DNA from: Planctomycetota bacterium | GTDB taxonomy: Bacteria; Planctomycetota; UBA8108; JACQVS01 | Direction: 5' to 3' | Length of the DNA stretch: 64,000 nucleotides | Assembly: GCA_028280485.1 (NCBI GenBank) | Contig: JANQLS010000048.1 | Location: 5,577 to 69,576, forward strand | In this document: in pieces, positions 1-64,000 of the stretch | How the letters are laid out: every line of letters starts with the position of its first letter | Position numbering within the stretch: the first letter of the stretch is position 1 | Made by a program: the position numbers and the translations under genes | Notes under the pieces: model-generated | Told to the model about the DNA's origin: nothing | What the model saw: only the letters and a program-made list of their open reading frames with translations | The model's database searches: none

Positions 1-1043
1 GATTCATAATTAAGAAAACGCCTCAAATCGCTTTCGAGATGAGAGGCACAAGAATATCGGCTTTTTGGATTTTTCTCTAAGCATTTTAAACAGATGGCTT
101 CGATGTCTTGAGGGATGTTTCTTCTTATCTTTCTTGGTATTGTAGGATCTTCATGAATTATTTTGTTTAATAGGTCTAAAGAATTAATACTGTCGAATGG
201 TGGCTTCCCAGTTAAGCATTGATAGAGCACTACACCCAAGCTGTAGATGTCTATTTGGTGGGTTAGTTTTTTGCCTTTGGTACTATTGGCTTGTTCTGGA
301 GCCATGTACCTGGGTGTGCCTATTAATTGATCAGAATTGGTAAGTGACTGATTAGAATTAAAATTTAACGCCAATCCAAAATCTGTTAAATATGGAGTAT
401 TGTCATCACTCAGTAAGATATTTCCTGGCTTGATATCTCTGTGGAGGATTCCATTTTTGTGAGACTCTTCAATAGCAGATGCTAACTTTTTAATTAGTTG
501 TGCGGATTCATGGGGAAATATAGTTGTTGATTTTAGTTTAGTAGAGAGATCTTCTCCTTTTATCAATTGCATTGCAATAAAGCCATGGTTCTCTGAATAA
601 CCATAGTCATAAATCTTTACAATGTTTGGATGTTCTAATTTGGCTGTAGATTCTACTTCTTGCTCAAATCGTTTTTTTGAAATCGGATCTGAAAGGTAGT
701 CTTTATGAATGATCTTTAATGCTACATCTCTTTTTAATTCGTTATCAAAGGCTCTATAAACTACACCTATGCCACCATGCCCAATCATTTCTCTGATGGT
801 GTATTTTTTTATTGAATTTCCAGGTGCAAAGTCGCTCTTAGTAACAAGATTTTTAAAGTCTTGGCAGGGGTTTTTGTATAAGGGGGAAAACAGATTTAGG
901 TCATCTAGGAAGTTTACTAACTCAGACTCGAATTCTGGATATTGCTTTAAAATTTCAAATCTTGATGGAGTATGGCCATCTCTGCTTGCATCGCAGATGT
1001 CTGCAATGATTTCATTGATTCTATCTTCTTTACTAAGTGTCAT
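1..1043 (-). CDS. Ser/Thr protein kinase, N-terminal ~347 aa (gene continues beyond window start)
   Basis: Reverse-strand translation from the ATG at 1043 shows kinase motifs GHGGIGVVYRA, VALK, HRDIKPGNIL, DFGLA and GTPRYMAPE. It is absent from the ORF track because the window edge truncates it. The plus-strand ORF 769..1047 is its shadow. Confidence 0.9.
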   Translation of the reverse strand, partial: MTLSKEDRINEIIADICDASRDGHTPSRFEILKQYPEFESELVNFLDDLNLFSPLYKNPCQDFKNLVTKSDFAPGNSIKKYTIREMIGHGGIGVVYRAFDNELKRDVALKIIHKDYLSDPISKKRFEQEVESTAKLEHPNIVKIYDYGYSENHGFIAMQLIKGEDLSTKLKSTTIFPHESAQLIKKLASAIEESHKNGILHRDIKPGNILLSDDNTPYLTDFGLALNFNSNQSLTNSDQLIGTPRYMAPEQANSTKGKKLTHQIDIYSLGVVLYQCLTGKPPFDSINSLDLLNKIIHEDPTIPRKIRRNIPQDIEAICLKCLEKNPKSRYSCASHLESDLRRFLNYE

Positions 1044-1050
1044 ATAGGGC

Positions 1051-1611
1051 CTAAGACTTGGAAGAGTTTAAGTAGGTGTCTATTTCTGCTCTTAGAGTTT
1101 TTAGAGCTCTTTTGACTAAGCCACCGACTGAGTGTCTCGTTTTCCCAAGCATTTCTGCAGCTTCCAACGTTTTCATTTTGTCTAAGGTGACTAAGATAAA
1201 AGCATTCCTTTGATCTTCAGGAAGTGAGGTTATGACTTGTTCAATCTTTAGAAGTAGTTCTTCAGCTTGAATTTTATCATTGGGGTCATCGCTAAAAGAA
1301 TGGGCTAAATTTTCGAGCTGAGTTGAATTTTGATCTAGTGACAGTTCTAAGTCGATATTTCGTTTTTCTCGTTTCTCAAACTTGATTTCATTTTTAACCG
1401 TATTGACTAATATTTTTCTCAACCATGCTCTTAATATTATTGAGGAATCACCCTTGAATTCATTCCTCTTATTATGAGCGTTGATTATTACTATTTGAGC
1501 GATATCAGATTCATCGACTCTTGCTTTACAATAACTGGTTAATAAACCATAGGCTAAGATTTTTAAATACGATCTATAGTTTTCTAAAATCATTCCATCG
1601 TTGTCTAACAT
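1051..1611 (-). CDS. ECF (sigma-70 family, group 4) RNA polymerase sigma factor
   Basis: Region 2-like segment (YLKILAYGLL...DESDIAQIVIINAH) and region 4 HTH (LPEDQRNAFILVTLDKMKTLEAAEMLGKTRHSVGGLVKRAL). The stop lies 8 nt before the kinase start, giving the sigma-kinase operon typical of PVC bacteria. Confidence 0.85.
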   Translation of the reverse strand: MLDNDGMILENYRSYLKILAYGLLTSYCKARVDESDIAQIVIINAHNKRNEFKGDSSIILRAWLRKILVNTVKNEIKFEKREKRNIDLELSLDQNSTQLENLAHSFSDDPNDKIQAEELLLKIEQVITSLPEDQRNAFILVTLDKMKTLEAAEMLGKTRHSVGGLVKRALKTLRAEIDTYLNSSKS

Positions 1612-1867
1612 TTCTTATGTTGATCCTTCAACTGAATTGTCTATTTAGATACAAATTAGTTTAGGAAATATAGTATGGATTTTATGACTACATTGCCAAT
1701 AGAAGTTGTCTACAACAATTAAATAATATTTATAGAATCTCGAATAATTGAAAAATACTTTAAACTCTAAATTTTAGTGACTCACTTAGGAGAGCACGTT
1801 GTCTAAGTAGGTAGGGCGGTAAGATTTGCCCTTCTAACATAAACTGAAATATTAGGGAGTTGCATCA

Positions 1868-2587
1868 ATGAAAACTAAGACGGCAATATTGATTATAGCC
1901 TTGGTGGCTGGCCTTACTCTTACCATCAAAATGCTTTTTACACCAATTACCGGAGATACAATTCATGCTGGGATTATTGACGCATTTGGGCCTATTAATA
2001 TAGATCGAAATGCTCAAGTAGAATTTTTGGATAGCAATGGGCAACCTTTAATTGGAGATGACTTAGCTGCTTTGGTCATGGTAGATTTAGGTGCAACAGG
2101 AGATAGAGCGAATGCCACCTCTTTGCAAACAGGAACCTTCACTGCAAATCCAATTAGGCACAACCTTCCTGGTGACATTGAAGTATATTTTTTATGGGAT
2201 GGTGGAATTGACGCAGTAAGAATCCATGGCGATGAGCGAGGGGGCCCTGGGGCAGGTGACTATCAGTTGTTTAGTGAAGGGCAATTAGTTGTAACAATTA
2301 GATCTACAGGAAAAGAGAACACTCTATCAAACCCTCGATCTAGTTTCACGGACTTAAACATTAACGAAGATTTCAATCTTTATACACCCGATTCTAATGT
2401 AGTTGGTGTTTTCCAGATTGAAAATATGGGTTCTGGCTCTGTGGAGATATATGGACAAGACCAAAATACACCGATGCAAATACTTACAGAAAGAGGGACA
2501 TATGTTATTTCATCAAATCGAATTACCTTAAGATCAAAATCTGATGGAGGGAGAGTTCTATATACTCCCTTGTCTTTTATCAGATAA
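1868..2587 (+). CDS. secreted hypothetical protein (signal peptide); C-terminal domain paralogous to 2599..3243
   Basis: N-terminal hydrophobic signal MKTKTAILIIALVAGLTL. Its C-terminal ~90 aa (GVFQIENMGSGSVEIYG...LRSKSDGGRVLYTPLSF) aligns with the C-terminus of the next gene. A 12-nt gap with a G-rich SD precedes the next gene. Confidence 0.5.
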   Translation: MKTKTAILIIALVAGLTLTIKMLFTPITGDTIHAGIIDAFGPINIDRNAQVEFLDSNGQPLIGDDLAALVMVDLGATGDRANATSLQTGTFTANPIRHNLPGDIEVYFLWDGGIDAVRIHGDERGGPGAGDYQLFSEGQLVVTIRSTGKENTLSNPRSSFTDLNINEDFNLYTPDSNVVGVFQIENMGSGSVEIYGQDQNTPMQILTERGTYVISSNRITLRSKSDGGRVLYTPLSFIR

Positions 2588-2598
2588 TAGGGGGGAGA

Positions 2599-3243
2599 AT
2601 GAAAACTCTAATAAGTTTCTTTATTATTTTATTTTGTACTTCTTTGCTCTCCTCTCAAGAAAGATTTATGAGGGGAGATGCAAACTTAGATGGTGAAAGC
2701 TCAGATATAACAGATGCTGTATATGTCTTACAATATCTGTTCTTGTCTGGTGATTCACTATGCCTTGATTCAATGGATGTTAATGATGATGGCAGAATTG
2801 ATATTACAGATCCAATAGTTGCATTGACATATCGATTTTTTGGGGCAAAACCCCCAGCTTACCCGTTTTCTGAGTGTGGTACCGATCCTACCCAGGATGA
2901 GCTTACCTGCAAGGTCGGGTATAAGAACTGTAGTCAATTTGAGGGAATTTGTTTACAAAACGATCTTTCGACCACCATTGGTGAAACTTTGTGCACTATC
3001 TTTAAGATTCAGTTGGAAGAGGGGAAATTGTTTGAGATTTACGTATCTGAATCTGGATTAGTGGGAGAGTTTAAAATTAAAAATGTCGGCCCAGGAGGAT
3101 TGTTTATTCATTCAGTCAATCCTAATGGGGGAGAAGAGTTAAGTTTGTCTAAAGGACAAGAGACTCTAGTGTATGGAACAAATGTGTCGATAATTTCGAC
3201 CGCGGCATCTGTAGTCAGAGTTTGCTCATTAAGTTTTGATTGA
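2599..3243 (+). CDS. secreted protein with dockerin-like double EF-hand (Ca-binding) module
   Basis: Signal peptide, then DANLDGESSDITDAVYVLQYLF and DVNDDGRIDITDPIVALTYRFFG repeats (dockerin type I-like DxNxDGxID) followed by a Cys-containing PPAYPFSECGTD tail. Confidence 0.55.
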   Translation: MKTLISFFIILFCTSLLSSQERFMRGDANLDGESSDITDAVYVLQYLFLSGDSLCLDSMDVNDDGRIDITDPIVALTYRFFGAKPPAYPFSECGTDPTQDELTCKVGYKNCSQFEGICLQNDLSTTIGETLCTIFKIQLEEGKLFEIYVSESGLVGEFKIKNVGPGGLFIHSVNPNGGEELSLSKGQETLVYGTNVSIISTAASVVRVCSLSFD

Positions 3244-3260
3244 TATCGTTCTCATTAGTA

Positions 3261-3295
3261 TTTACCTTAGATAATAGGAAAAAGGTAAATTTCTT
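3261..3295 (+). terminator. putative intrinsic terminator after 2599..3243
   Basis: Stem tttacctt / aaggtaaa (8 bp) followed by tttctt. The loop is long (13 nt), so this is weak. Confidence 0.3.
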
Positions 3296-3342
3296 GAACA
3301 GTATTCAACTTGAGAACTAAACTTGACATTTAAATTGAAACA

Positions 3343-3777
3343 ATGAAAAGGAAACTCATCCAAAATTGCCCACCAGAAATTAAAGAGCCATGCCCAGTAG
3401 CTTGGGAATCTTTAAAATCGACAGACAATGAGAATGTTCGATTTTGTAAGGTGTGCGATAAGAATGTTTATTTTTGCAAGGATTCGGAAGAGGTTTCCTT
3501 GCATGCAGGTCTCAATCATTGTGTTGCAATGAATCACCAGGTGGGCCTTGATTTACCTATTCTTTTTTTGGGAAAGCCTAGGCAAGTGGAGTATACAGAA
3601 AGGCAAATGGCTGATTCTAAAGTTGATATGAAACAAATGTGTCGATCGGCAGTTCTGGTTGACCTAAAGTACTCCAATCGTTGTTGTATTAAATGCCGAT
3701 TTCCAATTGCCTCTTTTATTCGAGAATGCCGAATGTGTAGTGGAAGTAAATCATTGGGCTTTGACATGAATTCTTGA
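3343..3777 (+). CDS. Cys-rich hypothetical protein (zinc-ribbon-like CxxC pairs)
   Basis: ORF with CPPEIKEPCP...CKVCDKNVYFCKD and a C-terminal CCIKC...CRMC cluster. No recognisable family. Confidence 0.4.
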   Translation: MKRKLIQNCPPEIKEPCPVAWESLKSTDNENVRFCKVCDKNVYFCKDSEEVSLHAGLNHCVAMNHQVGLDLPILFLGKPRQVEYTERQMADSKVDMKQMCRSAVLVDLKYSNRCCIKCRFPIASFIRECRMCSGSKSLGFDMNS

Positions 3778-3910
3778 AGGGCATTTTTTATTGAATTTAA
3801 GGATTAGAATTCATTGAGTTGCGTAATTCACAAAATCCCATTGTGTAAAGCGATAGCCGGAATTCTTCATCTAACTTGTAAAGAATGATTAGAAGAATTC
3901 ATTCAAATCA

Positions 3911-3936
3911 TCACCGTATCATTGATACGTTTCACC
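3911..3936. repeat. 7-1-7 palindrome CGTATCA-t-TGATACG with asymmetric flanks (copy 1)
   Basis: The perfect palindrome spans 3915..3929. An inverted copy lies at 4201..4227. Confidence 0.6.
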
Positions 3937-4044
3937 CCAAAATCGGGCGATATCCAACGCAAGACTTGAAATTTGGGATTTGTGTTAGTATAAGATTACT
4001 AAGAGGTTACAGTTTTTAGCGAAGCAAATATATTTCTCTGGGGG

Positions 4045-4082
4045 TCAGAAGGTCGGGGGTTCAAATCCCTCCGCCACGACCA
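4045..4082 (+). tRNA. tRNA 3'-terminal fragment (variable loop, T-arm, acceptor 3' strand, discriminator A, encoded CCA); no intact 5' half
   Basis: aGGTC GGGGG TTCAAAT CCCTC CGCCACG A CCA fits canonical numbering: T-loop TTCAAAT, 5-bp T-stem, 7-nt acceptor strand. No complementary 5' acceptor strand (YGUGGYG) or D-arm is found upstream, so this is a partial, att-type remnant. Confidence 0.5.
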
Positions 4083-4095
4083 GTTATTATTAATA

Positions 4096-4127
4096 GACTC
4101 ACGACGGAAGTTGTGAGTCTTTTTTTG
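4096..4127 (+). terminator. rho-independent terminator immediately after the tRNA fragment
   Basis: 10-bp stem gactcacgac / gttgtgagtc (one G-U pair) with a GGAA (GNRA) tetraloop, followed by 7 T. Confidence 0.65.
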
Positions 4128-4200
4128 TGAGTATGGCTGGTGCTGAGTTTCGCACTTGCGAAACACCCGTCGTTCGAAGGCGCGGCTGTAACCCTTAAAT

Positions 4201-4227
4201 AAAACGTATCAATTGATACGGTGATTA
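4201..4227. repeat. 7-2-7 palindrome CGTATCA-at-TGATACG (copy 2, inverted relative to copy 1)
   Basis: With its flanks (aaaaCGTATCAatTGATACGgtga) this is the reverse complement of 3911..3936 with a 1-nt insertion. The two copies bracket the tRNA fragment and terminator. Confidence 0.6.
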
Positions 4228-4379
4228 AAAAAAGGGAGTTGCCGCGCTGTTCGTTCGCACCTTTTTCCTTCCTTTGCGAACCTCTTCGCGATTTCCTCCC
4301 TTGAGACAAATTGGCTTTCTCGAGCAATTGGAGTGCTTTTAAAAACCTGATCCATCTGTTATGAAGGTAATTACACCAA

Positions 4380-4682
4380 TTGGTAAGGAGACCTTCAATG
4401 CCCAGAAGAAGAAAACGTCATTCCCCTGAACAAATCATTAAAAAGCTTCGAGATGCCGATGCCATGCTGCAAGCAGGCAAAGATATCGCCGCAGTTCTGC
4501 AAGCCTTAGAAGTCAGTGAATCCACCTACATTCGTTGGAAAAATCAGTACGGCGGAATGAAAGCAGAAGAAGCCAAGCGTCTCAAAGAGCTTGAAGACGA
4601 AAATAAGCGCCTCAAGCAGTTGGTCGCCGACCAAGCCTTGGATATCCAAATGCTTAAGCACATCTCTGAGGGAAACTGGTAA
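4380..4682 (+). CDS. IS3-family transposase OrfA (HTH plus leucine-zipper part)
   Basis: MPRRRKRHSPEQIIKKL...STYIRWKNQYGGM...EAKRLKELEDENKRLKQLVADQALDIQMLK is the canonical IS3/IS407-group OrfA. Confidence 0.85.
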   Translation: MVRRPSMPRRRKRHSPEQIIKKLRDADAMLQAGKDIAAVLQALEVSESTYIRWKNQYGGMKAEEAKRLKELEDENKRLKQLVADQALDIQMLKHISEGNW

Positions 4683-4744
4683 ACCCTTCTTGAAAGCGTG
4701 CCGCCGTCAAAGAGCTACAAGGTAGATTCGAAATTTCTGAGTGA

Positions 4745-5578
4745 CGAGCCTGCAAGGTTGTCGATCAGCCAAGAAGCAGCCAGCGCTACAAAACGAAACC
4801 AAGGCTCGATGAAAAGCCCTTGGTTGACCGGATGCTGCATTTAGCTCGTCTTCGCCCACCCTTTGGTTACCGAAGGGTAGCCAAGCTTCTTCAGGCTGAA
4901 GCTTGGAACGCAAGCGAAACTCGAATCTACCGACTCTGGCGCCAAGAAGGGCTAAAAGTACCGCAGAAAAGACGTAAACGCAGGCGATTAGGCAACAGCC
5001 AAAACGCTTGCGATAAGCTTCAGGCAACGCGGCCCAACGATGTTTGGTGTTGGGATTTTGTTTTCGATCGGACTCATTCAGGAAGCCAATTAAAGTGGCT
5101 GACGATTGTCGATGAATTCACCCGAGAATGCTTAACATTAAAGGTTGATCGAAGCATTGATAGTGAAAGTATTATCGACACTCTTATCGACCTCATCGCA
5201 AAGAGAGGAGCACCCAATAAAATTCGAAGCGACAATGGCCCTGAATTAACCTCTAAGAGAATCAGGCGATGGTTGAAGGGGATTGATATCAACACCCTTT
5301 ATATCGAACCTGGTTGCCCTTGGGAGAATGGGTACGCCGAAAGTTTCCATAGATGCTTTCGAGATGAATTCTTAGCCATGGAAGAGTTCGAAAATTGAAC
5401 CGCCGCGAAAAAACTTACAACTCAATAGAGGGACGATTACAACTACCACAGACCTCACAGCTTACTGGATTACCTGACTCCAGTGGAATTCGCAACTCGT
5501 TGTACTGCTTCCGTTACGGCTTCGGCTACGCCTCAGCCTTCACTCCAGCAGTACAACGGTGACCCCAAGTTAAACTGA
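4745..5578 (+). pseudogene. IS3-family transposase OrfB (DDE integrase core) with a disrupted C-terminus
   Basis: The open frame from 4745 holds a DDE core (DVWCWDFVFDRTHSGSQLKWLTIVDEFTRECL...IRSDNGPELTS...). After EEFEN the frame shifts, and the conserved tail RDDYNYHRPHSLLDYLTPVEF is preceded by an in-frame TAG where W is expected (KLTTQ*RDDYN). There is no overlap with orfA. Confidence 0.7.
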
Positions 5579-6033
5579 ACTTTCATAAGGGGTGGTACAG
5601 GAAATTAAAGCCATCCAGTGCGATTGGCGTTGGTTTTAATTCGTCGAATCCAAGAGGAAATTGAGTTTTAGTACGGATTAAAGTGACTTCTTAGAACGCC
5701 AATAGTGAGGCACCTACCCGTGAATTTTAGTTCCGAATCGAGTTCGGGAAGTCTTTATAGACGAAATTTAAAAAAATCTGAGTCTCAATTTATTCTGGTC
5801 CCCGGGTTAACCTGATCTAAATAACCCCAAAAGTGACCCCAATTAATCAGAGCCCTGTTAGTTTGAGCAGAAATGTAGTTACTTTCCGTTAAATTAACAG
5901 GAAGGCCAGTAGGACGAGTTGCAACTCAATACAGTGCTTGGATTTATGGGTTTGAGGTCTTCCGGCTTGGAAGGTATGATCTGGGAGCTTGAGTTTCTAA
6001 TTTCAATCTTAAAGCCAAAAGGGAGGAACCATG

Positions 6034-6138
6034 ATGGCTGAGATTTTATTCTTAGGAGCAACCTCGTTCGCCTTGGCGATGTTGGCTTTAGTTGTGGTGA
6101 TCGTTCTTAAAGAAACGTTCACACCCCCAACTAAGTAA
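6034..6138 (+). CDS. small hydrophobic peptide (34-35 aa, single TM helix)
   Basis: M(M)AEILFLGATSFALAMLALVVVIVLKETFTPPTK. SD GGGAGG sits at 6021..6026, 7 nt before the ATG at 6034. A strong terminator lies 25 nt downstream. It is below the ORF-track size cutoff. Confidence 0.45.
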   Translation: MAEILFLGATSFALAMLALVVVIVLKETFTPPTK

Positions 6139-6162
6139 AGTCAACACAAGTTGTTCTACTTA

Positions 6163-6201
6163 AAGCCAGCTGCAATGTAGCGATTGCAGCTGGCTTTTTT
6201 T
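6163..6201 (+). terminator. strong rho-independent terminator
   Basis: Perfect 14-bp stem aagccagctgcaat / attgcagctggctt with loop gtagcg, followed by 6 T. Confidence 0.75.
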
Positions 6202-6306
6202 ATGGTTATTGGGCCCACTCCTAATTTCAAACTCATTCATTTTTATGTCGAAGAGAAACGAGCACAGAAGTGTTTAACCACGATTAATCGGATTCTTAAT
6301 TTGGGA

Positions 6307-7560
6307 TTATTCTTTCTTCGCTTGCTCGGAGTTCTTAGATTTCTTAGTTTTTAATACCATGCAAACTACCCCATTATCTTTCGCCCTTTCTACAAAGTTT
6401 TCAACATCCTCCGAGTGCTCATTTGCTATCCCGTCATCAACCAAAACCAAATCAACTAAAGACGGAATAATTTGAGCGAATTCTCGAATGAAGTATTTTC
6501 TTCTTAGTTTTGCGCTGTCAAATAATAATACTTTTAAATTCCCCCTGGAAAGGAGCTCCGACTTCATTTCTGCTTCAGCCGGATCATCACAATATACTTT
6601 TCCTGACCTGTAGCCCGTCACTCCGATTACGGACAAGTCAAAATTAAACTGCCAATCCTTCAGTGCTTGTTGAGCGAGTAAGCCACATACACTATCCCTT
6701 TCTGACCTAATTTGACCTCCAATAATACAAACAGCCGTAGTGTTAGTGACTTTCTTTGAAGCGGTAAGACTGTGAGCAATTGAAGGTGAGTTTGTGATGA
6801 TTCTAAAAGTAATGGTTTTCTTTTCGGGAGTCCCATCAATATCAAGATCAATGTCTAAAGGAAGTTTAACTACTTGTTGAACCATTAGCTGAGCAATTTG
6901 GGTGGTGGTGGAACCAGAATCAAGTGCAAGGTTTACTTTGGGCTTTTCCCAGATCTCTATTAGCTTCGTATTTAATCTCTCTTTAGCCTTAGTACTGCCG
7001 TGTGAAGTAAATTCAATTTTTGGATTTTTAAAGCTGCATTTAAAGATAACCTCATAAAAAAGCTTAGCTAGGTTTGTTTTACACTTGGGGCGATGCTGTT
7101 CTCTGGCCGTTCGAGTTTCTTGGTGGTCTCTAACCAATTCTGCGGTGGCTGTCGGCCCGCTCTTTCCAGCTTTGATTTTTACTTGAGCTCCGGAGCGAAA
7201 GAGGAATTTACTATTGAGGTCTTCGATAGCGGTTCTGACTTCAGCGTGGCCGACTGTTTTTTCGCCCTTCTTACTTGCCTTATTAGGAAATTTTTCAATA
7301 TGGGTTTTTAGTTCCGTTAAGAAATTTAAGTCTTGTTGGTCAAGATTAGATTCAATGAACTGAATCGTTTTCTGAATATATTTCCCTCTGTTGTCATTAT
7401 CTTTATCGTAGGCAAGATTATATTTATTAGATAAATCTTTTAAGGTGATTACTTTACCTAATTGATCTACATCGAAATAATCGATTAAATAATCTTTAAG
7501 GTGCTGTGACTTATCCTGTTTTACTCTCGGTTTTTTTTTGCTTTTCTTCGATTGTGACAT
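6307..7560 (-). CDS. regulator-like protein: DeoR-type C-terminal effector-binding domain fused to an atypical Lys-rich N-terminal region
   Basis: The C-terminal ~200 aa match DeoR-C motifs (LALDSGSTTTQIAQ, IITNSPSIAHSL, CIIGGQIR, GLLAQQAL, FDLSVIGVTG, DPAEAEMKSELL, KVLLFDSAKL, DLVLVDDG). The N-terminal ~210 aa (MSQSKKSKKKPRVKQDK...) show no canonical DeoR HTH. Codons 8-10 are an A9 homopolymer. Confidence 0.6.
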   Translation of the reverse strand: MSQSKKSKKKPRVKQDKSQHLKDYLIDYFDVDQLGKVITLKDLSNKYNLAYDKDNDNRGKYIQKTIQFIESNLDQQDLNFLTELKTHIEKFPNKASKKGEKTVGHAEVRTAIEDLNSKFLFRSGAQVKIKAGKSGPTATAELVRDHQETRTAREQHRPKCKTNLAKLFYEVIFKCSFKNPKIEFTSHGSTKAKERLNTKLIEIWEKPKVNLALDSGSTTTQIAQLMVQQVVKLPLDIDLDIDGTPEKKTITFRIITNSPSIAHSLTASKKVTNTTAVCIIGGQIRSERDSVCGLLAQQALKDWQFNFDLSVIGVTGYRSGKVYCDDPAEAEMKSELLSRGNLKVLLFDSAKLRRKYFIREFAQIIPSLVDLVLVDDGIANEHSEDVENFVERAKDNGVVCMVLKTKKSKNSEQAKKE

Positions 7561-7990
7561 GTAAATCTCAACTCCGTAGGTGATCGTATTATTAGATGAA
7601 ATGGTTGATTGACTAAAATGAAACCCTCGTCAATTTGGCTGAAGTGAATTTGTTAATTATTATGATGCTAAGGGATCAGTAAATGGATTTATTTTTTCTA
7701 AACTAATAATATATCAATTGTATACTTAAAAAATTATCCCTTTTGAAGATTAAATACGCATTATTCTGTTCAATTAACTAATATCTAAAAAAATAACAAT
7801 TCTGGTTTATTTTGAATCATTCCGGCCGACTTGTAGTCGGCGTTCATCGTCTCGTAAAGCTCTTCACTCAGAATGGGACACCTAAATTTAATTGCTCTGA
7901 TATTGATTCAGAATAAACGGATTTTATTTGCTTTGTCGTCAGAGCTACTGCCGATAAGAACAAAGCTTGCGAGAGCAAACGAGTGCTTCT

Positions 7991-8458
7991 TTAGTTCACC
8001 TCAAAGGGGAATGGTCTCGGCGAATCAAAGGTTGCGTTGTCATAGCTATTACGCATTTTCTTTCCTGCTTGAGGATCTTGGACAATTTCTAATTGAGCTC
8101 TAGCTATCCACCAACCTGCAGTCATTGAGATTTTAAAATAATAAGACTGTCCCGCCTCAACTGGAAAGGAAGCTTCTGACCTTGCTTCAGTTCCTACAAA
8201 CATTTTTACATTTCCAGTTGGAACATTGTAGCTTACAAAATCGGAGACACCTAATTCTCCAACATGCATATCATTGATGTACACTCCCGGGCTTACTGCA
8301 GCACCCACCCAGCTCCCATCTCTTAAGACAATAATTTCAGCGGAGTCCGTCCCATTTGGAAGGGAGGGAGGAGGAGTGTTGAGTTTAATAGGAGTGAGAC
8401 TACAGCCCGCCAATGTGACAGAGGAAAATAAGATAAAGATTAAAGAAAGCGTTTTCAT
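7991..8458 (-). CDS. lipoprotein, DUF2846-like
   Basis: Lipobox LAGC after a signal peptide, then a beta-rich ~130-aa domain with GVYINDMHVGELGVSDFVSYNVPTGNVKMF, resembling DUF2846. Plus-strand ORFs 7873..8103 and 8274..8489 are shadows. Confidence 0.5.
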   Translation of the reverse strand: MKTLSLIFILFSSVTLAGCSLTPIKLNTPPPSLPNGTDSAEIIVLRDGSWVGAAVSPGVYINDMHVGELGVSDFVSYNVPTGNVKMFVGTEARSEASFPVEAGQSYYFKISMTAGWWIARAQLEIVQDPQAGKKMRNSYDNATFDSPRPFPFEVN

Positions 8459-8910
8459 GGTGATACCGATTAGAGTTGAGTTAGTTTAAAGTCAAATCTT
8501 GTAGCTGAGATCTTTAAAAAGGCTATCGCAATAATCAAAAAAAATACAACCTATTTCTTCAACCATCGATCTCCCTGCTGACTAAAGGTGAATTGAGATT
8601 TTTAAAGAGCGCAGATTTGGATCTCCTACCAAAATAACCAGAAATGACTTAATAAAATTATGGAATCCTCGTTTCACATTGAGGGTGTGCAATTCCGTTC
8701 AAGTAACTTCGTCATTGCTTCTTTGTTTCAACCCTTTCAGTCGAGTGTTTGAGTCTTTGTCTCTAAATTGAGCTCCAAAATCTCCTATCTCAATTCATAT
8801 GTAATAAATGGTCGTTTTCTTCGAATTACTTAATGAAAACATGGTGGGTGAGTGTCGATTTTAGGCTCATTCCTTTATTAAGCGAGCTTGCTTTAAAGTG
8901 TTGCAATTAA

Positions 8911-10419
8911 TTGATTTATGCCGATTACGCTGGAATCATGGATAAGACAAAAATGATCGCACAGAAAAAAAGAATTCTTCTGACTGGAGCTACGGGATAT
9001 GTCGGTGGCCGTCTGCTCAAGGCTCTCGAAAACAAAAATTATAAGGTTCGCTGCCTTGCTCGAAAGCCCGAGTATTTACAGTCTCGGGTGAGTTCTGAGA
9101 CAGAGGTCGTCAAGGGAGATGTTTTAAACCCAGAGTCGATTGTTTCTGCCCTTAATGGAATTGATACTGCCTATTACCTGGTTCATTCGATGGGATCCAA
9201 TCGTGATTTTGTTGAAGAAGATAGAAGAGCCGCACTCATCTTTTCGAAAGCAGCAAAAGATGCTGGGGTGAAACGAATCATCTATTTAGGGGGTTTAGGG
9301 CCTAAGGAAGTGGAGTCGGCGCATCTATCCAGTCGACATGAAGTGGGGCAATTACTTAGAAGCTCGGGAGTTCCTGTCATTGAGTTCAGAGCCTCGATCA
9401 TCATCGGATCAGGAAGCTTATCTTTTGAAATGATTCGCGCCTTAGTAGAAAAACTGCCGGTCATGATTACCCCTCGATGGGTACGATCTTTAGCTCAGCC
9501 CATTTGTATTGAAGATGTCATCAGTTACTTATTAGAGTCGATTGAAATTGAAAATCATTCGAGTCAAATCGTAGAAATTGGCGGTCCTGACCGTGTCTCC
9601 TATGGAGATATCATGCTGGAGTATGCCAAGCACCGAAAACTAAAGCGTTGGATTATTCCTGTTCCCGTCTTGAGCGCCCGTCTGTCGAGCTTGTGGTTAG
9701 GTTTGGTCACCCCTCTTTATTCCAGAGTTGGGCGAATTCTAATTGAAAGTTTACGTCACGACACCTTAGTAGAGAATCCTGATACCCAGAAGTTATTTAC
9801 GGTAAAGCCGGTGGGTCTTAGTCACGCTATTGAGAGAGCCTTGACGAATGAAGATCAAGAATTTGCTGAGACACGTTGGTCAGATGCATTATCTTCTACA
9901 GGCGCCGAGAAACAATGGGGTGGAGTTTCTTTTGGATCACGACTCATTGAATCTCAAAGCATCCAAGCTCCTTGTAGTCGGTCTGATTTATTCTCTCAAG
10001 TAGAAAAAATTGGCGGAGATCACGGTTGGTTTTTCGGAAATGCGTTGTGGAAAATTAGAGCCGCTCTCGATTTTCTTGTTGGAGGCCCGGGCTTAAGACG
10101 GGGAAGGAGGCATCCACTGAATCTTGCTCCAGGAGACACCGTCGATTTTTGGCGCGTAGAAAAAATAGAAAAGAATAAACTGCTTTTACTTCAGGCAGAA
10201 ATGAAAGTACCTGGCCGAGCGTGGTTACAATTTGAAGTCGAGCCGTCTGGGAATGGATCCAAAATTCGGCAAACAGCTATTTTCGATCCTGTCGGTTTGT
10301 TTGCCTATATCTATTGGTACAGTTTATTCCCCTTGCACAAGATTGTGTTTTCTGGAATGTTGCGAGAAATCGCTAAAGCAGCTACTCAAAAACTACAGGA
10401 TGAGACGGGAGAAAAATGA
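8911..10419 (+). CDS. NAD(P)-binding (NmrA/SDR-like Rossmann) protein with C-terminal DUF2867
   Basis: ILLTGATGYVGGRLL Rossmann motif at the N-terminus. A ~150-aa C-terminal domain matches the DUF2867 arrangement. The true start is probably the ATG at 8938 or 8953. Confidence 0.7.
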   Translation: MIYADYAGIMDKTKMIAQKKRILLTGATGYVGGRLLKALENKNYKVRCLARKPEYLQSRVSSETEVVKGDVLNPESIVSALNGIDTAYYLVHSMGSNRDFVEEDRRAALIFSKAAKDAGVKRIIYLGGLGPKEVESAHLSSRHEVGQLLRSSGVPVIEFRASIIIGSGSLSFEMIRALVEKLPVMITPRWVRSLAQPICIEDVISYLLESIEIENHSSQIVEIGGPDRVSYGDIMLEYAKHRKLKRWIIPVPVLSARLSSLWLGLVTPLYSRVGRILIESLRHDTLVENPDTQKLFTVKPVGLSHAIERALTNEDQEFAETRWSDALSSTGAEKQWGGVSFGSRLIESQSIQAPCSRSDLFSQVEKIGGDHGWFFGNALWKIRAALDFLVGGPGLRRGRRHPLNLAPGDTVDFWRVEKIEKNKLLLLQAEMKVPGRAWLQFEVEPSGNGSKIRQTAIFDPVGLFAYIYWYSLFPLHKIVFSGMLREIAKAATQKLQDETGEK

Positions 10420-10456
10420 TCCAGAGCAGTGTCTGGTAATAGAGTGAACAAATGAA

Positions 10457-11923
10457 ATGAGTCAAGCTGCCCTTATCTATCCTCATCAGCTTTTTAAAGA
10501 ACATCCTGCTTTTAATCTTTGTGAAAAATTTTATTTAATCGAAGATCCTCTATTCTTTCGTCAGTACAAGTTTCATAAACAAAAGCTGATCCTTCATAGA
10601 GCCACAATGAAGATGTATAGTGATTACCTCACCAGCAAGGGGAAGGTGGTTAGCTATGTGTCGGCGTTTGAGATTCAACGGTCCGAAGAAATTTTCAATT
10701 TATTGGGCGATTGCAAAGAAGCTATTTACGTCAATGTCGATGACTGTTGGCTGGAGAGACGGCTTGAAAAAGGTGCAAAAAGCCGATCGATTGATCTAAA
10801 TGCATTAGATTCTCCTCTCTTCATATCTGATCTTGAATCTTGTAGGGCGTTTTTTAAGAAGAAAAAAAAGTTCTTTATGGGCTCTTTTTATCAAGAGCAA
10901 AGAAAGCGTTTTAATATTTTACTCGACGGAAAGGGGCCCGTTGGGGGCAAGTGGAGTTATGATTCTGAAAATAGAAAAAAGCTTCCTAAAAATATAGCAG
11001 TTCCGACTCTCCCCAAGCATCGGGTTAATAATTATCTAAAGGAAGCAAAGGAGTATGTGGCTCAATATTTTCCCGATAATCCGGGGAATGGAGATACGTT
11101 TGTTTATCCGATTACTTTTAAGCAAGCAAGAAACTGGCTGACTTCTTTTTTAGAGCAAAGATTTCGTTTCTATGGTGATTACCAGGATGCGATTGCCAAG
11201 GATGAAACCTACTTATTTCATTCTGTACTGACCCCTGTATTGAACATAGGGATTTTAACCCCTCATGAAATTATCGAGCATACTCTTAATTATGCTGAGT
11301 CTAATGAGCTCCCCCTAAACTCTTTAGAGGGATTTATTCGACAAATCATCGGCTGGAGAGAGTATGTTCGAACCGTCTACGATATGAAGGGGGTTGAAGA
11401 GCGGACAAAGAACTTTTGGAATCATAGCAGGAAAATTCCAGATTCCTTTTGGACTGCGAGCACGGGAATCGAGCCTGTTGATGTCGTCATTCAAAGAGTT
11501 TTAGACTCGGGCTATTCTCATCATATTGAAAGACTAATGGTACTTGGGAACTTCATGTTACTCTGCGAATTTGACCCGGATGAGGTCTATCGTTGGTTCA
11601 TGGAGTTATTTATAGATTCATATGACTGGGTCATGGTTCCAAATGTCTATGGTATGAGTCAATATGCCGATGGTGGATTGATGTCAACTAAGCCATATAT
11701 AAGCTCATCGAACTACATAAAGAAGATGAGCGACTTTCGAACCGATTCATGGTGTGAAATCTGGGATGGCCTCTATTGGCGATTTATCCATAAACATAGA
11801 AATTTCTTTTCTAAAAATCCTCGTTTATCGATGATGGTTCACCAACTTAATAAAATGACAGATCAAAAGTTAAAACAACATTTGATAAAGGCGAACGAGT
11901 TTCTTTCTGAGTTAGATAATTAG
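10457..11923 (+). CDS. cryptochrome/photolyase family protein (COG3046 / FeS-BCP, (6-4)-photolyase-like)
   Basis: GWREYVRTVY, SHHIERLMVLGNFMLLCEFDPDEVYRWFMELFIDSYDWVMVPNVYGMSQYADGGLMSTKPYISSSNYIKKMSD and a C-terminal Cys match the deoxyribodipyrimidine photolyase-related family. It follows the upstream gene after 37 nt. Confidence 0.75.
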   Translation: MSQAALIYPHQLFKEHPAFNLCEKFYLIEDPLFFRQYKFHKQKLILHRATMKMYSDYLTSKGKVVSYVSAFEIQRSEEIFNLLGDCKEAIYVNVDDCWLERRLEKGAKSRSIDLNALDSPLFISDLESCRAFFKKKKKFFMGSFYQEQRKRFNILLDGKGPVGGKWSYDSENRKKLPKNIAVPTLPKHRVNNYLKEAKEYVAQYFPDNPGNGDTFVYPITFKQARNWLTSFLEQRFRFYGDYQDAIAKDETYLFHSVLTPVLNIGILTPHEIIEHTLNYAESNELPLNSLEGFIRQIIGWREYVRTVYDMKGVEERTKNFWNHSRKIPDSFWTASTGIEPVDVVIQRVLDSGYSHHIERLMVLGNFMLLCEFDPDEVYRWFMELFIDSYDWVMVPNVYGMSQYADGGLMSTKPYISSSNYIKKMSDFRTDSWCEIWDGLYWRFIHKHRNFFSKNPRLSMMVHQLNKMTDQKLKQHLIKANEFLSELDN

Positions 11924-11950
11924 TTCCTGTTGAATAAACAGGAACTAATT
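11917..11950. repeat. palindromic intergenic element (AATTAGTTCCTGTT-gaataa-AACAGGAACTAATT) overlapping the photolyase stop codon; probable terminator
   Basis: Perfect 14-bp stem with a 6-nt loop, followed by agttttt. The CTAATTAG core gives stop codons on both strands. Related copies lie at 22972..23140 and 27724..27747. Confidence 0.55.
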
Positions 11951-12383
11951 AGTTTTTGGATAGAACCATATTCAAAGTGATGCATCCTCTTGCGGTCCAG
12001 GCAAGAGTACGAATCCAATTAGATCGAATAAGTTGTTGGATCAGGGCGGTGTCATAGCCCTTAGAAAGTTTTTGATGCAAGGGTACTTGCCACAAAAACG
12101 TAGAAAACCAAATGATGAGTAAGAGGGAAAAGCCAGCAATAGAACTTTCGATGGTTATAAAGCTGGGTCTCTGAAGCACTAAAAGTAATCCCGTTGCTAA
12201 CTCAGTTAACATTAATGGGGCAACTACGATAGAAGTTCGAGATTGATGCGAAACTTCATATTCTTTGAAGTTGAGCTCACCTACTTTCAGAAATAGAGGG
12301 TAGTGAACGATCTGCACAAACCAAATGAGGCCTATCGATGCGATCGTAGTCAGAAAGTGAGCCCAAAGAATTAAGTCTAGCAT
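11949..12383 (-). CDS. integral membrane protein (4 TM), hypothetical
   Basis: Hydrophobic ORF of 144 aa ending at the palindromic element. Confidence 0.5.
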   Translation of the reverse strand: MLDLILWAHFLTTIASIGLIWFVQIVHYPLFLKVGELNFKEYEVSHQSRTSIVVAPLMLTELATGLLLVLQRPSFITIESSIAGFSLLLIIWFSTFLWQVPLHQKLSKGYDTALIQQLIRSNWIRTLAWTARGCITLNMVLSKN

Positions 12384-12496
12384 GTGATAATTTAACTATA
12401 GAGATTCTACTTCAACCTGAATTCTTTGGTCTATTAGATCAGTTAAGGTGAGCTGCTTAATCCTTCGTACGTTGTTGGTCGAGCCAATCAAAATAG

Positions 12497-12871
12497 TTAG
12501 GCTTCACTTGAGATGTTTTTTCTTGCTTGAATGAATGAATTGATACAAAGAAGAAGGAAGGCTAAGGAAACGATGGAGGCTGACAACAGCATTATGCTTC
12601 CCAGTTTCCATTCAAAATTTTCCTTTGTAATTAACATTCCTAATCTTCCAGCAGGGAGAATGAAACCAAGCAAGCCAAGAACTGAAGCAGCATGGAGAGC
12701 ATGTTTTCTCTTTTGAGGCTGGTTAGCAATCCATCCACATAGAGAGATAAGAAATCCAATAAATGCAGGAATTAATGCCGTAATCGCTTTTGCTTCAAAG
12801 CCAGCAGCGGCAAACCCTCCAAAACCAATTATAATCAGGATCAATCCAGTAAAGATCGCAGCTTTAGACAT
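12497..12871 (-). CDS. small integral membrane protein, hypothetical
   Basis: 124-aa ORF with 4 hydrophobic segments, 10 nt downstream of the SDR gene (operon). Confidence 0.45.
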   Translation of the reverse strand: MSKAAIFTGLILIIIGFGGFAAAGFEAKAITALIPAFIGFLISLCGWIANQPQKRKHALHAASVLGLLGFILPAGRLGMLITKENFEWKLGSIMLLSASIVSLAFLLLCINSFIQARKNISSEA

Positions 12872-12880
12872 TGTTAGGCC

Positions 12881-13675
12881 TCATAAAGTTAAGGATTTTT
12901 GTTGATTCGAACTCGTCTTTTTTTCTTTTGGAGGTCTTGCTTTTAAGCTCGATAGTCCTCCGTCTACTGCCCAAACTTGCCCTGTAACCCAGCTGCTTTC
13001 AGGACCTAAGAGCCATGTGACCATTGAAGCGATATCTTTGGGAGTACCCAATCGTCCCAATGGATGAAGAGCGGTCGAGGCCCTGGCGACAATCTTGTTC
13101 TCAAAAAGATGGTTTGTCATCGGTGTCATAGTGAGCCCTGGAGCCACTGCGTTAACTCGAATATTTGAAGAAACGTAGGTGGCTGCAGCAGAAATGGTTA
13201 ATCCTGATATGGCAGCTTTTACAGCTCCAATCGTTTCATGATTGGGTAGCCCAATTTGTGCTGCAGCTGAAGAGATTAATACTATGGATCCTCCATTTTC
13301 TTTCAAGACACGATGAGCTGATCTGACTGTTGCGAATGCCGTAGTAAGATTGGACTCAACCGTTTGGAAATACTCCTGCTGGGTGGTTTGGTGAGCTGGT
13401 TTCAGTAAGAGTGAACCTGCACAATTTACTACTCCTGAAACAGAAAGTCCAAGGTTTTGAACCTGCTCAAACAAAGAGTCGACTTCCTCAAACTTAGACG
13501 CATCTGCCTTTATTGAGATCGCACCAAGTTCTTCTTCGAGTTGTTTTAGGCTTTGTTCTCGTCGAGCACTGGCTACAATTTTGGCGCCATGAGAATGAAG
13601 TTTTCTGCAAACCTCAGATCCGATGCCACCACTTGCTCCTAAGACTATATAAAGAGGAGGGGTAAACTCACTCAT
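12881..13675 (-). CDS. short-chain dehydrogenase/reductase (SDR) family protein, catalytic Tyr replaced by Ile
   Basis: GASGGIGSEV glycine-rich motif, NCAG, then ISSAAAQ...ETIGAVKAA where YxxxK is expected (IxxxK). Confidence 0.8.
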   Translation of the reverse strand: MSEFTPPLYIVLGASGGIGSEVCRKLHSHGAKIVASARREQSLKQLEEELGAISIKADASKFEEVDSLFEQVQNLGLSVSGVVNCAGSLLLKPAHQTTQQEYFQTVESNLTTAFATVRSAHRVLKENGGSIVLISSAAAQIGLPNHETIGAVKAAISGLTISAAATYVSSNIRVNAVAPGLTMTPMTNHLFENKIVARASTALHPLGRLGTPKDIASMVTWLLGPESSWVTGQVWAVDGGLSSLKARPPKEKKTSSNQQKSLTL

Positions 13676-13893
13676 TGATTCGTTCCTGACAATACTCGTT
13701 GAGGTACGGATGGTTCTACCTTAGGTTTTGTGGATACCGCTGTCTTTTTGTTTGCAATCTTTTTCTGTTCCTTGGCATATTCAGTCTGTTTGTAATACTC
13801 ATTCGCACGAGCAATTCCATTTAAGACGATCAATGTGATTACAAAACCAAAAACAAAGATTCCAATTAATGTTCCGCCGATGGAGTCGAACAC
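13672..13893 (-). CDS. small membrane protein, hypothetical
   Basis: 73-aa ORF with one TM, overlapping the SDR start by 4 nt. Confidence 0.35.
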   Translation of the reverse strand: MFDSIGGTLIGIFVFGFVITLIVLNGIARANEYYKQTEYAKEQKKIANKKTAVSTKPKVEPSVPQRVLSGTNQ

Positions 13894-13894
13894 T

Positions 13895-14122
13895 TTAATT
13901 CTCCTTTCTCATTGAGAGTTTTATTCCTACCCAAAGTGAAAGGATGGAGGGCACCCAAATACCCACGAAAATTCCATAGTCATGATTCACTAAAAACCAA
14001 AGAGAAACGCTTACGACAAAGCTTAATAGCGCAGAGATGAGGAACGGATAGTCGTAACTTTCAAAGAGTCCATCACGTTCTGCTGTTTCCTCGGTTTTTG
14101 ATTGCCCGTTTATAATTTCCAT
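13895..14122 (-). CDS. small membrane protein, hypothetical
   Basis: 75-aa ORF with 2 TM, separated from the next gene by 1 nt. Confidence 0.35.
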   Translation of the reverse strand: MEIINGQSKTEETAERDGLFESYDYPFLISALLSFVVSVSLWFLVNHDYGIFVGIWVPSILSLWVGIKLSMRKEN

Positions 14123-14711
14123 AATAAAGCTCGCAAAGTTTGATTAAATTTAGTTTGGAGAAAGCCTGAATAATTCCATCCTTCATTTAGGATTTGGAGG
14201 TATTCAAAGCCATCTGGACGATCGTATTGTTTAATCAAAGTTCGTAAATGCCGTCGATCTATTACAAATTAAATAGCTGAATTTATCGGTAATATAAGGT
14301 TAAAAGAGGTGGGTGTATTTGAGGCAATTAAACACCAATTGAGTAAAACCGTATTTAAATCTTAAGATTAACTGAAATATTTAAGCTGATCTTTTATGGT
14401 CATCGGGATATTTAAGTCGATGCATACGACTAACGTTTGTTGAGAGCTGGCGTGAGGAGGCTTCAAGGTTAAAGCTTTCTTGTTGGTAATTGCGGTAGCT
14501 CGTACTTTTCTTGACACATTGTCACTAACTAGGGCTAAACAGAATGAGTGACCGTCATTGGCGACGAGAAAGGACCCAACTCACCGATCTTTAGAGTCGA
14601 CGACGGTGGCTGCGGAATTTAATCATGAAGACGTTAGGGAGAGGTAGTTAGCTGCTAAGGAATTTCTTGTTTCTGGGAATTCCTGTAAAGAGTAGTGCTA
14701 ACTATCGCATT

Positions 14712-15047
14712 TTAAAACCGCTTCCTCGTCGGATCGTAATACCAATTCTCAAAGAGCCTGAGCGTTTGCTCATCTCCTTCACTGAAGGCGATGACTAACT
14801 TTTCTACTGATTCTTGAGGGATGTTTTCAACCCAGTAGCGGTCTGAATCATTGGCGCCGATGTCTCCCCATGTGACGTGATTGATGCAGGGATCAATTAT
14901 CAGCGATTTATTGTTCTTGCTTATGAATTCTAAATTGATTCCAGATGACCAATTTGAATCTTTAAGCAAGCTGTCGGCATGCCTCAATATTTTGATACAG
15001 TCTTCTGGGTTATCTGAGCTTAAAGTTACGCTTTCGAAATTACTCAT
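14712..15047 (-). CDS. hypothetical protein (111 aa)
   Basis: ORF overlapping the upstream gene by 8 nt (translationally coupled pair). Confidence 0.4.
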   Translation of the reverse strand: MSNFESVTLSSDNPEDCIKILRHADSLLKDSNWSSGINLEFISKNNKSLIIDPCINHVTWGDIGANDSDRYWVENIPQESVEKLVIAFSEGDEQTLRLFENWYYDPTRKRF

Positions 15048-15963
15048 CTTTTAGAAGCTTCTCATCGGAAGCATAAAATTGGAGAGACTTTGCTAAGTGG
15101 GGATACGTTGCGGCCCAGACTTCATCGAAGACAATTACCTGGGAGTAGATTGCTCGAACTTGGGAATCATAATCCTCTTCACCTGCAAATTTTCCATCGT
15201 TCGTATCCAAATGGAGTTGGTAAATATGTTTCGAGCTCCACCCCTCAGTCCAGTTATAACCATGAGGGCATGAACTGCGTTTTTTGTTTGCTATCGCTTT
15301 TAAAGCATCCAGCCAATTATTGGTAGATTCAGTTAACTCCGTTAATTCTTCTAACATTTCTTTGGCTTCGATATTTTTCAAAGAACCATAGGCTTCAACG
15401 GCTGCTTTGAAATTCTCAAGCTTTATTCCTGGGCAAATCACTTCATCCCATTTTTGCGAGTTTTTTAGCCGGGTGGGGGCGTGCACATAGAGATAAGTGC
15501 ACGGTTCTAAATTTTGAGGAGTAAAGCCTGCAGGAAGAATGTCTCCGTGCCTTAAGAAGGCACACTTGTTTAGATTTTGATCAAGAAAACTGTTGTTTAA
15601 GAAATAATATCTAAGGTCGAATTTCCCGTCATTGGTTCTTATTTCTACACCATGGGAATTAACAGTTATCCCATTCTTCGCATTCAAGTGATGTAAAAAA
15701 ATGTTTATAAGTTCTGAATGTGATTGTGGGGTTGGTATTTGGTACTCAATAATTTCATTAAAGAAATCATCAAGGATCTCTATTTCTTGGCATATATTCC
15801 TTTCGCAAAAAGTGCCGTTTAGCTGTTGATGGTTTTTAGCTTCGTATATTCGAATCTTCCAGAAATATTGGAATAATGACAGTAATGTGTTTTTCTTGTA
15901 GTTTATAGAGCTTCTACCGGCTGGAAGACCATAGGGACTCCGAAAAATAAGCGAGATCGACAT
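15040..15963 (-). CDS. hypothetical protein (307 aa)
   Basis: Long ORF with no recognised motifs, first gene of a two-gene unit. Confidence 0.5.
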   Translation of the reverse strand: MSISLIFRSPYGLPAGRSSINYKKNTLLSLFQYFWKIRIYEAKNHQQLNGTFCERNICQEIEILDDFFNEIIEYQIPTPQSHSELINIFLHHLNAKNGITVNSHGVEIRTNDGKFDLRYYFLNNSFLDQNLNKCAFLRHGDILPAGFTPQNLEPCTYLYVHAPTRLKNSQKWDEVICPGIKLENFKAAVEAYGSLKNIEAKEMLEELTELTESTNNWLDALKAIANKKRSSCPHGYNWTEGWSSKHIYQLHLDTNDGKFAGEEDYDSQVRAIYSQVIVFDEVWAATYPHLAKSLQFYASDEKLLKDE

Positions 15964-16059
15964 TGATTAAACAAGGTAGATTCCTTGTTCGGCTGGAGAG
16001 AGAAATAAAGCACAGCTTCAATTTCTGTCTGTTCACTTGCTGTAGTTAGTAGTTTAACT

Positions 16060-17739
16060 TTATGAGCTTCTAAGCAGTCGGTAAATCTTGTCTACCGGTT
16101 CATCTAATGAAATATCCTCAAACAAAACCTCTGAAGAACGATCGTACTCACACTCTTCAATTGCAAATTCGATGAGCTCAAAATACTCTTCATCTTTTTC
16201 TGGGTCCAATGTCTTTTTAATTTTTTCTAAAAATGGTTTTGCTTCAGGAAACGAACCGGCTCGGATAAGAGTGTAGATGGCTACTTTGATCTGTTCTCTA
16301 TCATTTGATTTTAAAATATCGAGTAGAAACTGATTCAGACACGACTTCACTTTTGGGTCTGTTTCCATTTCAAAGTAAACGACGCCTTCAGTATATTCCG
16401 AACCAAATGCAGAGTCTTTAATATAAGATTTTAATCGATTACAGAAATCAGGGATTGGGATCCTTGTTCTGAGAAGATACCAAAATACGGCTTCCGTTAA
16501 GTCTTGAGATTTCGATGATATTGCCAAATCGAAGACCTCAGGAATAAGGTCCTTCCCGTGTTCTTTAAGTTGTTCTAATGCCTGAAGGGCAGCGATTGCA
16601 ATTTGAGTATCCTTATCGTGAATGTACTTCTTTAATAGCTTTAAGACTTCATTTCTTTTCGATTTAAAGACTCCTAAGCAGTAAATTGCATTTTGTTTTG
16701 CTGTTCTATTTTCGTTAGAGCATTCGGCTAAGCAAAACTTAAAAAATGCTTCTTCATCTACCCGAGTCAATGAATAGGATAATCCATCCAGGTTTAAATG
16801 GTTTTTTGTGTTTCTAATGACTTTAAAAATATCAGGAAGGATCGGTTTGGCTGAAGGACCTAATGCGGAAAGAATAGGTTCTAATAAATAAAGATTTATG
16901 GTTTTCTTTGAAAGCTCACTTAAAAGCTCTTTTGTAAAACTTAGCAGCTTAGGATGGCTTGGAGAGATTTTCTGTAAGAGAATGATGAGATTCACTTTTT
17001 CAGATTGGTGAGCTCTTTCAAAACTCTGAATAATATCGGGGATGAGTTCAGAAGCTTGAGATTTGAAACTACCTAACAATGAATACAAATGCTTTTTGAT
17101 GTAGTAGTTATTTTCATTTTTACGAAATTGTTGGATGGCCGTTTTTAAAATCTTAGACTTGAACTTCTCAATACTTTTTGGCTGAAACCAAGCTAGTTTA
17201 GCCAGCAGCTTTACGGACGTCTCATACCTTCTTCGAGATTGCTTAGCTGGTGTTTGAGCACTTCCACCCTGAAAGATTTGATAAACATTTGGAAGGACAA
17301 CCGACAGATCAGAGTCAAATTCAAGTAGTGTACTTAGAATGAACTCATGATCCGTATTCTCATCTTTCAAGGCATCGGCTAATAAAGGCAAAGCGTCTGG
17401 GCCGAGGCGAGCTACTAACTTTCTTCGATTAGACAAAATACCTAAAATCGTACCGATGCTTCCTCGAGCTGGATTGTCTTTCAAATACTTCAACAAATGA
17501 GGTACGACTCTTTCACATTTACGGTGAATGAGGATGGCGAGGAGAGCTGGATGTGATTTGTCGATGTTCTCGTTTAAAAGAGAAAGCAGTTCGTCATTAG
17601 ACTTTGATTCAAAGAGCTTCTTGTAATCCTTTGTTACCTTTTCTCCTGATTTAGAAAATTCACCAGGATTGAAAACCGTGCAAAGAATTAATGCAGTTGA
17701 TATTAGAGATGTTTTAAGGCGCATAACAAATCGAATCAA
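16060..17739 (-). CDS. secreted HEAT/ARM-like repeat protein
   Basis: Signal peptide, then repeated ~40-aa alpha-helical units (e.g. VVPHLLKYLKDNPARGSIGTILGILS; LGPDALPLLADALKDEN). Confidence 0.6.
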   Translation of the reverse strand: MIRFVMRLKTSLISTALILCTVFNPGEFSKSGEKVTKDYKKLFESKSNDELLSLLNENIDKSHPALLAILIHRKCERVVPHLLKYLKDNPARGSIGTILGILSNRRKLVARLGPDALPLLADALKDENTDHEFILSTLLEFDSDLSVVLPNVYQIFQGGSAQTPAKQSRRRYETSVKLLAKLAWFQPKSIEKFKSKILKTAIQQFRKNENNYYIKKHLYSLLGSFKSQASELIPDIIQSFERAHQSEKVNLIILLQKISPSHPKLLSFTKELLSELSKKTINLYLLEPILSALGPSAKPILPDIFKVIRNTKNHLNLDGLSYSLTRVDEEAFFKFCLAECSNENRTAKQNAIYCLGVFKSKRNEVLKLLKKYIHDKDTQIAIAALQALEQLKEHGKDLIPEVFDLAISSKSQDLTEAVFWYLLRTRIPIPDFCNRLKSYIKDSAFGSEYTEGVVYFEMETDPKVKSCLNQFLLDILKSNDREQIKVAIYTLIRAGSFPEAKPFLEKIKKTLDPEKDEEYFELIEFAIEECEYDRSSEVLFEDISLDEPVDKIYRLLRSS

Positions 17740-17973
17740 GAATAGCGTTCTAAGACCATATTTAAGTTTGGAGCTTTATACTAACCTATTTTTCGGTTCT
17801 GAAGAACTTAATGTTATTTAAAGTTTTGTAGGGTGCATTTAAAATTTGCGATATCATTATCGTTTTGAATCCTTGTACCAATTTTAATGAAATAAAGTCA
17901 AAGATGGGCTCATGAAGGGGAAGGAAAAATCGTTGTTATGGATGCTCTTTGTGAGCAATGACATGAGACTGAT

Positions 17974-18705
17974 ATGATGAACCAATTAAAAATGAGCGTT
18001 AAGATTCTCTTATGCCTGGTGATCTATCATCAGTCTACCACCGCTCAGCCTTGTGATTGTCCCATCCCCATTGAGCTTGAACACGCTTTGATGTCTGCGG
18101 ATTCTTTTATTTTGGGGGAAATTCAAAGTTCAACAATCGAAGAAAAGAAGAATATTGTTACAGTCGAAGTTGAGGCTATTTGGAAAGGTCCAATCCTGAA
18201 TGAACTAGAAGTGAGCTATTTACTTACAGATTGTCGTTTGGATTTTAAAATCGGAGAGAAATACATTATTGATTCCAGGTTGATTGACGGGAGCTATCAG
18301 ACATTTAATTGTACTTACACCGAAAAGTTTTCAGAAGGTCTACTCGACCGTTACCCGCCACCCTGTGTGAGTGGAGAAGAGATCCTTACTACAAATAAAG
18401 TGGATTGTGAATTTCCTTATCGATTTATAAGGGGAGATATAAATGAGGATGGGCTTGCCGATATTTCTGATGTCATTATTTCTTTAGAATATATGTTTAT
18501 CGCAAATGAAAATATCCTTAATTGCATGGATGCCGTAGATTTTGATGATAGCGGCTCAATTGATCTAACGGATCCAATATACTTGCTTGAACACTTTTTC
18601 TTTGGATCTCAAGCTCTTCCACAACCCTTTCCCAATTGTGGAGTGGAAGACAGTCATGATTTTCTGTCACCTTGCCTTGATCATAGTGCGGTTTGTAGGG
18701 ATTGA
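17974..18705 (+). CDS. secreted protein with C-terminal dockerin-like double EF-hand module
   Basis: Signal peptide and a Cys-rich N-terminal domain. C-terminal RGDINEDGLADISDVIISLEYMF and DFDDSGSIDLTDPIYLLEHFFFG...PQPFPNCG make the same module as 2599..3243. Confidence 0.55.
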   Translation: MMNQLKMSVKILLCLVIYHQSTTAQPCDCPIPIELEHALMSADSFILGEIQSSTIEEKKNIVTVEVEAIWKGPILNELEVSYLLTDCRLDFKIGEKYIIDSRLIDGSYQTFNCTYTEKFSEGLLDRYPPPCVSGEEILTTNKVDCEFPYRFIRGDINEDGLADISDVIISLEYMFIANENILNCMDAVDFDDSGSIDLTDPIYLLEHFFFGSQALPQPFPNCGVEDSHDFLSPCLDHSAVCRD

Positions 18706-18733
18706 TTGTGGGAATTTGTTTTGGAGGAGATGA

Positions 18734-19075
18734 ATGTTCTTCAGTAAATGGAGTATGTCTGTTATCGGGAAAATATTGAAAACGACTTCAATTTTAGTGA
18801 CCCTGATGTGTCTACAGGGATGCTCGACCTTGTTTTCATTATATGATTCGATAGATCCAATCCATCCTGCTACCTATGGTGGGACTCGCCGAAACATAAA
18901 TTTGTGGGGGAGGAAAAATCGATATATTGCCACTTGGATAAGTAATACAACGACAGTAATCGATTTCCCGTTCTCATTAGCTTTGGATACTTTAGTTTTA
19001 CCGATTACTGTTCCTGTCGATCTGTATCATGGTGAAGAGTACTATGAGCAGTTTAAGGATGTGTATTATTATTAA
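18734..19075 (+). CDS. DUF1375 (YceK-like) lipoprotein
   Basis: Lipobox LQGC, then YGGTRRNINLWG...VIDFPFSLALDTLVLPITVPVDLYHG, matching the YceK signature (YPGV..., LDLPFSLvfDTLLLPIDIHHG). Confidence 0.6.
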   Translation: MFFSKWSMSVIGKILKTTSILVTLMCLQGCSTLFSLYDSIDPIHPATYGGTRRNINLWGRKNRYIATWISNTTTVIDFPFSLALDTLVLPITVPVDLYHGEEYYEQFKDVYYY

Positions 19076-19140
19076 AAGTGATCGCTCAAGCTCATATTCA
19101 TGTCCATTCTCCACTCAGTTCGTTGGCTAAAAGATAGGAT

Positions 19141-20160
19141 TTGATAATTGTCCGTCAAAAAAGTTTAAGATACATTGGGAAGATTAAATCAAAATATTCA
19201 GTGGAGGCTTATCAGATGAAGAGCTTTAAAGGTCTAAGCTTCATTCTTTGCGTATCTTTAGTCTTCTCATTGATGGCTTCTGCTGCAAACGCCTGTTTAT
19301 GGATAGACGGCACGACGATCGATGGTGGGCGTACAAGACTTTCGGGTCACTTCATCGCTTCTCAACTGCGATCAATCATCGCTGAAACTCCTAAAACGAA
19401 ACTTGAAGAATTGATGGAATTGAGGCAGGCAGCTGAAGTTCCAGATTCGGATCAGGATTGGAATAGTGTTAAGAAAATTCTGGCGGGTGATCTTGATTTG
19501 GCAATTAAAGAACTTATAGAGTTTGAACGAATAAACCCGGGTGAATACAGTACGGCTGCCAATTTGGGAACAGCCTACGAATTAATTGGTGACAACAAAC
19601 AAGCTTTAAAATGGATTAGCGAGGCAATAAATCGTAATCCTGAATCTCATGATGGAACAGAATGGCTTCACCAATTGATCTTAGAAACAAAGATCCAATT
19701 AGAAGCTTCTCCCAATGCCTTTGAAAACGAAAGAGTCATCCCACTTCCGGAGTATTTTGACATAACTTCAAAGGTCACTATAGGTGGTACTCAATACGAC
19801 ATTAATGAAATCGGTAAAGCTTTGGAATTTCAACTCCATGAGAGATTAGTATTTGTGAAGCCTAGGGATGTTGTTGTTTCAGAATTACTCTTTTCATTGG
19901 CCAGGATTCTCGCTCATACAACTACGGTCGAAGCAGGTATAGATTTATTGGAGCTATCTAACCAATATGGATTTAAAGATAAAGCTCTACTTGATAAGAC
20001 AATGGCAGAGTATCAAGCTGCCATTCAATGGAGGAAGATTAAGGGCCGAGTAAAGATCACACTTGGTATTCTTGCAGTAATTGGATTCCTCTATATTGCG
20101 TATAAAAAGAAGTGGATTGTTTTTCCGAGTGACTTCCGAAAAAGGACCTCTTCAGGGTGA
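19141..20160 (+). CDS. secreted TPR-repeat protein with C-terminal TM anchor
   Basis: Probable real start is the ATG at 19216 (MKSFKGLSF signal). TPR-like units (AANLGTAYELIGDNKQALKWISEAINRNP) and a C-terminal hydrophobic helix ITLGILAVIGFLYIAY. Confidence 0.55.
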   Translation: MIIVRQKSLRYIGKIKSKYSVEAYQMKSFKGLSFILCVSLVFSLMASAANACLWIDGTTIDGGRTRLSGHFIASQLRSIIAETPKTKLEELMELRQAAEVPDSDQDWNSVKKILAGDLDLAIKELIEFERINPGEYSTAANLGTAYELIGDNKQALKWISEAINRNPESHDGTEWLHQLILETKIQLEASPNAFENERVIPLPEYFDITSKVTIGGTQYDINEIGKALEFQLHERLVFVKPRDVVVSELLFSLARILAHTTTVEAGIDLLELSNQYGFKDKALLDKTMAEYQAAIQWRKIKGRVKITLGILAVIGFLYIAYKKKWIVFPSDFRKRTSSG

Positions 20161-20282
20161 CCCAGAGACGCAGGTGTGATTATTCTATTGCTATACTTAA
20201 TTTCAGTTTACGACTTGTCGGTACGCATAGAGGCTGTGAATTTTTAGAACAAATCAAATATTAAGCCAAATGACGCTTCATT

Positions 20283-20420
20283 ATCCCTCGCTAAAGCTTC
20301 GGGCTTGAGGGGTACGAATCGCATTCAATGTTTAATTTGTAGCTAAGGATTTCACGTAATTCATTTATTAATTAGTATTGAATTGACCCACTTACCAAGC
20401 CCGAAGCTTTAGCGAGGGAT
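20283..20420. repeat. perfect 25-bp inverted repeat (ATCCCTCGCTAAAGCTTCGGGCTTG ... CAAGCCCGAAGCTTTAGCGAGGGAT) around an 88-nt AT-rich spacer
   Basis: Exact reverse-complement arms at 20283..20307 and 20396..20420. It sits in the 350-bp intergenic region between 19141..20160 and 20512..21042. Confidence 0.7.
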
Positions 20421-20511
20421 CGAAGGGCTTCATCGGTTTTGGCGAATAATTCACAACTTCAGAGTGGAGATTTTTCAAAAGCAGCCTTCAATTTCATCCG
20501 ATAATTAGAGT

Positions 20512-21042
20512 ATGAAGAGAAAACGTATAACCAAAATCTTTGTGCTTCTATCCATTACCGCATTCATCGTAGTGGGCACTTTTGTGTTTATAAATCGAAA
20601 CGCTATTCACGCATCTTTTGTGCATATGAAATTGAGGAAAGATCCTTCTCAATTTTCTTTATTATTAAACGAAGCCGGAAATCCAGCAGTATTGAAAGCT
20701 TTGAAGCGCTTTGTTAGCGAAAGAGAAGGAGCGGTACAATTAGTAAATTTCTTGTTAAATGAAGATTCCAAAAATTTGTTTTTAATCTTATTAAGTTTGG
20801 AGAGCCGTCGAACGTACTTAATTGACTTATCTCAAGAGAATTGGGGTAAGGTAGCAACCAGCAGAGTATTTGGAGAACAAATCATCACGGAAAATAAATT
20901 TGAAAACGTCCTTCAACAGTTGGTACATAATTCTTCTGACCAATCTGTATTGATTAAGGGTGATTCTTCATTTGTTTGTAAGATCCTAAAGAAGGATTCC
21001 ATTAAACTGGGTCTTCCAGGCATTCCTAAGCAAATTACCTAG
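20512..21042 (+). CDS. membrane-anchored hypothetical protein
   Basis: N-terminal TM (IFVLLSITAFIVVGTFVFI), 176 aa. Confidence 0.4.
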   Translation: MKRKRITKIFVLLSITAFIVVGTFVFINRNAIHASFVHMKLRKDPSQFSLLLNEAGNPAVLKALKRFVSEREGAVQLVNFLLNEDSKNLFLILLSLESRRTYLIDLSQENWGKVATSRVFGEQIITENKFENVLQQLVHNSSDQSVLIKGDSSFVCKILKKDSIKLGLPGIPKQIT

Positions 21043-21060
21043 GCCCCACCTCAAGTTGCC

Positions 21061-21360
21061 TTGTTTATAGAGTATCGTGGTCAGCCTTTACCTCAGCAGA
21101 ATGCTCAATTCATTTGTGTGCTTCCCGTTTCACAAGAGGAGTACGTTGAAGGGATCCTAAAACTTTATAAGAAAACATTTTGGTTTGTTAAATTAGAGGA
21201 TCTGACTTCGGCAAAAAAAACCTTTGAAGAGTTTGAAGAGAAACTTGATAAAAGTGATTTCATAAATATCCCAGAGCATAGAGAAAAGGTATGTATGTTT
21301 AAGGATCTATCGATGGAGCTGTGGGAGTCGATTGAAAAATTGGAGAGTAAGTATAAATAA
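21061..21360 (+). CDS. hypothetical protein (99 aa)
   Basis: ORF 18 nt after the previous gene. The start codon is uncertain (TTG). Confidence 0.3.
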   Translation: MFIEYRGQPLPQQNAQFICVLPVSQEEYVEGILKLYKKTFWFVKLEDLTSAKKTFEEFEEKLDKSDFINIPEHREKVCMFKDLSMELWESIEKLESKYK

Positions 21361-21553
21361 GGCTAGGTGTGATTGCTAGTGCTTCGGGCTAGTTAAAGTT
21401 GGTGCTTAAACCTAATGGATAGATTTAAGACCCATCAGAAGCTAAAAAATCACACCTTCTGTGAGGAGTCCGTACTTTATCTCTTAAAACCACCAACGAT
21501 TTCTCGCTATATTCCCCTTCGCCCTAAAATCCTAAAACTATGCCCAGGAGAAA

Positions 21554-22936
21554 ATGAATATTGAGACGATTCCATCGTCTCAAACTCCCATGAGAGTGAA
21601 AGTGGTTGGAAATCTCATTATGGGTCTCGCGTGTATGGGAATTGCTGTTTTTCTGGGGATGTCAGAAAGGAAGCAAATTCCTCAGCACAACTTGTCGTCA
21701 TTTAAAAGTAAGATCATTTGCTGTGGTCAGTTGGATAGGCACCTTCAAATCCCACCTCCTCGTAAGATTCTCAGCCCTATCAACATGCGGCGCAGACTTC
21801 GAGTTCATCCTTTTCGAAGATCAGTAAAATCATCAGTTCGCTCTAATATAAAAATTCCAACACCTATCAGGATGACTTCTGACTCTGATGAACGAGAGGA
21901 CAGAGTCGTTACTGAATGCTATGGGCGAGTACTCAGCTTGGATGGCTTTCCTATTCCCAACACTAATGTTTATATTCATCGTTATGATTCTGAGACGAAT
22001 GACTTTAAAGCCTATGCAACCACAATACCGGATGACAAGGGATCGTGGGTCATCGAAGGATTGAAGGAAGGTCACGAGCTTAAGCTTGAAGTTAAAGCTT
22101 ACGGATACTTCAAATATGTTAGTGACCCCTTTCAAGTTTGGAAGGGCGACTCTCTTAACTTAGGCACAGTCAGCCTTGATCCAGGTGGTGCGATATCAGG
22201 AACGGTTGTGGATGAAAGTGGAGCCGGTGTTGCCAATCTGACCGTTCATGTATTTGATGAATCCCACGAGACGCACCGTATCGAGATGCCAAAAACAGAT
22301 GAGGCGGGGCAATTCTGGGTTTCAGGGCTCACCACCGGCTCTTATGGACTCATTGTGAGAAAAGAAAGTATTAACCTCAGTTCTATGAGGAAGATCAGGG
22401 TTGAGCATGGATTTGAAACGGGTCCTTTGATCGTTGAGGTGTCACGAGAAACAAAGCCTAAAATTATAAGCTCGGAGGCTGAGCGACTCTATGCTGCGGA
22501 GAACGCAGTCCGATGGGATGTTGAGAAATTCCGAAACCTGGAAGCGGCCAAACGTTTCGTCATGGATGTGATCGACTCTCCCTGGTGGCAAAGATTCTTT
22601 TCAAAAATTGAATCGATTGAAGTTAAAGAGGGAGGGTCAAGAAGATATGCCTATGGGAATCGGTATTCAGGGGGTGTTGATGGACGTTATCATGGTTACA
22701 TTTCGTTGCCGTCCGGTTGGGGCTTCAACAAAATGGTTGTTCTTCATGAGGTAGCCCATGTCGTTGCTTATAAAGATGGTCATGGCTCTAAATTTGCCTC
22801 CGTATTTCTTGAGCTTGTTGATGTCTTTATCGGGAGAGAGGTTGCCAACAAGCTTGACCGTGAGTTTGCAAGACATGGGGTTGCGGTTGCCAATTTTCAA
22901 GAAGTTGTTTTTGAGCTTTACCCCGAATCCTTATAA
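21554..22936 (+). CDS. secreted protein with two carboxypeptidase-regulatory-like beta-sandwich domains and a C-terminal HExxH metallopeptidase-like motif
   Basis: CYGRVLSLDGFPIPNTNVYIH...GSWVIEGL and ISGTVVDESGAGVANLTVHVFD...GQFWVSGLTTGSYGL (CarboxypepD_reg-like). C-terminal VVLHEVAHVVAYKDGHG. Confidence 0.5.
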   Translation: MNIETIPSSQTPMRVKVVGNLIMGLACMGIAVFLGMSERKQIPQHNLSSFKSKIICCGQLDRHLQIPPPRKILSPINMRRRLRVHPFRRSVKSSVRSNIKIPTPIRMTSDSDEREDRVVTECYGRVLSLDGFPIPNTNVYIHRYDSETNDFKAYATTIPDDKGSWVIEGLKEGHELKLEVKAYGYFKYVSDPFQVWKGDSLNLGTVSLDPGGAISGTVVDESGAGVANLTVHVFDESHETHRIEMPKTDEAGQFWVSGLTTGSYGLIVRKESINLSSMRKIRVEHGFETGPLIVEVSRETKPKIISSEAERLYAAENAVRWDVEKFRNLEAAKRFVMDVIDSPWWQRFFSKIESIEVKEGGSRRYAYGNRYSGGVDGRYHGYISLPSGWGFNKMVVLHEVAHVVAYKDGHGSKFASVFLELVDVFIGREVANKLDREFARHGVAVANFQEVVFELYPESL

Positions 22937-22971
22937 TCATACGGTATATAAAAAGAAGAATGTATCGAACT

Positions 22972-23140
22972 ACTAATTAGTTTCTGTTGAATCTTGCTCC
23001 TGCGGAGCCTGATTCAACCGTTTCAGCAAATCACAGATTTGCTTTCCACTCCGCTGAACATAGGCTCTGCGAACCAATGTCCGCGGCCGAGTTGATCCCA
23101 ACTCGGCTTAGTTCCTGTTATTCAACAGGAACTAATTAGT
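22972..23140. repeat. split copy of the CTAATTAG palindromic element carrying a ~115-bp GC-richer structured insert
   Basis: Left half ctaattagtttctgttgaat at 22972..22991. Full hairpin ttagttcctgtt-attc-aacaggaactaattagtt at 23108..23140. The insert 22993..23107 has internal hairpins (agcaaatc/gatttgct; gccgagtt/aactcggc). Confidence 0.5.
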
Positions 23141-23214
23141 TCGGATTTATTGAGTAGATGGTTTTCTCTTGTTTATAGGTAGATTAGGGTTGTTTCTTTG
23201 TGGAGATTTAAAAA

Positions 23215-23736
23215 ATGGATGAACTCGATCGCTTTTTCTTTTTCTGGAAAACGTCTGATTTATTTAACCTGGAAAAAGTGTCTCCCATCGTTGATGAATT
23301 AAATAACAATATTTCAGAAGAAACCACCATCAAGGATTTCGCGACCATGATTCACAAACATATCCATGCTTGTGTTCCAAGCTGTGAGTCACAGTCAGCA
23401 TTTTATCATATGAAATACAAACTCCGCTTTTTAGATTTAAAAATTATGAAACCTTCAAAATCCTGGGATGAAATTTTACCTGGGAATTTTATATCCAAGT
23501 GGTTTTTGTGGCGTAAAGTTTTTAATGAGTTGGGTATTAGTAAAAGAATGCGTTATTTGAGTCTTTCAGAAACAGTAAGTCATTCCATCGATAAAAAGCC
23601 CATTGAATATTCAGCGAAGGAAAGATCAAAATTAACCATTAAAGAGATCATGGATTTAATTTTCTTGAATCTTAAAAAAGAGTACAGCTTCATGGAAGTT
23701 GATTCGAATTCAAAGATATCCACGATCTTCTTATAA
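23215..23736 (+). CDS. hypothetical protein (173 aa)
   Basis: ORF with no recognised motifs. Confidence 0.4.
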   Translation: MDELDRFFFFWKTSDLFNLEKVSPIVDELNNNISEETTIKDFATMIHKHIHACVPSCESQSAFYHMKYKLRFLDLKIMKPSKSWDEILPGNFISKWFLWRKVFNELGISKRMRYLSLSETVSHSIDKKPIEYSAKERSKLTIKEIMDLIFLNLKKEYSFMEVDSNSKISTIFL

Positions 23737-23783
23737 TAGATGCTTATGTTACCACTCTAAACTGGTAGGGGTATGTTCTGCGA

Positions 23784-24479
23784 TTGAAATTTGGCATTGG
23801 AGCCGGTGTCATGAAAAAGTCTATTTTGATTCTATTTCTTACCGTGATGCCGCTGAGTTCTGGCTGTATGACATTAGAATCCCAAAGTTCATATCATAAA
23901 AATCCTGCTAAAACTCTTAGGTACTACAACGGAAATATGATGTACGCTGGGACGCGGCTTGATCTTGAATGGCTAACTTCAATATTTTGGTACTTCATTA
24001 TTCCCTTGGCGGACCTACCATTTAGCTTAGCGGCGGATACTCTGATTTTGCCACTTACTATTTATCAGACGGCTACGGCTTCAGATTACTTAAATGAGAG
24101 TGAAGATGAAGGGGAGTGGTCAAACGCTTTAACCGTTGCCGAAAAACTCCAAAACCTCCGCAATGGTATGGAGAATTACATGCTATTAGGAAATGCTGAT
24201 TATTCACAAGAGCATATTAACAAGTGTGAAAAAATTCTATATGAGTTCGTGCTTTCAGTGCAGCAAGCGGGAAGGGAAGGAACATCTCGGGATGCTTTTA
24301 TAATGGTTAATGTGAAGTCCGCCGTTTTAAAATTAAATGTTTTAAACAAAGAATGTAATGGGGGCTTAATAGAAACAGATCAAAGAGAACAGATCTGTGA
24401 TCTCATAACCTATGCTGCATTGAATGCCGGATTGGTGACTGACTTAGAAGATATTACCTGGGAGTGGCGAGAGTGGTAA
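23784..24479 (+). CDS. DUF1375 (YceK-like) lipoprotein with C-terminal extension
   Basis: Lipobox LSSGC. YYNGNMMYAGTRLDLEWL...IIPLADLPFSLAADTLILPLTIYQ matches the YceK signature. An extra ~120-aa C-terminal region follows. Confidence 0.5.
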   Translation: MKFGIGAGVMKKSILILFLTVMPLSSGCMTLESQSSYHKNPAKTLRYYNGNMMYAGTRLDLEWLTSIFWYFIIPLADLPFSLAADTLILPLTIYQTATASDYLNESEDEGEWSNALTVAEKLQNLRNGMENYMLLGNADYSQEHINKCEKILYEFVLSVQQAGREGTSRDAFIMVNVKSAVLKLNVLNKECNGGLIETDQREQICDLITYAALNAGLVTDLEDITWEWREW

Positions 24480-24567
24480 AGTTTAGTCATTTATACTGAT
24501 GCACAAATCAGTCAAAAATCATGGAAACGGGTGGTTATTAATAAAAAAATCTTAGCTTGACCGTCTA

Positions 24568-25116
24568 ATGAAAATCACTTGGAAAAATAAATCAGAACAA
24601 GTCCTTATCATTTCTGTTGTGACCCTATTTTATTTTGCTTCAGTAATTCTGATATCAATTTCTACTATAGATGTTGTCTGCACTAACCGAATGATGGACG
24701 ACAATGGTCATTACACCGATCGATTCTTAATTAGCAACTTAATCAAGAATCGAGAGAAATTTGAAACTCTCATTCGAATGTTTCAAGAAGATAAATCTCC
24801 AACACTTATTCATTCAAGTTGGATGATGCCCGAGGGTGCAATATCCAATTCAAGATGGGCTGAATACAAAAAAATATTTGAGGAATTGAAGATAGATGTT
24901 GGAATGAGTTCCAGAGGGCCAGGAGAAATTAAGATCGTTGTTAATGCAAGGGGATTCGTTATTGCGGGATCCAGTAAAGGGTATTTTTATAAGCCAAAAA
25001 CGCCTACACCATTATTTAAAAGCTTAGATGAAACTCCTCCAGAGTTAATGTCACTCGAGGAGGGCTTTTTGAAGATTGGTGAAAATTGGTATCTTTATCA
25101 TGAGTTTGATGATTAG
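24568..25116 (+). CDS. membrane-anchored hypothetical protein (first gene of a 4-gene operon)
   Basis: N-terminal TM (VLIISVVTLFYFASVILISI), 182 aa. Confidence 0.45.
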   Translation: MKITWKNKSEQVLIISVVTLFYFASVILISISTIDVVCTNRMMDDNGHYTDRFLISNLIKNREKFETLIRMFQEDKSPTLIHSSWMMPEGAISNSRWAEYKKIFEELKIDVGMSSRGPGEIKIVVNARGFVIAGSSKGYFYKPKTPTPLFKSLDETPPELMSLEEGFLKIGENWYLYHEFDD

Positions 25117-25133
25117 GTAAAGATGAGGAGCTA

Positions 25134-25487
25134 GTGCCTATTTCGACTCGTATAAAGTTAAGTCCCTTTACAGTTGCCTTCACAGCCACGGCAGATACGT
25201 GTAGACTACATCGGAAGGAACAAACTTGGAATTTTAAGAAGTCTCCAATGAGCTTACCTTTATTAACAGGCTACGGTAATCCCTTTTATTTAGGTGCAGC
25301 AATGATTGGCTTTGTTGCTGTGCTCTTCTTCTATTTTTGTCATAAAATTCGGAACAACGTTCTTAAGGTTGATTATGGGGCACCAGAACAACCGAGAAAA
25401 ATGACGTTCTACTACGTTTTGTACATATTCATAATGGTGATGTTGATTTTGTATTTAACTAATGTTCCAGGTCCAAGGTGGGGTTGA
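25134..25487 (+). CDS. small integral membrane protein
   Basis: 117 aa, 2 TM. It starts 18 nt after the previous gene. Confidence 0.4.
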   Translation: MPISTRIKLSPFTVAFTATADTCRLHRKEQTWNFKKSPMSLPLLTGYGNPFYLGAAMIGFVAVLFFYFCHKIRNNVLKVDYGAPEQPRKMTFYYVLYIFIMVMLILYLTNVPGPRWG

Positions 25488-26032
25488 TATATTACTTTCA
25501 GGAGAGATATATAATGCGCAGTTTATTATGGGTCATGATGCTTGCACTTGTTATGGGGATTTCATGTTCACAAAAGGTGAATAAGAATCCTTCAACGTTA
25601 AAGAAAGCTACAGCTAAGATTTCAAGTACTGACGCAAAATTTTGGTTTCCAATTACAAAAAAAGATTCATGGAAATGGGGGACCACAGCCCATAGTTCAT
25701 TAGAATATGGATGGACTGTTGAATTTCCCACTGAAGATGGAATGTGTGAAGCTGGATTCACTTACTGGAATTTTCCGGGGCAAGGAAGTGGATCAGGTAC
25801 TTTAGTTCGCATACTCGCCAGTGGGCAGACCAATTTTTGGATGAATCACTCAAATGTTCCGCGGGCATTTGGAATTCGATCTTCGTACCACAATGAGGGG
25901 GTGTTGATTAAAATAACTGAGCCAAAATTTTTGCTTAGCCTGCTGAAAGAGAAACCAGAATCAATTACTTTTTTTCAGAAGGGGGCTTTGCAAGAAAACC
26001 GTGAGTTTAAAGTTGTAGCTGAGTATGAATGA
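25478..26032 (+). CDS. secreted/lipoprotein-like hypothetical protein
   Basis: Signal with ISCS lipobox-like motif. It overlaps both the upstream gene (10 nt) and the downstream ATPase (8 nt). Confidence 0.45.
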   Translation: MGLIYYFQERYIMRSLLWVMMLALVMGISCSQKVNKNPSTLKKATAKISSTDAKFWFPITKKDSWKWGTTAHSSLEYGWTVEFPTEDGMCEAGFTYWNFPGQGSGSGTLVRILASGQTNFWMNHSNVPRAFGIRSSYHNEGVLIKITEPKFLLSLLKEKPESITFFQKGALQENREFKVVAEYE

Positions 26033-26762
26033 TAAACCCTACCTGAGAAGTGTCGAACTCGAACGAGAAAATATTGAGTCTTTCGATGAGTTCCCCTTTT
26101 CAATTCCAGCTATTCGGGATATGGAAACTCTCGAGTTTCATCCTGACGTTACATTTCTTGTTGGAGAAAACGGATCAGGAAAATCTACACTTCTTGAGGC
26201 TCTAGCTTTAGCAATTGGTTTCGGTCCCGAAGGTGGAACATTAAACACACTGTTTTCTACTGCGAACGATCAATCAGATCTTGTCGATTATCTAAAGCTG
26301 GTAAAAAGCTTTGCTAGACCGAAAGATTTTTATTTTCTGAGAGCAGAGAGTTTTTATAACGTCGCAAGTTATATGGAAGAGACAGGGTATCTCTCTGGAT
26401 ACGGGGGGAAATCCCTTCATGCTAGGTCTCATGGGGAGGCATTTCTGGCGACACTTAACTTAAAATTGAAAGGCAAAGGCTTATATTTATTTGATGAGCC
26501 GGAGGCTGCCCTTTCACCCCAGAGGCAGATGACGGCTTTGGGCTCTATCCACGAATTGGTGAAAGAGGATTCTCAATTTATCATCGCCACTCATTCACCC
26601 ATATTAATGGCTTACCCGAACTCTCGTATTATTCAGCTCGATGATTCTGGCTTAAATGAAGTTCAATATGAAGACACTGAGCATTTCTCGGTTACTAAAG
26701 AGTTTCTTAACAATCATAAAAGGATGATTCATTATCTTCTTGAAGATGGTGAAGGTTCATAA
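26025..26762 (+). CDS. small stand-alone ABC/RecF-like P-loop ATPase (AAA_21 / COG3910-like)
   Basis: Walker A FLVGENGSGKSTLLEA, signature-like region, Walker B LYLFDEPEAALSP, H-loop IIATHSPIL. Only 245 aa with no transporter domain. Confidence 0.75.
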   Translation: MNDKPYLRSVELERENIESFDEFPFSIPAIRDMETLEFHPDVTFLVGENGSGKSTLLEALALAIGFGPEGGTLNTLFSTANDQSDLVDYLKLVKSFARPKDFYFLRAESFYNVASYMEETGYLSGYGGKSLHARSHGEAFLATLNLKLKGKGLYLFDEPEAALSPQRQMTALGSIHELVKEDSQFIIATHSPILMAYPNSRIIQLDDSGLNEVQYEDTEHFSVTKEFLNNHKRMIHYLLEDGEGS

Positions 26763-26837
26763 ATAAGACACTTTGCTTTTTCTTAAAATTACCTTTTCGC
26801 GAGTTTTCGATAGACTCAAAACTGGTTATGTAATGAT

Positions 26838-27641
26838 CTAATTACCCGCGTTGATGATACGAACCAAATAAACACCCGTTAAAACAATCATCCCCATCAC
26901 GATGCACGGGAGGGCCGTCGTCGACCAGACTTTAATCCCCTTGCGGATGTGTTCAATGAACCAAGTTCCCTTATCTTGACGCGTGATGTATTTCGCAAGA
27001 TCGAATCCCACGGCGATGGACACCACAATAGAGAAGCTGAGAAGAGTGATCGAAGGAATATACCCAAAGATTTCGATGAGGCTCCATCCTGTGCCATCGT
27101 TTTGTGTGTTCCAAAGTCCCCGACCTAATGTGATTCCAAGAATGATGTCGACTGCGGCTGGAATAAAACCCAAGAGGAAACCCAATCCTATACAGGCGAG
27201 ACTCACTCCCAACACCACAATCAGTACTGTGAACCAATACAAAATAAGGGTTGTAGGTAGTGAAGGCTGAGGGGTGGGCTTGTTCATGGCCGCAATCGCC
27301 CACTTATTCATGAGGCGCTTGCTTTCTTCATTATCTCCTTCGCGCAAAGCATTATTAAAAGCTTCCCACTCCTCATCCGTAAGAGAGTCTGGTTTTGCTT
27401 CTGCTTCAGCTTTTATTTCTATAGTCTCATTGAGCTCGTGTGAACTCGGCTCATTGCTAAGCTCTTCCGCCATGGACCCGAGGTATCCAAAAGCGAATGA
27501 GGCAACAAAAAGGGCTATAGCGATGTAAAAAGGGCGTTTGTAATCTCCATGTATTAAGGACAGGAGAGGAGTAGGATTAAAAAGCCATTTGAAGAAGGTG
27601 GCGAAAATGATCTTGGAATGCTTTCTGTCTGGGGGATTCAT
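26838..27641 (-). CDS. integral membrane protein, hypothetical
   Basis: 267 aa with several TM helices and an acidic central loop. Four internal ORFs on either strand are shadows. Confidence 0.5.
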   Translation of the reverse strand: MNPPDRKHSKIIFATFFKWLFNPTPLLSLIHGDYKRPFYIAIALFVASFAFGYLGSMAEELSNEPSSHELNETIEIKAEAEAKPDSLTDEEWEAFNNALREGDNEESKRLMNKWAIAAMNKPTPQPSLPTTLILYWFTVLIVVLGVSLACIGLGFLLGFIPAAVDIILGITLGRGLWNTQNDGTGWSLIEIFGYIPSITLLSFSIVVSIAVGFDLAKYITRQDKGTWFIEHIRKGIKVWSTTALPCIVMGMIVLTGVYLVRIINAGN

Positions 27642-27723
27642 TGAGGGGGCTTTGTTTTTATGCTTAAGACTAATTTATTGTTCCAGCTTCACGGGGCCAA
27701 TTCATTCAATTTCTTTTTCCTTA

Positions 27724-27747
27724 AATTAGTTTCAACAGAAACTAGTT
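27724..27747. repeat. short variant of the CTAATTAG palindromic element (AATTAGTT-TCAACAG-AAACTAGTT)
   Basis: It overlaps the stop codon of 27742..28692 (minus) and lies between two minus-strand genes. Confidence 0.4.
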
Positions 27748-28692
27748 AGCCCCAGATGGAATACTTTCTGAAACTCTCATTGGCGCTTCCCCGTACCAAT
27801 CCGGAAATGGAAAGTTAGGGATCGTCACTTTTCTTTTTGATAATGGTGTTTTGTCTTCTTTTCCATCGGAGGTTTTTTGAAAAATAAATCTTCCAGTGGA
27901 TTTATCGAAAACCATACGTTCTTTGTTTTCTTTGATCCATTTCTCTAGCTTTTGGTCAATGGCCGACACGTTGAGTTCGTGTATTTTAATATTATCAAGA
28001 ATTACTGACTCATTATTAGACTGGGATATTTCAACCTTAGAAAATTTTGGAGGCAGTTCAACTTTGAGGATCCATGCTTCTAAGTGATACATGACCATGA
28101 TCAATCTCAAGATCGATTCTGAACCTTTTGGTTCATTCTGGAAATGGTCAACGAAAATTCTGTCTAAATTAAGATCTATACCGCCAATGAAAGAACCTAC
28201 AAGTGCCTCAAATAATCCCAATCTTCGAGGTGGTTTTGAAGGTTTATCTATGTAATTCCAAAAATCTGATCCACACCAACGTAGAAAATGTCCTAAGTAG
28301 GCTAAGAATTTCTCGTCCTGATGAATGCGATTCTCTATTTCTTTAACTAGAGGAAGGAGGTCGGCAAATTTACTTAAGCTATGATCTTCTTCCGCATTCA
28401 GGTTTTCGGCAAGGAACAAGATACGGTGAAAAAACCAAAATGTTTGTTTTGGACTACCAGGACCAATCTCCTGAACAATGAGCTTAGAAATTTCAGGATC
28501 ACTAGAACTTTCAATGAGTTTATCCAACCAAACGTTTGCCTCCTCCATTGATTTAGCTTCTTCAAGCTTGTTGAGGTGATATTGAGCGACGAAGGTATCG
28601 AAGCTGAAGCTTAAGTAGATAAGGGTAATGATGGCAAAGATGCAGGAGCTTACAGTAAAAACCTTTACCTTTTTAAATGAGGGTTTGGGCAT
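27742..28692 (-). CDS. membrane-anchored hypothetical protein
   Basis: N-terminal TM (VFTVSSCIFAIITLIYLSF), 316 aa. Confidence 0.5.
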   Translation of the reverse strand: MPKPSFKKVKVFTVSSCIFAIITLIYLSFSFDTFVAQYHLNKLEEAKSMEEANVWLDKLIESSSDPEISKLIVQEIGPGSPKQTFWFFHRILFLAENLNAEEDHSLSKFADLLPLVKEIENRIHQDEKFLAYLGHFLRWCGSDFWNYIDKPSKPPRRLGLFEALVGSFIGGIDLNLDRIFVDHFQNEPKGSESILRLIMVMYHLEAWILKVELPPKFSKVEISQSNNESVILDNIKIHELNVSAIDQKLEKWIKENKERMVFDKSTGRFIFQKTSDGKEDKTPLSKRKVTIPNFPFPDWYGEAPMRVSESIPSGAN

Positions 28693-29013
28693 TTTGGAGG
28701 CTCCTTAAAAATAAAGTTTTATTATTTTAATATGGAGGTTACTTTGATTGGATGTTTATTGAAGTCCTCTGACATTACCGTTACGTTTTTTAAACGTTCA
28801 GCACATACAACCTTTCAGTAACTGGCCGGCTAAAACAACAAGAAGCAAGCAGCCGATATAAACCAACATGCTTTCCTTAACTTGCTTGCTTAGCATCGTG
28901 AATGCTCCTATTGAAATATATTAAAAGTAAAATCACTACGATTAGTAAGGATAGTTTAGAATCCTTTATTTGTAAAACTTATACTGAAGACAGAATACTT
29001 AAGTGGCAGTAAC

Positions 29014-30156
29014 ATGGATCCAATCAAAGCAACAATTCTGGGTCAACTTCTTTGTCGTGCATCATCGAATGCTGATCTTAATGTCATGACTCAATTAATC
29101 GATTTGGGCGCACCGCCTGGAGGTCATTTCTTCATCGAAGGGGTACCTGATCTACTGAAGGGTGAGCCGGATCAAGTTCTATCTGAATTCGAAGGCGCTG
29201 AAATCAAGATCGAAGGTGTTTCAGCCTCTGAAATATCTCACTGTTGTCAAGAAGCAGCCAATTTATCTGGATACTCACCCCAGCAAGAAGAACTCCCTCT
29301 CTTTTGTGCCATCAACTCAGGCTCTATTGAAGCGGTTGATCTCTTGATTCAATTAGGTGCAGATATTCAGGTTAAAGATGAATGTGGGTGTTCACTTATT
29401 TATGCGGCCCAAACAATTGAAATGATTGAACATTTGTGCGGTTTGGGATTCAACTTAGAAGACAGAGACCATCACGACAACACTCCACTGATGGATGCGG
29501 TTATGTGGGGGCGTATCAAACAAGCTTTCACATTCATTAAGGCCGGGGCGAATTCTAACGCTGTTGATAATGAGGGTTTTACTGTCTTTTTGAAGGCTTG
29601 TTTTTCACCTCATCCATCCTTAGAGTGCGTAAAGGCTTTAATGGATTGTGGAGTTGATCCTCATGCCGTTTCTAAGGAGGGCTTTAATGCCTTTCATTTG
29701 TCGGTAGGGTCGGTTGTCTCTTCAGATGAGTATGGTGCAAGAGAACAAGTTCTCAGATTTCTCAAAACCTTAAATGTCAGTTTAGAGCAACGCGATTTTA
29801 ATGGCCTGACTCCCTTGGGTCATGCCGTTTTATTCGAAGATTCTGAGGTTGTTCAGCTGCTTTGTGAGATGGGGGCTAATCCCAATGTTCGTTCGAGGCT
29901 ACCATTTGATAATTATTCTTTTGCGGAAGGTCAACCAGAAGAGCCCATTTTATTCGGTTGCTTTAATGGTTTTGAAAGTTCTCTAGGAAATTTAAAGCTA
30001 CTGATTCAAGCAGGTGTAGATCTTGATGTCGTCGACTCAAATGGCCGTACTGCTCTTGAATTCGTTAAACATGAATTAAACTGCGCAGAAGAAGAAGAGT
30101 TAAGTGAAGAAGAAATCGAATTTCTAAAGAACTGTCTTGAGGTTCTCACCTCGTAA
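29014..30156 (+). CDS. ankyrin-repeat protein
   Basis: Multiple ANK-like units (PLFCAINSGSIEAVDLLIQLGADIQVKDECGCSLIYAA; DNTPLMDAVMWGRIKQAFTFIKAGANSNAVDNEGFTVFLKA; NGLTPLGHAVLFEDSEVVQLLCEMGANPN). Confidence 0.65.
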   Translation: MDPIKATILGQLLCRASSNADLNVMTQLIDLGAPPGGHFFIEGVPDLLKGEPDQVLSEFEGAEIKIEGVSASEISHCCQEAANLSGYSPQQEELPLFCAINSGSIEAVDLLIQLGADIQVKDECGCSLIYAAQTIEMIEHLCGLGFNLEDRDHHDNTPLMDAVMWGRIKQAFTFIKAGANSNAVDNEGFTVFLKACFSPHPSLECVKALMDCGVDPHAVSKEGFNAFHLSVGSVVSSDEYGAREQVLRFLKTLNVSLEQRDFNGLTPLGHAVLFEDSEVVQLLCEMGANPNVRSRLPFDNYSFAEGQPEEPILFGCFNGFESSLGNLKLLIQAGVDLDVVDSNGRTALEFVKHELNCAEEEELSEEEIEFLKNCLEVLTS

Positions 30157-30180
30157 AGGAATTTTGATCGCACCTTCAGC

Positions 30181-30477
30181 TCAATCAGGGTCTCTATTAT
30201 TTGCTACGTGCTTGAGAACAGATCCAATAATAAATCCGCAGAAGTAGGGAAAGAGAAGAATTAGTAACAAAGTAATGCTTAAATATCCAACAGGTTTTGT
30301 GCAATTATAAAACACGAAACCAAAGCTCCCAATCAAGAGTGAGGAAATTAAATAAGGCCCCCAAAGCCATCGAGAAATTAATAGACCAACCAAACTAAAA
30401 AATAAGGCAAGGAGAGGAATCACTGATATTGTGATCAACTCAGAGGTGCTAAGAGAATGATATGTGGCTAACAACAA
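30181..30477 (-). CDS. small integral membrane protein
   Basis: 98 aa, 3 TM. Confidence 0.4.
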   Translation of the reverse strand: MLLATYHSLSTSELITISVIPLLALFFSLVGLLISRWLWGPYLISSLLIGSFGFVFYNCTKPVGYLSITLLLILLFPYFCGFIIGSVLKHVANNRDPD

Positions 30478-30558
30478 AATGCCTTAAAATTAGATTTAGG
30501 AATGTAATTTGTTACTCGTTCCAAAATATAGGGATTGATTCTTTAGAACCGTAATCAA

Positions 30559-31137
30559 TTGGGTTCCTTAACCTTATTTCTTAAAAACAAAAGAGAGATC
30601 CTCATGATCCGGAAGCCATCATTATGGTTTTTCCTTATATCTATTTACTTAGTTTTACCTTCCTGCTCCAGCGAGAATGAATCATCCCCACAAATGAGTA
30701 AACGTGTCGTTGAATTAATGGGCGGTAGCTCTCAGGTTGAGATTATCAAAAAAACTGGAACGGCATTCGCTTATCGTATTCAAATGAATCCAAAGCTTGA
30801 ATATGGAGAAGAAATTATCGGTGAAGGAGTCCAGCTTACACCGGAACAACAACAAGGCCTTGTCGGGCTTCTCGTTCGGGATGATGCTTACGGATGGGAA
30901 TTTGCTAAGCCATGTAAGCCAAGGTACGGTGTGTTAATAAAATTTGAAGACGAAGCTAAGTCAGTGAGATTACGCTTTTGCTTTTCCTGCCAAATGTTGG
31001 AATTCATGCCGAGTGAAAAAGGATCGGAAGATTTTGACCCGATCAATGGGGAGCTCGTTCAATGGGTAAAAGGCGTGTTTCCAAATGATACGGAGATCCA
31101 AAGTTTAGGTACTCCTAATGAGGTGCATGGTTTGTAA
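30559..31137 (+). CDS. secreted hypothetical protein
   Basis: Signal or lipobox-like (LVLPSCSSEN), 192 aa. Confidence 0.45.
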   Translation: MGSLTLFLKNKREILMIRKPSLWFFLISIYLVLPSCSSENESSPQMSKRVVELMGGSSQVEIIKKTGTAFAYRIQMNPKLEYGEEIIGEGVQLTPEQQQGLVGLLVRDDAYGWEFAKPCKPRYGVLIKFEDEAKSVRLRFCFSCQMLEFMPSEKGSEDFDPINGELVQWVKGVFPNDTEIQSLGTPNEVHGL

Positions 31138-31165
31138 AATTCACATTTGAAATTTAAATTGTGAG

Positions 31166-31960
31166 GTGTTCGTGGGTAAAAAAATAATGATTCTCTGTGG
31201 TGTTGTATGCGTGATCCTTGTTGCCACTTCAGTTCCATCGATCATTCAGCACTACCGGATTAAAGAATTTGTTAAAGATCTAAAATCTGAAGATATAGAA
31301 ATCCAAAGGAAAGCTATAAATGCTCTGGCTGGGTATGGAGCTGAAGTGGTTCCGAGACTAATACTGGAAATCGAACAGTTACCTGCTCTTGAAAATCGCG
31401 AACCGTGGAATTTCATTCTATTGAGCAATTTTAAGAGCAATAGAATATTTGAATACAATTTGATTAGAACTTTTTTGAAAATTGGAGAATCCTCGATACC
31501 CTTATTGATCAGTCGACTTTCAAATAAAGATCTTCGATTTGAATCCTTCGTCATCTGTGTGATCGTATTTTTCTATTCTGATTCAGCTCAATTGTTAGAA
31601 GAAATTGAGAAGCCTTGGGTAAGAAAAACTGTAAGTGATGGTGTTGGATCTACCGGTGAAATACCTAGATCATCTTTTTGTACTACCATCGAAATTTATA
31701 AATCAAAAATGAAAATATATAGAGAGGGGATAATAACCGATCGAGGTCGACGCTATGAACTAAGACTGATACCAAGTATTGTTCATCTTCTGAAAAACTT
31801 ATCAAAGCAAAAATCAGATCCAGGACTCCAATCCTACTGCCGGAGAATTATATTGGGGAACATCAGTAGGACCGAAAGGAGTGTACCATCAGAAAGTGTT
31901 TTGATAGAGATTGAAAATGTATTGCCAAATCTCAAAGTTAAGCCATTGAGAGCATTTTAA
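31166..31960 (+). CDS. membrane-anchored HEAT-like repeat protein (paralog family H, copy 1)
   Basis: N-terminal TM, then RIKEFVKDLKSEDIEIQRKAINALAGYGAEVVPRLILEIEQLP (PBS-lyase/HEAT-like unit). Aligns along its whole length with 39264..40031 and 56982..57764. Confidence 0.5.
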   Translation: MFVGKKIMILCGVVCVILVATSVPSIIQHYRIKEFVKDLKSEDIEIQRKAINALAGYGAEVVPRLILEIEQLPALENREPWNFILLSNFKSNRIFEYNLIRTFLKIGESSIPLLISRLSNKDLRFESFVICVIVFFYSDSAQLLEEIEKPWVRKTVSDGVGSTGEIPRSSFCTTIEIYKSKMKIYREGIITDRGRRYELRLIPSIVHLLKNLSKQKSDPGLQSYCRRIILGNISRTERSVPSESVLIEIENVLPNLKVKPLRAF

Positions 31961-32095
31961 GATCAAGCATTTCGATTCTTTCCTCGTAAATTTTTGAATT
32001 TAAAATTGTACACCTACTTACACTTAAATTCAGTTGGAAATGAATTTTTGAAATAAGAAACAATGGAGATAAAATGATGAAAAGAATGAAGAAAG

Positions 32096-32506
32096 ATGTT
32101 CACTAAAACAATAAATCCAAAAGTAACATTTATCTTCACGGGATTTATCTTGTTGAACCTTCTCCTATGGTTAGTTTTTCAATCTCAATCCTTACCTGAT
32201 AAAGGTAGAATGCTTTTTCCAGGAATGGGCCGCCGTTCGGTAAAGTTTATTTTAGGAGGCCCTGTTTTTGAGAGCGACCATATGATGTTTTGGAGTGGTG
32301 AACAGGGAAAACTCATCCAAGATCTTTCAGATGTGAATATGACTCAGGGATTCATCTTGTTTTTTAAAGACGGCGAGTTAGTAAAACCAAGGCTATTTAA
32401 AACAACTCAAGTTGGGGTGTGGGAAGCTTATTGCATTGTGTTTGATGTCAGCTTAAAGGATTCTGAGATTGCATTAGGCGAAAGATCTGAGATGTTCAAT
32501 GAGTGA
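32096..32506 (+). CDS. membrane-anchored hypothetical protein
   Basis: N-terminal TM, 136 aa. First gene of a 3-gene operon. Confidence 0.4.
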   Translation: MFTKTINPKVTFIFTGFILLNLLLWLVFQSQSLPDKGRMLFPGMGRRSVKFILGGPVFESDHMMFWSGEQGKLIQDLSDVNMTQGFILFFKDGELVKPRLFKTTQVGVWEAYCIVFDVSLKDSEIALGERSEMFNE

Positions 32507-33083
32507 GTTTAAAAAGACTTTTCTAAGTATTATGGCAATTGGATTCATCCTAATTTTTTCTGGCTGTAAAAGCGTGGATCCAAACTTGCCTTTATTACTC
32601 GATTTTCTTGGAAATAGTTCTGAGATTTATTTCGAGCCCGATTCAATATCAGCTGAACGTGTAACGGCTTCACCAGAAGGACTAAAAACGCTGCAAGATG
32701 TGGGATCCATTACCAGAACTCAAGAATCTCGCTTATTAGATATTATTTCAGAAGTAAATTCCTATACCAATCTCACATTAATTGTTGAAGCCATGGGAAC
32801 TGAAGATGAGCCTGCACAAGTTTATAAGTTTTGTAGTTTCCAACCTGGAGTAAGGTTTCGTTTTTGGCGCGACGACCAATATAGAGATCTTATTATTTGT
32901 CTTATATGCAGTGAATGGCGATTTCATACTACAGTAGATTCCGATACAAACTATGCGATGGACTACTTCGGCTCGGCCTATTCAGAATTGGCTTACTTAA
33001 TAATAGATATTTTCCCTCATGATCAGGCGTTACGCTTGGTTATTGAGAAGGAACTTGGTGAGATTCCGGAGACGATCCAATAA
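32499..33083 (+). CDS. lipoprotein, hypothetical
   Basis: Lipobox FSGC. It overlaps the upstream gene by 8 nt. Confidence 0.45.
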   Translation: MSEFKKTFLSIMAIGFILIFSGCKSVDPNLPLLLDFLGNSSEIYFEPDSISAERVTASPEGLKTLQDVGSITRTQESRLLDIISEVNSYTNLTLIVEAMGTEDEPAQVYKFCSFQPGVRFRFWRDDQYRDLIICLICSEWRFHTTVDSDTNYAMDYFGSAYSELAYLIIDIFPHDQALRLVIEKELGEIPETIQ

Positions 33084-33100
33084 AGGGGTAAAAAATCCAA

Positions 33101-33862
33101 ATGAATAATCGTCAACAAATGGAGGCTCTTCTAAAACCTCTGTTATTACCTACAGTTGAAATGACTTACTCTCCAGATAAAGATCTTTCAGCAGTGGAGG
33201 CAAGCGTAAGCTCATACTTCGGTGGGCGGCCATATATTGAAGATGGTGAATCTTGGCCTGAATGTAAAGAATGCCATCAGGCTATGGAATTTGTCTTTCA
33301 AATGAATTTACAAGAATTACCTCAACCGATTTCAAAAGAACTACAAAATTTTGAGTTCGATTTGTTTGCATTTTACGTTTGTCGTGCTTGTGAGTATTGG
33401 CCTCCTTTTTATGAATTAAGAACTTATCGCTCAGATTCTAAGAAAATTTCTAAATTAACGACTCGTCCAAGGCTGTTTCCACGATTTAACATCGAGATGA
33501 AATCCAAGCTTTCTCTTCCAGATTGGGATGGTATTGATGAGTTGTCCGATGAGATTCCGTCACTTAGTGAGGAGTCGAACTCGGAGGAACCATGGGAACT
33601 CTTTGAGGTATGCTCTGAAAGATTAGTTCAGCAATCCGACCCACCTGAAAATTGGTTTGGAGTTGTTGGAGGATATCCAAATTGGATCCAGGGAGACGAG
33701 ACGCCGATATGTAATAAATGCGGAAAATCGATGAAGTTATTTTTTGAATTGGGGAATGTTGAAGAAGCGAACTTAACTTGGATGGATTTTTTGAGCGCTA
33801 TTTACCTTTTTTATTGCCCTGAACATTTTGAAGAGCAAGAGCTCGTTCTTCAATCTACTTAG
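33101..33862 (+). CDS. DUF1963 (YwqG-like) protein
   Basis: Two copies of the family motif: SYFGGRPYIEDGESWPECKECHQAMEFVFQ and VVGGYPNWIQGDETPICNKCGKSMKLFFEL (GG-P...W/TP-C-x2-C...M-F). Confidence 0.55.
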   Translation: MNNRQQMEALLKPLLLPTVEMTYSPDKDLSAVEASVSSYFGGRPYIEDGESWPECKECHQAMEFVFQMNLQELPQPISKELQNFEFDLFAFYVCRACEYWPPFYELRTYRSDSKKISKLTTRPRLFPRFNIEMKSKLSLPDWDGIDELSDEIPSLSEESNSEEPWELFEVCSERLVQQSDPPENWFGVVGGYPNWIQGDETPICNKCGKSMKLFFELGNVEEANLTWMDFLSAIYLFYCPEHFEEQELVLQST

Positions 33863-33894
33863 TAATAATTTTACATGGTGGAGATTTTAAGAAT

Positions 33895-34749
33895 TCAGTC
33901 CAACTTCAATTTAGCGAGACGAGCACTGACTCTCTCTATATTTTCTTTGTAGGAACACTCAGATACTTGATCTGTTTTCCCCAAAAGCTTTTTCAATTTC
34001 CCTAAAGTGACCTGAAGTTCCATCTTCTTTCTCTTATATTTAAACCAAAGCAATTGCTTTAACTTTTGTTGGCTATCGTTCATTAATTTTAATTGTTCAT
34101 CCCAACTAAGCTGAGTTGTGGAATCAGGACGAAATCCACACTTGAATCCTCCTCCTCCCCAAGAAGTCATTGGGTCCTGAATCCTTTTAGATCGAATCTT
34201 ATATTTATGATCAAATAGGGCAATTTTGATGATCTCTGGATGGTCTTTCAGTTTACGCAAAATGGGGAAGCTTTTAATATCTTTCAAAATGAAGCGCCCA
34301 TTGAGTGAGGCTTCTTTGAGTTGTTCGATTGCCTTCTGCTCTTTCCCGAGGGCTAAGGAAGATTCTGCTCTTAAAGTGTGTGACAAGGGTTTTAGATCGG
34401 GATGTTTTGTGCTTGTTTTGAAGAATCTTAAAGCTTCGTTGTGGTTTTCTTTTTTTCTTAGGTTTAATCCGAGAGCGAAATGGTATTCCTGGTTATAAGG
34501 ATCGATTTCTATAAGTTGGGACAATCCGCTGATTGTACTTTTGTTGTTCTTACTATGAAAAGTTTTAATCGTGAGAGCTTCTAATTTCTCGATCGTTTTT
34601 TGGCGATTCGTTTTCCACTCTGATGATGCATGGGGGAAATATCTTATGAGGGCAATCGAAATGGCATCATGGGAGTAAATGATTAGAGTTAAGAAGGTGA
34701 TGACTCCAATAGAGAGAATGCTAAAGAGGAACGTTTTCTGCTTTTTCAT
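33895..34749 (-). CDS. secreted TPR-like repeat protein
   Basis: N-terminal TM/signal. TPR-like units (YHFALGLNLRKKENHNEALRFFK; RAESSLALGKEQKAIEQLKEA). Confidence 0.5.
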   Translation of the reverse strand: MKKQKTFLFSILSIGVITFLTLIIYSHDAISIALIRYFPHASSEWKTNRQKTIEKLEALTIKTFHSKNNKSTISGLSQLIEIDPYNQEYHFALGLNLRKKENHNEALRFFKTSTKHPDLKPLSHTLRAESSLALGKEQKAIEQLKEASLNGRFILKDIKSFPILRKLKDHPEIIKIALFDHKYKIRSKRIQDPMTSWGGGGFKCGFRPDSTTQLSWDEQLKLMNDSQQKLKQLLWFKYKRKKMELQVTLGKLKKLLGKTDQVSECSYKENIERVSARLAKLKLD

Positions 34750-34855
34750 GCGAATATAGGGGAGTGAGGGATGATTATTAGTTTATAGAAATTATCGGTT
34801 CCGTTTAATATAAGGCTTTAGATTTTAGATCTTAAATAAGGGATACCTTTTACGG

Positions 34856-35854
34856 TTGGCATTCTTATCGCTACTTTATCGGTTAAATAATCGTAAAAGC
34901 ATCTACTTGGGAAGGCTAAAAGTTATGGGCAAGAATGATCCTATCATTGAAATAAAAGAGAAAGGTAATTCCTTAATCCAGCAGAGCGATCTTGTTAAAC
35001 CACCTCTAACAGTATGTATTGTGGGTGTCATGTTTATTTTCACTGGGGCTTCTTCCGTCTCTGGTTTGGTCATGGATATTCTGAACGGAAAGGTTCTTCT
35101 CAATTTAGGCATACTTGGATTGTTTCTTGGTTATGGCATCTTGAAGGGGAGTGATAGAGCTCGCTCCATCTCACTTGTCGTTTCAGTTGTCACCCTGATT
35201 ATAGTTGTTGCTGTATCCGGCTTGGGGATTTACTTGATGACGGTATCAGAATTAGAAATATCTTTATTTGATCAAATTACAATTTACCTTTTTGCTCTTT
35301 ATGGAATAGTTCTGTGCCTTTTTTCGTTTTGGGCAATCAAAAGGGAAGCTTCAGCAAACTGGTTTAAATCAACGAATCAAGGAATTTGGAGTCTCAAGAA
35401 CTGGGTTTGGGCTATTTCAATTGTTGTTGGTTTTTCCACGCTAGCTGATGTTTTTGGGGCTTGGAGAAACCAAAAAATCTTAAATTCAATCTACCACTTT
35501 AAATCAGAAATAATTCTCGTTGACTCCATTACAAATGAACCCTTACCAGCAGAAACCTATGTTTGGCCAATGGAATATAGGGAGGGATTTCAATTTTTCA
35601 TTAAAGGATATGAACAGTTTTCGAAAGCAAAATACTCAAGTTCGACTTTTACGTCAGACGGAACGGTCTATCATTATTCCGGGTTAGTAACACAGCCAGT
35701 AAGAATCACTTTGAGAGCAAATGGGTATGAACTTAAATCATTCTATGTCGGTAAAGAGGCTGAAGAAAAGCTCAGAATTTCAATGATAAAAATACCAACT
35801 CCACCTAAGCCATTTGTTGGTCCTGAGAAGCCTGTTGGTAAAAATTCTAAGTGA
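34856..35854 (+). CDS. integral membrane protein with C-terminal soluble domain
   Basis: Probable start at 34924 (MGKNDP). 5-6 TM, then a ~120-aa hydrophilic tail. Confidence 0.45.
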   Translation: MAFLSLLYRLNNRKSIYLGRLKVMGKNDPIIEIKEKGNSLIQQSDLVKPPLTVCIVGVMFIFTGASSVSGLVMDILNGKVLLNLGILGLFLGYGILKGSDRARSISLVVSVVTLIIVVAVSGLGIYLMTVSELEISLFDQITIYLFALYGIVLCLFSFWAIKREASANWFKSTNQGIWSLKNWVWAISIVVGFSTLADVFGAWRNQKILNSIYHFKSEIILVDSITNEPLPAETYVWPMEYREGFQFFIKGYEQFSKAKYSSSTFTSDGTVYHYSGLVTQPVRITLRANGYELKSFYVGKEAEEKLRISMIKIPTPPKPFVGPEKPVGKNSK

Positions 35855-36007
35855 ATGATCGTTGAGGGAGCAGAAAGTTATCCCTTCAGCAAGCTTTTAT
35901 CTTCGATTAATCCTAGTTGAGAAGATCTCGGAAATGGCACTCTTCTTTGGAAAAGTGGATTCGTCTTTGAACTAGGCTTTGCCCCGTGTCAGAATTTCTG
36001 TCATTGA

Positions 36008-36673
36008 CTATATGAGTTCCTCTCCCCAAACAAATATTCCTGCAAGGGCACCGAGCTGAAAATTGGCTAAACTTTTAGTTGGGAAATATTTCTTTGAGTC
36101 CCTAGCAGTATTGAACAATACACAAATGGATATAGCTTTCTGTGAATCAGTGCCACTTTCCAAGTATGTATCCAAAAGCTTCCGAGTTTTTTCTGGGAAA
36201 TGCTCAAATAATGATCGAAGAACATGAATGTAGAGCTTGGGCTTAAATCGATTTGCGTTTTTCTTGATTTCTTGAAGATCAGGTCCAAATCCATGCTTCA
36301 AATTATAATATTTAGCTGATTCTAAACTGAACACCCAGGGAACATAAATATCTAAACGGGATTCATATTTAGGTTCATTCCTCCTAAAAAGGATTTTTTC
36401 TCCAATATACCAATCACGGTTTTCTTCCTCCAGTTTAGTTGAAAGAATATCTATGATCATTGGGATCGCTTCAGTGATACCTAAGTTTTCGATATTTTTG
36501 AGGTAGGGGGCGCAATCTTCAGATTCACAAACTTTAAGATTCCAGATGAGGTATTTTTTGTGAATGGATTCCCATGAAATAAAAACAGAGATACCTATAG
36601 TTAGGATTAGATTCGCAATTATTATTTTAAAGAACAGCTTGTTCTTAAAATTCAAAATGGCACCTTTTTCCAT
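36008..36673 (-). CDS. membrane-anchored protein of the 'WIWKLR-C-x3-DCE' HEAT-like subfamily (family W)
   Basis: N-terminal TM, then HKKYLIWNLKVCESEDCAP. Paralogs at 41565, 53014 and 55598. Divergent from the FGE-domain gene 36872. Confidence 0.5.
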   Translation of the reverse strand: MEKGAILNFKNKLFFKIIIANLILTIGISVFISWESIHKKYLIWNLKVCESEDCAPYLKNIENLGITEAIPMIIDILSTKLEEENRDWYIGEKILFRRNEPKYESRLDIYVPWVFSLESAKYYNLKHGFGPDLQEIKKNANRFKPKLYIHVLRSLFEHFPEKTRKLLDTYLESGTDSQKAISICVLFNTARDSKKYFPTKSLANFQLGALAGIFVWGEELI

Positions 36674-36871
36674 TCCAGATGAACTTAAAGCAATTTTAGG
36701 AAGTGCAGATTAATATGGAATCCATCGAAAACTTTATAGTTTTGAGCTCTTTTAAGAATTGTAATGAAATAAAGTCACTAATTGGTCATGGAGGAAAAGA
36801 TTTTTGATTTTGTAAAAATTGTTTTCAGTAGTTGGCGCTCATTATGTTAGGCCTTCATATTTGTTAAACTC

Positions 36872-37837
36872 ATGAATCCACCCAAAAAACGATTCATCCT
36901 ATTTACATTAATCATATTTATTAATCTACTCAGTGTGGTCTGTCTCAACTGGGATGGACTCCTGCGCGAGTATCGCTTCTGGCAGGACTTTGATTTTATT
37001 GAAGTGAATGAACAGGGTTACAAAGAATATATGCACCTTAAGAGTGGGGTCGTAATGGTTCTACTGCCCGGTGGGGAGTTCTTGATGGGGTCGCCCGAGG
37101 ATGAGGTCGATAGAAGAGAAGACGAGTTTCTTCATAGGGTTAGGGTTTCGCCTTTTCTAATTGCGAAATATGAAGTTTCTCAGTCGGTATGGGAGAAGGT
37201 TATAGGGACCCACTCCTCTGTTCGTTTAGGGAGTTCTCTCCCAGTGGAAGTGTCTTGGGATGATTGCTATGGAAGCAACAATTCATTTTGTAAACAGCTT
37301 GGCTTGCATTTACCAACCGAAGCACAATGGGAATACTCTTGCAGAGCTGGTTCCTCAACCAAGTTTTCTTTTGGTGAAAAGCTTAATGTCAAAGATGTGA
37401 ATTTTTCATTACCAATAATTCTATTAGACAGTTCCGATGGTAAAGTAGATCAGACTGAATCCAAAATGGATTACAACGATCGGGGTCACCTAGTTGATGT
37501 GACTTCCTTAAAAGCGAATTCCTTTGGTTTGCACAATGTTCATGGCAATGTATTAGAGTGGTGTGAAGATGTTTATAACGAAAAATATTATTTAAATGAA
37601 AATGCTAAAAATGGTGATCTTGCATCCCTGTCTGGATCAATTTATAGAGTTTTACGTGGGGGGAGATACAACCAAACCGAAAGATTTTGTCGTTCGGCAA
37701 TGCGTTTTTTTCAACGGGGAGATTCGGAGATGTCTCCCGGGCCAGAGTACTTTGGGCAATCAACTGGAGGAGTTAGTTTTGGACAATTTCATGGCCATGG
37801 CTTTCGGCCCGTCTATAACCTCACCCTCTCACGGTAA
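36872..37837 (+). CDS. TM-anchored FGE-sulfatase (formylglycine-generating-enzyme / C-type-lectin-like) domain protein (family F)
   Basis: N-terminal TM, then the family-specific LNWDGLLREYRFWQDF and FGE-domain motifs LLPGGEFLMGSPEDE, LPTEAQWEYSCRAGSSTKFSFG, HGNVLEWCEDVY, RVLRGGRY, GFRPV. Lacks the paired catalytic Cys of true FGE. Confidence 0.75.
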   Translation: MNPPKKRFILFTLIIFINLLSVVCLNWDGLLREYRFWQDFDFIEVNEQGYKEYMHLKSGVVMVLLPGGEFLMGSPEDEVDRREDEFLHRVRVSPFLIAKYEVSQSVWEKVIGTHSSVRLGSSLPVEVSWDDCYGSNNSFCKQLGLHLPTEAQWEYSCRAGSSTKFSFGEKLNVKDVNFSLPIILLDSSDGKVDQTESKMDYNDRGHLVDVTSLKANSFGLHNVHGNVLEWCEDVYNEKYYLNENAKNGDLASLSGSIYRVLRGGRYNQTERFCRSAMRFFQRGDSEMSPGPEYFGQSTGGVSFGQFHGHGFRPVYNLTLSR

Positions 37838-37847
37838 AAGTCGCCTA

Positions 37848-38414
37848 CTATTTTTCACTTAGGATTTCAGATTCCGATAGATTTATACCTTTAGTGAGTT
37901 CTAAAACCACGGATAGAGTTCTTTCAGATGAATCTCCCGCTACGGAACTGGGTTCTTTATTATTCAATAATTCGGCTAAATAGTATTTATCATTCTCAAA
38001 CTGAAGGGGCCCAGAGGTGCTCCAGCTCCAATTGCCGTTACTGTTGACTTTTAGCTGGTAGTTCGTCGAGATCATTCCGTTTCTTAATTTCCCTTCGATT
38101 TGATTGCTCGTCTTATTAATTGTTACAAACGCATATCGATTGTTGGAATGTAAACCCATTGGCTTTTTACTCATTATTTGCCCTGCTTTAGCTATGAATT
38201 CGTGATTAGAGGTATAGACGGCGATTCTTAATCCATTAACGTTTTCATGGCCGTGTAGGTCTATCTTGAAAACCATCGAATCGGATGCCCAGGCCATGTC
38301 ATCTTGCGTGAAGTAGTAACTCTCAATTTCTTTTTCCGTATACCATTTATAAACAAAGAAGGAACTGAACAATAAAATTATGATGACCCAAGGAAAGATA
38401 TAAAAACGTTTCAT
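37848..38414 (-). CDS. membrane-anchored hypothetical protein
   Basis: N-terminal TM (WVIIILLFSSFFVY), 188 aa. Confidence 0.4.
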   Translation of the reverse strand: MKRFYIFPWVIIILLFSSFFVYKWYTEKEIESYYFTQDDMAWASDSMVFKIDLHGHENVNGLRIAVYTSNHEFIAKAGQIMSKKPMGLHSNNRYAFVTINKTSNQIEGKLRNGMISTNYQLKVNSNGNWSWSTSGPLQFENDKYYLAELLNNKEPSSVAGDSSERTLSVVLELTKGINLSESEILSEK

Positions 38415-38573
38415 TTTGACTGTCCCAGAAAGATGATTAGAGAGTTACTTAAATAAATATAGTCGATTCCTTGGCCAATTGCTCGGTTCAATTCATCTTA
38501 TCCCAGTTTTGCGTAAGCCGACATCGTTGTGATGTTTCGAAACTTGTTAAGGGCATCCTTGTTCAACAGCATT

Positions 38574-38840
38574 CTAGTTTTGTCGGCTCTGGGGATCTCC
38601 TTTAAAACACCGAGAATCGATAAGTTTGGCTATTTGGGGGCTAAATTTAAAGAGGAGTATGGCTAAAAGAATTTGAATTAGGAGAGTGAACAGGGATCCC
38701 AATGTCATCCCAGGGATGGGTCGCATGGCCCTTAAAACCGCAATAACATTTGGAATCGCTGTCATAGATTGAACAGTAAGAATAATGGCATAAAAAGCTA
38801 AAGCTGCATTCAGTAGGGATCGAGTGCATAGATTTTTCAT
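38574..38840 (-). CDS. small integral membrane protein
   Basis: 88 aa, 2 TM. Confidence 0.35.
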   Translation of the reverse strand: MKNLCTRSLLNAALAFYAIILTVQSMTAIPNVIAVLRAMRPIPGMTLGSLFTLLIQILLAILLFKFSPQIAKLIDSRCFKGDPQSRQN

Positions 38841-39263
38841 GGAAGCTCCCAGGTTACTATTGCTTTGAGTGAGGATTTGAAACAGATGACTTTTACTGCC
38901 TAAGGATAAGTCGGGATTGAATGAAGAGATTACACTAATTATTGAATAATAGAACTGTGATTAACTATGTTGTCATATTTTGGCTGTAAAATAGTAACAT
39001 TATGATGTGCGCTCTAAAAAATTGTTTAACAAATAGATACAATTCCAAATAGGCAAGTAAAGATTCCATGCTCTGTACTAGTAGGACTGTAAGATGCAAC
39101 CGTGGATACTTTGTTTTCCTTTCTCCAACCATGGAAAGGGATTTTTGGATTGACTTACAAAAGTTTCATCATCCGGACATAGCAATTTAAATGGTGGGGA
39201 AAAAGCGGTGCTGTTTGCCTCGCAGCTAAAAATCAATAGCATAAATTCAATACGAGGAAAGAA

Positions 39264-40031
39264 ATGGGGAAAAAAGCAGTAGTTATCACTGGAGGGGTTT
39301 GTATTCTTCTGTTTTCTTTTTTAGTACCTTCCCTTGTTAAATACTATAGAATTGAGGCTCTAGTTCAGCAGCTTCATAGCACAGATCAAGAAACTCAAAG
39401 TGAAGCTATAGATCGTCTCGCCGAATATGGTCCTGAGGTGATTTCAAGATTAATTGAAGAAATTGAACAATTGCCCAAGCTTGGTGAAAAAGATGCTTGG
39501 TGGTTAAGCGTTTCAGACAGAAGCAAGACGAATAGATTGATTGACTTAAATTTGATTAAAACATTCCTTAAAATCGGAGAGTCATCTATTCCTCAATTGT
39601 TGAGACGCATTCCTTCCGAAAATTATAGATTGGAAAGTATTGCTCTTTGTGTGGTCGTTTTTCATTATTCAGAAATGGTTGACAAAGTCATGGCTGGAAA
39701 GAAGTCAATCGGAATGTGCCTCGTAGATGATGACGGTAATCCTTTTTATCACACTATGACGATGGTCGATTTTGAACCGCAGTATGTAATAAGAATTACT
39801 CAAGAAAGAGGTTCTTTTACGGGTGAACCCGACTCATCTTCCAAAGTAGTACCAAAGATTTCTTACGTTTTAAAGTGCCTCCATAAAAGTCCTTCTAAGA
39901 AAGAGGGGTTTACTCGATTGCCTGATTTGAATTTGGTGAGTGGTTTGAAATTTACTAACTTGGCTCCAGCAAGGATAGTGTTAAATGAAGTCAAATTGGC
40001 TCTTGAGCGAATTAATTTGAGTAAAAAGTGA
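39264..40031 (+). CDS. membrane-anchored HEAT-like repeat protein (family H, copy 2)
   Basis: YRIEALVQQLHSTDQETQSEAIDRLAEYGPEVISRLIEEIEQLPKL. Aligns with 31166..31960 including LIKTFLKIGESSIP. Confidence 0.5.
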   Translation: MGKKAVVITGGVCILLFSFLVPSLVKYYRIEALVQQLHSTDQETQSEAIDRLAEYGPEVISRLIEEIEQLPKLGEKDAWWLSVSDRSKTNRLIDLNLIKTFLKIGESSIPQLLRRIPSENYRLESIALCVVVFHYSEMVDKVMAGKKSIGMCLVDDDGNPFYHTMTMVDFEPQYVIRITQERGSFTGEPDSSSKVVPKISYVLKCLHKSPSKKEGFTRLPDLNLVSGLKFTNLAPARIVLNEVKLALERINLSKK

Positions 40032-40049
40032 ATGTTCTCCCTTTAGCTA

Positions 40050-40556
40050 TTACTCCGAGCCGCCTTGGTTCCAAACCCTAAGTGGGCTGATCCCAAAATT
40101 TAAATTCCAAAACCAATAAACTTGCTTATACCCTTTTTCTGCTAGTATGGAGTCGATTTCTGATGTTTGTTCGACTTCACTCTGAGGCTTAACTTTACAT
40201 AATCCGATGACTGCTTTGGTTCCGGGAGTTACATCTTGCTCAACGGTTTTTTTGAAATCTTCGAAAGTTTGACCAAAAGCCCAAAATCCGATGTAGTCGG
40301 CGTCTTCATATTGGCCCAATATTTCTATTTCTTGTTCGTACTTTAGAATCCTTTGTAGGCTTACGGGATTGTTATTTTTATCACGATTACCATTGAGTCT
40401 TATTTCTTCCAATTCTTGCATATACCATTTTTGAGTATTCGCTGCTGCCCACTTAAATGTGATTGAGTGTTCAGGTTTGTCTTCTGAGTTTTGGCAACTT
40501 ACCAAAGAGAATAAAACTGAAGCTACAAAGATTGGGCCTGAAGTATTTAGGTTCAT
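40050..40556 (-). CDS. lipoprotein, hypothetical
   Basis: Lipobox LVSC, 168 aa. Confidence 0.45.
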   Translation of the reverse strand: MNLNTSGPIFVASVLFSLVSCQNSEDKPEHSITFKWAAANTQKWYMQELEEIRLNGNRDKNNNPVSLQRILKYEQEIEILGQYEDADYIGFWAFGQTFEDFKKTVEQDVTPGTKAVIGLCKVKPQSEVEQTSEIDSILAEKGYKQVYWFWNLNFGISPLRVWNQGGSE

Positions 40557-40897
40557 TAAGATTGAGATTCCGTTTCTTCATCATCTTCATCAGAAACGGG
40601 AACCATTCTCGGTTTTAGCAGCCACCTGAAAAAATCAACATGTATGAGAAGGCTGTCTAGGGCAATGTCAAAGGATAGCTCAACTAATAAAATGGGTGTT
40701 ATAGCTATGAATAAAATTCTTGAGTTTGGATCTTTATCTTGAAGTATTTCATAAGATCCAACTAAAACATTTGATACTCCTGGGTAAACTGGATACTTTT
40801 TAAAGCCTCTGGATCCCCCGCGACTTAATATCGAAACACAACCAGTAGTTGAAATTAAAACCAAGAGTAGAAAGACTAAGAGAATTTTAACTTTCAA
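40556..40897 (-). CDS. DUF1375 (YceK-like) lipoprotein, divergent copy
   Basis: Lipobox TTGC. YPVYPGVSNVL...ILFIAITPILLVELSFDIALDSLLI matches the YceK pattern. It overlaps the downstream gene by 1 nt. Confidence 0.45.
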   Translation of the reverse strand: MKVKILLVFLLLVLISTTGCVSILSRGGSRGFKKYPVYPGVSNVLVGSYEILQDKDPNSRILFIAITPILLVELSFDIALDSLLIHVDFFRWLLKPRMVPVSDEDDEETESQS

Positions 40898-40944
40898 ATT
40901 CTGGCCCTGCCCATTTTTTTGTTTATGATAAATTTAGTTATACT

Positions 40945-41322
40945 TTGTTCCATAGCCTAACCGAATTAGTAAGAAAAGACCAAAAAGTGAAAATTATAAT
41001 TCTGGTTACGTCAATCCTATTTTTACCAGGTTGTTTAAGCGTTCAAATGACCTACTACACTTATCCTCTTCCGATTCAAAGTTATCGGGGGACTGTTAGT
41101 CACGTCAGTCACTTTCCTTTATATCGAAAGACAGCCCCTGGGTATCGTTTGTACGGGCCCTTCATCATGGTTGTCGTAGGTCAGTCCTTTGTTGACTTAT
41201 GCTTATGTGCGGGTTTGGATACTCTTCTTCTTCCAGCGACCTTGCCTGTAGATATTTATGGCATTTTTTATCCAGATGATTTTGAGTATTATCGTGCCAG
41301 AGCTATGTCAGAGGATTGGTAG
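40945..41322 (+). CDS. DUF1375 (YceK-like) lipoprotein
   Basis: Lipobox LPGC. YRKTAPGYRLYG...CAGLDTLLLPATLPVDIYG. Confidence 0.55.
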   Translation: MFHSLTELVRKDQKVKIIILVTSILFLPGCLSVQMTYYTYPLPIQSYRGTVSHVSHFPLYRKTAPGYRLYGPFIMVVVGQSFVDLCLCAGLDTLLLPATLPVDIYGIFYPDDFEYYRARAMSEDW

Positions 41323-41564
41323 TGATTTTAAATATTTAGAACTTAAGAAATTAAGCTTCAAACAGAACATTCTCAGAGTTAAATAATATCGAGTGAATGC
41401 AGGGCTCTATGATTGGATTTATGGTAATTGAATCTCCGCGATGAACTTACTACCTGTTAGGGTGATATTGAAACGTAGTAGGTTGAAGAAAAATAAATTA
41501 CTACTCGTTAGATTATAGATACGATCTTTTCCTTCTGTTAGAGAGATAAACTATTCTTACTTCG

Positions 41565-42080
41565 ATGAAAAGAAAACTAATCTTAGGAGCTGTGATTGCC
41601 TTTCTCATTAGCGCGTTGTCCTCGGCGTGTTATATTTACCGCTCAAGTATCAAAAAGAAATATTGGTATTATAGATTATTGAATTGTAAATCCTATTCGG
41701 GCTGCGAAGAAGCAAGTGATGGGTATTTCAAGAATTGTTCTGTTGATGATTTTGAAAAAGTAGTATCAAATTTTTTACCTAATCTAAATAAATTTGATTG
41801 GGAGATTGTTCAATTCCAGTGGGGTTTAGGTATTAGTGCAAATGAAATTGATGCCGGGTTTATTGATGATCCTCAAATACGGTGGGGGAAAATTACATAT
41901 GAAAAATATGTCGACAAGTATCGAAGTGAGTTAATTCATAAGGGAAATAAATATATAAAGATGAAAGAGATAAAGAATAAGGCCATTGGTATTTGCATAT
42001 TGTTTAAAAGCATTGAAGAAGCTAAAGGCCATTTGAAAGGGATAAAGCACAGTATCCACAAGGGGGAGATTTTAGAGTAG
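41565..42080 (+). CDS. membrane-anchored family W-like protein
   Basis: N-terminal TM, then KKKYWYYRLLNCKSYSGCEE (variant of the WIWKLR-C-x3-DCE motif). Confidence 0.4.
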   Translation: MKRKLILGAVIAFLISALSSACYIYRSSIKKKYWYYRLLNCKSYSGCEEASDGYFKNCSVDDFEKVVSNFLPNLNKFDWEIVQFQWGLGISANEIDAGFIDDPQIRWGKITYEKYVDKYRSELIHKGNKYIKMKEIKNKAIGICILFKSIEEAKGHLKGIKHSIHKGEILE

Positions 42081-42189
42081 AGTTCGAGTATCAAATTAAA
42101 TAGATCTTAAGTGAGCCCGTTGCTTGAGCGCCTTACTAGGTAGAGGTTTTGTCAGCTCACTCTAATAATTTTTAATGAGGCCTCTAAAT

Positions 42190-42651
42190 TTATTTATTAC
42201 TCTTTTCTGGAGCTTCAATCTGGGATAAGGAATTCTTTAACTTCAACGATTTTAAAATCAGAATCCAACACCTATCAATGAGAATACCAATAATTAAAGT
42301 AGGAATACTCCAGATGAATAATCCTAAGCTGTAAGTATAGGTTAGTGGGCTATTAAATGTACCATGAAATATATGAGATCCGACAAACTGAATATTAACC
42401 ATCAACCAACCGCCAAGTGAAGAGTACAGACAAGTAAATGGCCTTTGATTAAAATGGGAATAAATTGATCCAGAGATTGAACCCAGAACGATTACGAATA
42501 AAAAGGAAGCAATTGAACTGAAGTGTAAGCTGTCATTTAATGCTGAGCTTAAAATCGCAATAATCAAGGTCATTCCAATTGTAATGAGGAGACCAGGAAT
42601 TGTATGAAGGTTTCTAATGGTTCTCTGAATGGAATGAACTAAAAATATCAC
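42190..42651 (-). CDS. integral membrane protein, hypothetical
   Basis: 153 aa, 4 TM. Confidence 0.45.
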   Translation of the reverse strand: MIFLVHSIQRTIRNLHTIPGLLITIGMTLIIAILSSALNDSLHFSSIASFLFVIVLGSISGSIYSHFNQRPFTCLYSSLGGWLMVNIQFVGSHIFHGTFNSPLTYTYSLGLFIWSIPTLIIGILIDRCWILILKSLKLKNSLSQIEAPEKSNK

Positions 42652-42723
42652 TGATAGTTTGATCCAATGGTAGTAGGGATGGGGTAATTTTTTTGAATTG
42701 CCTTAAATGTGTGATCAAGTGAA

Positions 42724-43437
42724 CTACTCACGTATCTCCTCTCGAAGCGGACGAACGTGTGACGGGATGTCCTCTGGATCAATGTCATTGAGCCTCTCTA
42801 CATTGAAGTAACCCCGATAGCCAAAGAGCTTTCCCCAAATGCGATTTCGAACGTCCACTTCAATACCGAATTGACCTTTCTTTTCATCAAACCATTCGTG
42901 TACGTTTGCAAATCCTGTGAATATTCCAGGGAATCTAAAGGCTAATGGACCTTCGTAGAATCGTTGTTCCCCTGATCTGATTTTTATCCCTCTGACCTCA
43001 CTCACACTGAACTCTAAATCAACTGCTAAGTGTTGGTGGTCTCCAAGGTAGTCGACAATACGATTTCGTTGATTGCTATATATCATAGTAGCGTCGAACC
43101 GCCTCGTCTTGCGAGCGTTAAATGTCCGCACCCAGGTTACAGTTTCACGCCCAAATCGATCTATATAAGCGTAGTTTTCAATTTTAAATGGAATACCACA
43201 ACCTTTCTCTGGGAACATGATCTTACGCCAAGTGCCAAGGTACAAAAATGGCAGAGTATATAAAGGGCCATGCCAGATTTTTTCCATGACGCCGCGCCCA
43301 ATTAAGGCGCAGCGATCGTTACTATTAAATCCGAATCGCTCACGAATTTTTGGGTGGAGCTTTGAAAAATTTTCAAACCCCATTGCTTGTTCGTAAATAG
43401 AACAATGTGAATTTTGAATAGGTGAGGTATCGCTCAA
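42724..43437 (-). CDS. DUF4166-like protein
   Basis: 237 aa soluble. It overlaps the upstream SRPBCC-DoxX gene by 4 nt. The DUF4166 assignment is from memory of that family's architecture. Confidence 0.35.
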   Translation of the reverse strand: MSDTSPIQNSHCSIYEQAMGFENFSKLHPKIRERFGFNSNDRCALIGRGVMEKIWHGPLYTLPFLYLGTWRKIMFPEKGCGIPFKIENYAYIDRFGRETVTWVRTFNARKTRRFDATMIYSNQRNRIVDYLGDHQHLAVDLEFSVSEVRGIKIRSGEQRFYEGPLAFRFPGIFTGFANVHEWFDEKKGQFGIEVDVRNRIWGKLFGYRGYFNVERLNDIDPEDIPSHVRPLREEIRE

Positions 43438-44357
43438 TCTGATTTCCTCTCAGATTCAGGTTTTTTCCGGAGGCAGCTTCGCGCAGTAGGCAGATCCCTT
43501 TTGAGAATTAGCGCAATCACAGCGAGTGTGAAAAGCTGAACATTGAGAGTGACTGGATTGAATGCTGAAATCAAGTACTGAGGAGAATTCACAGCAACTC
43601 CGATGGTGGCGATGATCATAAAGATGAGAGTAGCCCATAAAGGAGCGACCCAACGCCAGAGGCACAGAACTACAAGGCCAAAAACTATTTCGATGATTCC
43701 TACCGTACTAACGAGTAGATTCGCCAATTCGGAATTGATCCCTGCGTCCGTGAACATTGCCAATTCATCGGGGTGATTAAAAATAAGTTTTGGTATAAGC
43801 CCATGCCATATCCAGACAAACCCTAATGTGCTACGGGCAAGTCCGTATCCGATGAACTGACGCAAGGTGCTGTCTGGGTGTTGTGCGTGCTCCAACCAAC
43901 GACGAAGACGATCAAAACTCCAGGCAGTTGCCCAGCCCATAATGGGTCGAAAGATAAGTTTATCAAAACATCGTCCCATCAACCCGAATCGAACTTTGTA
44001 ATCATAGAGTGTTATGAATCGAACCGAGTCACCGGCCTGCAAGTACTTCCAGTATCCTGAACCTTCACGAATAAGAGAGAGTTTGTCATCAGACCAAAAT
44101 CGAAGTGCGGAAGATTTTGAATCAAGGGATGTGCTTTCCCCTTTGGACTCACCTTTTCCAGCTATTTCAATTCCAAAGCCAATTCGTGTTTTATAAAGAA
44201 AGTTCTGAAGCTCGCTACTGTTTGTCACCGGTAGGTAATTGATTTCAGAAAAACGTAAATCCCAACGTTCGTGGAGTTCTGGACTTTGAGTATATTTCCA
44301 GATTTTTTCCATAGGCACATTCATCAGAATTTCGACATAAATGGATCGAGATGACAT
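43434..44357 (-). CDS. SRPBCC (polyketide cyclase/START-like) domain fused to DoxX-like 4-TM membrane domain
   Basis: N-terminal IYVEILMNVPMEKIWKYTQSPELHERWDLRF (SRPBCC-like). C-terminal hydrophobic half YGLARSTLGFVWIWHGLIPKL... (DoxX-like). Confidence 0.55.
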   Translation of the reverse strand: MSSRSIYVEILMNVPMEKIWKYTQSPELHERWDLRFSEINYLPVTNSSELQNFLYKTRIGFGIEIAGKGESKGESTSLDSKSSALRFWSDDKLSLIREGSGYWKYLQAGDSVRFITLYDYKVRFGLMGRCFDKLIFRPIMGWATAWSFDRLRRWLEHAQHPDSTLRQFIGYGLARSTLGFVWIWHGLIPKLIFNHPDELAMFTDAGINSELANLLVSTVGIIEIVFGLVVLCLWRWVAPLWATLIFMIIATIGVAVNSPQYLISAFNPVTLNVQLFTLAVIALILKRDLPTARSCLRKKPESERKSD

Positions 44358-44618
44358 AGATGGACCTTTTGCTGAACTTTTCCTGAGGATCGCAAATTTT
44401 TAGTGCTATGGTTTGCCGTTCTACCCTAGCCACTGAATTGATGGAAATCATGAAGATCTGAAGATAAGTTTGAGTCCCAAAACTCGGGCATTTAAAATTC
44501 ATAGAGAACGGGACTGATTTATTACTTTCACAAAACCGTATAGTAATTTAAAAATTAACATCAGAATTTATCTTAATTCGGTTTAGAAGCATGAAAGGAT
44601 TTTTTAGTTTAATCTTAA

Positions 44619-45450
44619 ATGAAATCTAAGCTCCGAATACTCATCTTCCTCATCGCAGGTCTTGTAACCTTAGCAACCCTCGGAACTGTAGCTATCTACT
44701 GACAATCCCTAGTCGCCTGGTACGAGTTCCAGCGTGAGTTTGAGAAGTTACCTGTTAGCGTGCAGGGCCTCCCTGAGTACAAGCATCGTCAGACGGGGAT
44801 CATCTTCGATAAGGTTCCTGGTGGGACGTTTATGATGGGGAGTCCGGAGGATGAGGTGGGGCGTAAACCAGATGACGGTCCCCAGCATGAGATCACCCTT
44901 TCATCTTTTCTCATAGGTAAGTATGAAATTTCACAAGAGCAGTGGGAAAGTGTGATGGACTCAAATCCTTCTCTATTTAAAGGTAGAGATCTCCCCGTTG
45001 AGAATATTTGCTGGGACGACATCCAAAAATTTAGGGAGGAGACTCAGTTAGTACTTCCGACTGAAGCTCAATGGGAGTATGCCTGCCGGGCAGGATCGAC
45101 GAGTTCATACACTTTTGGAAAAACAATCTCAAATAAAGATGCGAATTTGAAGAATGAATCCAAGTAGCATTAATACATCCGGGCAGAAATTCGCGGGAAA
45201 AACCATGCCAGTGAATCGATTTAAACCTAATCGCTTTGGGATGCATCAAATGCATGGAAATGTAGCGGAATGGTGTGAAGACTTAACTCAAACCCGTAGT
45301 ATTTTTGGAGGCTTAAGAAACAACCGTATTGTTCGGGGTGGGAGTTTTTATCAAACAACCTCTGAGAATCGCTCTGCTTCAAGAAGTTCTATGCGTCAAG
45401 GGGCTCGATCTCCAATGGTCGGCTTCCGCCCGGTCTGGAATCTGAAGTAG
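44619..45450 (+). pseudogene. family F (TM plus FGE-domain) paralog inactivated by an in-frame TGA and a frameshift
   Basis: ATG at 44619 encodes a TM segment, then TGA at 44700..44702 where paralogs have W (AIY*QSLVAWYEFQ vs LNWDGLLREYRFW). The FGE domain continues in frame (ORF 44760..45167), then shifts frame near 45150 (ANLKNESK* / MNPSSINTSGQK vs paralog ANFFVMNPANGK). ORF 45154..45450 carries the C-terminal half. Confidence 0.65.
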
Positions 45451-45529
45451 GGGAGAGGAAGGGAGGTAAAGTAAAATTTAGAGAACGACACTGTTTACTT
45501 ATTGAGCTACAAGGTAACAGGAGCTTTGT

Positions 45530-45814
45530 TTGATGGGTGCACTCTTATATTTTTTTGGAATGTTGTCAGTGGCCTGTGGAATTTTAAGTATTTTACTCGG
45601 CTATTTGAGGTTGTTGTATGTTGCATTTGAAACGGTCACCGAAAAGGGGCAGGACAAGGGTGTGTTACTACTTTATTTAATTTTGCCGTTTATGTTGATT
45701 CACTTTATATTCAATAATTGGAAAGAGGCGAGTCTTCCCTTTTCTCTTTGTTGCTTTGGATTAACATTAATATTTATTGGCTCTTTGTCTGTTGGATTCG
45801 CATGGTACTTTTGA
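45530..45814 (+). CDS. small integral membrane protein
   Basis: 94 aa, 3 TM. Confidence 0.35.
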   Translation: MMGALLYFFGMLSVACGILSILLGYLRLLYVAFETVTEKGQDKGVLLLYLILPFMLIHFIFNNWKEASLPFSLCCFGLTLIFIGSLSVGFAWYF

Positions 45815-45945
45815 GGGGATAAGGATTATTTTGGCGGTTTAAGATTTTACTAATCAGGGCACACCCTTTTGTGGAATGTCTATGTCTTGGTGATTAACTG
45901 TGTGTGGTCTATCAGTCAGTAGAAATTTTTAGCATTAAAGTTCAT

Positions 45946-46956
45946 CTAATGAAGAACCTGTTCATGTTACTTGTTTTAATACTTGTATTTGTTGCCGGAT
46001 GTCAATCAGAGGGCAAAACTCGTCTTGAATCAGCTCAAGAATATTTGAACTCAAGAACCGATGTATCGCAGGAAATCAAGGATGCAATACTAAAGGGGAG
46101 AGTCTTAATTGGGATGTACCCCGATGAAGCCTACTATGCAGCAGGGCATTTTGTGTACGAAATCACCGGGCAGCCGGAAGGAGTGTTTCCTCCGGACGTT
46201 ATTTTCTCACAACGTCAAAATCCTGACCCTAATATCGTCATCACACTCCGATTTAATAATACGAGCCAGTTTGAATCTAAATATTCTGTGCCATTCAAAG
46301 TCGTCTTTCGAAAAGGTCGAGCCACGGAGATCGTCAAAAATGAAGACGAAGAGGAATCACTGGATGATTTACCTCATTGTAAATCAAACCTTGAAATGGA
46401 AGTATTAGATAGAATATCTCATGTGTACCATCCCCAGAAAGGAATTGGAGCTGATCCTGAGCAGGTCATCCCCAAGCTCATAAATTTATTGGAAAATCAA
46501 ATGAAGCAAGAACAGGCATCGGTCGCCTTAGGTAGAGTTGGAAAACCTGCTGTTCCGAGTCTCATTCGAGCTTTGTCTCATCGCGATTTTATGGTTCGGC
46601 AATACGCTAGTAATGCTTTGGCCTCAATCGGAAAAGAAGCAGGAGGAGCTATCCCTGCACTTAGAAATCTTTTAAAGAGTGAGAGTAATAGTGACAAAAA
46701 AATTGCTGCTATAGCTTTGGGATTTATTGGTTCAGAATCGAAAAACGCAGTTCCAGACATAATAGAATTACTTCGTAATCGCCCAGTCTTTGTCAGGTAT
46801 TCCGCCGCAAAGGCACTCGGTCTAATTGGAGATGCTAGAGCCATCTCTGCTTTAGAAGCTGCGACTAATGACGAGGACGATTATGTTCGTCGCATAGTGA
46901 AAGCAGCGTTAAAGAGGCTCAGGAGTTCGATTCAGAAGCCAGTTGAGGGGAGCTAG
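45946..46956 (+). CDS. lipoprotein with C-terminal HEAT (PBS-lyase-type) repeats
   Basis: Lipobox VFVAGC (the ORF-track start at 45904 is probably too early). Repeats VPSLIRALSHRDFMVRQYASNALASIG, IPALRNLLKSESNSDKKIAAIALGFIG, VPDIIELLRNRPVFVRYSAAKALGLIG. Confidence 0.6.
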   Translation, partial: LMKNLFMLLVLILVFVAGCQSEGKTRLESAQEYLNSRTDVSQEIKDAILKGRVLIGMYPDEAYYAAGHFVYEITGQPEGVFPPDVIFSQRQNPDPNIVITLRFNNTSQFESKYSVPFKVVFRKGRATEIVKNEDEEESLDDLPHCKSNLEMEVLDRISHVYHPQKGIGADPEQVIPKLINLLENQMKQEQASVALGRVGKPAVPSLIRALSHRDFMVRQYASNALASIGKEAGGAIPALRNLLKSESNSDKKIAAIALGFIGSESKNAVPDIIELLRNRPVFVRYSAAKALGLIGDARAISALEAATNDEDDYVRRIVKAALKRLRSSIQKPVEGS

Positions 46957-47040
46957 TAGCTCATGTGAATTGGCGGTTTCCGTCGCTCTGGGACTGGACT
47001 GAGAATGATTTATAAGATTAACTGTAATTAAGAACAAAAC

Positions 47041-47586
47041 ATGAATAGAAGTGACTGGAGTCTTCCCATAGAACTTGATGACCTCATCCTCCGCCGTGCG
47101 GATGAACGAGATACAGAAGCTTTATGCAAACTTTACTCTGAACCTGAGGTTTGTCGATACCAATTTTGGACTTCCGAACAATTCCAAGAAGGGATTCTTG
47201 AAGAGGAATTTGAAGTTGGAGCTCCAGGTGTTCCTCTTTTTCTCGCAATTATCTCCAAAGAGCACGGTGGCTTGATTGGGGATTGCCAGCTAACAATTGA
47301 AAGCTCAGAATCTCGCCAGGGGGAGATCGGTTTCTCGTTGCACCCCTCATTCTGGGGGCGTGGATACGCAACCCGTGCCGTTGGGGCTACCTTCGGATTT
47401 GGATTTGATTTTCTGGATCTTCACCGTATCTATGGAGCAACCGACATCCGAAACGAACGGTGTTGGCGCCTTATGGAGCGTGTGGGAATGCGAAGAGAAG
47501 CACACTTCCAAGAAGACAACTTCTATAATGATGAGTGGTTGAGTTCATACGTTTATGCGATACTCAAAAAAGAGTGGTCTGGATGA
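47041..47586 (+). CDS. GNAT family N-acetyltransferase
   Basis: IGFSLHPSFWGRGYATRAVGATFGFGF and HRIYGATDIRNERCWRLMERVGMRRE are typical RimJ/RimL-type acetyl-CoA binding motifs. Confidence 0.8.
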   Translation: MNRSDWSLPIELDDLILRRADERDTEALCKLYSEPEVCRYQFWTSEQFQEGILEEEFEVGAPGVPLFLAIISKEHGGLIGDCQLTIESSESRQGEIGFSLHPSFWGRGYATRAVGATFGFGFDFLDLHRIYGATDIRNERCWRLMERVGMRREAHFQEDNFYNDEWLSSYVYAILKKEWSG

Positions 47587-47729
47587 CTCTATTATCTGGT
47601 TCACTTCAAATTTAACGTTATTGTTAGCAAATCTGAATTCAATTACCTTCCGTTTAAAAATCAAATTGAAAGTGAGAATGGTGGGCTAGGCAGCCCCGTG
47701 ATTTTCTTTTAAATCGTAAGGCTATTAAA

Positions 47730-49259
47730 ATGAAGGTAAAGTCCCATCACTTGTTTTTGATTTATATCTTCTTCTTTGGTTGCTCTGAAATAGATGATAG
47801 TAAAATTGACGAAGATGAACCTGGAGCTAAAAAATCGTTACATTCAAAATCGATACAGATCTTAGATGCTTTTGGTCGTGATATAAATAATAAATCAATA
47901 AAGCTTGTTGATTGGGAAGGGTATCTCGCTAATCCATCAATAGAGCTTACTATCAAAAATCACCATAAAAGCAAATTAAAGGTACATCTTACGACGAATA
48001 GTTCTTTTGCTTATTTTAATCTACCTTCAACAATTTCTGAGAATAGATCCTATAAATTAATTCAGTTCTTAAGCAGTGATGAATTTAAAAAATTTAAAAT
48101 TGGCCTATACCCTGATTCAAACTCTATTAACGAAAAATTAAAGCTAACTATTAAGATTGAATCAAAAGATAAAGCGATTTCCTTTTTTTCAATCCCAATA
48201 GAAATTTATGATCAGGATAAAGGGGAAGAGAAATACAACTTTGAGATACGTGCTGATTATTCAATGGATAGTCGGAATTTTTTAGATGAACCCATTAAGA
48301 GGAATGCCATACAAAAAGCCTTAAATTCATGGGCCTATTTTATTGATGGATCAGAATTTCAAATTACCTCAAAGGAGCAGGAAAAAACTTGGGTATGGAT
48401 AGATAAAAACTTCCTCAAGGGGCGCGTCATTCCTAATGTTCAGGAGTTTAGCGGATTCCTTCTGTATGTTTATGGATACTATAATTCTGAAATTCGGGCT
48501 GCAGGAGAGTCCACAGAATATTCAGGATTCCAAAGAAATAGTAATAATGAAATGTTGAAGTTAAGGAAATCTGGAAGTGTTTCTTTTGATATTCGAGGCA
48601 ATTGGGATAAATCAGGTTGGTATTATTTGTTGGATGAAGAGGATTGGTGGAAAATTGAGAATTTTTCAGGAGAACAAAAAGATTTATTTTCAGTAGCACT
48701 TCATGAAGTTGGTCATGCGATTGGTTTTAATAAGAGTTATCCAGAGTTTAAAAAAATGCTTCAACAAGGATTTGTAATCTCTCCACAAATTCAAAGTTAT
48801 TTCAAAGGTGCCATTGAAATTGACCAAAAAACAGAACACTTTTCTGATCAAATTGACCCAGAAAGTGGTAACGGTTTATTTGGTAACCACTTTGGTGGAG
48901 AAATGCCAAGAAAGAGATGGTTAATTACGAAATCAGATCTCTTAATACTACAGGCGGTGGGATATAAGCTGAAAGAATTTGATTATCTGAAAAAGTTTAA
49001 AGTCGAGTATCCTTCAAAAATAGAAATTGTGAGGTCTCAGGAAATTCGATTCACCCCTAAAATAGCAGGCGGGATACCTGGGTACTTGTTTGAGATTTCA
49101 AAAGGTGTATTACCAGATGGCATTAGAATCAACTCTTTTACTGGAGTCATTTTTGGTAAAACTGAGAAGCGGGGTACATTTCAAATAGAAGTAAAGGCTC
49201 AGGATCACTCCGTTAACAAGCATAGCGATTCAGTAAATATTATTATTGTCGTAAAGTGA
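47730..49259 (+). CDS. lipoprotein zinc metallopeptidase-like (HExxH) with C-terminal cadherin/Ig-like domain
   Basis: Lipobox FFFGC. VALHEVGHAIGFN zincin motif. C-terminal FTPKIAGGIPGYLFEISKGVLPDGIRINSFTGVIFGKTEKRGTFQIEVKAQD (putative Ig / dystroglycan-type domain). Confidence 0.6.
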   Translation: MKVKSHHLFLIYIFFFGCSEIDDSKIDEDEPGAKKSLHSKSIQILDAFGRDINNKSIKLVDWEGYLANPSIELTIKNHHKSKLKVHLTTNSSFAYFNLPSTISENRSYKLIQFLSSDEFKKFKIGLYPDSNSINEKLKLTIKIESKDKAISFFSIPIEIYDQDKGEEKYNFEIRADYSMDSRNFLDEPIKRNAIQKALNSWAYFIDGSEFQITSKEQEKTWVWIDKNFLKGRVIPNVQEFSGFLLYVYGYYNSEIRAAGESTEYSGFQRNSNNEMLKLRKSGSVSFDIRGNWDKSGWYYLLDEEDWWKIENFSGEQKDLFSVALHEVGHAIGFNKSYPEFKKMLQQGFVISPQIQSYFKGAIEIDQKTEHFSDQIDPESGNGLFGNHFGGEMPRKRWLITKSDLLILQAVGYKLKEFDYLKKFKVEYPSKIEIVRSQEIRFTPKIAGGIPGYLFEISKGVLPDGIRINSFTGVIFGKTEKRGTFQIEVKAQDHSVNKHSDSVNIIIVVK

Positions 49260-49421
49260 TTTTGAATTAGATCTCATTGCTTTCTGAACCTTTTCGTTCC
49301 GTCTTCTAAAGCTCGAATCTCAACTACTCCCTCCTCCCGGTTTTATATTGACCATAAAGTTGGTCCTAAATTTTATTGAAGCATGAATTCGAATGGAGTC
49401 CATATCATTCTCTTATAGACA

Positions 49422-50651
49422 TCAAAAATCCAGCTCCAAACTCTCATCTGAATCTGCATCCGGATGTTCAATTCGTTCAAGCAGAGAAGGGGTTTCCACT
49501 TCAATAGATTTCTCAAGTAGTAGTAACTTCATATTCGCGTCAAGCTTTCTCCATTTGTTCTTTTCTGGACCGGTCATTTCGCAGAAAGCCGTCCAAAGCT
49601 TATGGTTTTCTTCTGTGGGATTTTCTAGGACAAAGGCTCCCATCGAAGCAGAGAGATGGGCCATTTCCTCAGTAAAGAACTCATTATTGTCAAGAAAAGT
49701 TGAATTGAAGGCTTGGATTTCGTTCCAGGAATACACGTTTTTAAACTGTGAATTTGAGAGATACGATTCCTTTAAATTTAAATTTTTAAAATCACTGTTA
49801 AGAAAATTAACGGTGCTTATTTTAGTGAGATTAAGTTTCGCGTTTGAAAAATCAGATCCGGATAAATCGGTACCTGAAATAAAGGAATTGTTGATTTGGG
49901 CATCTTTAAATGTCGTATTCATGCCCTGCGAGGAACTGATTGAAACGTTGTTGAGGGTTGCCCCTTCGAAATTGGACCAATGAAAAGTGGTATTGCTGAG
50001 AGATAAAACACTTATATTGGCTTTGGTGAAGTTGACGTCGAATAGAATGCTATCTTTAAAATTTAAACTCGAGAAATTCGATTCGCTGAAGTCAGCTTTG
50101 TTTAAAGTTGCGGCTTCAAAATCTGCATTTACTACGATCGCTCCAATGAATTTTGAATTTTTGAGATTTGCTGATTTAAATTGAGCTTTTTTTGTATTCG
50201 AATAGGAGAGATCTGCGTTTTCGAGATTAGCGCCATTGAATTTAGTTTCTATCAGTTTACATTTAACTAACTTACTGTGACTGAGATTGGCATCTTTAAA
50301 ATAGGCAAATTGAAGATTTGCTCCACTGAAATCGGTATGTTCTAAAGTTGCTCCCTCAAATAAAGAATTATTGAGTTTAGAGTATCCAAATGATGAATGG
50401 CTAAGATCGACTCCTTCAAAATTTACATTTTGTAGGTCTAAGTTACTGAGGTCGACATGTTTTAGTTTGATCTTTATATTCGGGTTTTTATTTCTCCATT
50501 CGTTCCATAGGGAGACCCCGCTTTTTAATCTACGGACATTTTGATATTCAACCCACCAGTCTTTAAAATCAGGCCAAAGTGAAACAAGACAAAAAATGGT
50601 CGCCATTCCTGCTAGTGAGAGTGCTATATTTATAGATTTAGACTTTTTCAT
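49422..50651 (-). CDS. membrane-anchored pentapeptide-repeat protein
   Basis: N-terminal TM plus VSLWNEWRNKNPNIKIKL, then >40 A(D/N)LxxA-type pentapeptide units and an acidic C-terminal tail. Confidence 0.75.
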   Translation of the reverse strand: MKKSKSINIALSLAGMATIFCLVSLWPDFKDWWVEYQNVRRLKSGVSLWNEWRNKNPNIKIKLKHVDLSNLDLQNVNFEGVDLSHSSFGYSKLNNSLFEGATLEHTDFSGANLQFAYFKDANLSHSKLVKCKLIETKFNGANLENADLSYSNTKKAQFKSANLKNSKFIGAIVVNADFEAATLNKADFSESNFSSLNFKDSILFDVNFTKANISVLSLSNTTFHWSNFEGATLNNVSISSSQGMNTTFKDAQINNSFISGTDLSGSDFSNAKLNLTKISTVNFLNSDFKNLNLKESYLSNSQFKNVYSWNEIQAFNSTFLDNNEFFTEEMAHLSASMGAFVLENPTEENHKLWTAFCEMTGPEKNKWRKLDANMKLLLLEKSIEVETPSLLERIEHPDADSDESLELDF

Positions 50652-51184
50652 TAGAACTAAAAGGGCTCTTAATTTACGCGGCGAACAGTATAAGGGATTT
50701 AAATGGGCTTAAAGATGGCTTGATCTTGATCTGATAAGAGTAACACTCATTATTGTAAGGGAATTTATTGAACCTGATATATGTTTTAAAGATCCTTCCT
50801 AAAATAAATTGCTACATTAATCTTCAATTCAAATGAGCTCTTTAATTATTTAGCCTCAATCTTCCGTTTCAGTTTTATCCGATTAGATAATCAGCGTAGT
50901 TCAGTGGATTCTTTTCCAGCTGCTGAAACTCTTTTTATAGATTTAGGAATGTAGCTTTCATTTGATTCAATAAAATATGTAGTGAACTCAACGGAAGTAG
51001 TAGAGATAAAAAAAGTGATTCTCGTGATCTGACCACTTGAGGAAGTTATTATAGTTTAAATGAATTCTAAGGAGGTGAAGTTGAGAAGTTTCCCTCCTCT
51101 TTTAGAATCGATTAGCATCAGGTCAAAAGTTTGTGATATGAATCAAGTAAATGGATACATGAAATATATGCAGGTGAGAGACAA

Positions 51185-52291
51185 TTGATTTTCAATAAAC
51201 AGAGATTCGTTCTTATAATTTTAATCTTTCTACTTCTAACGATGATCTTCTTTGTTTTGAAGCCGACCTTAGATAACTATCTTTTTAATTTAACTGTTGA
51301 GGGGAAATTAAAGGAAGGGCCCAGGGTTTGGAATGAATGGAGGGAAAAGAACAATTTCGAAAATTTGCACCTTAATAATCTGAATCTTGTTGGCTTAAAT
51401 TTACCGTGGAACGAATCGGCTTCGTACAATTTAAAAAATTTAAGCTTTTACAATTCCAGCTTCAATAAATGTAATTTTGAGACAATTAGGTTTAATGGAA
51501 GTACCTTTGAGTCTTGTCGATTTGAGGATTGCGTTTTTAGCAGTGTTAGTTTTAAAGCTTGTAACTTTATTTATTCTGAATTTTTTACATGCGAATTTTC
51601 AGGGAAATTTGAAGATTGTGAATTTAACCAATGTTTATTTCATTCCACAAAATTTGAACGTAAATATTTTATTGGTAGTAAATTTGTTGGAGGGGGATTA
51701 AAAAACTCAAGTCTCTATAACTCTAGAATTAGTGGGAGCTCATTTCTGGCTACTGATTTTAAAGAAGTCGATGTCGACTTTGTTAACTTTGATATTGCTA
51801 AATTTTTTGGAGTAGATTTAACTTCCTTAAAAATTCATCAATCAAAGATTGAAGGAATGTTTTTAGACCGTGACAGTCAATTGCCCGAAAAATGGATTCG
51901 TTTACATCGGCTACTGAATAGTCTGCAAGAAAAAGAAATATCGGATAACGATTTGTTTAACGGGCAAGATTTAGATTTGGCTGGGATTGATTTTTCTCAT
52001 GCTTGGTTGCATGGATATGATTTTTCAAAATCTAATCTTGAAGGATGTGATTTTTCTAATGCATATTTGTGGGAGGTTAACTTGAATCAAACAGAGGTAT
52101 TAGGTTGTGATTTTAGTAATGCGATTTTTAGAGATGTAAATTTTAGGGATACGAAAGGTTGGCAGTCCGCTAAGTATCATAAAATGACTTTTGTGAATTA
52201 TGACGAAGATGAGGTGCCTGTCGAAGTGTTGAATGAGGCTAAAAAGCAAGGCGCGATGATTGTAGAGCGATCTTCAGATGAGGAGCGTTAA
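51185..52291 (+). CDS. membrane-anchored pentapeptide-repeat protein (paralog, divergent orientation)
   Basis: N-terminal TM plus PRVWNEWREKNNFENLHL, then pentapeptide units (CNFETIRFNGSTFESCRFEDCVFSSVSFKACNF...). Confidence 0.7.
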   Translation: MIFNKQRFVLIILIFLLLTMIFFVLKPTLDNYLFNLTVEGKLKEGPRVWNEWREKNNFENLHLNNLNLVGLNLPWNESASYNLKNLSFYNSSFNKCNFETIRFNGSTFESCRFEDCVFSSVSFKACNFIYSEFFTCEFSGKFEDCEFNQCLFHSTKFERKYFIGSKFVGGGLKNSSLYNSRISGSSFLATDFKEVDVDFVNFDIAKFFGVDLTSLKIHQSKIEGMFLDRDSQLPEKWIRLHRLLNSLQEKEISDNDLFNGQDLDLAGIDFSHAWLHGYDFSKSNLEGCDFSNAYLWEVNLNQTEVLGCDFSNAIFRDVNFRDTKGWQSAKYHKMTFVNYDEDEVPVEVLNEAKKQGAMIVERSSDEER

Positions 52292-52346
52292 AAATTTTCC
52301 GTATCGGCAATGGCTCCAAAAATTATAGATTGTTGTATGTTGCATT

Positions 52347-52838
52347 TTGGTAGATATGAATAAAGACTTAAGTTTAATACGAATAGCCGTCAGTAATAAA
52401 TTACTCTCGATAGGAGAAATTCTTAGATGGTCTGAGCATCTAATGCTTAGCGAAGATGACCCACCTGATGTTGTCTTTGATATTGGGCTTGAATCAACGG
52501 AGGAGGGTATCAGAGAGCTTATTCTTACCAAGATCGAGTCCGTGGAATTTAACAAAATCCTCTGCTTAGATTTGGCCTATTCTAAGTATATGTGTCAGCA
52601 TTTAAGTACATTTCAAGATCTTGTGGAAGAAATTTTTGACTGTGTTTGGACTCGAGAAAATCTAGGTGAGCAACCTGAATACCTCAATGATTTATCACGG
52701 TTTTTAGCCGAGTGGGATCAGACATTAGAGCTAACGAAAGATTTAAGCGAAAGAATATTTACAAGTTTAAAAAATTTAGAAGCTAATTTCGATCTGTATC
52801 GGTTAGTAAAGAAGATGAAATTGAAGTATTGTGGATAG
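52347..52838 (+). CDS. hypothetical protein (163 aa)
   Basis: ORF downstream of the pentapeptide gene. Confidence 0.35.
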   Translation: MVDMNKDLSLIRIAVSNKLLSIGEILRWSEHLMLSEDDPPDVVFDIGLESTEEGIRELILTKIESVEFNKILCLDLAYSKYMCQHLSTFQDLVEEIFDCVWTRENLGEQPEYLNDLSRFLAEWDQTLELTKDLSERIFTSLKNLEANFDLYRLVKKMKLKYCG

Positions 52839-53013
52839 TTGAAAATCTTGCTGATTTTCTTTATCTCACTTGCTGCCCAACCGGGATTGGTGATAGAGAT
52901 CTTAATAATTTAACGTTCTTTGATTTATCAAACAAGGTGCCGCCAGCCCCTTACCAGTTACAACTTTTTTAATAAATCTTACCCCCTGAGCATCAACCGT
53001 TTACGATGGGGCT

Positions 53014-53646
53014 ATGAACAAACCTAAGAAACGAACCATCTGGATTCTCTCGATCGTAACCACCATGCTGTTACTGGCAGCTGTTTTAAGTTTCCAAGGC
53101 AAAATTAGAGAGCGGTACTGGATTTGGAAACTTAGAAAATGTTCTCCCTCGGATTGCGAAAAAATTTGTCAAGAGATTGTCGAACAACGGATCTATTCAT
53201 CGATTCCAGTTCTTTTTGATAAACTCAAGGAAGAAGCTAAATTGGAGGATTCCTGGGGGATTGGTCGACTCTACAGATTGAAGGTTAATCATGGAGAATT
53301 GGGCTCGGGGGTATCTACAATAATTGATGGTTTTAATGATCTCCTCGACGAAGATTTCCAGTGGTCCATTTTCTATTCTTCACCTGATGGTCCTCGAATA
53401 CCCAGAATGGGAATGTATCCTGTTGAAGATGAGCTAAATAAAACATCTGAAATATTTGAAACGATGTATTCATTGTTTAAAGAAGACCCGGAAACCCTCA
53501 AGTCTGTTGTGATTCCTTATCTAAATGATAAATCAGATTTGATTCGAGCTACGGCAGCGTGCCTAGTTTTTAACGATCTGGAAGAGATTAAGAAATACGT
53601 CCCTAATGTAACTTTGGGCCAAATACACTTTCTAAGTCGATTGTAG
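53014..53646 (+). CDS. membrane-anchored family W protein
   Basis: N-terminal TM, then IRERYWIWKLRKCSPSDCEK. Confidence 0.5.
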   Translation: MNKPKKRTIWILSIVTTMLLLAAVLSFQGKIRERYWIWKLRKCSPSDCEKICQEIVEQRIYSSIPVLFDKLKEEAKLEDSWGIGRLYRLKVNHGELGSGVSTIIDGFNDLLDEDFQWSIFYSSPDGPRIPRMGMYPVEDELNKTSEIFETMYSLFKEDPETLKSVVIPYLNDKSDLIRATAACLVFNDLEEIKKYVPNVTLGQIHFLSRL

Positions 53647-53707
53647 GGTGATTTGAATCATTAAAATTTCCATTCTCACCCTTCCGATTATGAGGTGATT
53701 TCCGATC

Positions 53708-54205
53708 ATGCCTTTAATGAAGTCAGTTTTGTTATTAATCACGCTGTCACAATGTGGCTGTATCGGTTTTTCAGTTGTTTACCCAACTACTCTTAGAAAA
53801 GAGTACGAGGATCATTCTTCTTCAAGATTTGAACCGAACTCAAGCAGGCAGTCGAGGTCAAATCGATCCATACAAGAAAGTATGGAAGACTATTATTACT
53901 TGAGAGGTCAACCCGAAATAGAGCATCTTGAAGATGGATCCATTACTTACACCTACTCACTTAAATATACTTGGCTTGGAGGTTTCGTTGCCTGTATTTT
54001 ACCCGTTCCCTTGCTCATCCCAATTGGGCGTGACTATTTTAAGTTCACCGTAAAAGATGGTTATTTGCTGAGTAAGGAGTATCGTTATACAAAAGATATA
54101 TTTTTGGGAATAAGACCCCAATTTGGTATTCATGGAGTCGGTTGGGTCTTAGGAGTGTCGAGTAATTTCAGGCGTAAATATAAATTTGATGGTCAGTATC
54201 ATTAG
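53708..54205 (+). CDS. lipoprotein, hypothetical
   Basis: Lipobox LSQCGC, 165 aa. Confidence 0.4.
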   Translation: MPLMKSVLLLITLSQCGCIGFSVVYPTTLRKEYEDHSSSRFEPNSSRQSRSNRSIQESMEDYYYLRGQPEIEHLEDGSITYTYSLKYTWLGGFVACILPVPLLIPIGRDYFKFTVKDGYLLSKEYRYTKDIFLGIRPQFGIHGVGWVLGVSSNFRRKYKFDGQYH

Positions 54206-54325
54206 TTAAGAGGCCAATTAATAAAGGTGATTAATATGAAATTTGTTTTACTGTTTTTTTACTTAGCTCGCTTAGCATGATTTTGACTTAAAAAACCTGG
54301 CAGTTGCCTTCCTCTACGCAGTACC

Positions 54326-54784
54326 TCATTGAGATTCAGAGGAATCCCATTGAGCAATCTTAGATTGCTTGAAAAGCAATCCCCAAATTCCAACGACCAA
54401 TAATGTTCCCTTGTACAATATTCCTGTGAGCAGGCCTTCGGGAGCATAGATTGCTTCGATGGCCAGTATTAGGCATAAAACAATCAAAGGGATTGAAGCC
54501 GCTGCTTTTAAAGAATGACGGGAGTAAAAAAAAGAGGTTAAAAATCCAATTGCTATCGCTCCTTCAAGAAGAGCAGGGAGAAGTACTGATTCTGGATTTT
54601 CAAAGGAACGGAACATTCTAAAGCTATGAAGGAGGCAAGCAAACATCATGATGAATCGAAAGGGATAAATCTGACTGTGAAGTTCATTCTTTGGAGTGGA
54701 ATCTTGATGGCTTTTATTTTGCATTTCAATAACCTCTAACTTATAAGGCAAAGACACATACTTTGCTTTCCTCTCACCATACAT
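54326..54784 (-). CDS. integral membrane protein, hypothetical
   Basis: 152 aa, 4 TM. Confidence 0.4.
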   Translation of the reverse strand: MYGERKAKYVSLPYKLEVIEMQNKSHQDSTPKNELHSQIYPFRFIMMFACLLHSFRMFRSFENPESVLLPALLEGAIAIGFLTSFFYSRHSLKAAASIPLIVLCLILAIEAIYAPEGLLTGILYKGTLLVVGIWGLLFKQSKIAQWDSSESQ

Positions 54785-54911
54785 GATAGGTGATTACAGT
54801 TTCTCTTGAATCTTATCTGGTAAGGAATTTCAATTGGGATAGGTTGAATTTGTTTGAGGCGAAATTTGGGATGGTTCAGGATTTCCAAGATCGAACTTGT
54901 TCTGCATAATT

Positions 54912-55424
54912 TCAATTATTTTCACTCGTTGCTCTTTTCAAAATTAATTGTTGGGGAGCTTGTGATGCGTTGGTTAGGGTTAGTGTTTCGTTTTTTATAT
55001 TTGCGTGGTAGCCAAATCCATCGGCTTCTTTAAAAAGGATTAAAAATTTGTCTAAGCTTTTTCCTTCAACCCAGTAAGAATATTTCATGGGTTTAGAGAT
55101 TGTTGTTTTAGGGTACGCATTGGAATTCCAAAGGGTTCTTACGAATGGTCTTTGAAATATTATTTTCTTTTTATTATCGATGACAATTTCATAATTGAAG
55201 ACAATTGTTTTACCATCTAATTGGTATTTTTGATTCGCTACCCATCGTCCGACAAGTTTATCGATAATATCTTTTTGGGTTTTATTTACATTTTCATATG
55301 TAACTAAAAAGTAGATGCCGGATGTTAAAAACGATATAAGGACAAAGGCATAAACTGTCATTATTTTGATTGAGGATTTCATTGGATTCATAATACCCCT
55401 GGCTGGCAAGGCGATGTGTTGCAA
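54912..55424 (-). CDS. membrane-anchored hypothetical protein
   Basis: N-terminal TM (VYAFVLISFLTSGIYFLV), 170 aa. Confidence 0.4.
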   Translation of the reverse strand: MQHIALPARGIMNPMKSSIKIMTVYAFVLISFLTSGIYFLVTYENVNKTQKDIIDKLVGRWVANQKYQLDGKTIVFNYEIVIDNKKKIIFQRPFVRTLWNSNAYPKTTISKPMKYSYWVEGKSLDKFLILFKEADGFGYHANIKNETLTLTNASQAPQQLILKRATSENN

Positions 55425-55597
55425 AATACATATTTTGTTTCCCTATTACATTACTTTTTAAGGATTCTTCTGTGGAGAATTAATAATGAATGCAGTCAAA
55501 GGAGCCATCGGCTTCGTGCTCTGATGGTAAAGGTTGGGTCGTTTTAGGGGAATAAAGAGTTCTTTTTACATGGGCAATTACCATTTAGGCTAGGATT

Positions 55598-56122
55598 ATG
55601 AATAAACGTAAGAAGCAGACAATTTGGGTGATCTCGATCCTAATCATCCTGCTGTTAGTGGGAGTTGGCTTCGTGTTCCAAAGCCAGATCAGAGAGCAAT
55701 TCTGGATTTGGAAATTAAGAAGTAGTGACGATCAAGTGCAAGATGAGGCATTGTTGCAATTAGGAAAGCTTCGGTGTTTAAGAGCTGTCCCTGACATGGT
55801 CGAAGTATTATCAAGAAGGATTGAAGGGAAGCCTTTTACTCTCGCAAAGATTAATTCGATATTAACACTTATTTACTTTCAAGACCGTTCCTCAGGATCT
55901 CCTGGGCATAAAATGAATTTTAAATGCTTTAGTAGGTTTGTAGAAATGAAAGACCCGGCTTTACTAAATCAATTTACTGTTATTTTAAAAGAGACATCGG
56001 CGACCAAAAAAGCAGTTGTTTTATGTGTCTTAAATGCGACTAAAAAAGAGGTGAAGCTTCATCTTCCAGAAATCGGATTTATAGAGAATATGCATGAGAC
56101 GGATGATATTTTCTTTAGATAG
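55598..56122 (+). CDS. membrane-anchored family W protein with HEAT-like unit
   Basis: IREQFWIWKLRSSDDQVQDEALLQLGKLRCLRAVPDMVEVL. Confidence 0.45.
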   Translation: MNKRKKQTIWVISILIILLLVGVGFVFQSQIREQFWIWKLRSSDDQVQDEALLQLGKLRCLRAVPDMVEVLSRRIEGKPFTLAKINSILTLIYFQDRSSGSPGHKMNFKCFSRFVEMKDPALLNQFTVILKETSATKKAVVLCVLNATKKEVKLHLPEIGFIENMHETDDIFFR

Positions 56123-56204
56123 TAAAAGTGTCAACTTACAGCCATCCACTCCAAGGCTCAATAAACTTAGCTTGTAAGGCTGCGAGTTATCGGCAGCCTT
56201 TCTG

Positions 56205-56813
56205 TTAACCTCTCTTCCGCGTGACCATTCCGATATACCAATCCACCAGTTTTTCTGCATTAACTTTGTCGAATTTATCTCCAAAGCGGGAGAATGCGCC
56301 AGCCACGCCAGAATACGGCACATCATTTTTTATAAAAGGACCCGATAAACCCAGGATCCAGCCATCTTCGGCAGCCCAGTGGCCCTCGGGTAATTGAAAC
56401 TTAAATACATAGAAATCACCTTCTTCCGTATCTAAGTTGCGGGTAACCTTTTCAACAAGCTCAATTTTCTCCGGTGCATCCTGGTATTCATTGGGGTGCA
56501 TCATCCATAAGGCGAGGATGGATTCGGCCTGGGCTTCTGGTGTTTTATACTGCTCTGGAAAAAGGTCGAGTCGTTCAAAGTGCTTGAGGGCCTCGTAAAG
56601 GAATGGGCGCGCGTATGATATGTTTGCAACTCCCTCGATTTCCTCTTCGGTCAATTGTTGGCCTGAAGCAAGTTTTTCGCCTATTGGATCGATGATTTGA
56701 AGGATCTTTTCATCGCGTTGTCGGGCACCGCGTGCAACCGATGTATAACGCCACCATAAGAAAATAACAAACAGGGCAATGATGGAGATGACGATTCCGA
56801 TGATGTATTCCAT
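56205..56813 (-). CDS. membrane-anchored hypothetical protein
   Basis: N-terminal TM (IIGIVISIIALFVIFLWW), 202 aa. Confidence 0.45.
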   Translation of the reverse strand: MEYIIGIVISIIALFVIFLWWRYTSVARGARQRDEKILQIIDPIGEKLASGQQLTEEEIEGVANISYARPFLYEALKHFERLDLFPEQYKTPEAQAESILALWMMHPNEYQDAPEKIELVEKVTRNLDTEEGDFYVFKFQLPEGHWAAEDGWILGLSGPFIKNDVPYSGVAGAFSRFGDKFDKVNAEKLVDWYIGMVTRKRG

Positions 56814-56981
56814 GGTCGTGCCTCAGGTATTGGACGCTGATTGTACTTTAGCTATAAAGAAAGACTCTAAATTCTAAACCAGTATTCTCCATGATAAAAT
56901 CTACCTCGTAAGGAAATATTGAGAGTTCGTGTGGCAATGAGTAAATATCACTGAGTTACTAAAATCACAAGTTAGGGAATA

Positions 56982-57764
56982 ATGGGTAAAAAGTACGTAC
57001 TTATCAGTGGCCTTCTCTGTGGAGCCTTGATTTTGTTCAGTGCTCCCAAGCTGGTTGATCATTTAAGAATTGAAGGGTATGTAAAAGATCTTCATTCATT
57101 TGATAAATCAGTCCGGGAAAAAGCCATTCAAGAGTTAGCCGCTTATGGTACTGAAGTTATTCCGAGATTGTTGGCCGAGCTAGAAACATGTCCCTCTGTT
57201 AATGACGAAGAGTGTAAAAAGTTCAATAGAAATCCTGAAAATGGAAAGACGAGAGCTTACGAGATGGGATTCATCCGAACTTTGGTTCTCATCGGTGAAG
57301 AGAGCATTCCCTATCTATTCGAACGGTTAACAGTGAATGACAAAAACCTAGAAAGTGTTGCTTATTGCTCAGTTATGTGGATATACGCCGAAGTTGCCAA
57401 ATTTGAAACTTATGAATACTTCAAAAATGGAGGTGGATTTATTTTTGAATTGACGAACGCAGCTTATCGTGAAGATTCTAACCGTCAGATAATTTTTTAT
57501 ATTAGGTCAGCTGGTTGGGATATCGTTCAAACTACGTATACCTTCGATGAAGGTGAACTTGGTATTAAAGAGGTGAACCTCGATATTAAATATTTGCTAT
57601 CAAGCATCACAAAGTTTAACTCTTTTTTAACTCCACCGGGCTTTATGTCGGATGCACTTAATAGTGAACACCAAAAAATTGAAGTTAAGTCGGGCTTAGT
57701 CATCGAATCGGCTAAAACGGCATTAATGCGATTGGAGGAAGCAGAGGGTGTTGTTGATAAATAA
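56982..57764 (+). CDS. membrane-anchored HEAT-like repeat protein (family H, copy 3)
   Basis: LRIEGYVKDLHSFDKSVREKAIQELAAYGTEVIPRLLAELE. It overlaps the downstream YceK-like gene by 17 nt. Confidence 0.5.
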   Translation: MGKKYVLISGLLCGALILFSAPKLVDHLRIEGYVKDLHSFDKSVREKAIQELAAYGTEVIPRLLAELETCPSVNDEECKKFNRNPENGKTRAYEMGFIRTLVLIGEESIPYLFERLTVNDKNLESVAYCSVMWIYAEVAKFETYEYFKNGGGFIFELTNAAYREDSNRQIIFYIRSAGWDIVQTTYTFDEGELGIKEVNLDIKYLLSSITKFNSFLTPPGFMSDALNSEHQKIEVKSGLVIESAKTALMRLEEAEGVVDK

Positions 57765-58176
57765 TCCTACCTGCAATCTAATACTTGACAGCGATCAATT
57801 TAAGAACTCTGATGAACTAACTCAATGTATTTCGTTAAAGCAAACGCGCCAGAGCATGAAAATCCTATTTAAGTTTTCTCTCTTCATTCTGTTGTTGTCG
57901 AGCTTTGTAAGCTGCGCAACAATACGAAGGATTAAAAATTATCCCGAATCACCTCAAATCTATGGTGGAGTTCGAGAGCACGTTGTGTATTTCCCAACGG
58001 GTCATTTGCCGATGCATAGCCCCGGAGGATCTCCAGAAGCCTTTGGTTTTGCCGTAATGTTTACTGGTTGGTGGATGCCCTTTGATTTTATTCTTTGCGC
58101 TGGTTTGGATACGGTTTTTCTGCCTTTGACGATGACTTCGTTATTTTATGAGGAAGAAGTGGAAGAGAGCTTTTGA
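57748..58176 (+). CDS. DUF1375 (YceK-like) lipoprotein
   Basis: Lipobox FVSC. IYGGVREHVVYFPTG...CAGLDTVFLPLTMTSLFYEEE. Confidence 0.55.
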   Translation: MLLINNPTCNLILDSDQFKNSDELTQCISLKQTRQSMKILFKFSLFILLLSSFVSCATIRRIKNYPESPQIYGGVREHVVYFPTGHLPMHSPGGSPEAFGFAVMFTGWWMPFDFILCAGLDTVFLPLTMTSLFYEEEVEESF

Positions 58177-58195
58177 AAATCTATGAGATGCACTT

Positions 58196-59095
58196 GTGCG
58201 ATCTCAACCTCGCCTATTCAGTACTTTTGTCTTTTCGACATGCTTATTTGTTAAGCCCATGACACTATTCAAAAAACGATTCTTCCAATTGACACTGATC
58301 GCATTTGTAGGTTTGATCTTCATTGCTGGGCTTAATTGGGATGCTTTGGTTATGGAATACAAATTGTGGAGAAATTTCAAAAGCTTAGGATTGAACAATC
58401 AGGGTTATCGAGAATATGAGCATTTAAAGTCTGATATCGTGATGGTTCTACTTCCTGGTGGTGTGTTTAAGATGGGAAGTCCAGTAGATGAAGAGGGGCG
58501 AAATGAAAATGAAGAGCTCCAACGTAAAGTGACACTCCCGGCTTTTTTAATTGGTAAGTACGAAGTTTCACAAGGGCAATGGGAGAGGATTATGGAGATA
58601 AACAACTCTAAAAACAAAAAAGATAAACTCCCTGTAGATTCTGTAACTGGGGATAAGTGCATTGAGTTTTGTGAGAAAACTGAGTTAAGCCTACCAACTG
58701 AAGAGCAATGGGAATATGCCTGTAGAGCTGGAACCTCCACTCCATTTTCATTCGGATCTACAATTACATACGACCAAGCAAATTTTTTTGTTATGAATCC
58801 AGCTAACGGGAAATCAGGTGTTCAGGCGCGGGGAAAAACGATCCCGGTAGGTAGTCTTAAGCCTAATCAATGGGGGATTTTTGACATGCACGGAAATGTG
58901 TGGGAATGGTGTACTACGAAGGAAAAGCAGGGCACAGTGACGTCAGATATCGAGGAGGATAAGCCGAAGAATATTATGCGTGGAGGATCTTTCGCTCATT
59001 CAATATATTATGCCCGATCCGCTCAACGTAAGATCCTGGAGCAGGGTATTGTCAGGGGGACGGTTGGTTTTCGGGTTGTGTGGAATTTCGATTAG
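58196..59095 (+). CDS. TM-anchored FGE-sulfatase/C-type-lectin-like domain protein (family F)
   Basis: LNWDALVMEYKLW, LLPGGVFKMGSPVDE, LPTEEQWEYACRAGTSTPFSFG, HGNVWEWC, IMRGGSF, GFRVVWNF. It lies 20 nt after the YceK-like gene. Confidence 0.75.
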   Translation: MRSQPRLFSTFVFSTCLFVKPMTLFKKRFFQLTLIAFVGLIFIAGLNWDALVMEYKLWRNFKSLGLNNQGYREYEHLKSDIVMVLLPGGVFKMGSPVDEEGRNENEELQRKVTLPAFLIGKYEVSQGQWERIMEINNSKNKKDKLPVDSVTGDKCIEFCEKTELSLPTEEQWEYACRAGTSTPFSFGSTITYDQANFFVMNPANGKSGVQARGKTIPVGSLKPNQWGIFDMHGNVWEWCTTKEKQGTVTSDIEEDKPKNIMRGGSFAHSIYYARSAQRKILEQGIVRGTVGFRVVWNFD

Positions 59096-59199
59096 ATGAG
59101 AGAGGGCTAATATTTGAGAGTAGCGATAGAAATTCCTTTTGCTCTTTATAGAGTTCGTAGATCAATAACCATAAACATATGAAGAGACACAGTAAGTAA

Positions 59200-59700
59200 A
59201 TGAAAAATTTAGGATTATTATTAGTGTTCGGGTGTCTCTTCGGTTGCGAAAAGAAAGATAAAATCACCTCTAATCCCTTAAGTGAAAAAATAATTCGAGA
59301 CGTTTACGACTGCTCTGATGAATTATCTCTAATGCTAGTAACCAGCGGTAAAGATCCTAAAAAATTCACTTTAGAAGGAATAGGGGGAACTGTTAGTTTT
59401 GGGAAATCATCAGAGATTATCAAGAAGCTCGAATCGATTGGGTTTAAGCACAACAAAGAAATCGAAGCTGAAATGCAAAAAATGTTTCCAGGCATGTCGA
59501 TCGGTCCTTCTTTATTTCATCCTGATCATCTCTCGTTCCAGGTGGATTTAATCGCTGACCCCGTCGGTCAAATTGCCTTTTCACAGGATATTAACATTGG
59601 ATTCCTTCACAAAATGTGTGCGGCCCTTAAAGTTGAAGGGGAGGTAATCATCTTTGATGCTAAAAGCGGAGTTATTTATCCAATTCCTAAGATTGATTAA
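59200..59700 (+). CDS. lipoprotein, hypothetical
   Basis: Lipobox LVFGCLFGC, 166 aa. Confidence 0.45.
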   Translation: MKNLGLLLVFGCLFGCEKKDKITSNPLSEKIIRDVYDCSDELSLMLVTSGKDPKKFTLEGIGGTVSFGKSSEIIKKLESIGFKHNKEIEAEMQKMFPGMSIGPSLFHPDHLSFQVDLIADPVGQIAFSQDINIGFLHKMCAALKVEGEVIIFDAKSGVIYPIPKID

Positions 59701-59785
59701 TTTATTTTTTTCACTCAGGTTTTCAGCATAGCCTGAATTTAAATTAAAAATTCTATTTGGCGAAGCGATTAAAGTAATTGGGAGT

Positions 59786-60199
59786 ATGTCTGCATTGTCA
59801 AAAATCGTTAAACTCCTGAAGATTTATAATGAATCCAGTTTTCAAAGCCTTTTGCTGGAGAAGAAGTTTGTTGCATTAGTCACCTCCGATCTGAGTGAAG
59901 CGGGACATCAGGCTATGATACGATATGTGAACTTATGGAAAGAATCTTCAAATCAACTAAGTCTCTCTTCAATTCGGATGGCCTTAATTTTGTTAGATGG
60001 TAGAACGCTCGATGTCGTTTACGATTGGATTAAAGAGGTTGGAATGGAATGCATTTATCTCGAAGGTGATACAAGGATTCATATCGGGGTGAGTCCAAAA
60101 TTCTTTTGGGTGAAAGATGGTCGTATAGTCAACTGGAAGAGTGTTTCTAGGTGCGATTTAGATTCTTTCTGTTCTGAGACGGTTTCGATATTAAACTGA
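59786..60199 (+). CDS. hypothetical protein (137 aa)
   Basis: ORF only. Confidence 0.35.
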   Translation: MSALSKIVKLLKIYNESSFQSLLLEKKFVALVTSDLSEAGHQAMIRYVNLWKESSNQLSLSSIRMALILLDGRTLDVVYDWIKEVGMECIYLEGDTRIHIGVSPKFFWVKDGRIVNWKSVSRCDLDSFCSETVSILN

Positions 60200-60242
60200 G
60201 ATCGTCATTACCCCATTTGAAATATTTATACTTCAGATCAAA

Positions 60243-61592
60243 ATGAATAACTTTACTAACGAACCATCAGAACACTCCCCACAACAGAAATGGCGAGATC
60301 TTACCTTAAATTATGTCAAGGCGGTGAACGAGTATGTTGAAAAGGGGCATCAAGATGGATGGGATACGGCGGGTCCTGAGCCTGAAGATCCAGGTAGAGA
60401 AGATCTTGTTGAATCTTTGTTGGAGGCCATTCGTAGGGCAAATTTTGCTGGTGATACTAGTGATATTGAAAAATTAAGGAATGATTGGCCTCCTGCTCAA
60501 AGGCCCTTGATCGAGATTTTAGAGAAGCAGGGACAAAGTCTGCCTCTGGTTTATTTATTGCCCGATGATTCAATCCTTTTGCGGATTGGATCCGAGTATC
60601 AAAAGGGGAAAACAGTTCGAATAAGTGGTGATGAAGTTTATGAATTGGAGGAGGTCGGTTTTTTCGGGAGAAGCCCAAACCGTCGATATTTTGCTATTTC
60701 CAGAAAAGAAGGAGTGGAAATAATTGATGGTTGGGAAGGTCCTCAAGTGACGATGTGTCTCTGGCCCACAGGCTTAGAAAACATTCCTAAGGGTTATGAG
60801 GTGAACCCATTAACGAAACCACCAACCCCTACAAGATTAATTCCATTTCCTGATGGCACTCAAGTCTTGATTGTTAGTGATGATGGTATTTTTGTTTCTT
60901 CTCCAACTTCGGTTAAAAGAATTCATCCAACTCAAGAAGATCTTCGAGTAGAGTTTGATTATGAATTGGAAGATGATCCTGATGAAGAATTAACTGTTTC
61001 GATAAGTATGGCACACGGAGCGATTTCAAATTCGGGTGACTTAATTGCTGTGGGATCACAAGACAGCACTCATCTTGTGTTTGATCGAAATTTTAATCTC
61101 ATTGCAAATATAGGGAATCTAAGTGAGTATCCACACTACAGTCTATTCAGTTCAGACGATGAAATGATCGTCTTCAATTCTTGTCATTTCTACAATGGTA
61201 TCACTGTAGGAGTTCCTACTTCTTTGCTACCAGGGTTGGTAACTGAAAAATATGAAGAAGACGAGAGGGTGCCAATTCTTGAGGACATATCAAGAGTTTA
61301 CGCGGGCGTGAGTAATCGAGATGCATTTATTCTCGGGAATGGTGATGGAGACGTGGTTGCTGTCGATACGGATGGAAATGTTCTGTGGCACCAATTCATT
61401 GGCTCATCCGTTGGTAATATTGATATTTCTAATGATGGAAAAACCTTAGTTGTTTCCACTTATGCTGGATTTGTATCGATTTTTAAATTAGATGCAGGGA
61501 AACAAGCACCCCATCAAATTGGGAATGGAAACCATTTAGAGGTGAGGCGCTGGATCTTTTGGAAGGATGAAGAAAAACCTTTAAGATGGTAA
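60243..61592 (+). CDS. hypothetical protein (449 aa), possibly beta-propeller-like C-terminal half
   Basis: Long ORF. The C-terminal part has repeated beta-strand-like blocks (LIAVGSQDSTHLVFD; VVAVDTDGNVLWHQFIG). Weak. Confidence 0.45.
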   Translation: MNNFTNEPSEHSPQQKWRDLTLNYVKAVNEYVEKGHQDGWDTAGPEPEDPGREDLVESLLEAIRRANFAGDTSDIEKLRNDWPPAQRPLIEILEKQGQSLPLVYLLPDDSILLRIGSEYQKGKTVRISGDEVYELEEVGFFGRSPNRRYFAISRKEGVEIIDGWEGPQVTMCLWPTGLENIPKGYEVNPLTKPPTPTRLIPFPDGTQVLIVSDDGIFVSSPTSVKRIHPTQEDLRVEFDYELEDDPDEELTVSISMAHGAISNSGDLIAVGSQDSTHLVFDRNFNLIANIGNLSEYPHYSLFSSDDEMIVFNSCHFYNGITVGVPTSLLPGLVTEKYEEDERVPILEDISRVYAGVSNRDAFILGNGDGDVVAVDTDGNVLWHQFIGSSVGNIDISNDGKTLVVSTYAGFVSIFKLDAGKQAPHQIGNGNHLEVRRWIFWKDEEKPLRW

Positions 61593-61614
61593 TTAGAATT
61601 ACACGAAATGACAT

Positions 61615-61992
61615 ATGCCTTCCAATCCTAATATTAAAAACAAGAAAATCTACTTTTTAACTATTCCCCTTGTCATCGCAGGCGTTGGGGCCATGTGGAT
61701 ACATCCAAGCTTGTTTGATTTCCTCGAACGAAAGGTGATTCAGAATGAATACGGAATGGAAGCATGGGAAAGTGGGCTTCGGGTAATTGACAACAAAGGT
61801 AACCTTTCTGATGGATCCGCACTTTCTGGTTCAAATGAATTCATTCTATACGTTGGAAGCTTCATTTTGACAGTTCCTATTTTCTTGCTCACTGGAATAG
61901 GTCTTAGTATTATTTTTATGAAAATCCTCAATATCAGTTATAAGGAGATAAAAGAAATAGCTGAATCAGCCTACGGGCGTTCACTCAAGTAG
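61615..61992 (+). CDS. small integral membrane protein
   Basis: 125 aa, 2 TM. Confidence 0.4.
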   Translation: MPSNPNIKNKKIYFLTIPLVIAGVGAMWIHPSLFDFLERKVIQNEYGMEAWESGLRVIDNKGNLSDGSALSGSNEFILYVGSFILTVPIFLLTGIGLSIIFMKILNISYKEIKEIAESAYGRSLK

Positions 61993-62012
61993 AGGGATAT
62001 CTTGTTGATCTT

Positions 62013-63686
62013 CTATCTTCCAGAAGGTTCTGATATTGGTTTTTCTAAAAGCGGATTCTTTAAAAACCAAGTACGAATATCTTTGATGATCTTAATTCGC
62101 TCCCAATCTTCGCAATTAGATATTCTTGAACAAAAGAAACCTTCGGTGAAATCAGTGTTCGCCATTTTTCTAAGAACGATTAACGCAATATCTTGATTGC
62201 GAAGGATCGTCCTGGAGGGGTAAAAGTCTCTCCAATATTCAACGCAACGGACTGGCCTTCGATCTTCGAGCATTTTTATGAGAGTTGGAACGGCAACTTC
62301 ACCCAATTCTAAAAAATCCAATGCGGGATTTTCTGCTGTGTTTGAATTTAAGGTGCCTGATAAGGGATGGCAAGCTCCGGGTTGAGAATACTGGTAGGCA
62401 ACGAGATCTCGTAGTGAATAGGTTAAATACTGAAGCCTTTTTTCAATTGGAAGATCTTTCGGATGGGTTGGAGCTTTCCAATTACGATCCTCTTCATTCA
62501 TGGTGGAAAGTAGAGTGGCTAACTCTTTTGACTCCTCTGCATAATCAGAGTCGGGGTGCTCCTGTTCTACTTTGCGAAATAGCTTCTCTGCTTGAATTCG
62601 ATCTCCTTTTCTCTGGAGAACGGTAACGGCTTCTAAGAATAGTTCCCAACCAGAAAGCCGAACTTCACTCGATCGAGATTCCGCTTTAGTTATTTTTTTA
62701 AACCTATTTTCAGATTGGTGGCCTAGCCAAGTTCTCCACCGATCAGTATCCCAATCAAAATTTTTTCCAGAGGCATTTTTGAGATAATAAACTCCAAGAT
62801 GCCCTTTTCCATTTTCACAGGTTTTGATTATTTCTAAAAATGATGAACGCTTGCCTTTTTTGGCTAATGCGTAATGTAGAGCAAGCTTCTCGTGAAACCC
62901 GGTTTCATTTTTCAGCATTTTTTCAAAGAGGGGAACATCTTCATCTGTTTCTTGTTCCGCAAGGAATTCAATCATTTCAGTTTTAATTCGACCGGATTCA
63001 CTTTCGACTTGTTGTCGGAAAAAATCGATTCTTGAGTCTAAACCGGAATTGATGCAGCTCAAGATCCAGACTCCCCAAAATCGAATATCGGGATTTTTGT
63101 GAACAGCAAGCTTAAATGCCTCTTGAAGAGCTGTTGAGGTGTTGATTTCCATTAAGATGGTGGCGGCTTCCTGGGAGTAAGTCGCCATCACCTCTTCTTC
63201 ACCATCAACCGAGCCGAATTTGATGAGCTGGGGTTCTTGTTCGAGGATTATGTTGACTAAGAACGGAACGACATCATCGGATCTACGAGCTAATTCTTTT
63301 CCCGATTCATCTATTCTGTCTTTAGCGTACTCTAAAAAGAGTGACTCAGAGCTTCGATATTCTAGGGATAGACAAGAGGAAAGAGTAACGATTGAAGATA
63401 GAAGAAATAGGTTTTTAGACAAAGATAAATGCTTCCCCGTGAGAAGTGACAACCGAAGAGTCACCGCTAAATAGCTCGAAATCGATTCAAGAGTTCTGCT
63501 TAATATCATAATTCGAGTTGAACTTAACATTTCACCTTCTTTCTTGAATGACCTTATTCGATATCCGTTTCCCATAATAACCTCTACCCAGTAATCCTGT
63601 GAGTTATAATATGGACTCTTTGTATACCCAGCACTCACCGGATAGATAATTTTTAGAACTTGTTTTCCCCAATTCAAATGCAACAA
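62013..63686 (-). CDS. secreted HEAT/TPR-like repeat protein
   Basis: Signal peptide and alpha-helical repeats (DEDVPLFEKMLKNETGFHEKLALHYALAKKG). Confidence 0.55.
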   Translation of the reverse strand: MLHLNWGKQVLKIIYPVSAGYTKSPYYNSQDYWVEVIMGNGYRIRSFKKEGEMLSSTRIMILSRTLESISSYLAVTLRLSLLTGKHLSLSKNLFLLSSIVTLSSCLSLEYRSSESLFLEYAKDRIDESGKELARRSDDVVPFLVNIILEQEPQLIKFGSVDGEEEVMATYSQEAATILMEINTSTALQEAFKLAVHKNPDIRFWGVWILSCINSGLDSRIDFFRQQVESESGRIKTEMIEFLAEQETDEDVPLFEKMLKNETGFHEKLALHYALAKKGKRSSFLEIIKTCENGKGHLGVYYLKNASGKNFDWDTDRWRTWLGHQSENRFKKITKAESRSSEVRLSGWELFLEAVTVLQRKGDRIQAEKLFRKVEQEHPDSDYAEESKELATLLSTMNEEDRNWKAPTHPKDLPIEKRLQYLTYSLRDLVAYQYSQPGACHPLSGTLNSNTAENPALDFLELGEVAVPTLIKMLEDRRPVRCVEYWRDFYPSRTILRNQDIALIVLRKMANTDFTEGFFCSRISNCEDWERIKIIKDIRTWFLKNPLLEKPISEPSGR

Positions 63687-63695
63687 ACATGGAAG

Positions 63696-64000
63696 TCTTA
63701 AAGTCTATTGTATTAGGGCAAGAACTTTGTACGGCTGCTTCGAGAGGAGATGAATTGATCGTAAAATCTCTGATTGAACTTGGAGCTCCTGTTGATGGTC
63801 CTTACTTTTTAGAAGGAGCACAGCCATACCTCAGTAGGGGGCAGGAAAAAATCGGCTTGCTCTTTGAAGACGATCCTTTTGAAATTGAGGGCTTTCATGG
63901 AGATGTATTACAAAATTTCAAGTTAGCGGCAGTGAACTCAATCAACGGTCCCGAAGATTCGTGTATTCCCTTTTTTTGTGCCTTGAGTTCGGGATCGAAA
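63696..64000 (+). CDS. ankyrin-repeat protein, N-terminal part (runs off window end); paralog of 29014..30156
   Basis: MEVLKSIVLGQELCTAASRGDELIVKSLIELGAPVDGPYFLEG...IPFFCALSSGS aligns with the N-terminus of 29014..30156. Confidence 0.55.

Follow-up and report, generated by a model that had tools for sequence, protein, structure and literature searches.

The three genes at positions 56982-59095, which encode a membrane-anchored HEAT-like protein (H family), a YceK-like lipoprotein (Y family) and an anchored protein with the FGE-sulfatase fold (F family), probably belong to a tandem expansion, specific to one lineage, of envelope-tethered proteins that are likely to bind ligands or act as scaffolds, and not to a conserved three-family cassette. 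We assign this reading a probability of about 60%. Within the organism, the recurring association is that of F with H and with W, a family of anchored helical proteins, and not with Y. On this view the locus would lie in an island, peculiar to the lineage, where genes for small envelope proteins have been amplified in tandem; the proteins are predicted to face the periplasm, held either in the cytoplasmic membrane or by a lipid anchor. The island would comprise four families: F (the FGE/C-type-lectin fold lacking the catalytic cysteine pair), the orphan families H and W (a signal anchor and HEAT-like repeats) and Y (YceK-like lipoproteins). What recurs in it would be F in the company of W and H, in closely spaced arrays of one orientation that may have grown by tandem duplication. 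The H1-Y1-F1 order would then be a single local arrangement of paralogues rather than a dedicated three-component operon. The window is the whole stretch of 64,000 nucleotides that was analysed.

Gene models and paralogues

As the preliminary description had stated, three ORFs lie at 56982-59095, all on the plus strand. H1 (56982-57764) encodes a protein that is present in identical form in NCBI and Logan. Y1 (57856-58176), which was not called by the Logan gene caller, encodes a YceK/DUF1375-like lipoprotein of 106 aa with the signal MKILFKFSLFILLLSSFVSC and the C-terminal motif DFILCAGLDTVFLP. F1 (58259-59095) encodes a signal-anchored protein of 278 aa with the FGE-sulfatase (C-type-lectin-like) fold and without a cysteine past the RGGS motif. 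The genes had been described as separated by a 17-nt overlap and a 20-nt gap, but these values turned out to be a product of the GTG starts (57748 and 58196) of the longest ORFs. The starts supported by homology are ATG 57856 for Y1 and ATG 58259 for F1. The family HMM alignments start at residue 37 of the long Y1 and residue 22 of the long F1; the extension of Y1 from GTG 57748 has no homology support, and the signal peptide and lipobox of Y1 begin at ATG 57856. The surroundings of the F1 ATG, including 25 nt upstream, are conserved with the start of its paralogue F2 (DNA repeat D3). Because the homology-supported starts replace those of the longest ORFs, the gaps are 91 nt between H1 and Y1 and 82 nt between Y1 and F1. 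Therefore the three genes are not translationally coupled, as had been supposed. No terminator-like site was found in the H1-Y1-F1 region, and the common direction and short gaps leave room for co-transcription. For each of the three products an envelope location is predicted, in agreement with the original proposal.

Using all-against-all BLASTP and family HMMs, we showed that the families have been duplicated and have diversified, as had been suggested, with more paralogues than had been listed. In H1, a TM helix at the N-terminus precedes about 2-3 HEAT-like repeats of the PBS-lyase type (residues ~38-138), and the protein ends in an alpha/beta domain of unknown fold. Its paralogue H2 (39264-40031, plus strand) is 39% identical to it across the N-terminal 139 aa. 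A third H paralogue in the window, H3 (31172-31960, plus strand), was missing from the earlier list and has no Y, F or W neighbour. The HEAT assignment of H holds moderately. With 13.6 bits (E 0.085), H1 stays below the Pfam HEAT_2 cutoff of 27.7, but the H profile, over its positions 30-70 and 97-128, matches bona fide multi-repeat HEAT_2/HEAT_PBS proteins with E-values from 1e-11 to 1e-4, and the AF2 model of H1 (pLDDT 77) shows helical hairpins, with helices 42-138 above pLDDT 90. A Foldseek comparison of this model with the PDB gave only weak matches to alphaRep and CpcE (E above 0.2), none of them significant.

The orphan W family comprises W1 (36008-36673, minus strand), a signal-anchored helical protein whose AF2 model, of low confidence (pLDDT 60), indicates no more than a helical protein; W2 (41565-42080, plus strand), a divergent member that matches the W HMM at 7e-43, being itself among the sequences that built this HMM; W3 (53014-53646, plus strand); and W4 (55598-56122, plus strand), which lies two genes upstream of H1. 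W4 is an extra paralogue beyond those listed before; it matches HEAT_PBS at E 0.064. The preliminary description gave H and W an N-terminal anchor followed by the same HEAT-like unit. Both features were seen, but the link between the two families is weak (hhalign E 0.003, probability 10%). The repeat signature of PBS-lyase-type HEAT proteins (HEAT_2/HEAT_PBS, CpcE/F and the artificial alphaRep), D-x-x-V-R-x-x-A-x-x-x-L-x-x-x-G-x-x-x-(I/V)-P-x-L, also occurs in H and weakly in W, and their helical hairpins are likewise predicted in H and, weakly, in W. Unlike these proteins, H and W have only 2-3 repeats, which are below the Pfam cutoffs and are joined to an N-terminal membrane anchor, and H is additionally fused to its unrelated C-terminal alpha/beta domain. 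The F, W and H proteins share a design in which a basic N-terminus is followed by a TM helix and this by an aromatic/basic juxtamembrane helix.

There are five Y copies within 40 kb here, whereas E. coli has two YceK/YidQ genes per genome. Y2 (40556-40897, minus strand) is a YidQ/YceK-like lipoprotein recognised by the family HMM and by NCBIfam PRK11616 (YidQ; 1.6e-5, below its cutoff). Y3 (40945-41322, plus strand) is the closest paralogue of Y1. Y4 (18734-19075, plus strand) is a canonical DUF1375 lipoprotein, and Y5 (23784-24479, plus strand) is a DUF1375 lipoprotein with a C-terminal extension of ~120 aa; neither adjoins an H, F or W gene, and both are paralogues additional to the earlier list. 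Y3 is the next plus-strand gene after H2, an order that echoes the H1-Y1 pair.

The YceK/DUF1375-like naming holds moderately. Y4 and Y5 (24.8 and 23.8 bits) exceed the gathering score of Pfam DUF1375 (PF07119; 20.3 bits), but Y3 remains below it (E 0.016, 15.9 bits), and a Pfam search of Y1 and Y2 gave no match. Y1 is linked to the family only via its paralogues: it is tied to Y3 by BLASTP (5e-6) and the family HMM, as well as by DNA repeat D6. The YceK-like motif is not a signal-peptide artefact, a possibility raised at the outset, as the Pfam match of Y4 and Y5 covers the C-terminal motif D-x-PFSL-x-x-DTL-x-LP and not the signal peptide. Lipobox cysteines were located from the sequence and by regular expression in Y1 (FVSC), Y2 (TTGC), Y3 (LPGC), Y4 (LQGC) and Y5 (SSGC). 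YceK and YidQ (DUF1375, PF07119; PRK10175, PRK11616) are short lipoproteins with a lipobox cysteine and the C-terminal D-x-PFSL-x-x-DTLLLP, in common with Y; in Y1, Y2 and Y3 this motif is divergent (LCAGLDT or SFDIALDS). The literature on YceK/DUF1375 gives no function, and the family therefore offers no mechanism for Y.

Gene order in the window and on other contigs

The three families had been described as a recurrent cassette. The complete H-Y-F order occurs once in the window, and a gene-order permutation test within the window showed that the adjacency of H, Y and F does not exceed chance (p about 0.055-0.32). Within a distance of 2 genes, 5 cross-family pairs of H, Y and F were counted where 2.3 were expected (p 0.055), and Y-F adjacency was a single case (p 0.37-0.75). 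Taken inside the window alone, H/W/F adjacency was not significant either (p 0.11-0.66). An N-terminal hydrophobic anchor or signal is carried by 40 of the 68 window genes, and because of this an anchored gene beside a lipoprotein gene is the local default.

We read four H-bearing contigs, all from SRR20820735. Contig L002 carries the series F-W-H-W-H-H-W-x-F fragment and contig L085 the series F-F-F-F-W-H-W, with 4-nt overlaps between F copies; neither has a Y gene. F and W genes are absent from contigs L003 and L084. No Y gene lies on the other H or F contigs; the further 8 H genes seen there all stand without a Y gene nearby. On three separate contigs, F, W and H are interleaved in one orientation. 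F or W genes make up ~10 of the 30 non-H genes on the four H-ascertained contigs, against ~11% in the window. The loci that show this co-clustering were found via H in one organism, may derive from one duplicated block and are not independent observations.

The absence of significance for any family pair in the window permutation would suit the view that there is no functional link at all, and that the region is a dumping ground for duplicates of independently expanded orphan and envelope genes. About 60% of the window genes have no Pfam family, the window holds an IS fragment, and one F copy is a probable pseudogene. We consider this view unlikely, since it leaves unaccounted both the co-oriented interleaving of F, W and H on three contigs and the enrichment of F and W on the H-ascertained contigs. 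A tandem expansion of envelope-tethered proteins is the reading that we prefer.

The FGE-like fold of the F family

The assignment of F as FGE-like is strongly supported. F1 and F2 match Pfam FGE-sulfatase (PF03781) at 4.6e-43 (148.1 bits) and 5.7e-38 (131.5 bits), far above the gathering cutoff of 23.3. F2 (36872-37837, plus strand) is a paralogue of F1 with 44% identity and is divergent from W1. F3 (44760-45450, plus strand), absent from the earlier list, is an additional FGE-like copy that is split by a frameshift and has no N-terminal anchor; its halves match the same Pfam family at 79.7 and 60.8 bits, and it is the probable pseudogene. The F copies are 44-57% identical to one another. Their fold core is well conserved, and the variation is concentrated between the conserved core motifs, including the tail from RGG to GFRPV.

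The preliminary description had stated that the FGE-like members lack the paired catalytic cysteines, and this proved correct in all 8 F copies examined. Past the RGGS motif the C-x4-C catalytic pair is missing from every copy, and each has 0 or 1 cysteine between RGG and the C-terminus. Where present, the lone cysteine sits in a CRSA motif, and presumably aligns with C346 of human FGE. The catalytic, copper-binding cysteines of human FGE are C336 and C341. F shares the domain with genuine FGEs (human SUMF1, Streptomyces and Thermomonospora FGE), with which it aligns along its N-terminal and central parts, but the C336/C341 pair is missing from all 8 copies. No sulfatase genes were found among the scanned ORFs of the window.

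The solved structures closest to F1 are PvdO, human FGE, TvpA and PorK. PvdO is the best of them (9e-18), and the PvdO model (NF051459; named dihydropyoverdine dehydrogenase by NCBI) is also the best NCBIfam match of F (6.7e-28). Together with the conserved fold core, these matches could indicate that F proteins are periplasmic enzymes, performing PvdO-like oxidative maturation or another FGE-fold chemistry independent of the cysteine pair, with H and W as chaperones or substrate adaptors. This is quite unlikely. F scores 97.6 bits against NF051459, where the equivalog cutoff is 500, and neither pyoverdine nor other pathway genes were found among the scanned ORFs of the window. Moreover, many paralogues with variable loops suit binding better than one chemistry. 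With TIGR03525 (GldK-PorK), F scores 87.7 bits against an equivalog cutoff of 350. A search near F found no T9SS or pyoverdine genes.

PvdO (5HHA), Treponema denticola TvpA (2Y3C) and PorK/GldK share the fold family with F, whose own Pfam matches are at 1e-38 to 1e-43. These structural relatives are non-enzymatic or binding proteins, which favours a binding role for F. As in this set, F proteins lack the FGE cysteine pair and are predicted to be located in the periplasm or envelope. The anchor of F is an N-terminal TM helix, whereas proteins of this comparison set have a lipid or a cleaved signal. In TvpA, as in F, the variation is concentrated in loops and the C-terminal region. We also considered F as a DGR variable protein, that is, a TvpA-like CLec target, and rejected it, since the window shows no template/variable repeat pair, with no near-identical DNA repeats that involve the 3' ends of F genes, and since no reverse transcriptase domain was found among the scanned window ORFs. 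In contrast to the TvpA-type DGR, F diversity arises by paralogy and not by retro-mutagenesis.

Under the tandem-expansion reading, the F ectodomains would be non-catalytic binding heads whose loops differ among copies, and H and W may be membrane-tethered helical-repeat adaptors or scaffolds. The cell would thereby gain a varied panel of periplasmic proteins for binding and scaffolding, some of which may interact physically. A more specific version, in which the arrays form a lineage-specific periplasmic recognition repertoire, with tethered C-type-lectin-fold F heads paired with HEAT-like H/W adaptors and diversified by tandem duplication rather than by a DGR as a germline-encoded receptor panel, is speculative and we regard it as a long shot.

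Distribution outside this organism

When 1.84 billion representative proteins were searched exhaustively, ~13 full-length H members were recovered. Each is the sole sequence of its cluster, which comes from NCBI, Logan or ENA (one truncated member), and the family was found only in one sample. Word-indexed protein searches with H1 and the H alignments returned only copies from the same organism, and a 3-sequence H alignment had no match in the genome collection of GTDB species representatives, from which the source genome is therefore absent. W was seen only on the contigs of this sample, which were the scope of its search. Since H was found in one sample only, the three families cannot co-occur across PVC genomes. 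Enrichment of the three families as neighbours outside the genome was checked, and there was none. Around the 80 closest F loci of GTDB species representatives, no Y, H or W ORF lies within 8 kb (0/80). Among Y-like metagenome loci, 1 of 46 has an FGE ORF, which is convergent. Other window genes were not found as common neighbours of F homologues elsewhere.

That H, Y and F constitute a three-part module dedicated to sensing or scaffolding in the envelope, with an operon that is being copied around the genome, is very unlikely: a single strand, gaps of 82-91 nt free of terminator-like sites, three products predicted to be extracytoplasmic, and H2 followed by the closest Y1 paralogue would fit it, but the triad is complete once, Y adjoins F once, H genes on other contigs have no Y nearby (0/8), corrected starts leave no overlap or coupling, and elsewhere the families are paired at none of the F loci and one of the Y loci.

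The chief value of these results is at present negative: the H-YceK-FGE cassette should not be taken as a conserved operon, and its proposal yields no functional clue to the YceK-like genes. If the F-W-H arrays are a functional unit, the bacterium would be diversifying membrane-tethered periplasmic binding proteins by paralogy, using the very C-type-lectin scaffold on which retroelements generate diversity in other systems, and the arrays would provide the first context for two orphan protein families.

Tandem arrays of FGE-like paralogues are also present in PVC genomes and give the expansion a precedent in related phyla. The copies of Ca. Uabimicrobium sp. HlEnr_7 (locus L010) differ from F in having no TM anchor and a different, non-hydrophobic N-terminal segment, and, unlike in the F arrays, no H-like or W-like genes are interspersed among them. 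As with F, they are many head-to-tail FGE-fold genes, here 11 copies in tandem encoding proteins of ~290 aa.

Predicted envelope-tethered families F, W and H

In the window, signal-anchored HEAT-like proteins (H) are encoded at 31172, 39264 and 56982, signal-anchored FGE-sulfatase-fold proteins (F) at 36872, 58259 and 44760-45450 (frameshifted), and the signal-anchored helical family W at 36008, 41565, 53014 and 55598; together with the YceK/DUF1375-like lipoproteins (Y), this is more paralogues than the preliminary description listed. Pfam HEAT_2 matches H at an E-value of only 0.085. A profile of the three window H copies, used in an exhaustive search of 1.84 billion representatives, matched dozens of long proteins via profile positions 30-70 and 97-128, and 8 of the 8 long matches scanned were bona fide HEAT_2 proteins, most of which match HEAT_PBS too. 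The AF2 model of H (pLDDT 77) contains a long anchor helix, then helical hairpins with pLDDT >90 up to residue 138, and a low-confidence alpha/beta C-terminal part. A Foldseek search with this model gave no significant match; alphaRep and CpcE were matched weakly. The HEAT assignment of H is moderately supported. W appears to be an orphan family; its members combine a HEAT-like hairpin with a TM anchor and a juxtamembrane helix of the WIWKL type. It had been proposed that H and W share an anchor and the same HEAT-like unit; both families have each element, and hhalign links them only weakly (E 0.003, probability 10%).

The same search recovered about 13 full-length H members, all of them single-sequence clusters from NCBI, Logan or ENA (one truncated member). 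The four H contigs examined all come from run SRR20820735. Contig L002 carries, on a single strand, the order F-W-H-W-H-H-W-x-F fragment, and L085 carries F-F-F-F-W-H-W. F, W and H lie together at three distinct sites of this organism, an association in which Y has no part; the comparison contigs were ascertained via H and are therefore not independent samples of this clustering. No Y genes were found on L002, L085, L084 or L003. Tandem F paralogues at L085 667-2381 have 4-nt stop/start overlaps, which is real coupling between same-family copies. F, W and H are built alike: the N-terminus is basic, a TM helix follows, and next to it, immediately outside the membrane, comes an aromatic/basic helix. 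Two divergent paralogous pentapeptide-repeat genes in the window, at 49422-50651 (-) and 51185-52291 (+), have the same anchor/juxtamembrane design.

The best reading, to which we give a probability of about 0.6, is that tandem amplification specific to this lineage has produced a set of envelope-tethered proteins here. The positive-inside rule suggests an N-in, C-out topology. In this reading, the F ectodomain would be a non-catalytic C-type-lectin-like module, and the tethered H and W would serve as adaptors made of helical repeats. The proteins add members to already known kinds, in what would be a lineage-specific array. Contigs L084 (two H genes) and L003 (one H) are both without F or W genes. 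A reading in which these families lack any functional link has to be set against the three F-W-H clusters, and we consider it unlikely.

Sequence features of the F family

As had been proposed, the FGE-sulfatase fold is clear by Pfam in F1 (4.6e-43) and F2 (5.7e-38). The solved structures that match F best are those of PvdO, human FGE, the Treponema denticola variable protein TvpA and PorK, and F scores far under the NCBI equivalog cutoffs for PvdO and GldK. Genuine FGEs have two catalytic cysteines past the RGGS motif (C336 and C341 in the human enzyme). All eight F copies collected lack this pair, as the preliminary description stated correctly; they have no Cys or one Cys in a CRSA motif. 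We regard an enzymatic role for F as improbable.

Identity among the F copies is 44-57%; most differences fall in the segments that separate the conserved core motifs, the tail from RGG to GFRPV among them. In our reading of the TvpA literature, this tail corresponds to the retroelement-diversified region of TvpA. In surveys of diversity-generating retroelements, the C-type-lectin fold is presented as a scaffold for ligand binding (PMC5758913, PMC4891356). Such a retroelement was rejected as the source of F diversity: the window shows no template/variable repeat pair, and the ORFs scanned encode no reverse transcriptase. F3 (44760-45450, +) carries a frameshift that breaks it into ORFs 44760-45167 and 45154-45450, which overlap, and it has no N-terminal anchor; it is probably a pseudogene.

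The H1-Y1-F1 locus and the H-Y-F order

Three plus-strand ORFs are present at 56982-59095, as had been claimed. H1 (56982-57764, 260 aa) begins with MGKK and a hydrophobic helix. Read from GTG 57748, the earliest start available to it, the second ORF overlaps H1 by 17 nt, and the third, from GTG 58196, follows 20 nt after the second. These GTG codons are not likely to be the starts. Alignment of the long ORFs to the HMMs of their paralogues opens at residue 37 for Y1 and at residue 22 for F1. ATG 57856 begins the Y1 signal peptide and lipobox (MKILFKFSLFILLLSSFVSC), and the F2 start region is conserved at the DNA level with the first F1 codons and the 25 nt 5' of ATG 58259 (repeat D3). With these starts, Y1 (57856-58176, +, 106 aa) and F1 (58259-59095, +, 278 aa) lie behind gaps of 91 nt (H1-Y1) and 82 nt (Y1-F1), and therefore the translational coupling described earlier falls away. 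No terminator-like or sigma-70-like sites were found on the plus strand between the three genes, so they may be co-transcribed. The Logan assembly gene caller skipped Y1 entirely. In the public gene call, the Y1 region (window 57765-58258, L001 4010-4535) is unannotated, and the F1 start is placed at a TTG, 30 nt 3' of the ATG that homology supports.

Five YceK/DUF1375-like genes lie within 40 kb: Y4 (18734-19075), Y5 (23784-24479), the divergent neighbours Y2 (40556-40897) and Y3 (40945-41322), and Y1 (57856-58176). Y5 is extended at its C-terminus by a further domain of about 120 aa. The family assignment is moderately supported. Y4 and Y5 exceed the Pfam DUF1375 gathering score, the Y3 match is sub-threshold, Y2 matches the NCBIfam YidQ model at 1.6e-5, and Y1, which has no Pfam match, is tied to Y3 by BLASTP (5e-6), a common DNA stretch (D6) and the family HMM. 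The Y4 and Y5 matches cover the C-terminal motif, not the signal peptide. The Y HMM is not merely self-recognising, since 49 YceK-like ORFs were picked up with it on unrelated contigs from metagenomes (E-values down to 1e-14).

It turned out that the complete H-Y-F order, described as a recurrent cassette, occurs once in the window. When the order of the 68 window genes was shuffled, cross-family H/Y/F pairs at most two genes apart (5 observed, 2.3 expected) gave p 0.055, immediate neighbours p 0.32 and Y-F proximity p 0.37-0.75. An N-terminal hydrophobic anchor or signal segment is found in 40 of the 68 genes, so a run of anchored protein, lipoprotein and anchored protein is the local norm. 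Y3, the closest Y1 paralogue, is next after H2 on the plus strand, past two inserted minus-strand genes; thus the H-Y pair may have been duplicated once.

The 80 closest F relatives (identity <=48%) came from a scan in which each GTDB species was represented by a single genome; they lie mostly in Planctomycetota, Verrucomicrobiota and Lentisphaerae MAGs, a taxonomy that hints at a PVC affinity of this organism. Their flanks, ~1 Mb in total, contained no Y-like genes (HMM E <= 1 or motif regex), no H-like genes and one marginal W-like match (E 0.032, within a 1068-aa protein), and no other window genes were shared as neighbours. Among 46 metagenome YceK-like loci (172 kb in total), one has an FGE-like ORF. 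We judged this pairing compatible with chance, because FGE-like genes are common in these phyla. The sole foreign adjacent pair, convergent and slightly overlapping, is at 432-1571 of L091, a 1.6-kb soil metagenome contig (Ga0134127_10289729). Tandem FGE-like arrays are also common in these phyla; the Ca. Uabimicrobium sp. HlEnr_7 chromosome (L010 901-10714) has 11 head-to-tail paralogues of ~297 aa, whose conserved N-terminal segment is non-membrane. H, Y and F are not enriched as neighbours outside this genome, the outcome named beforehand as speaking against the triad, and a dedicated H-Y-F module for envelope sensing or scaffolding, for which the possible co-transcription could be cited, is highly doubtful.

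Other features of the window

About 60% of the window genes have no Pfam family, and the window is rich in ankyrin, HEAT, pentapeptide and dockerin-like modules. The GC content is 45.7% at 4001-6000 and about 38% elsewhere; this higher-GC patch contains an IS3-type integrase fragment (rve, HTH_21) at 4820-5398 (+). An ECF-type sigma factor gene lies at 1051-1611 (-). A 52-nt intergenic repeat (79% identity) occurs at 17849-17900 and 36726-36777, one copy in the divergent W1/F2 promoter region and the other flanked by the genes for a HEAT protein and a dockerin-like protein. The repeat is a possible shared regulatory site. A dockerin-like C-terminal module is common to 2599-3243 and 17974-18705 (42% identity over 84 aa) and has further matches among the ORFs of L047, a locus from a Planctomycetota MAG.
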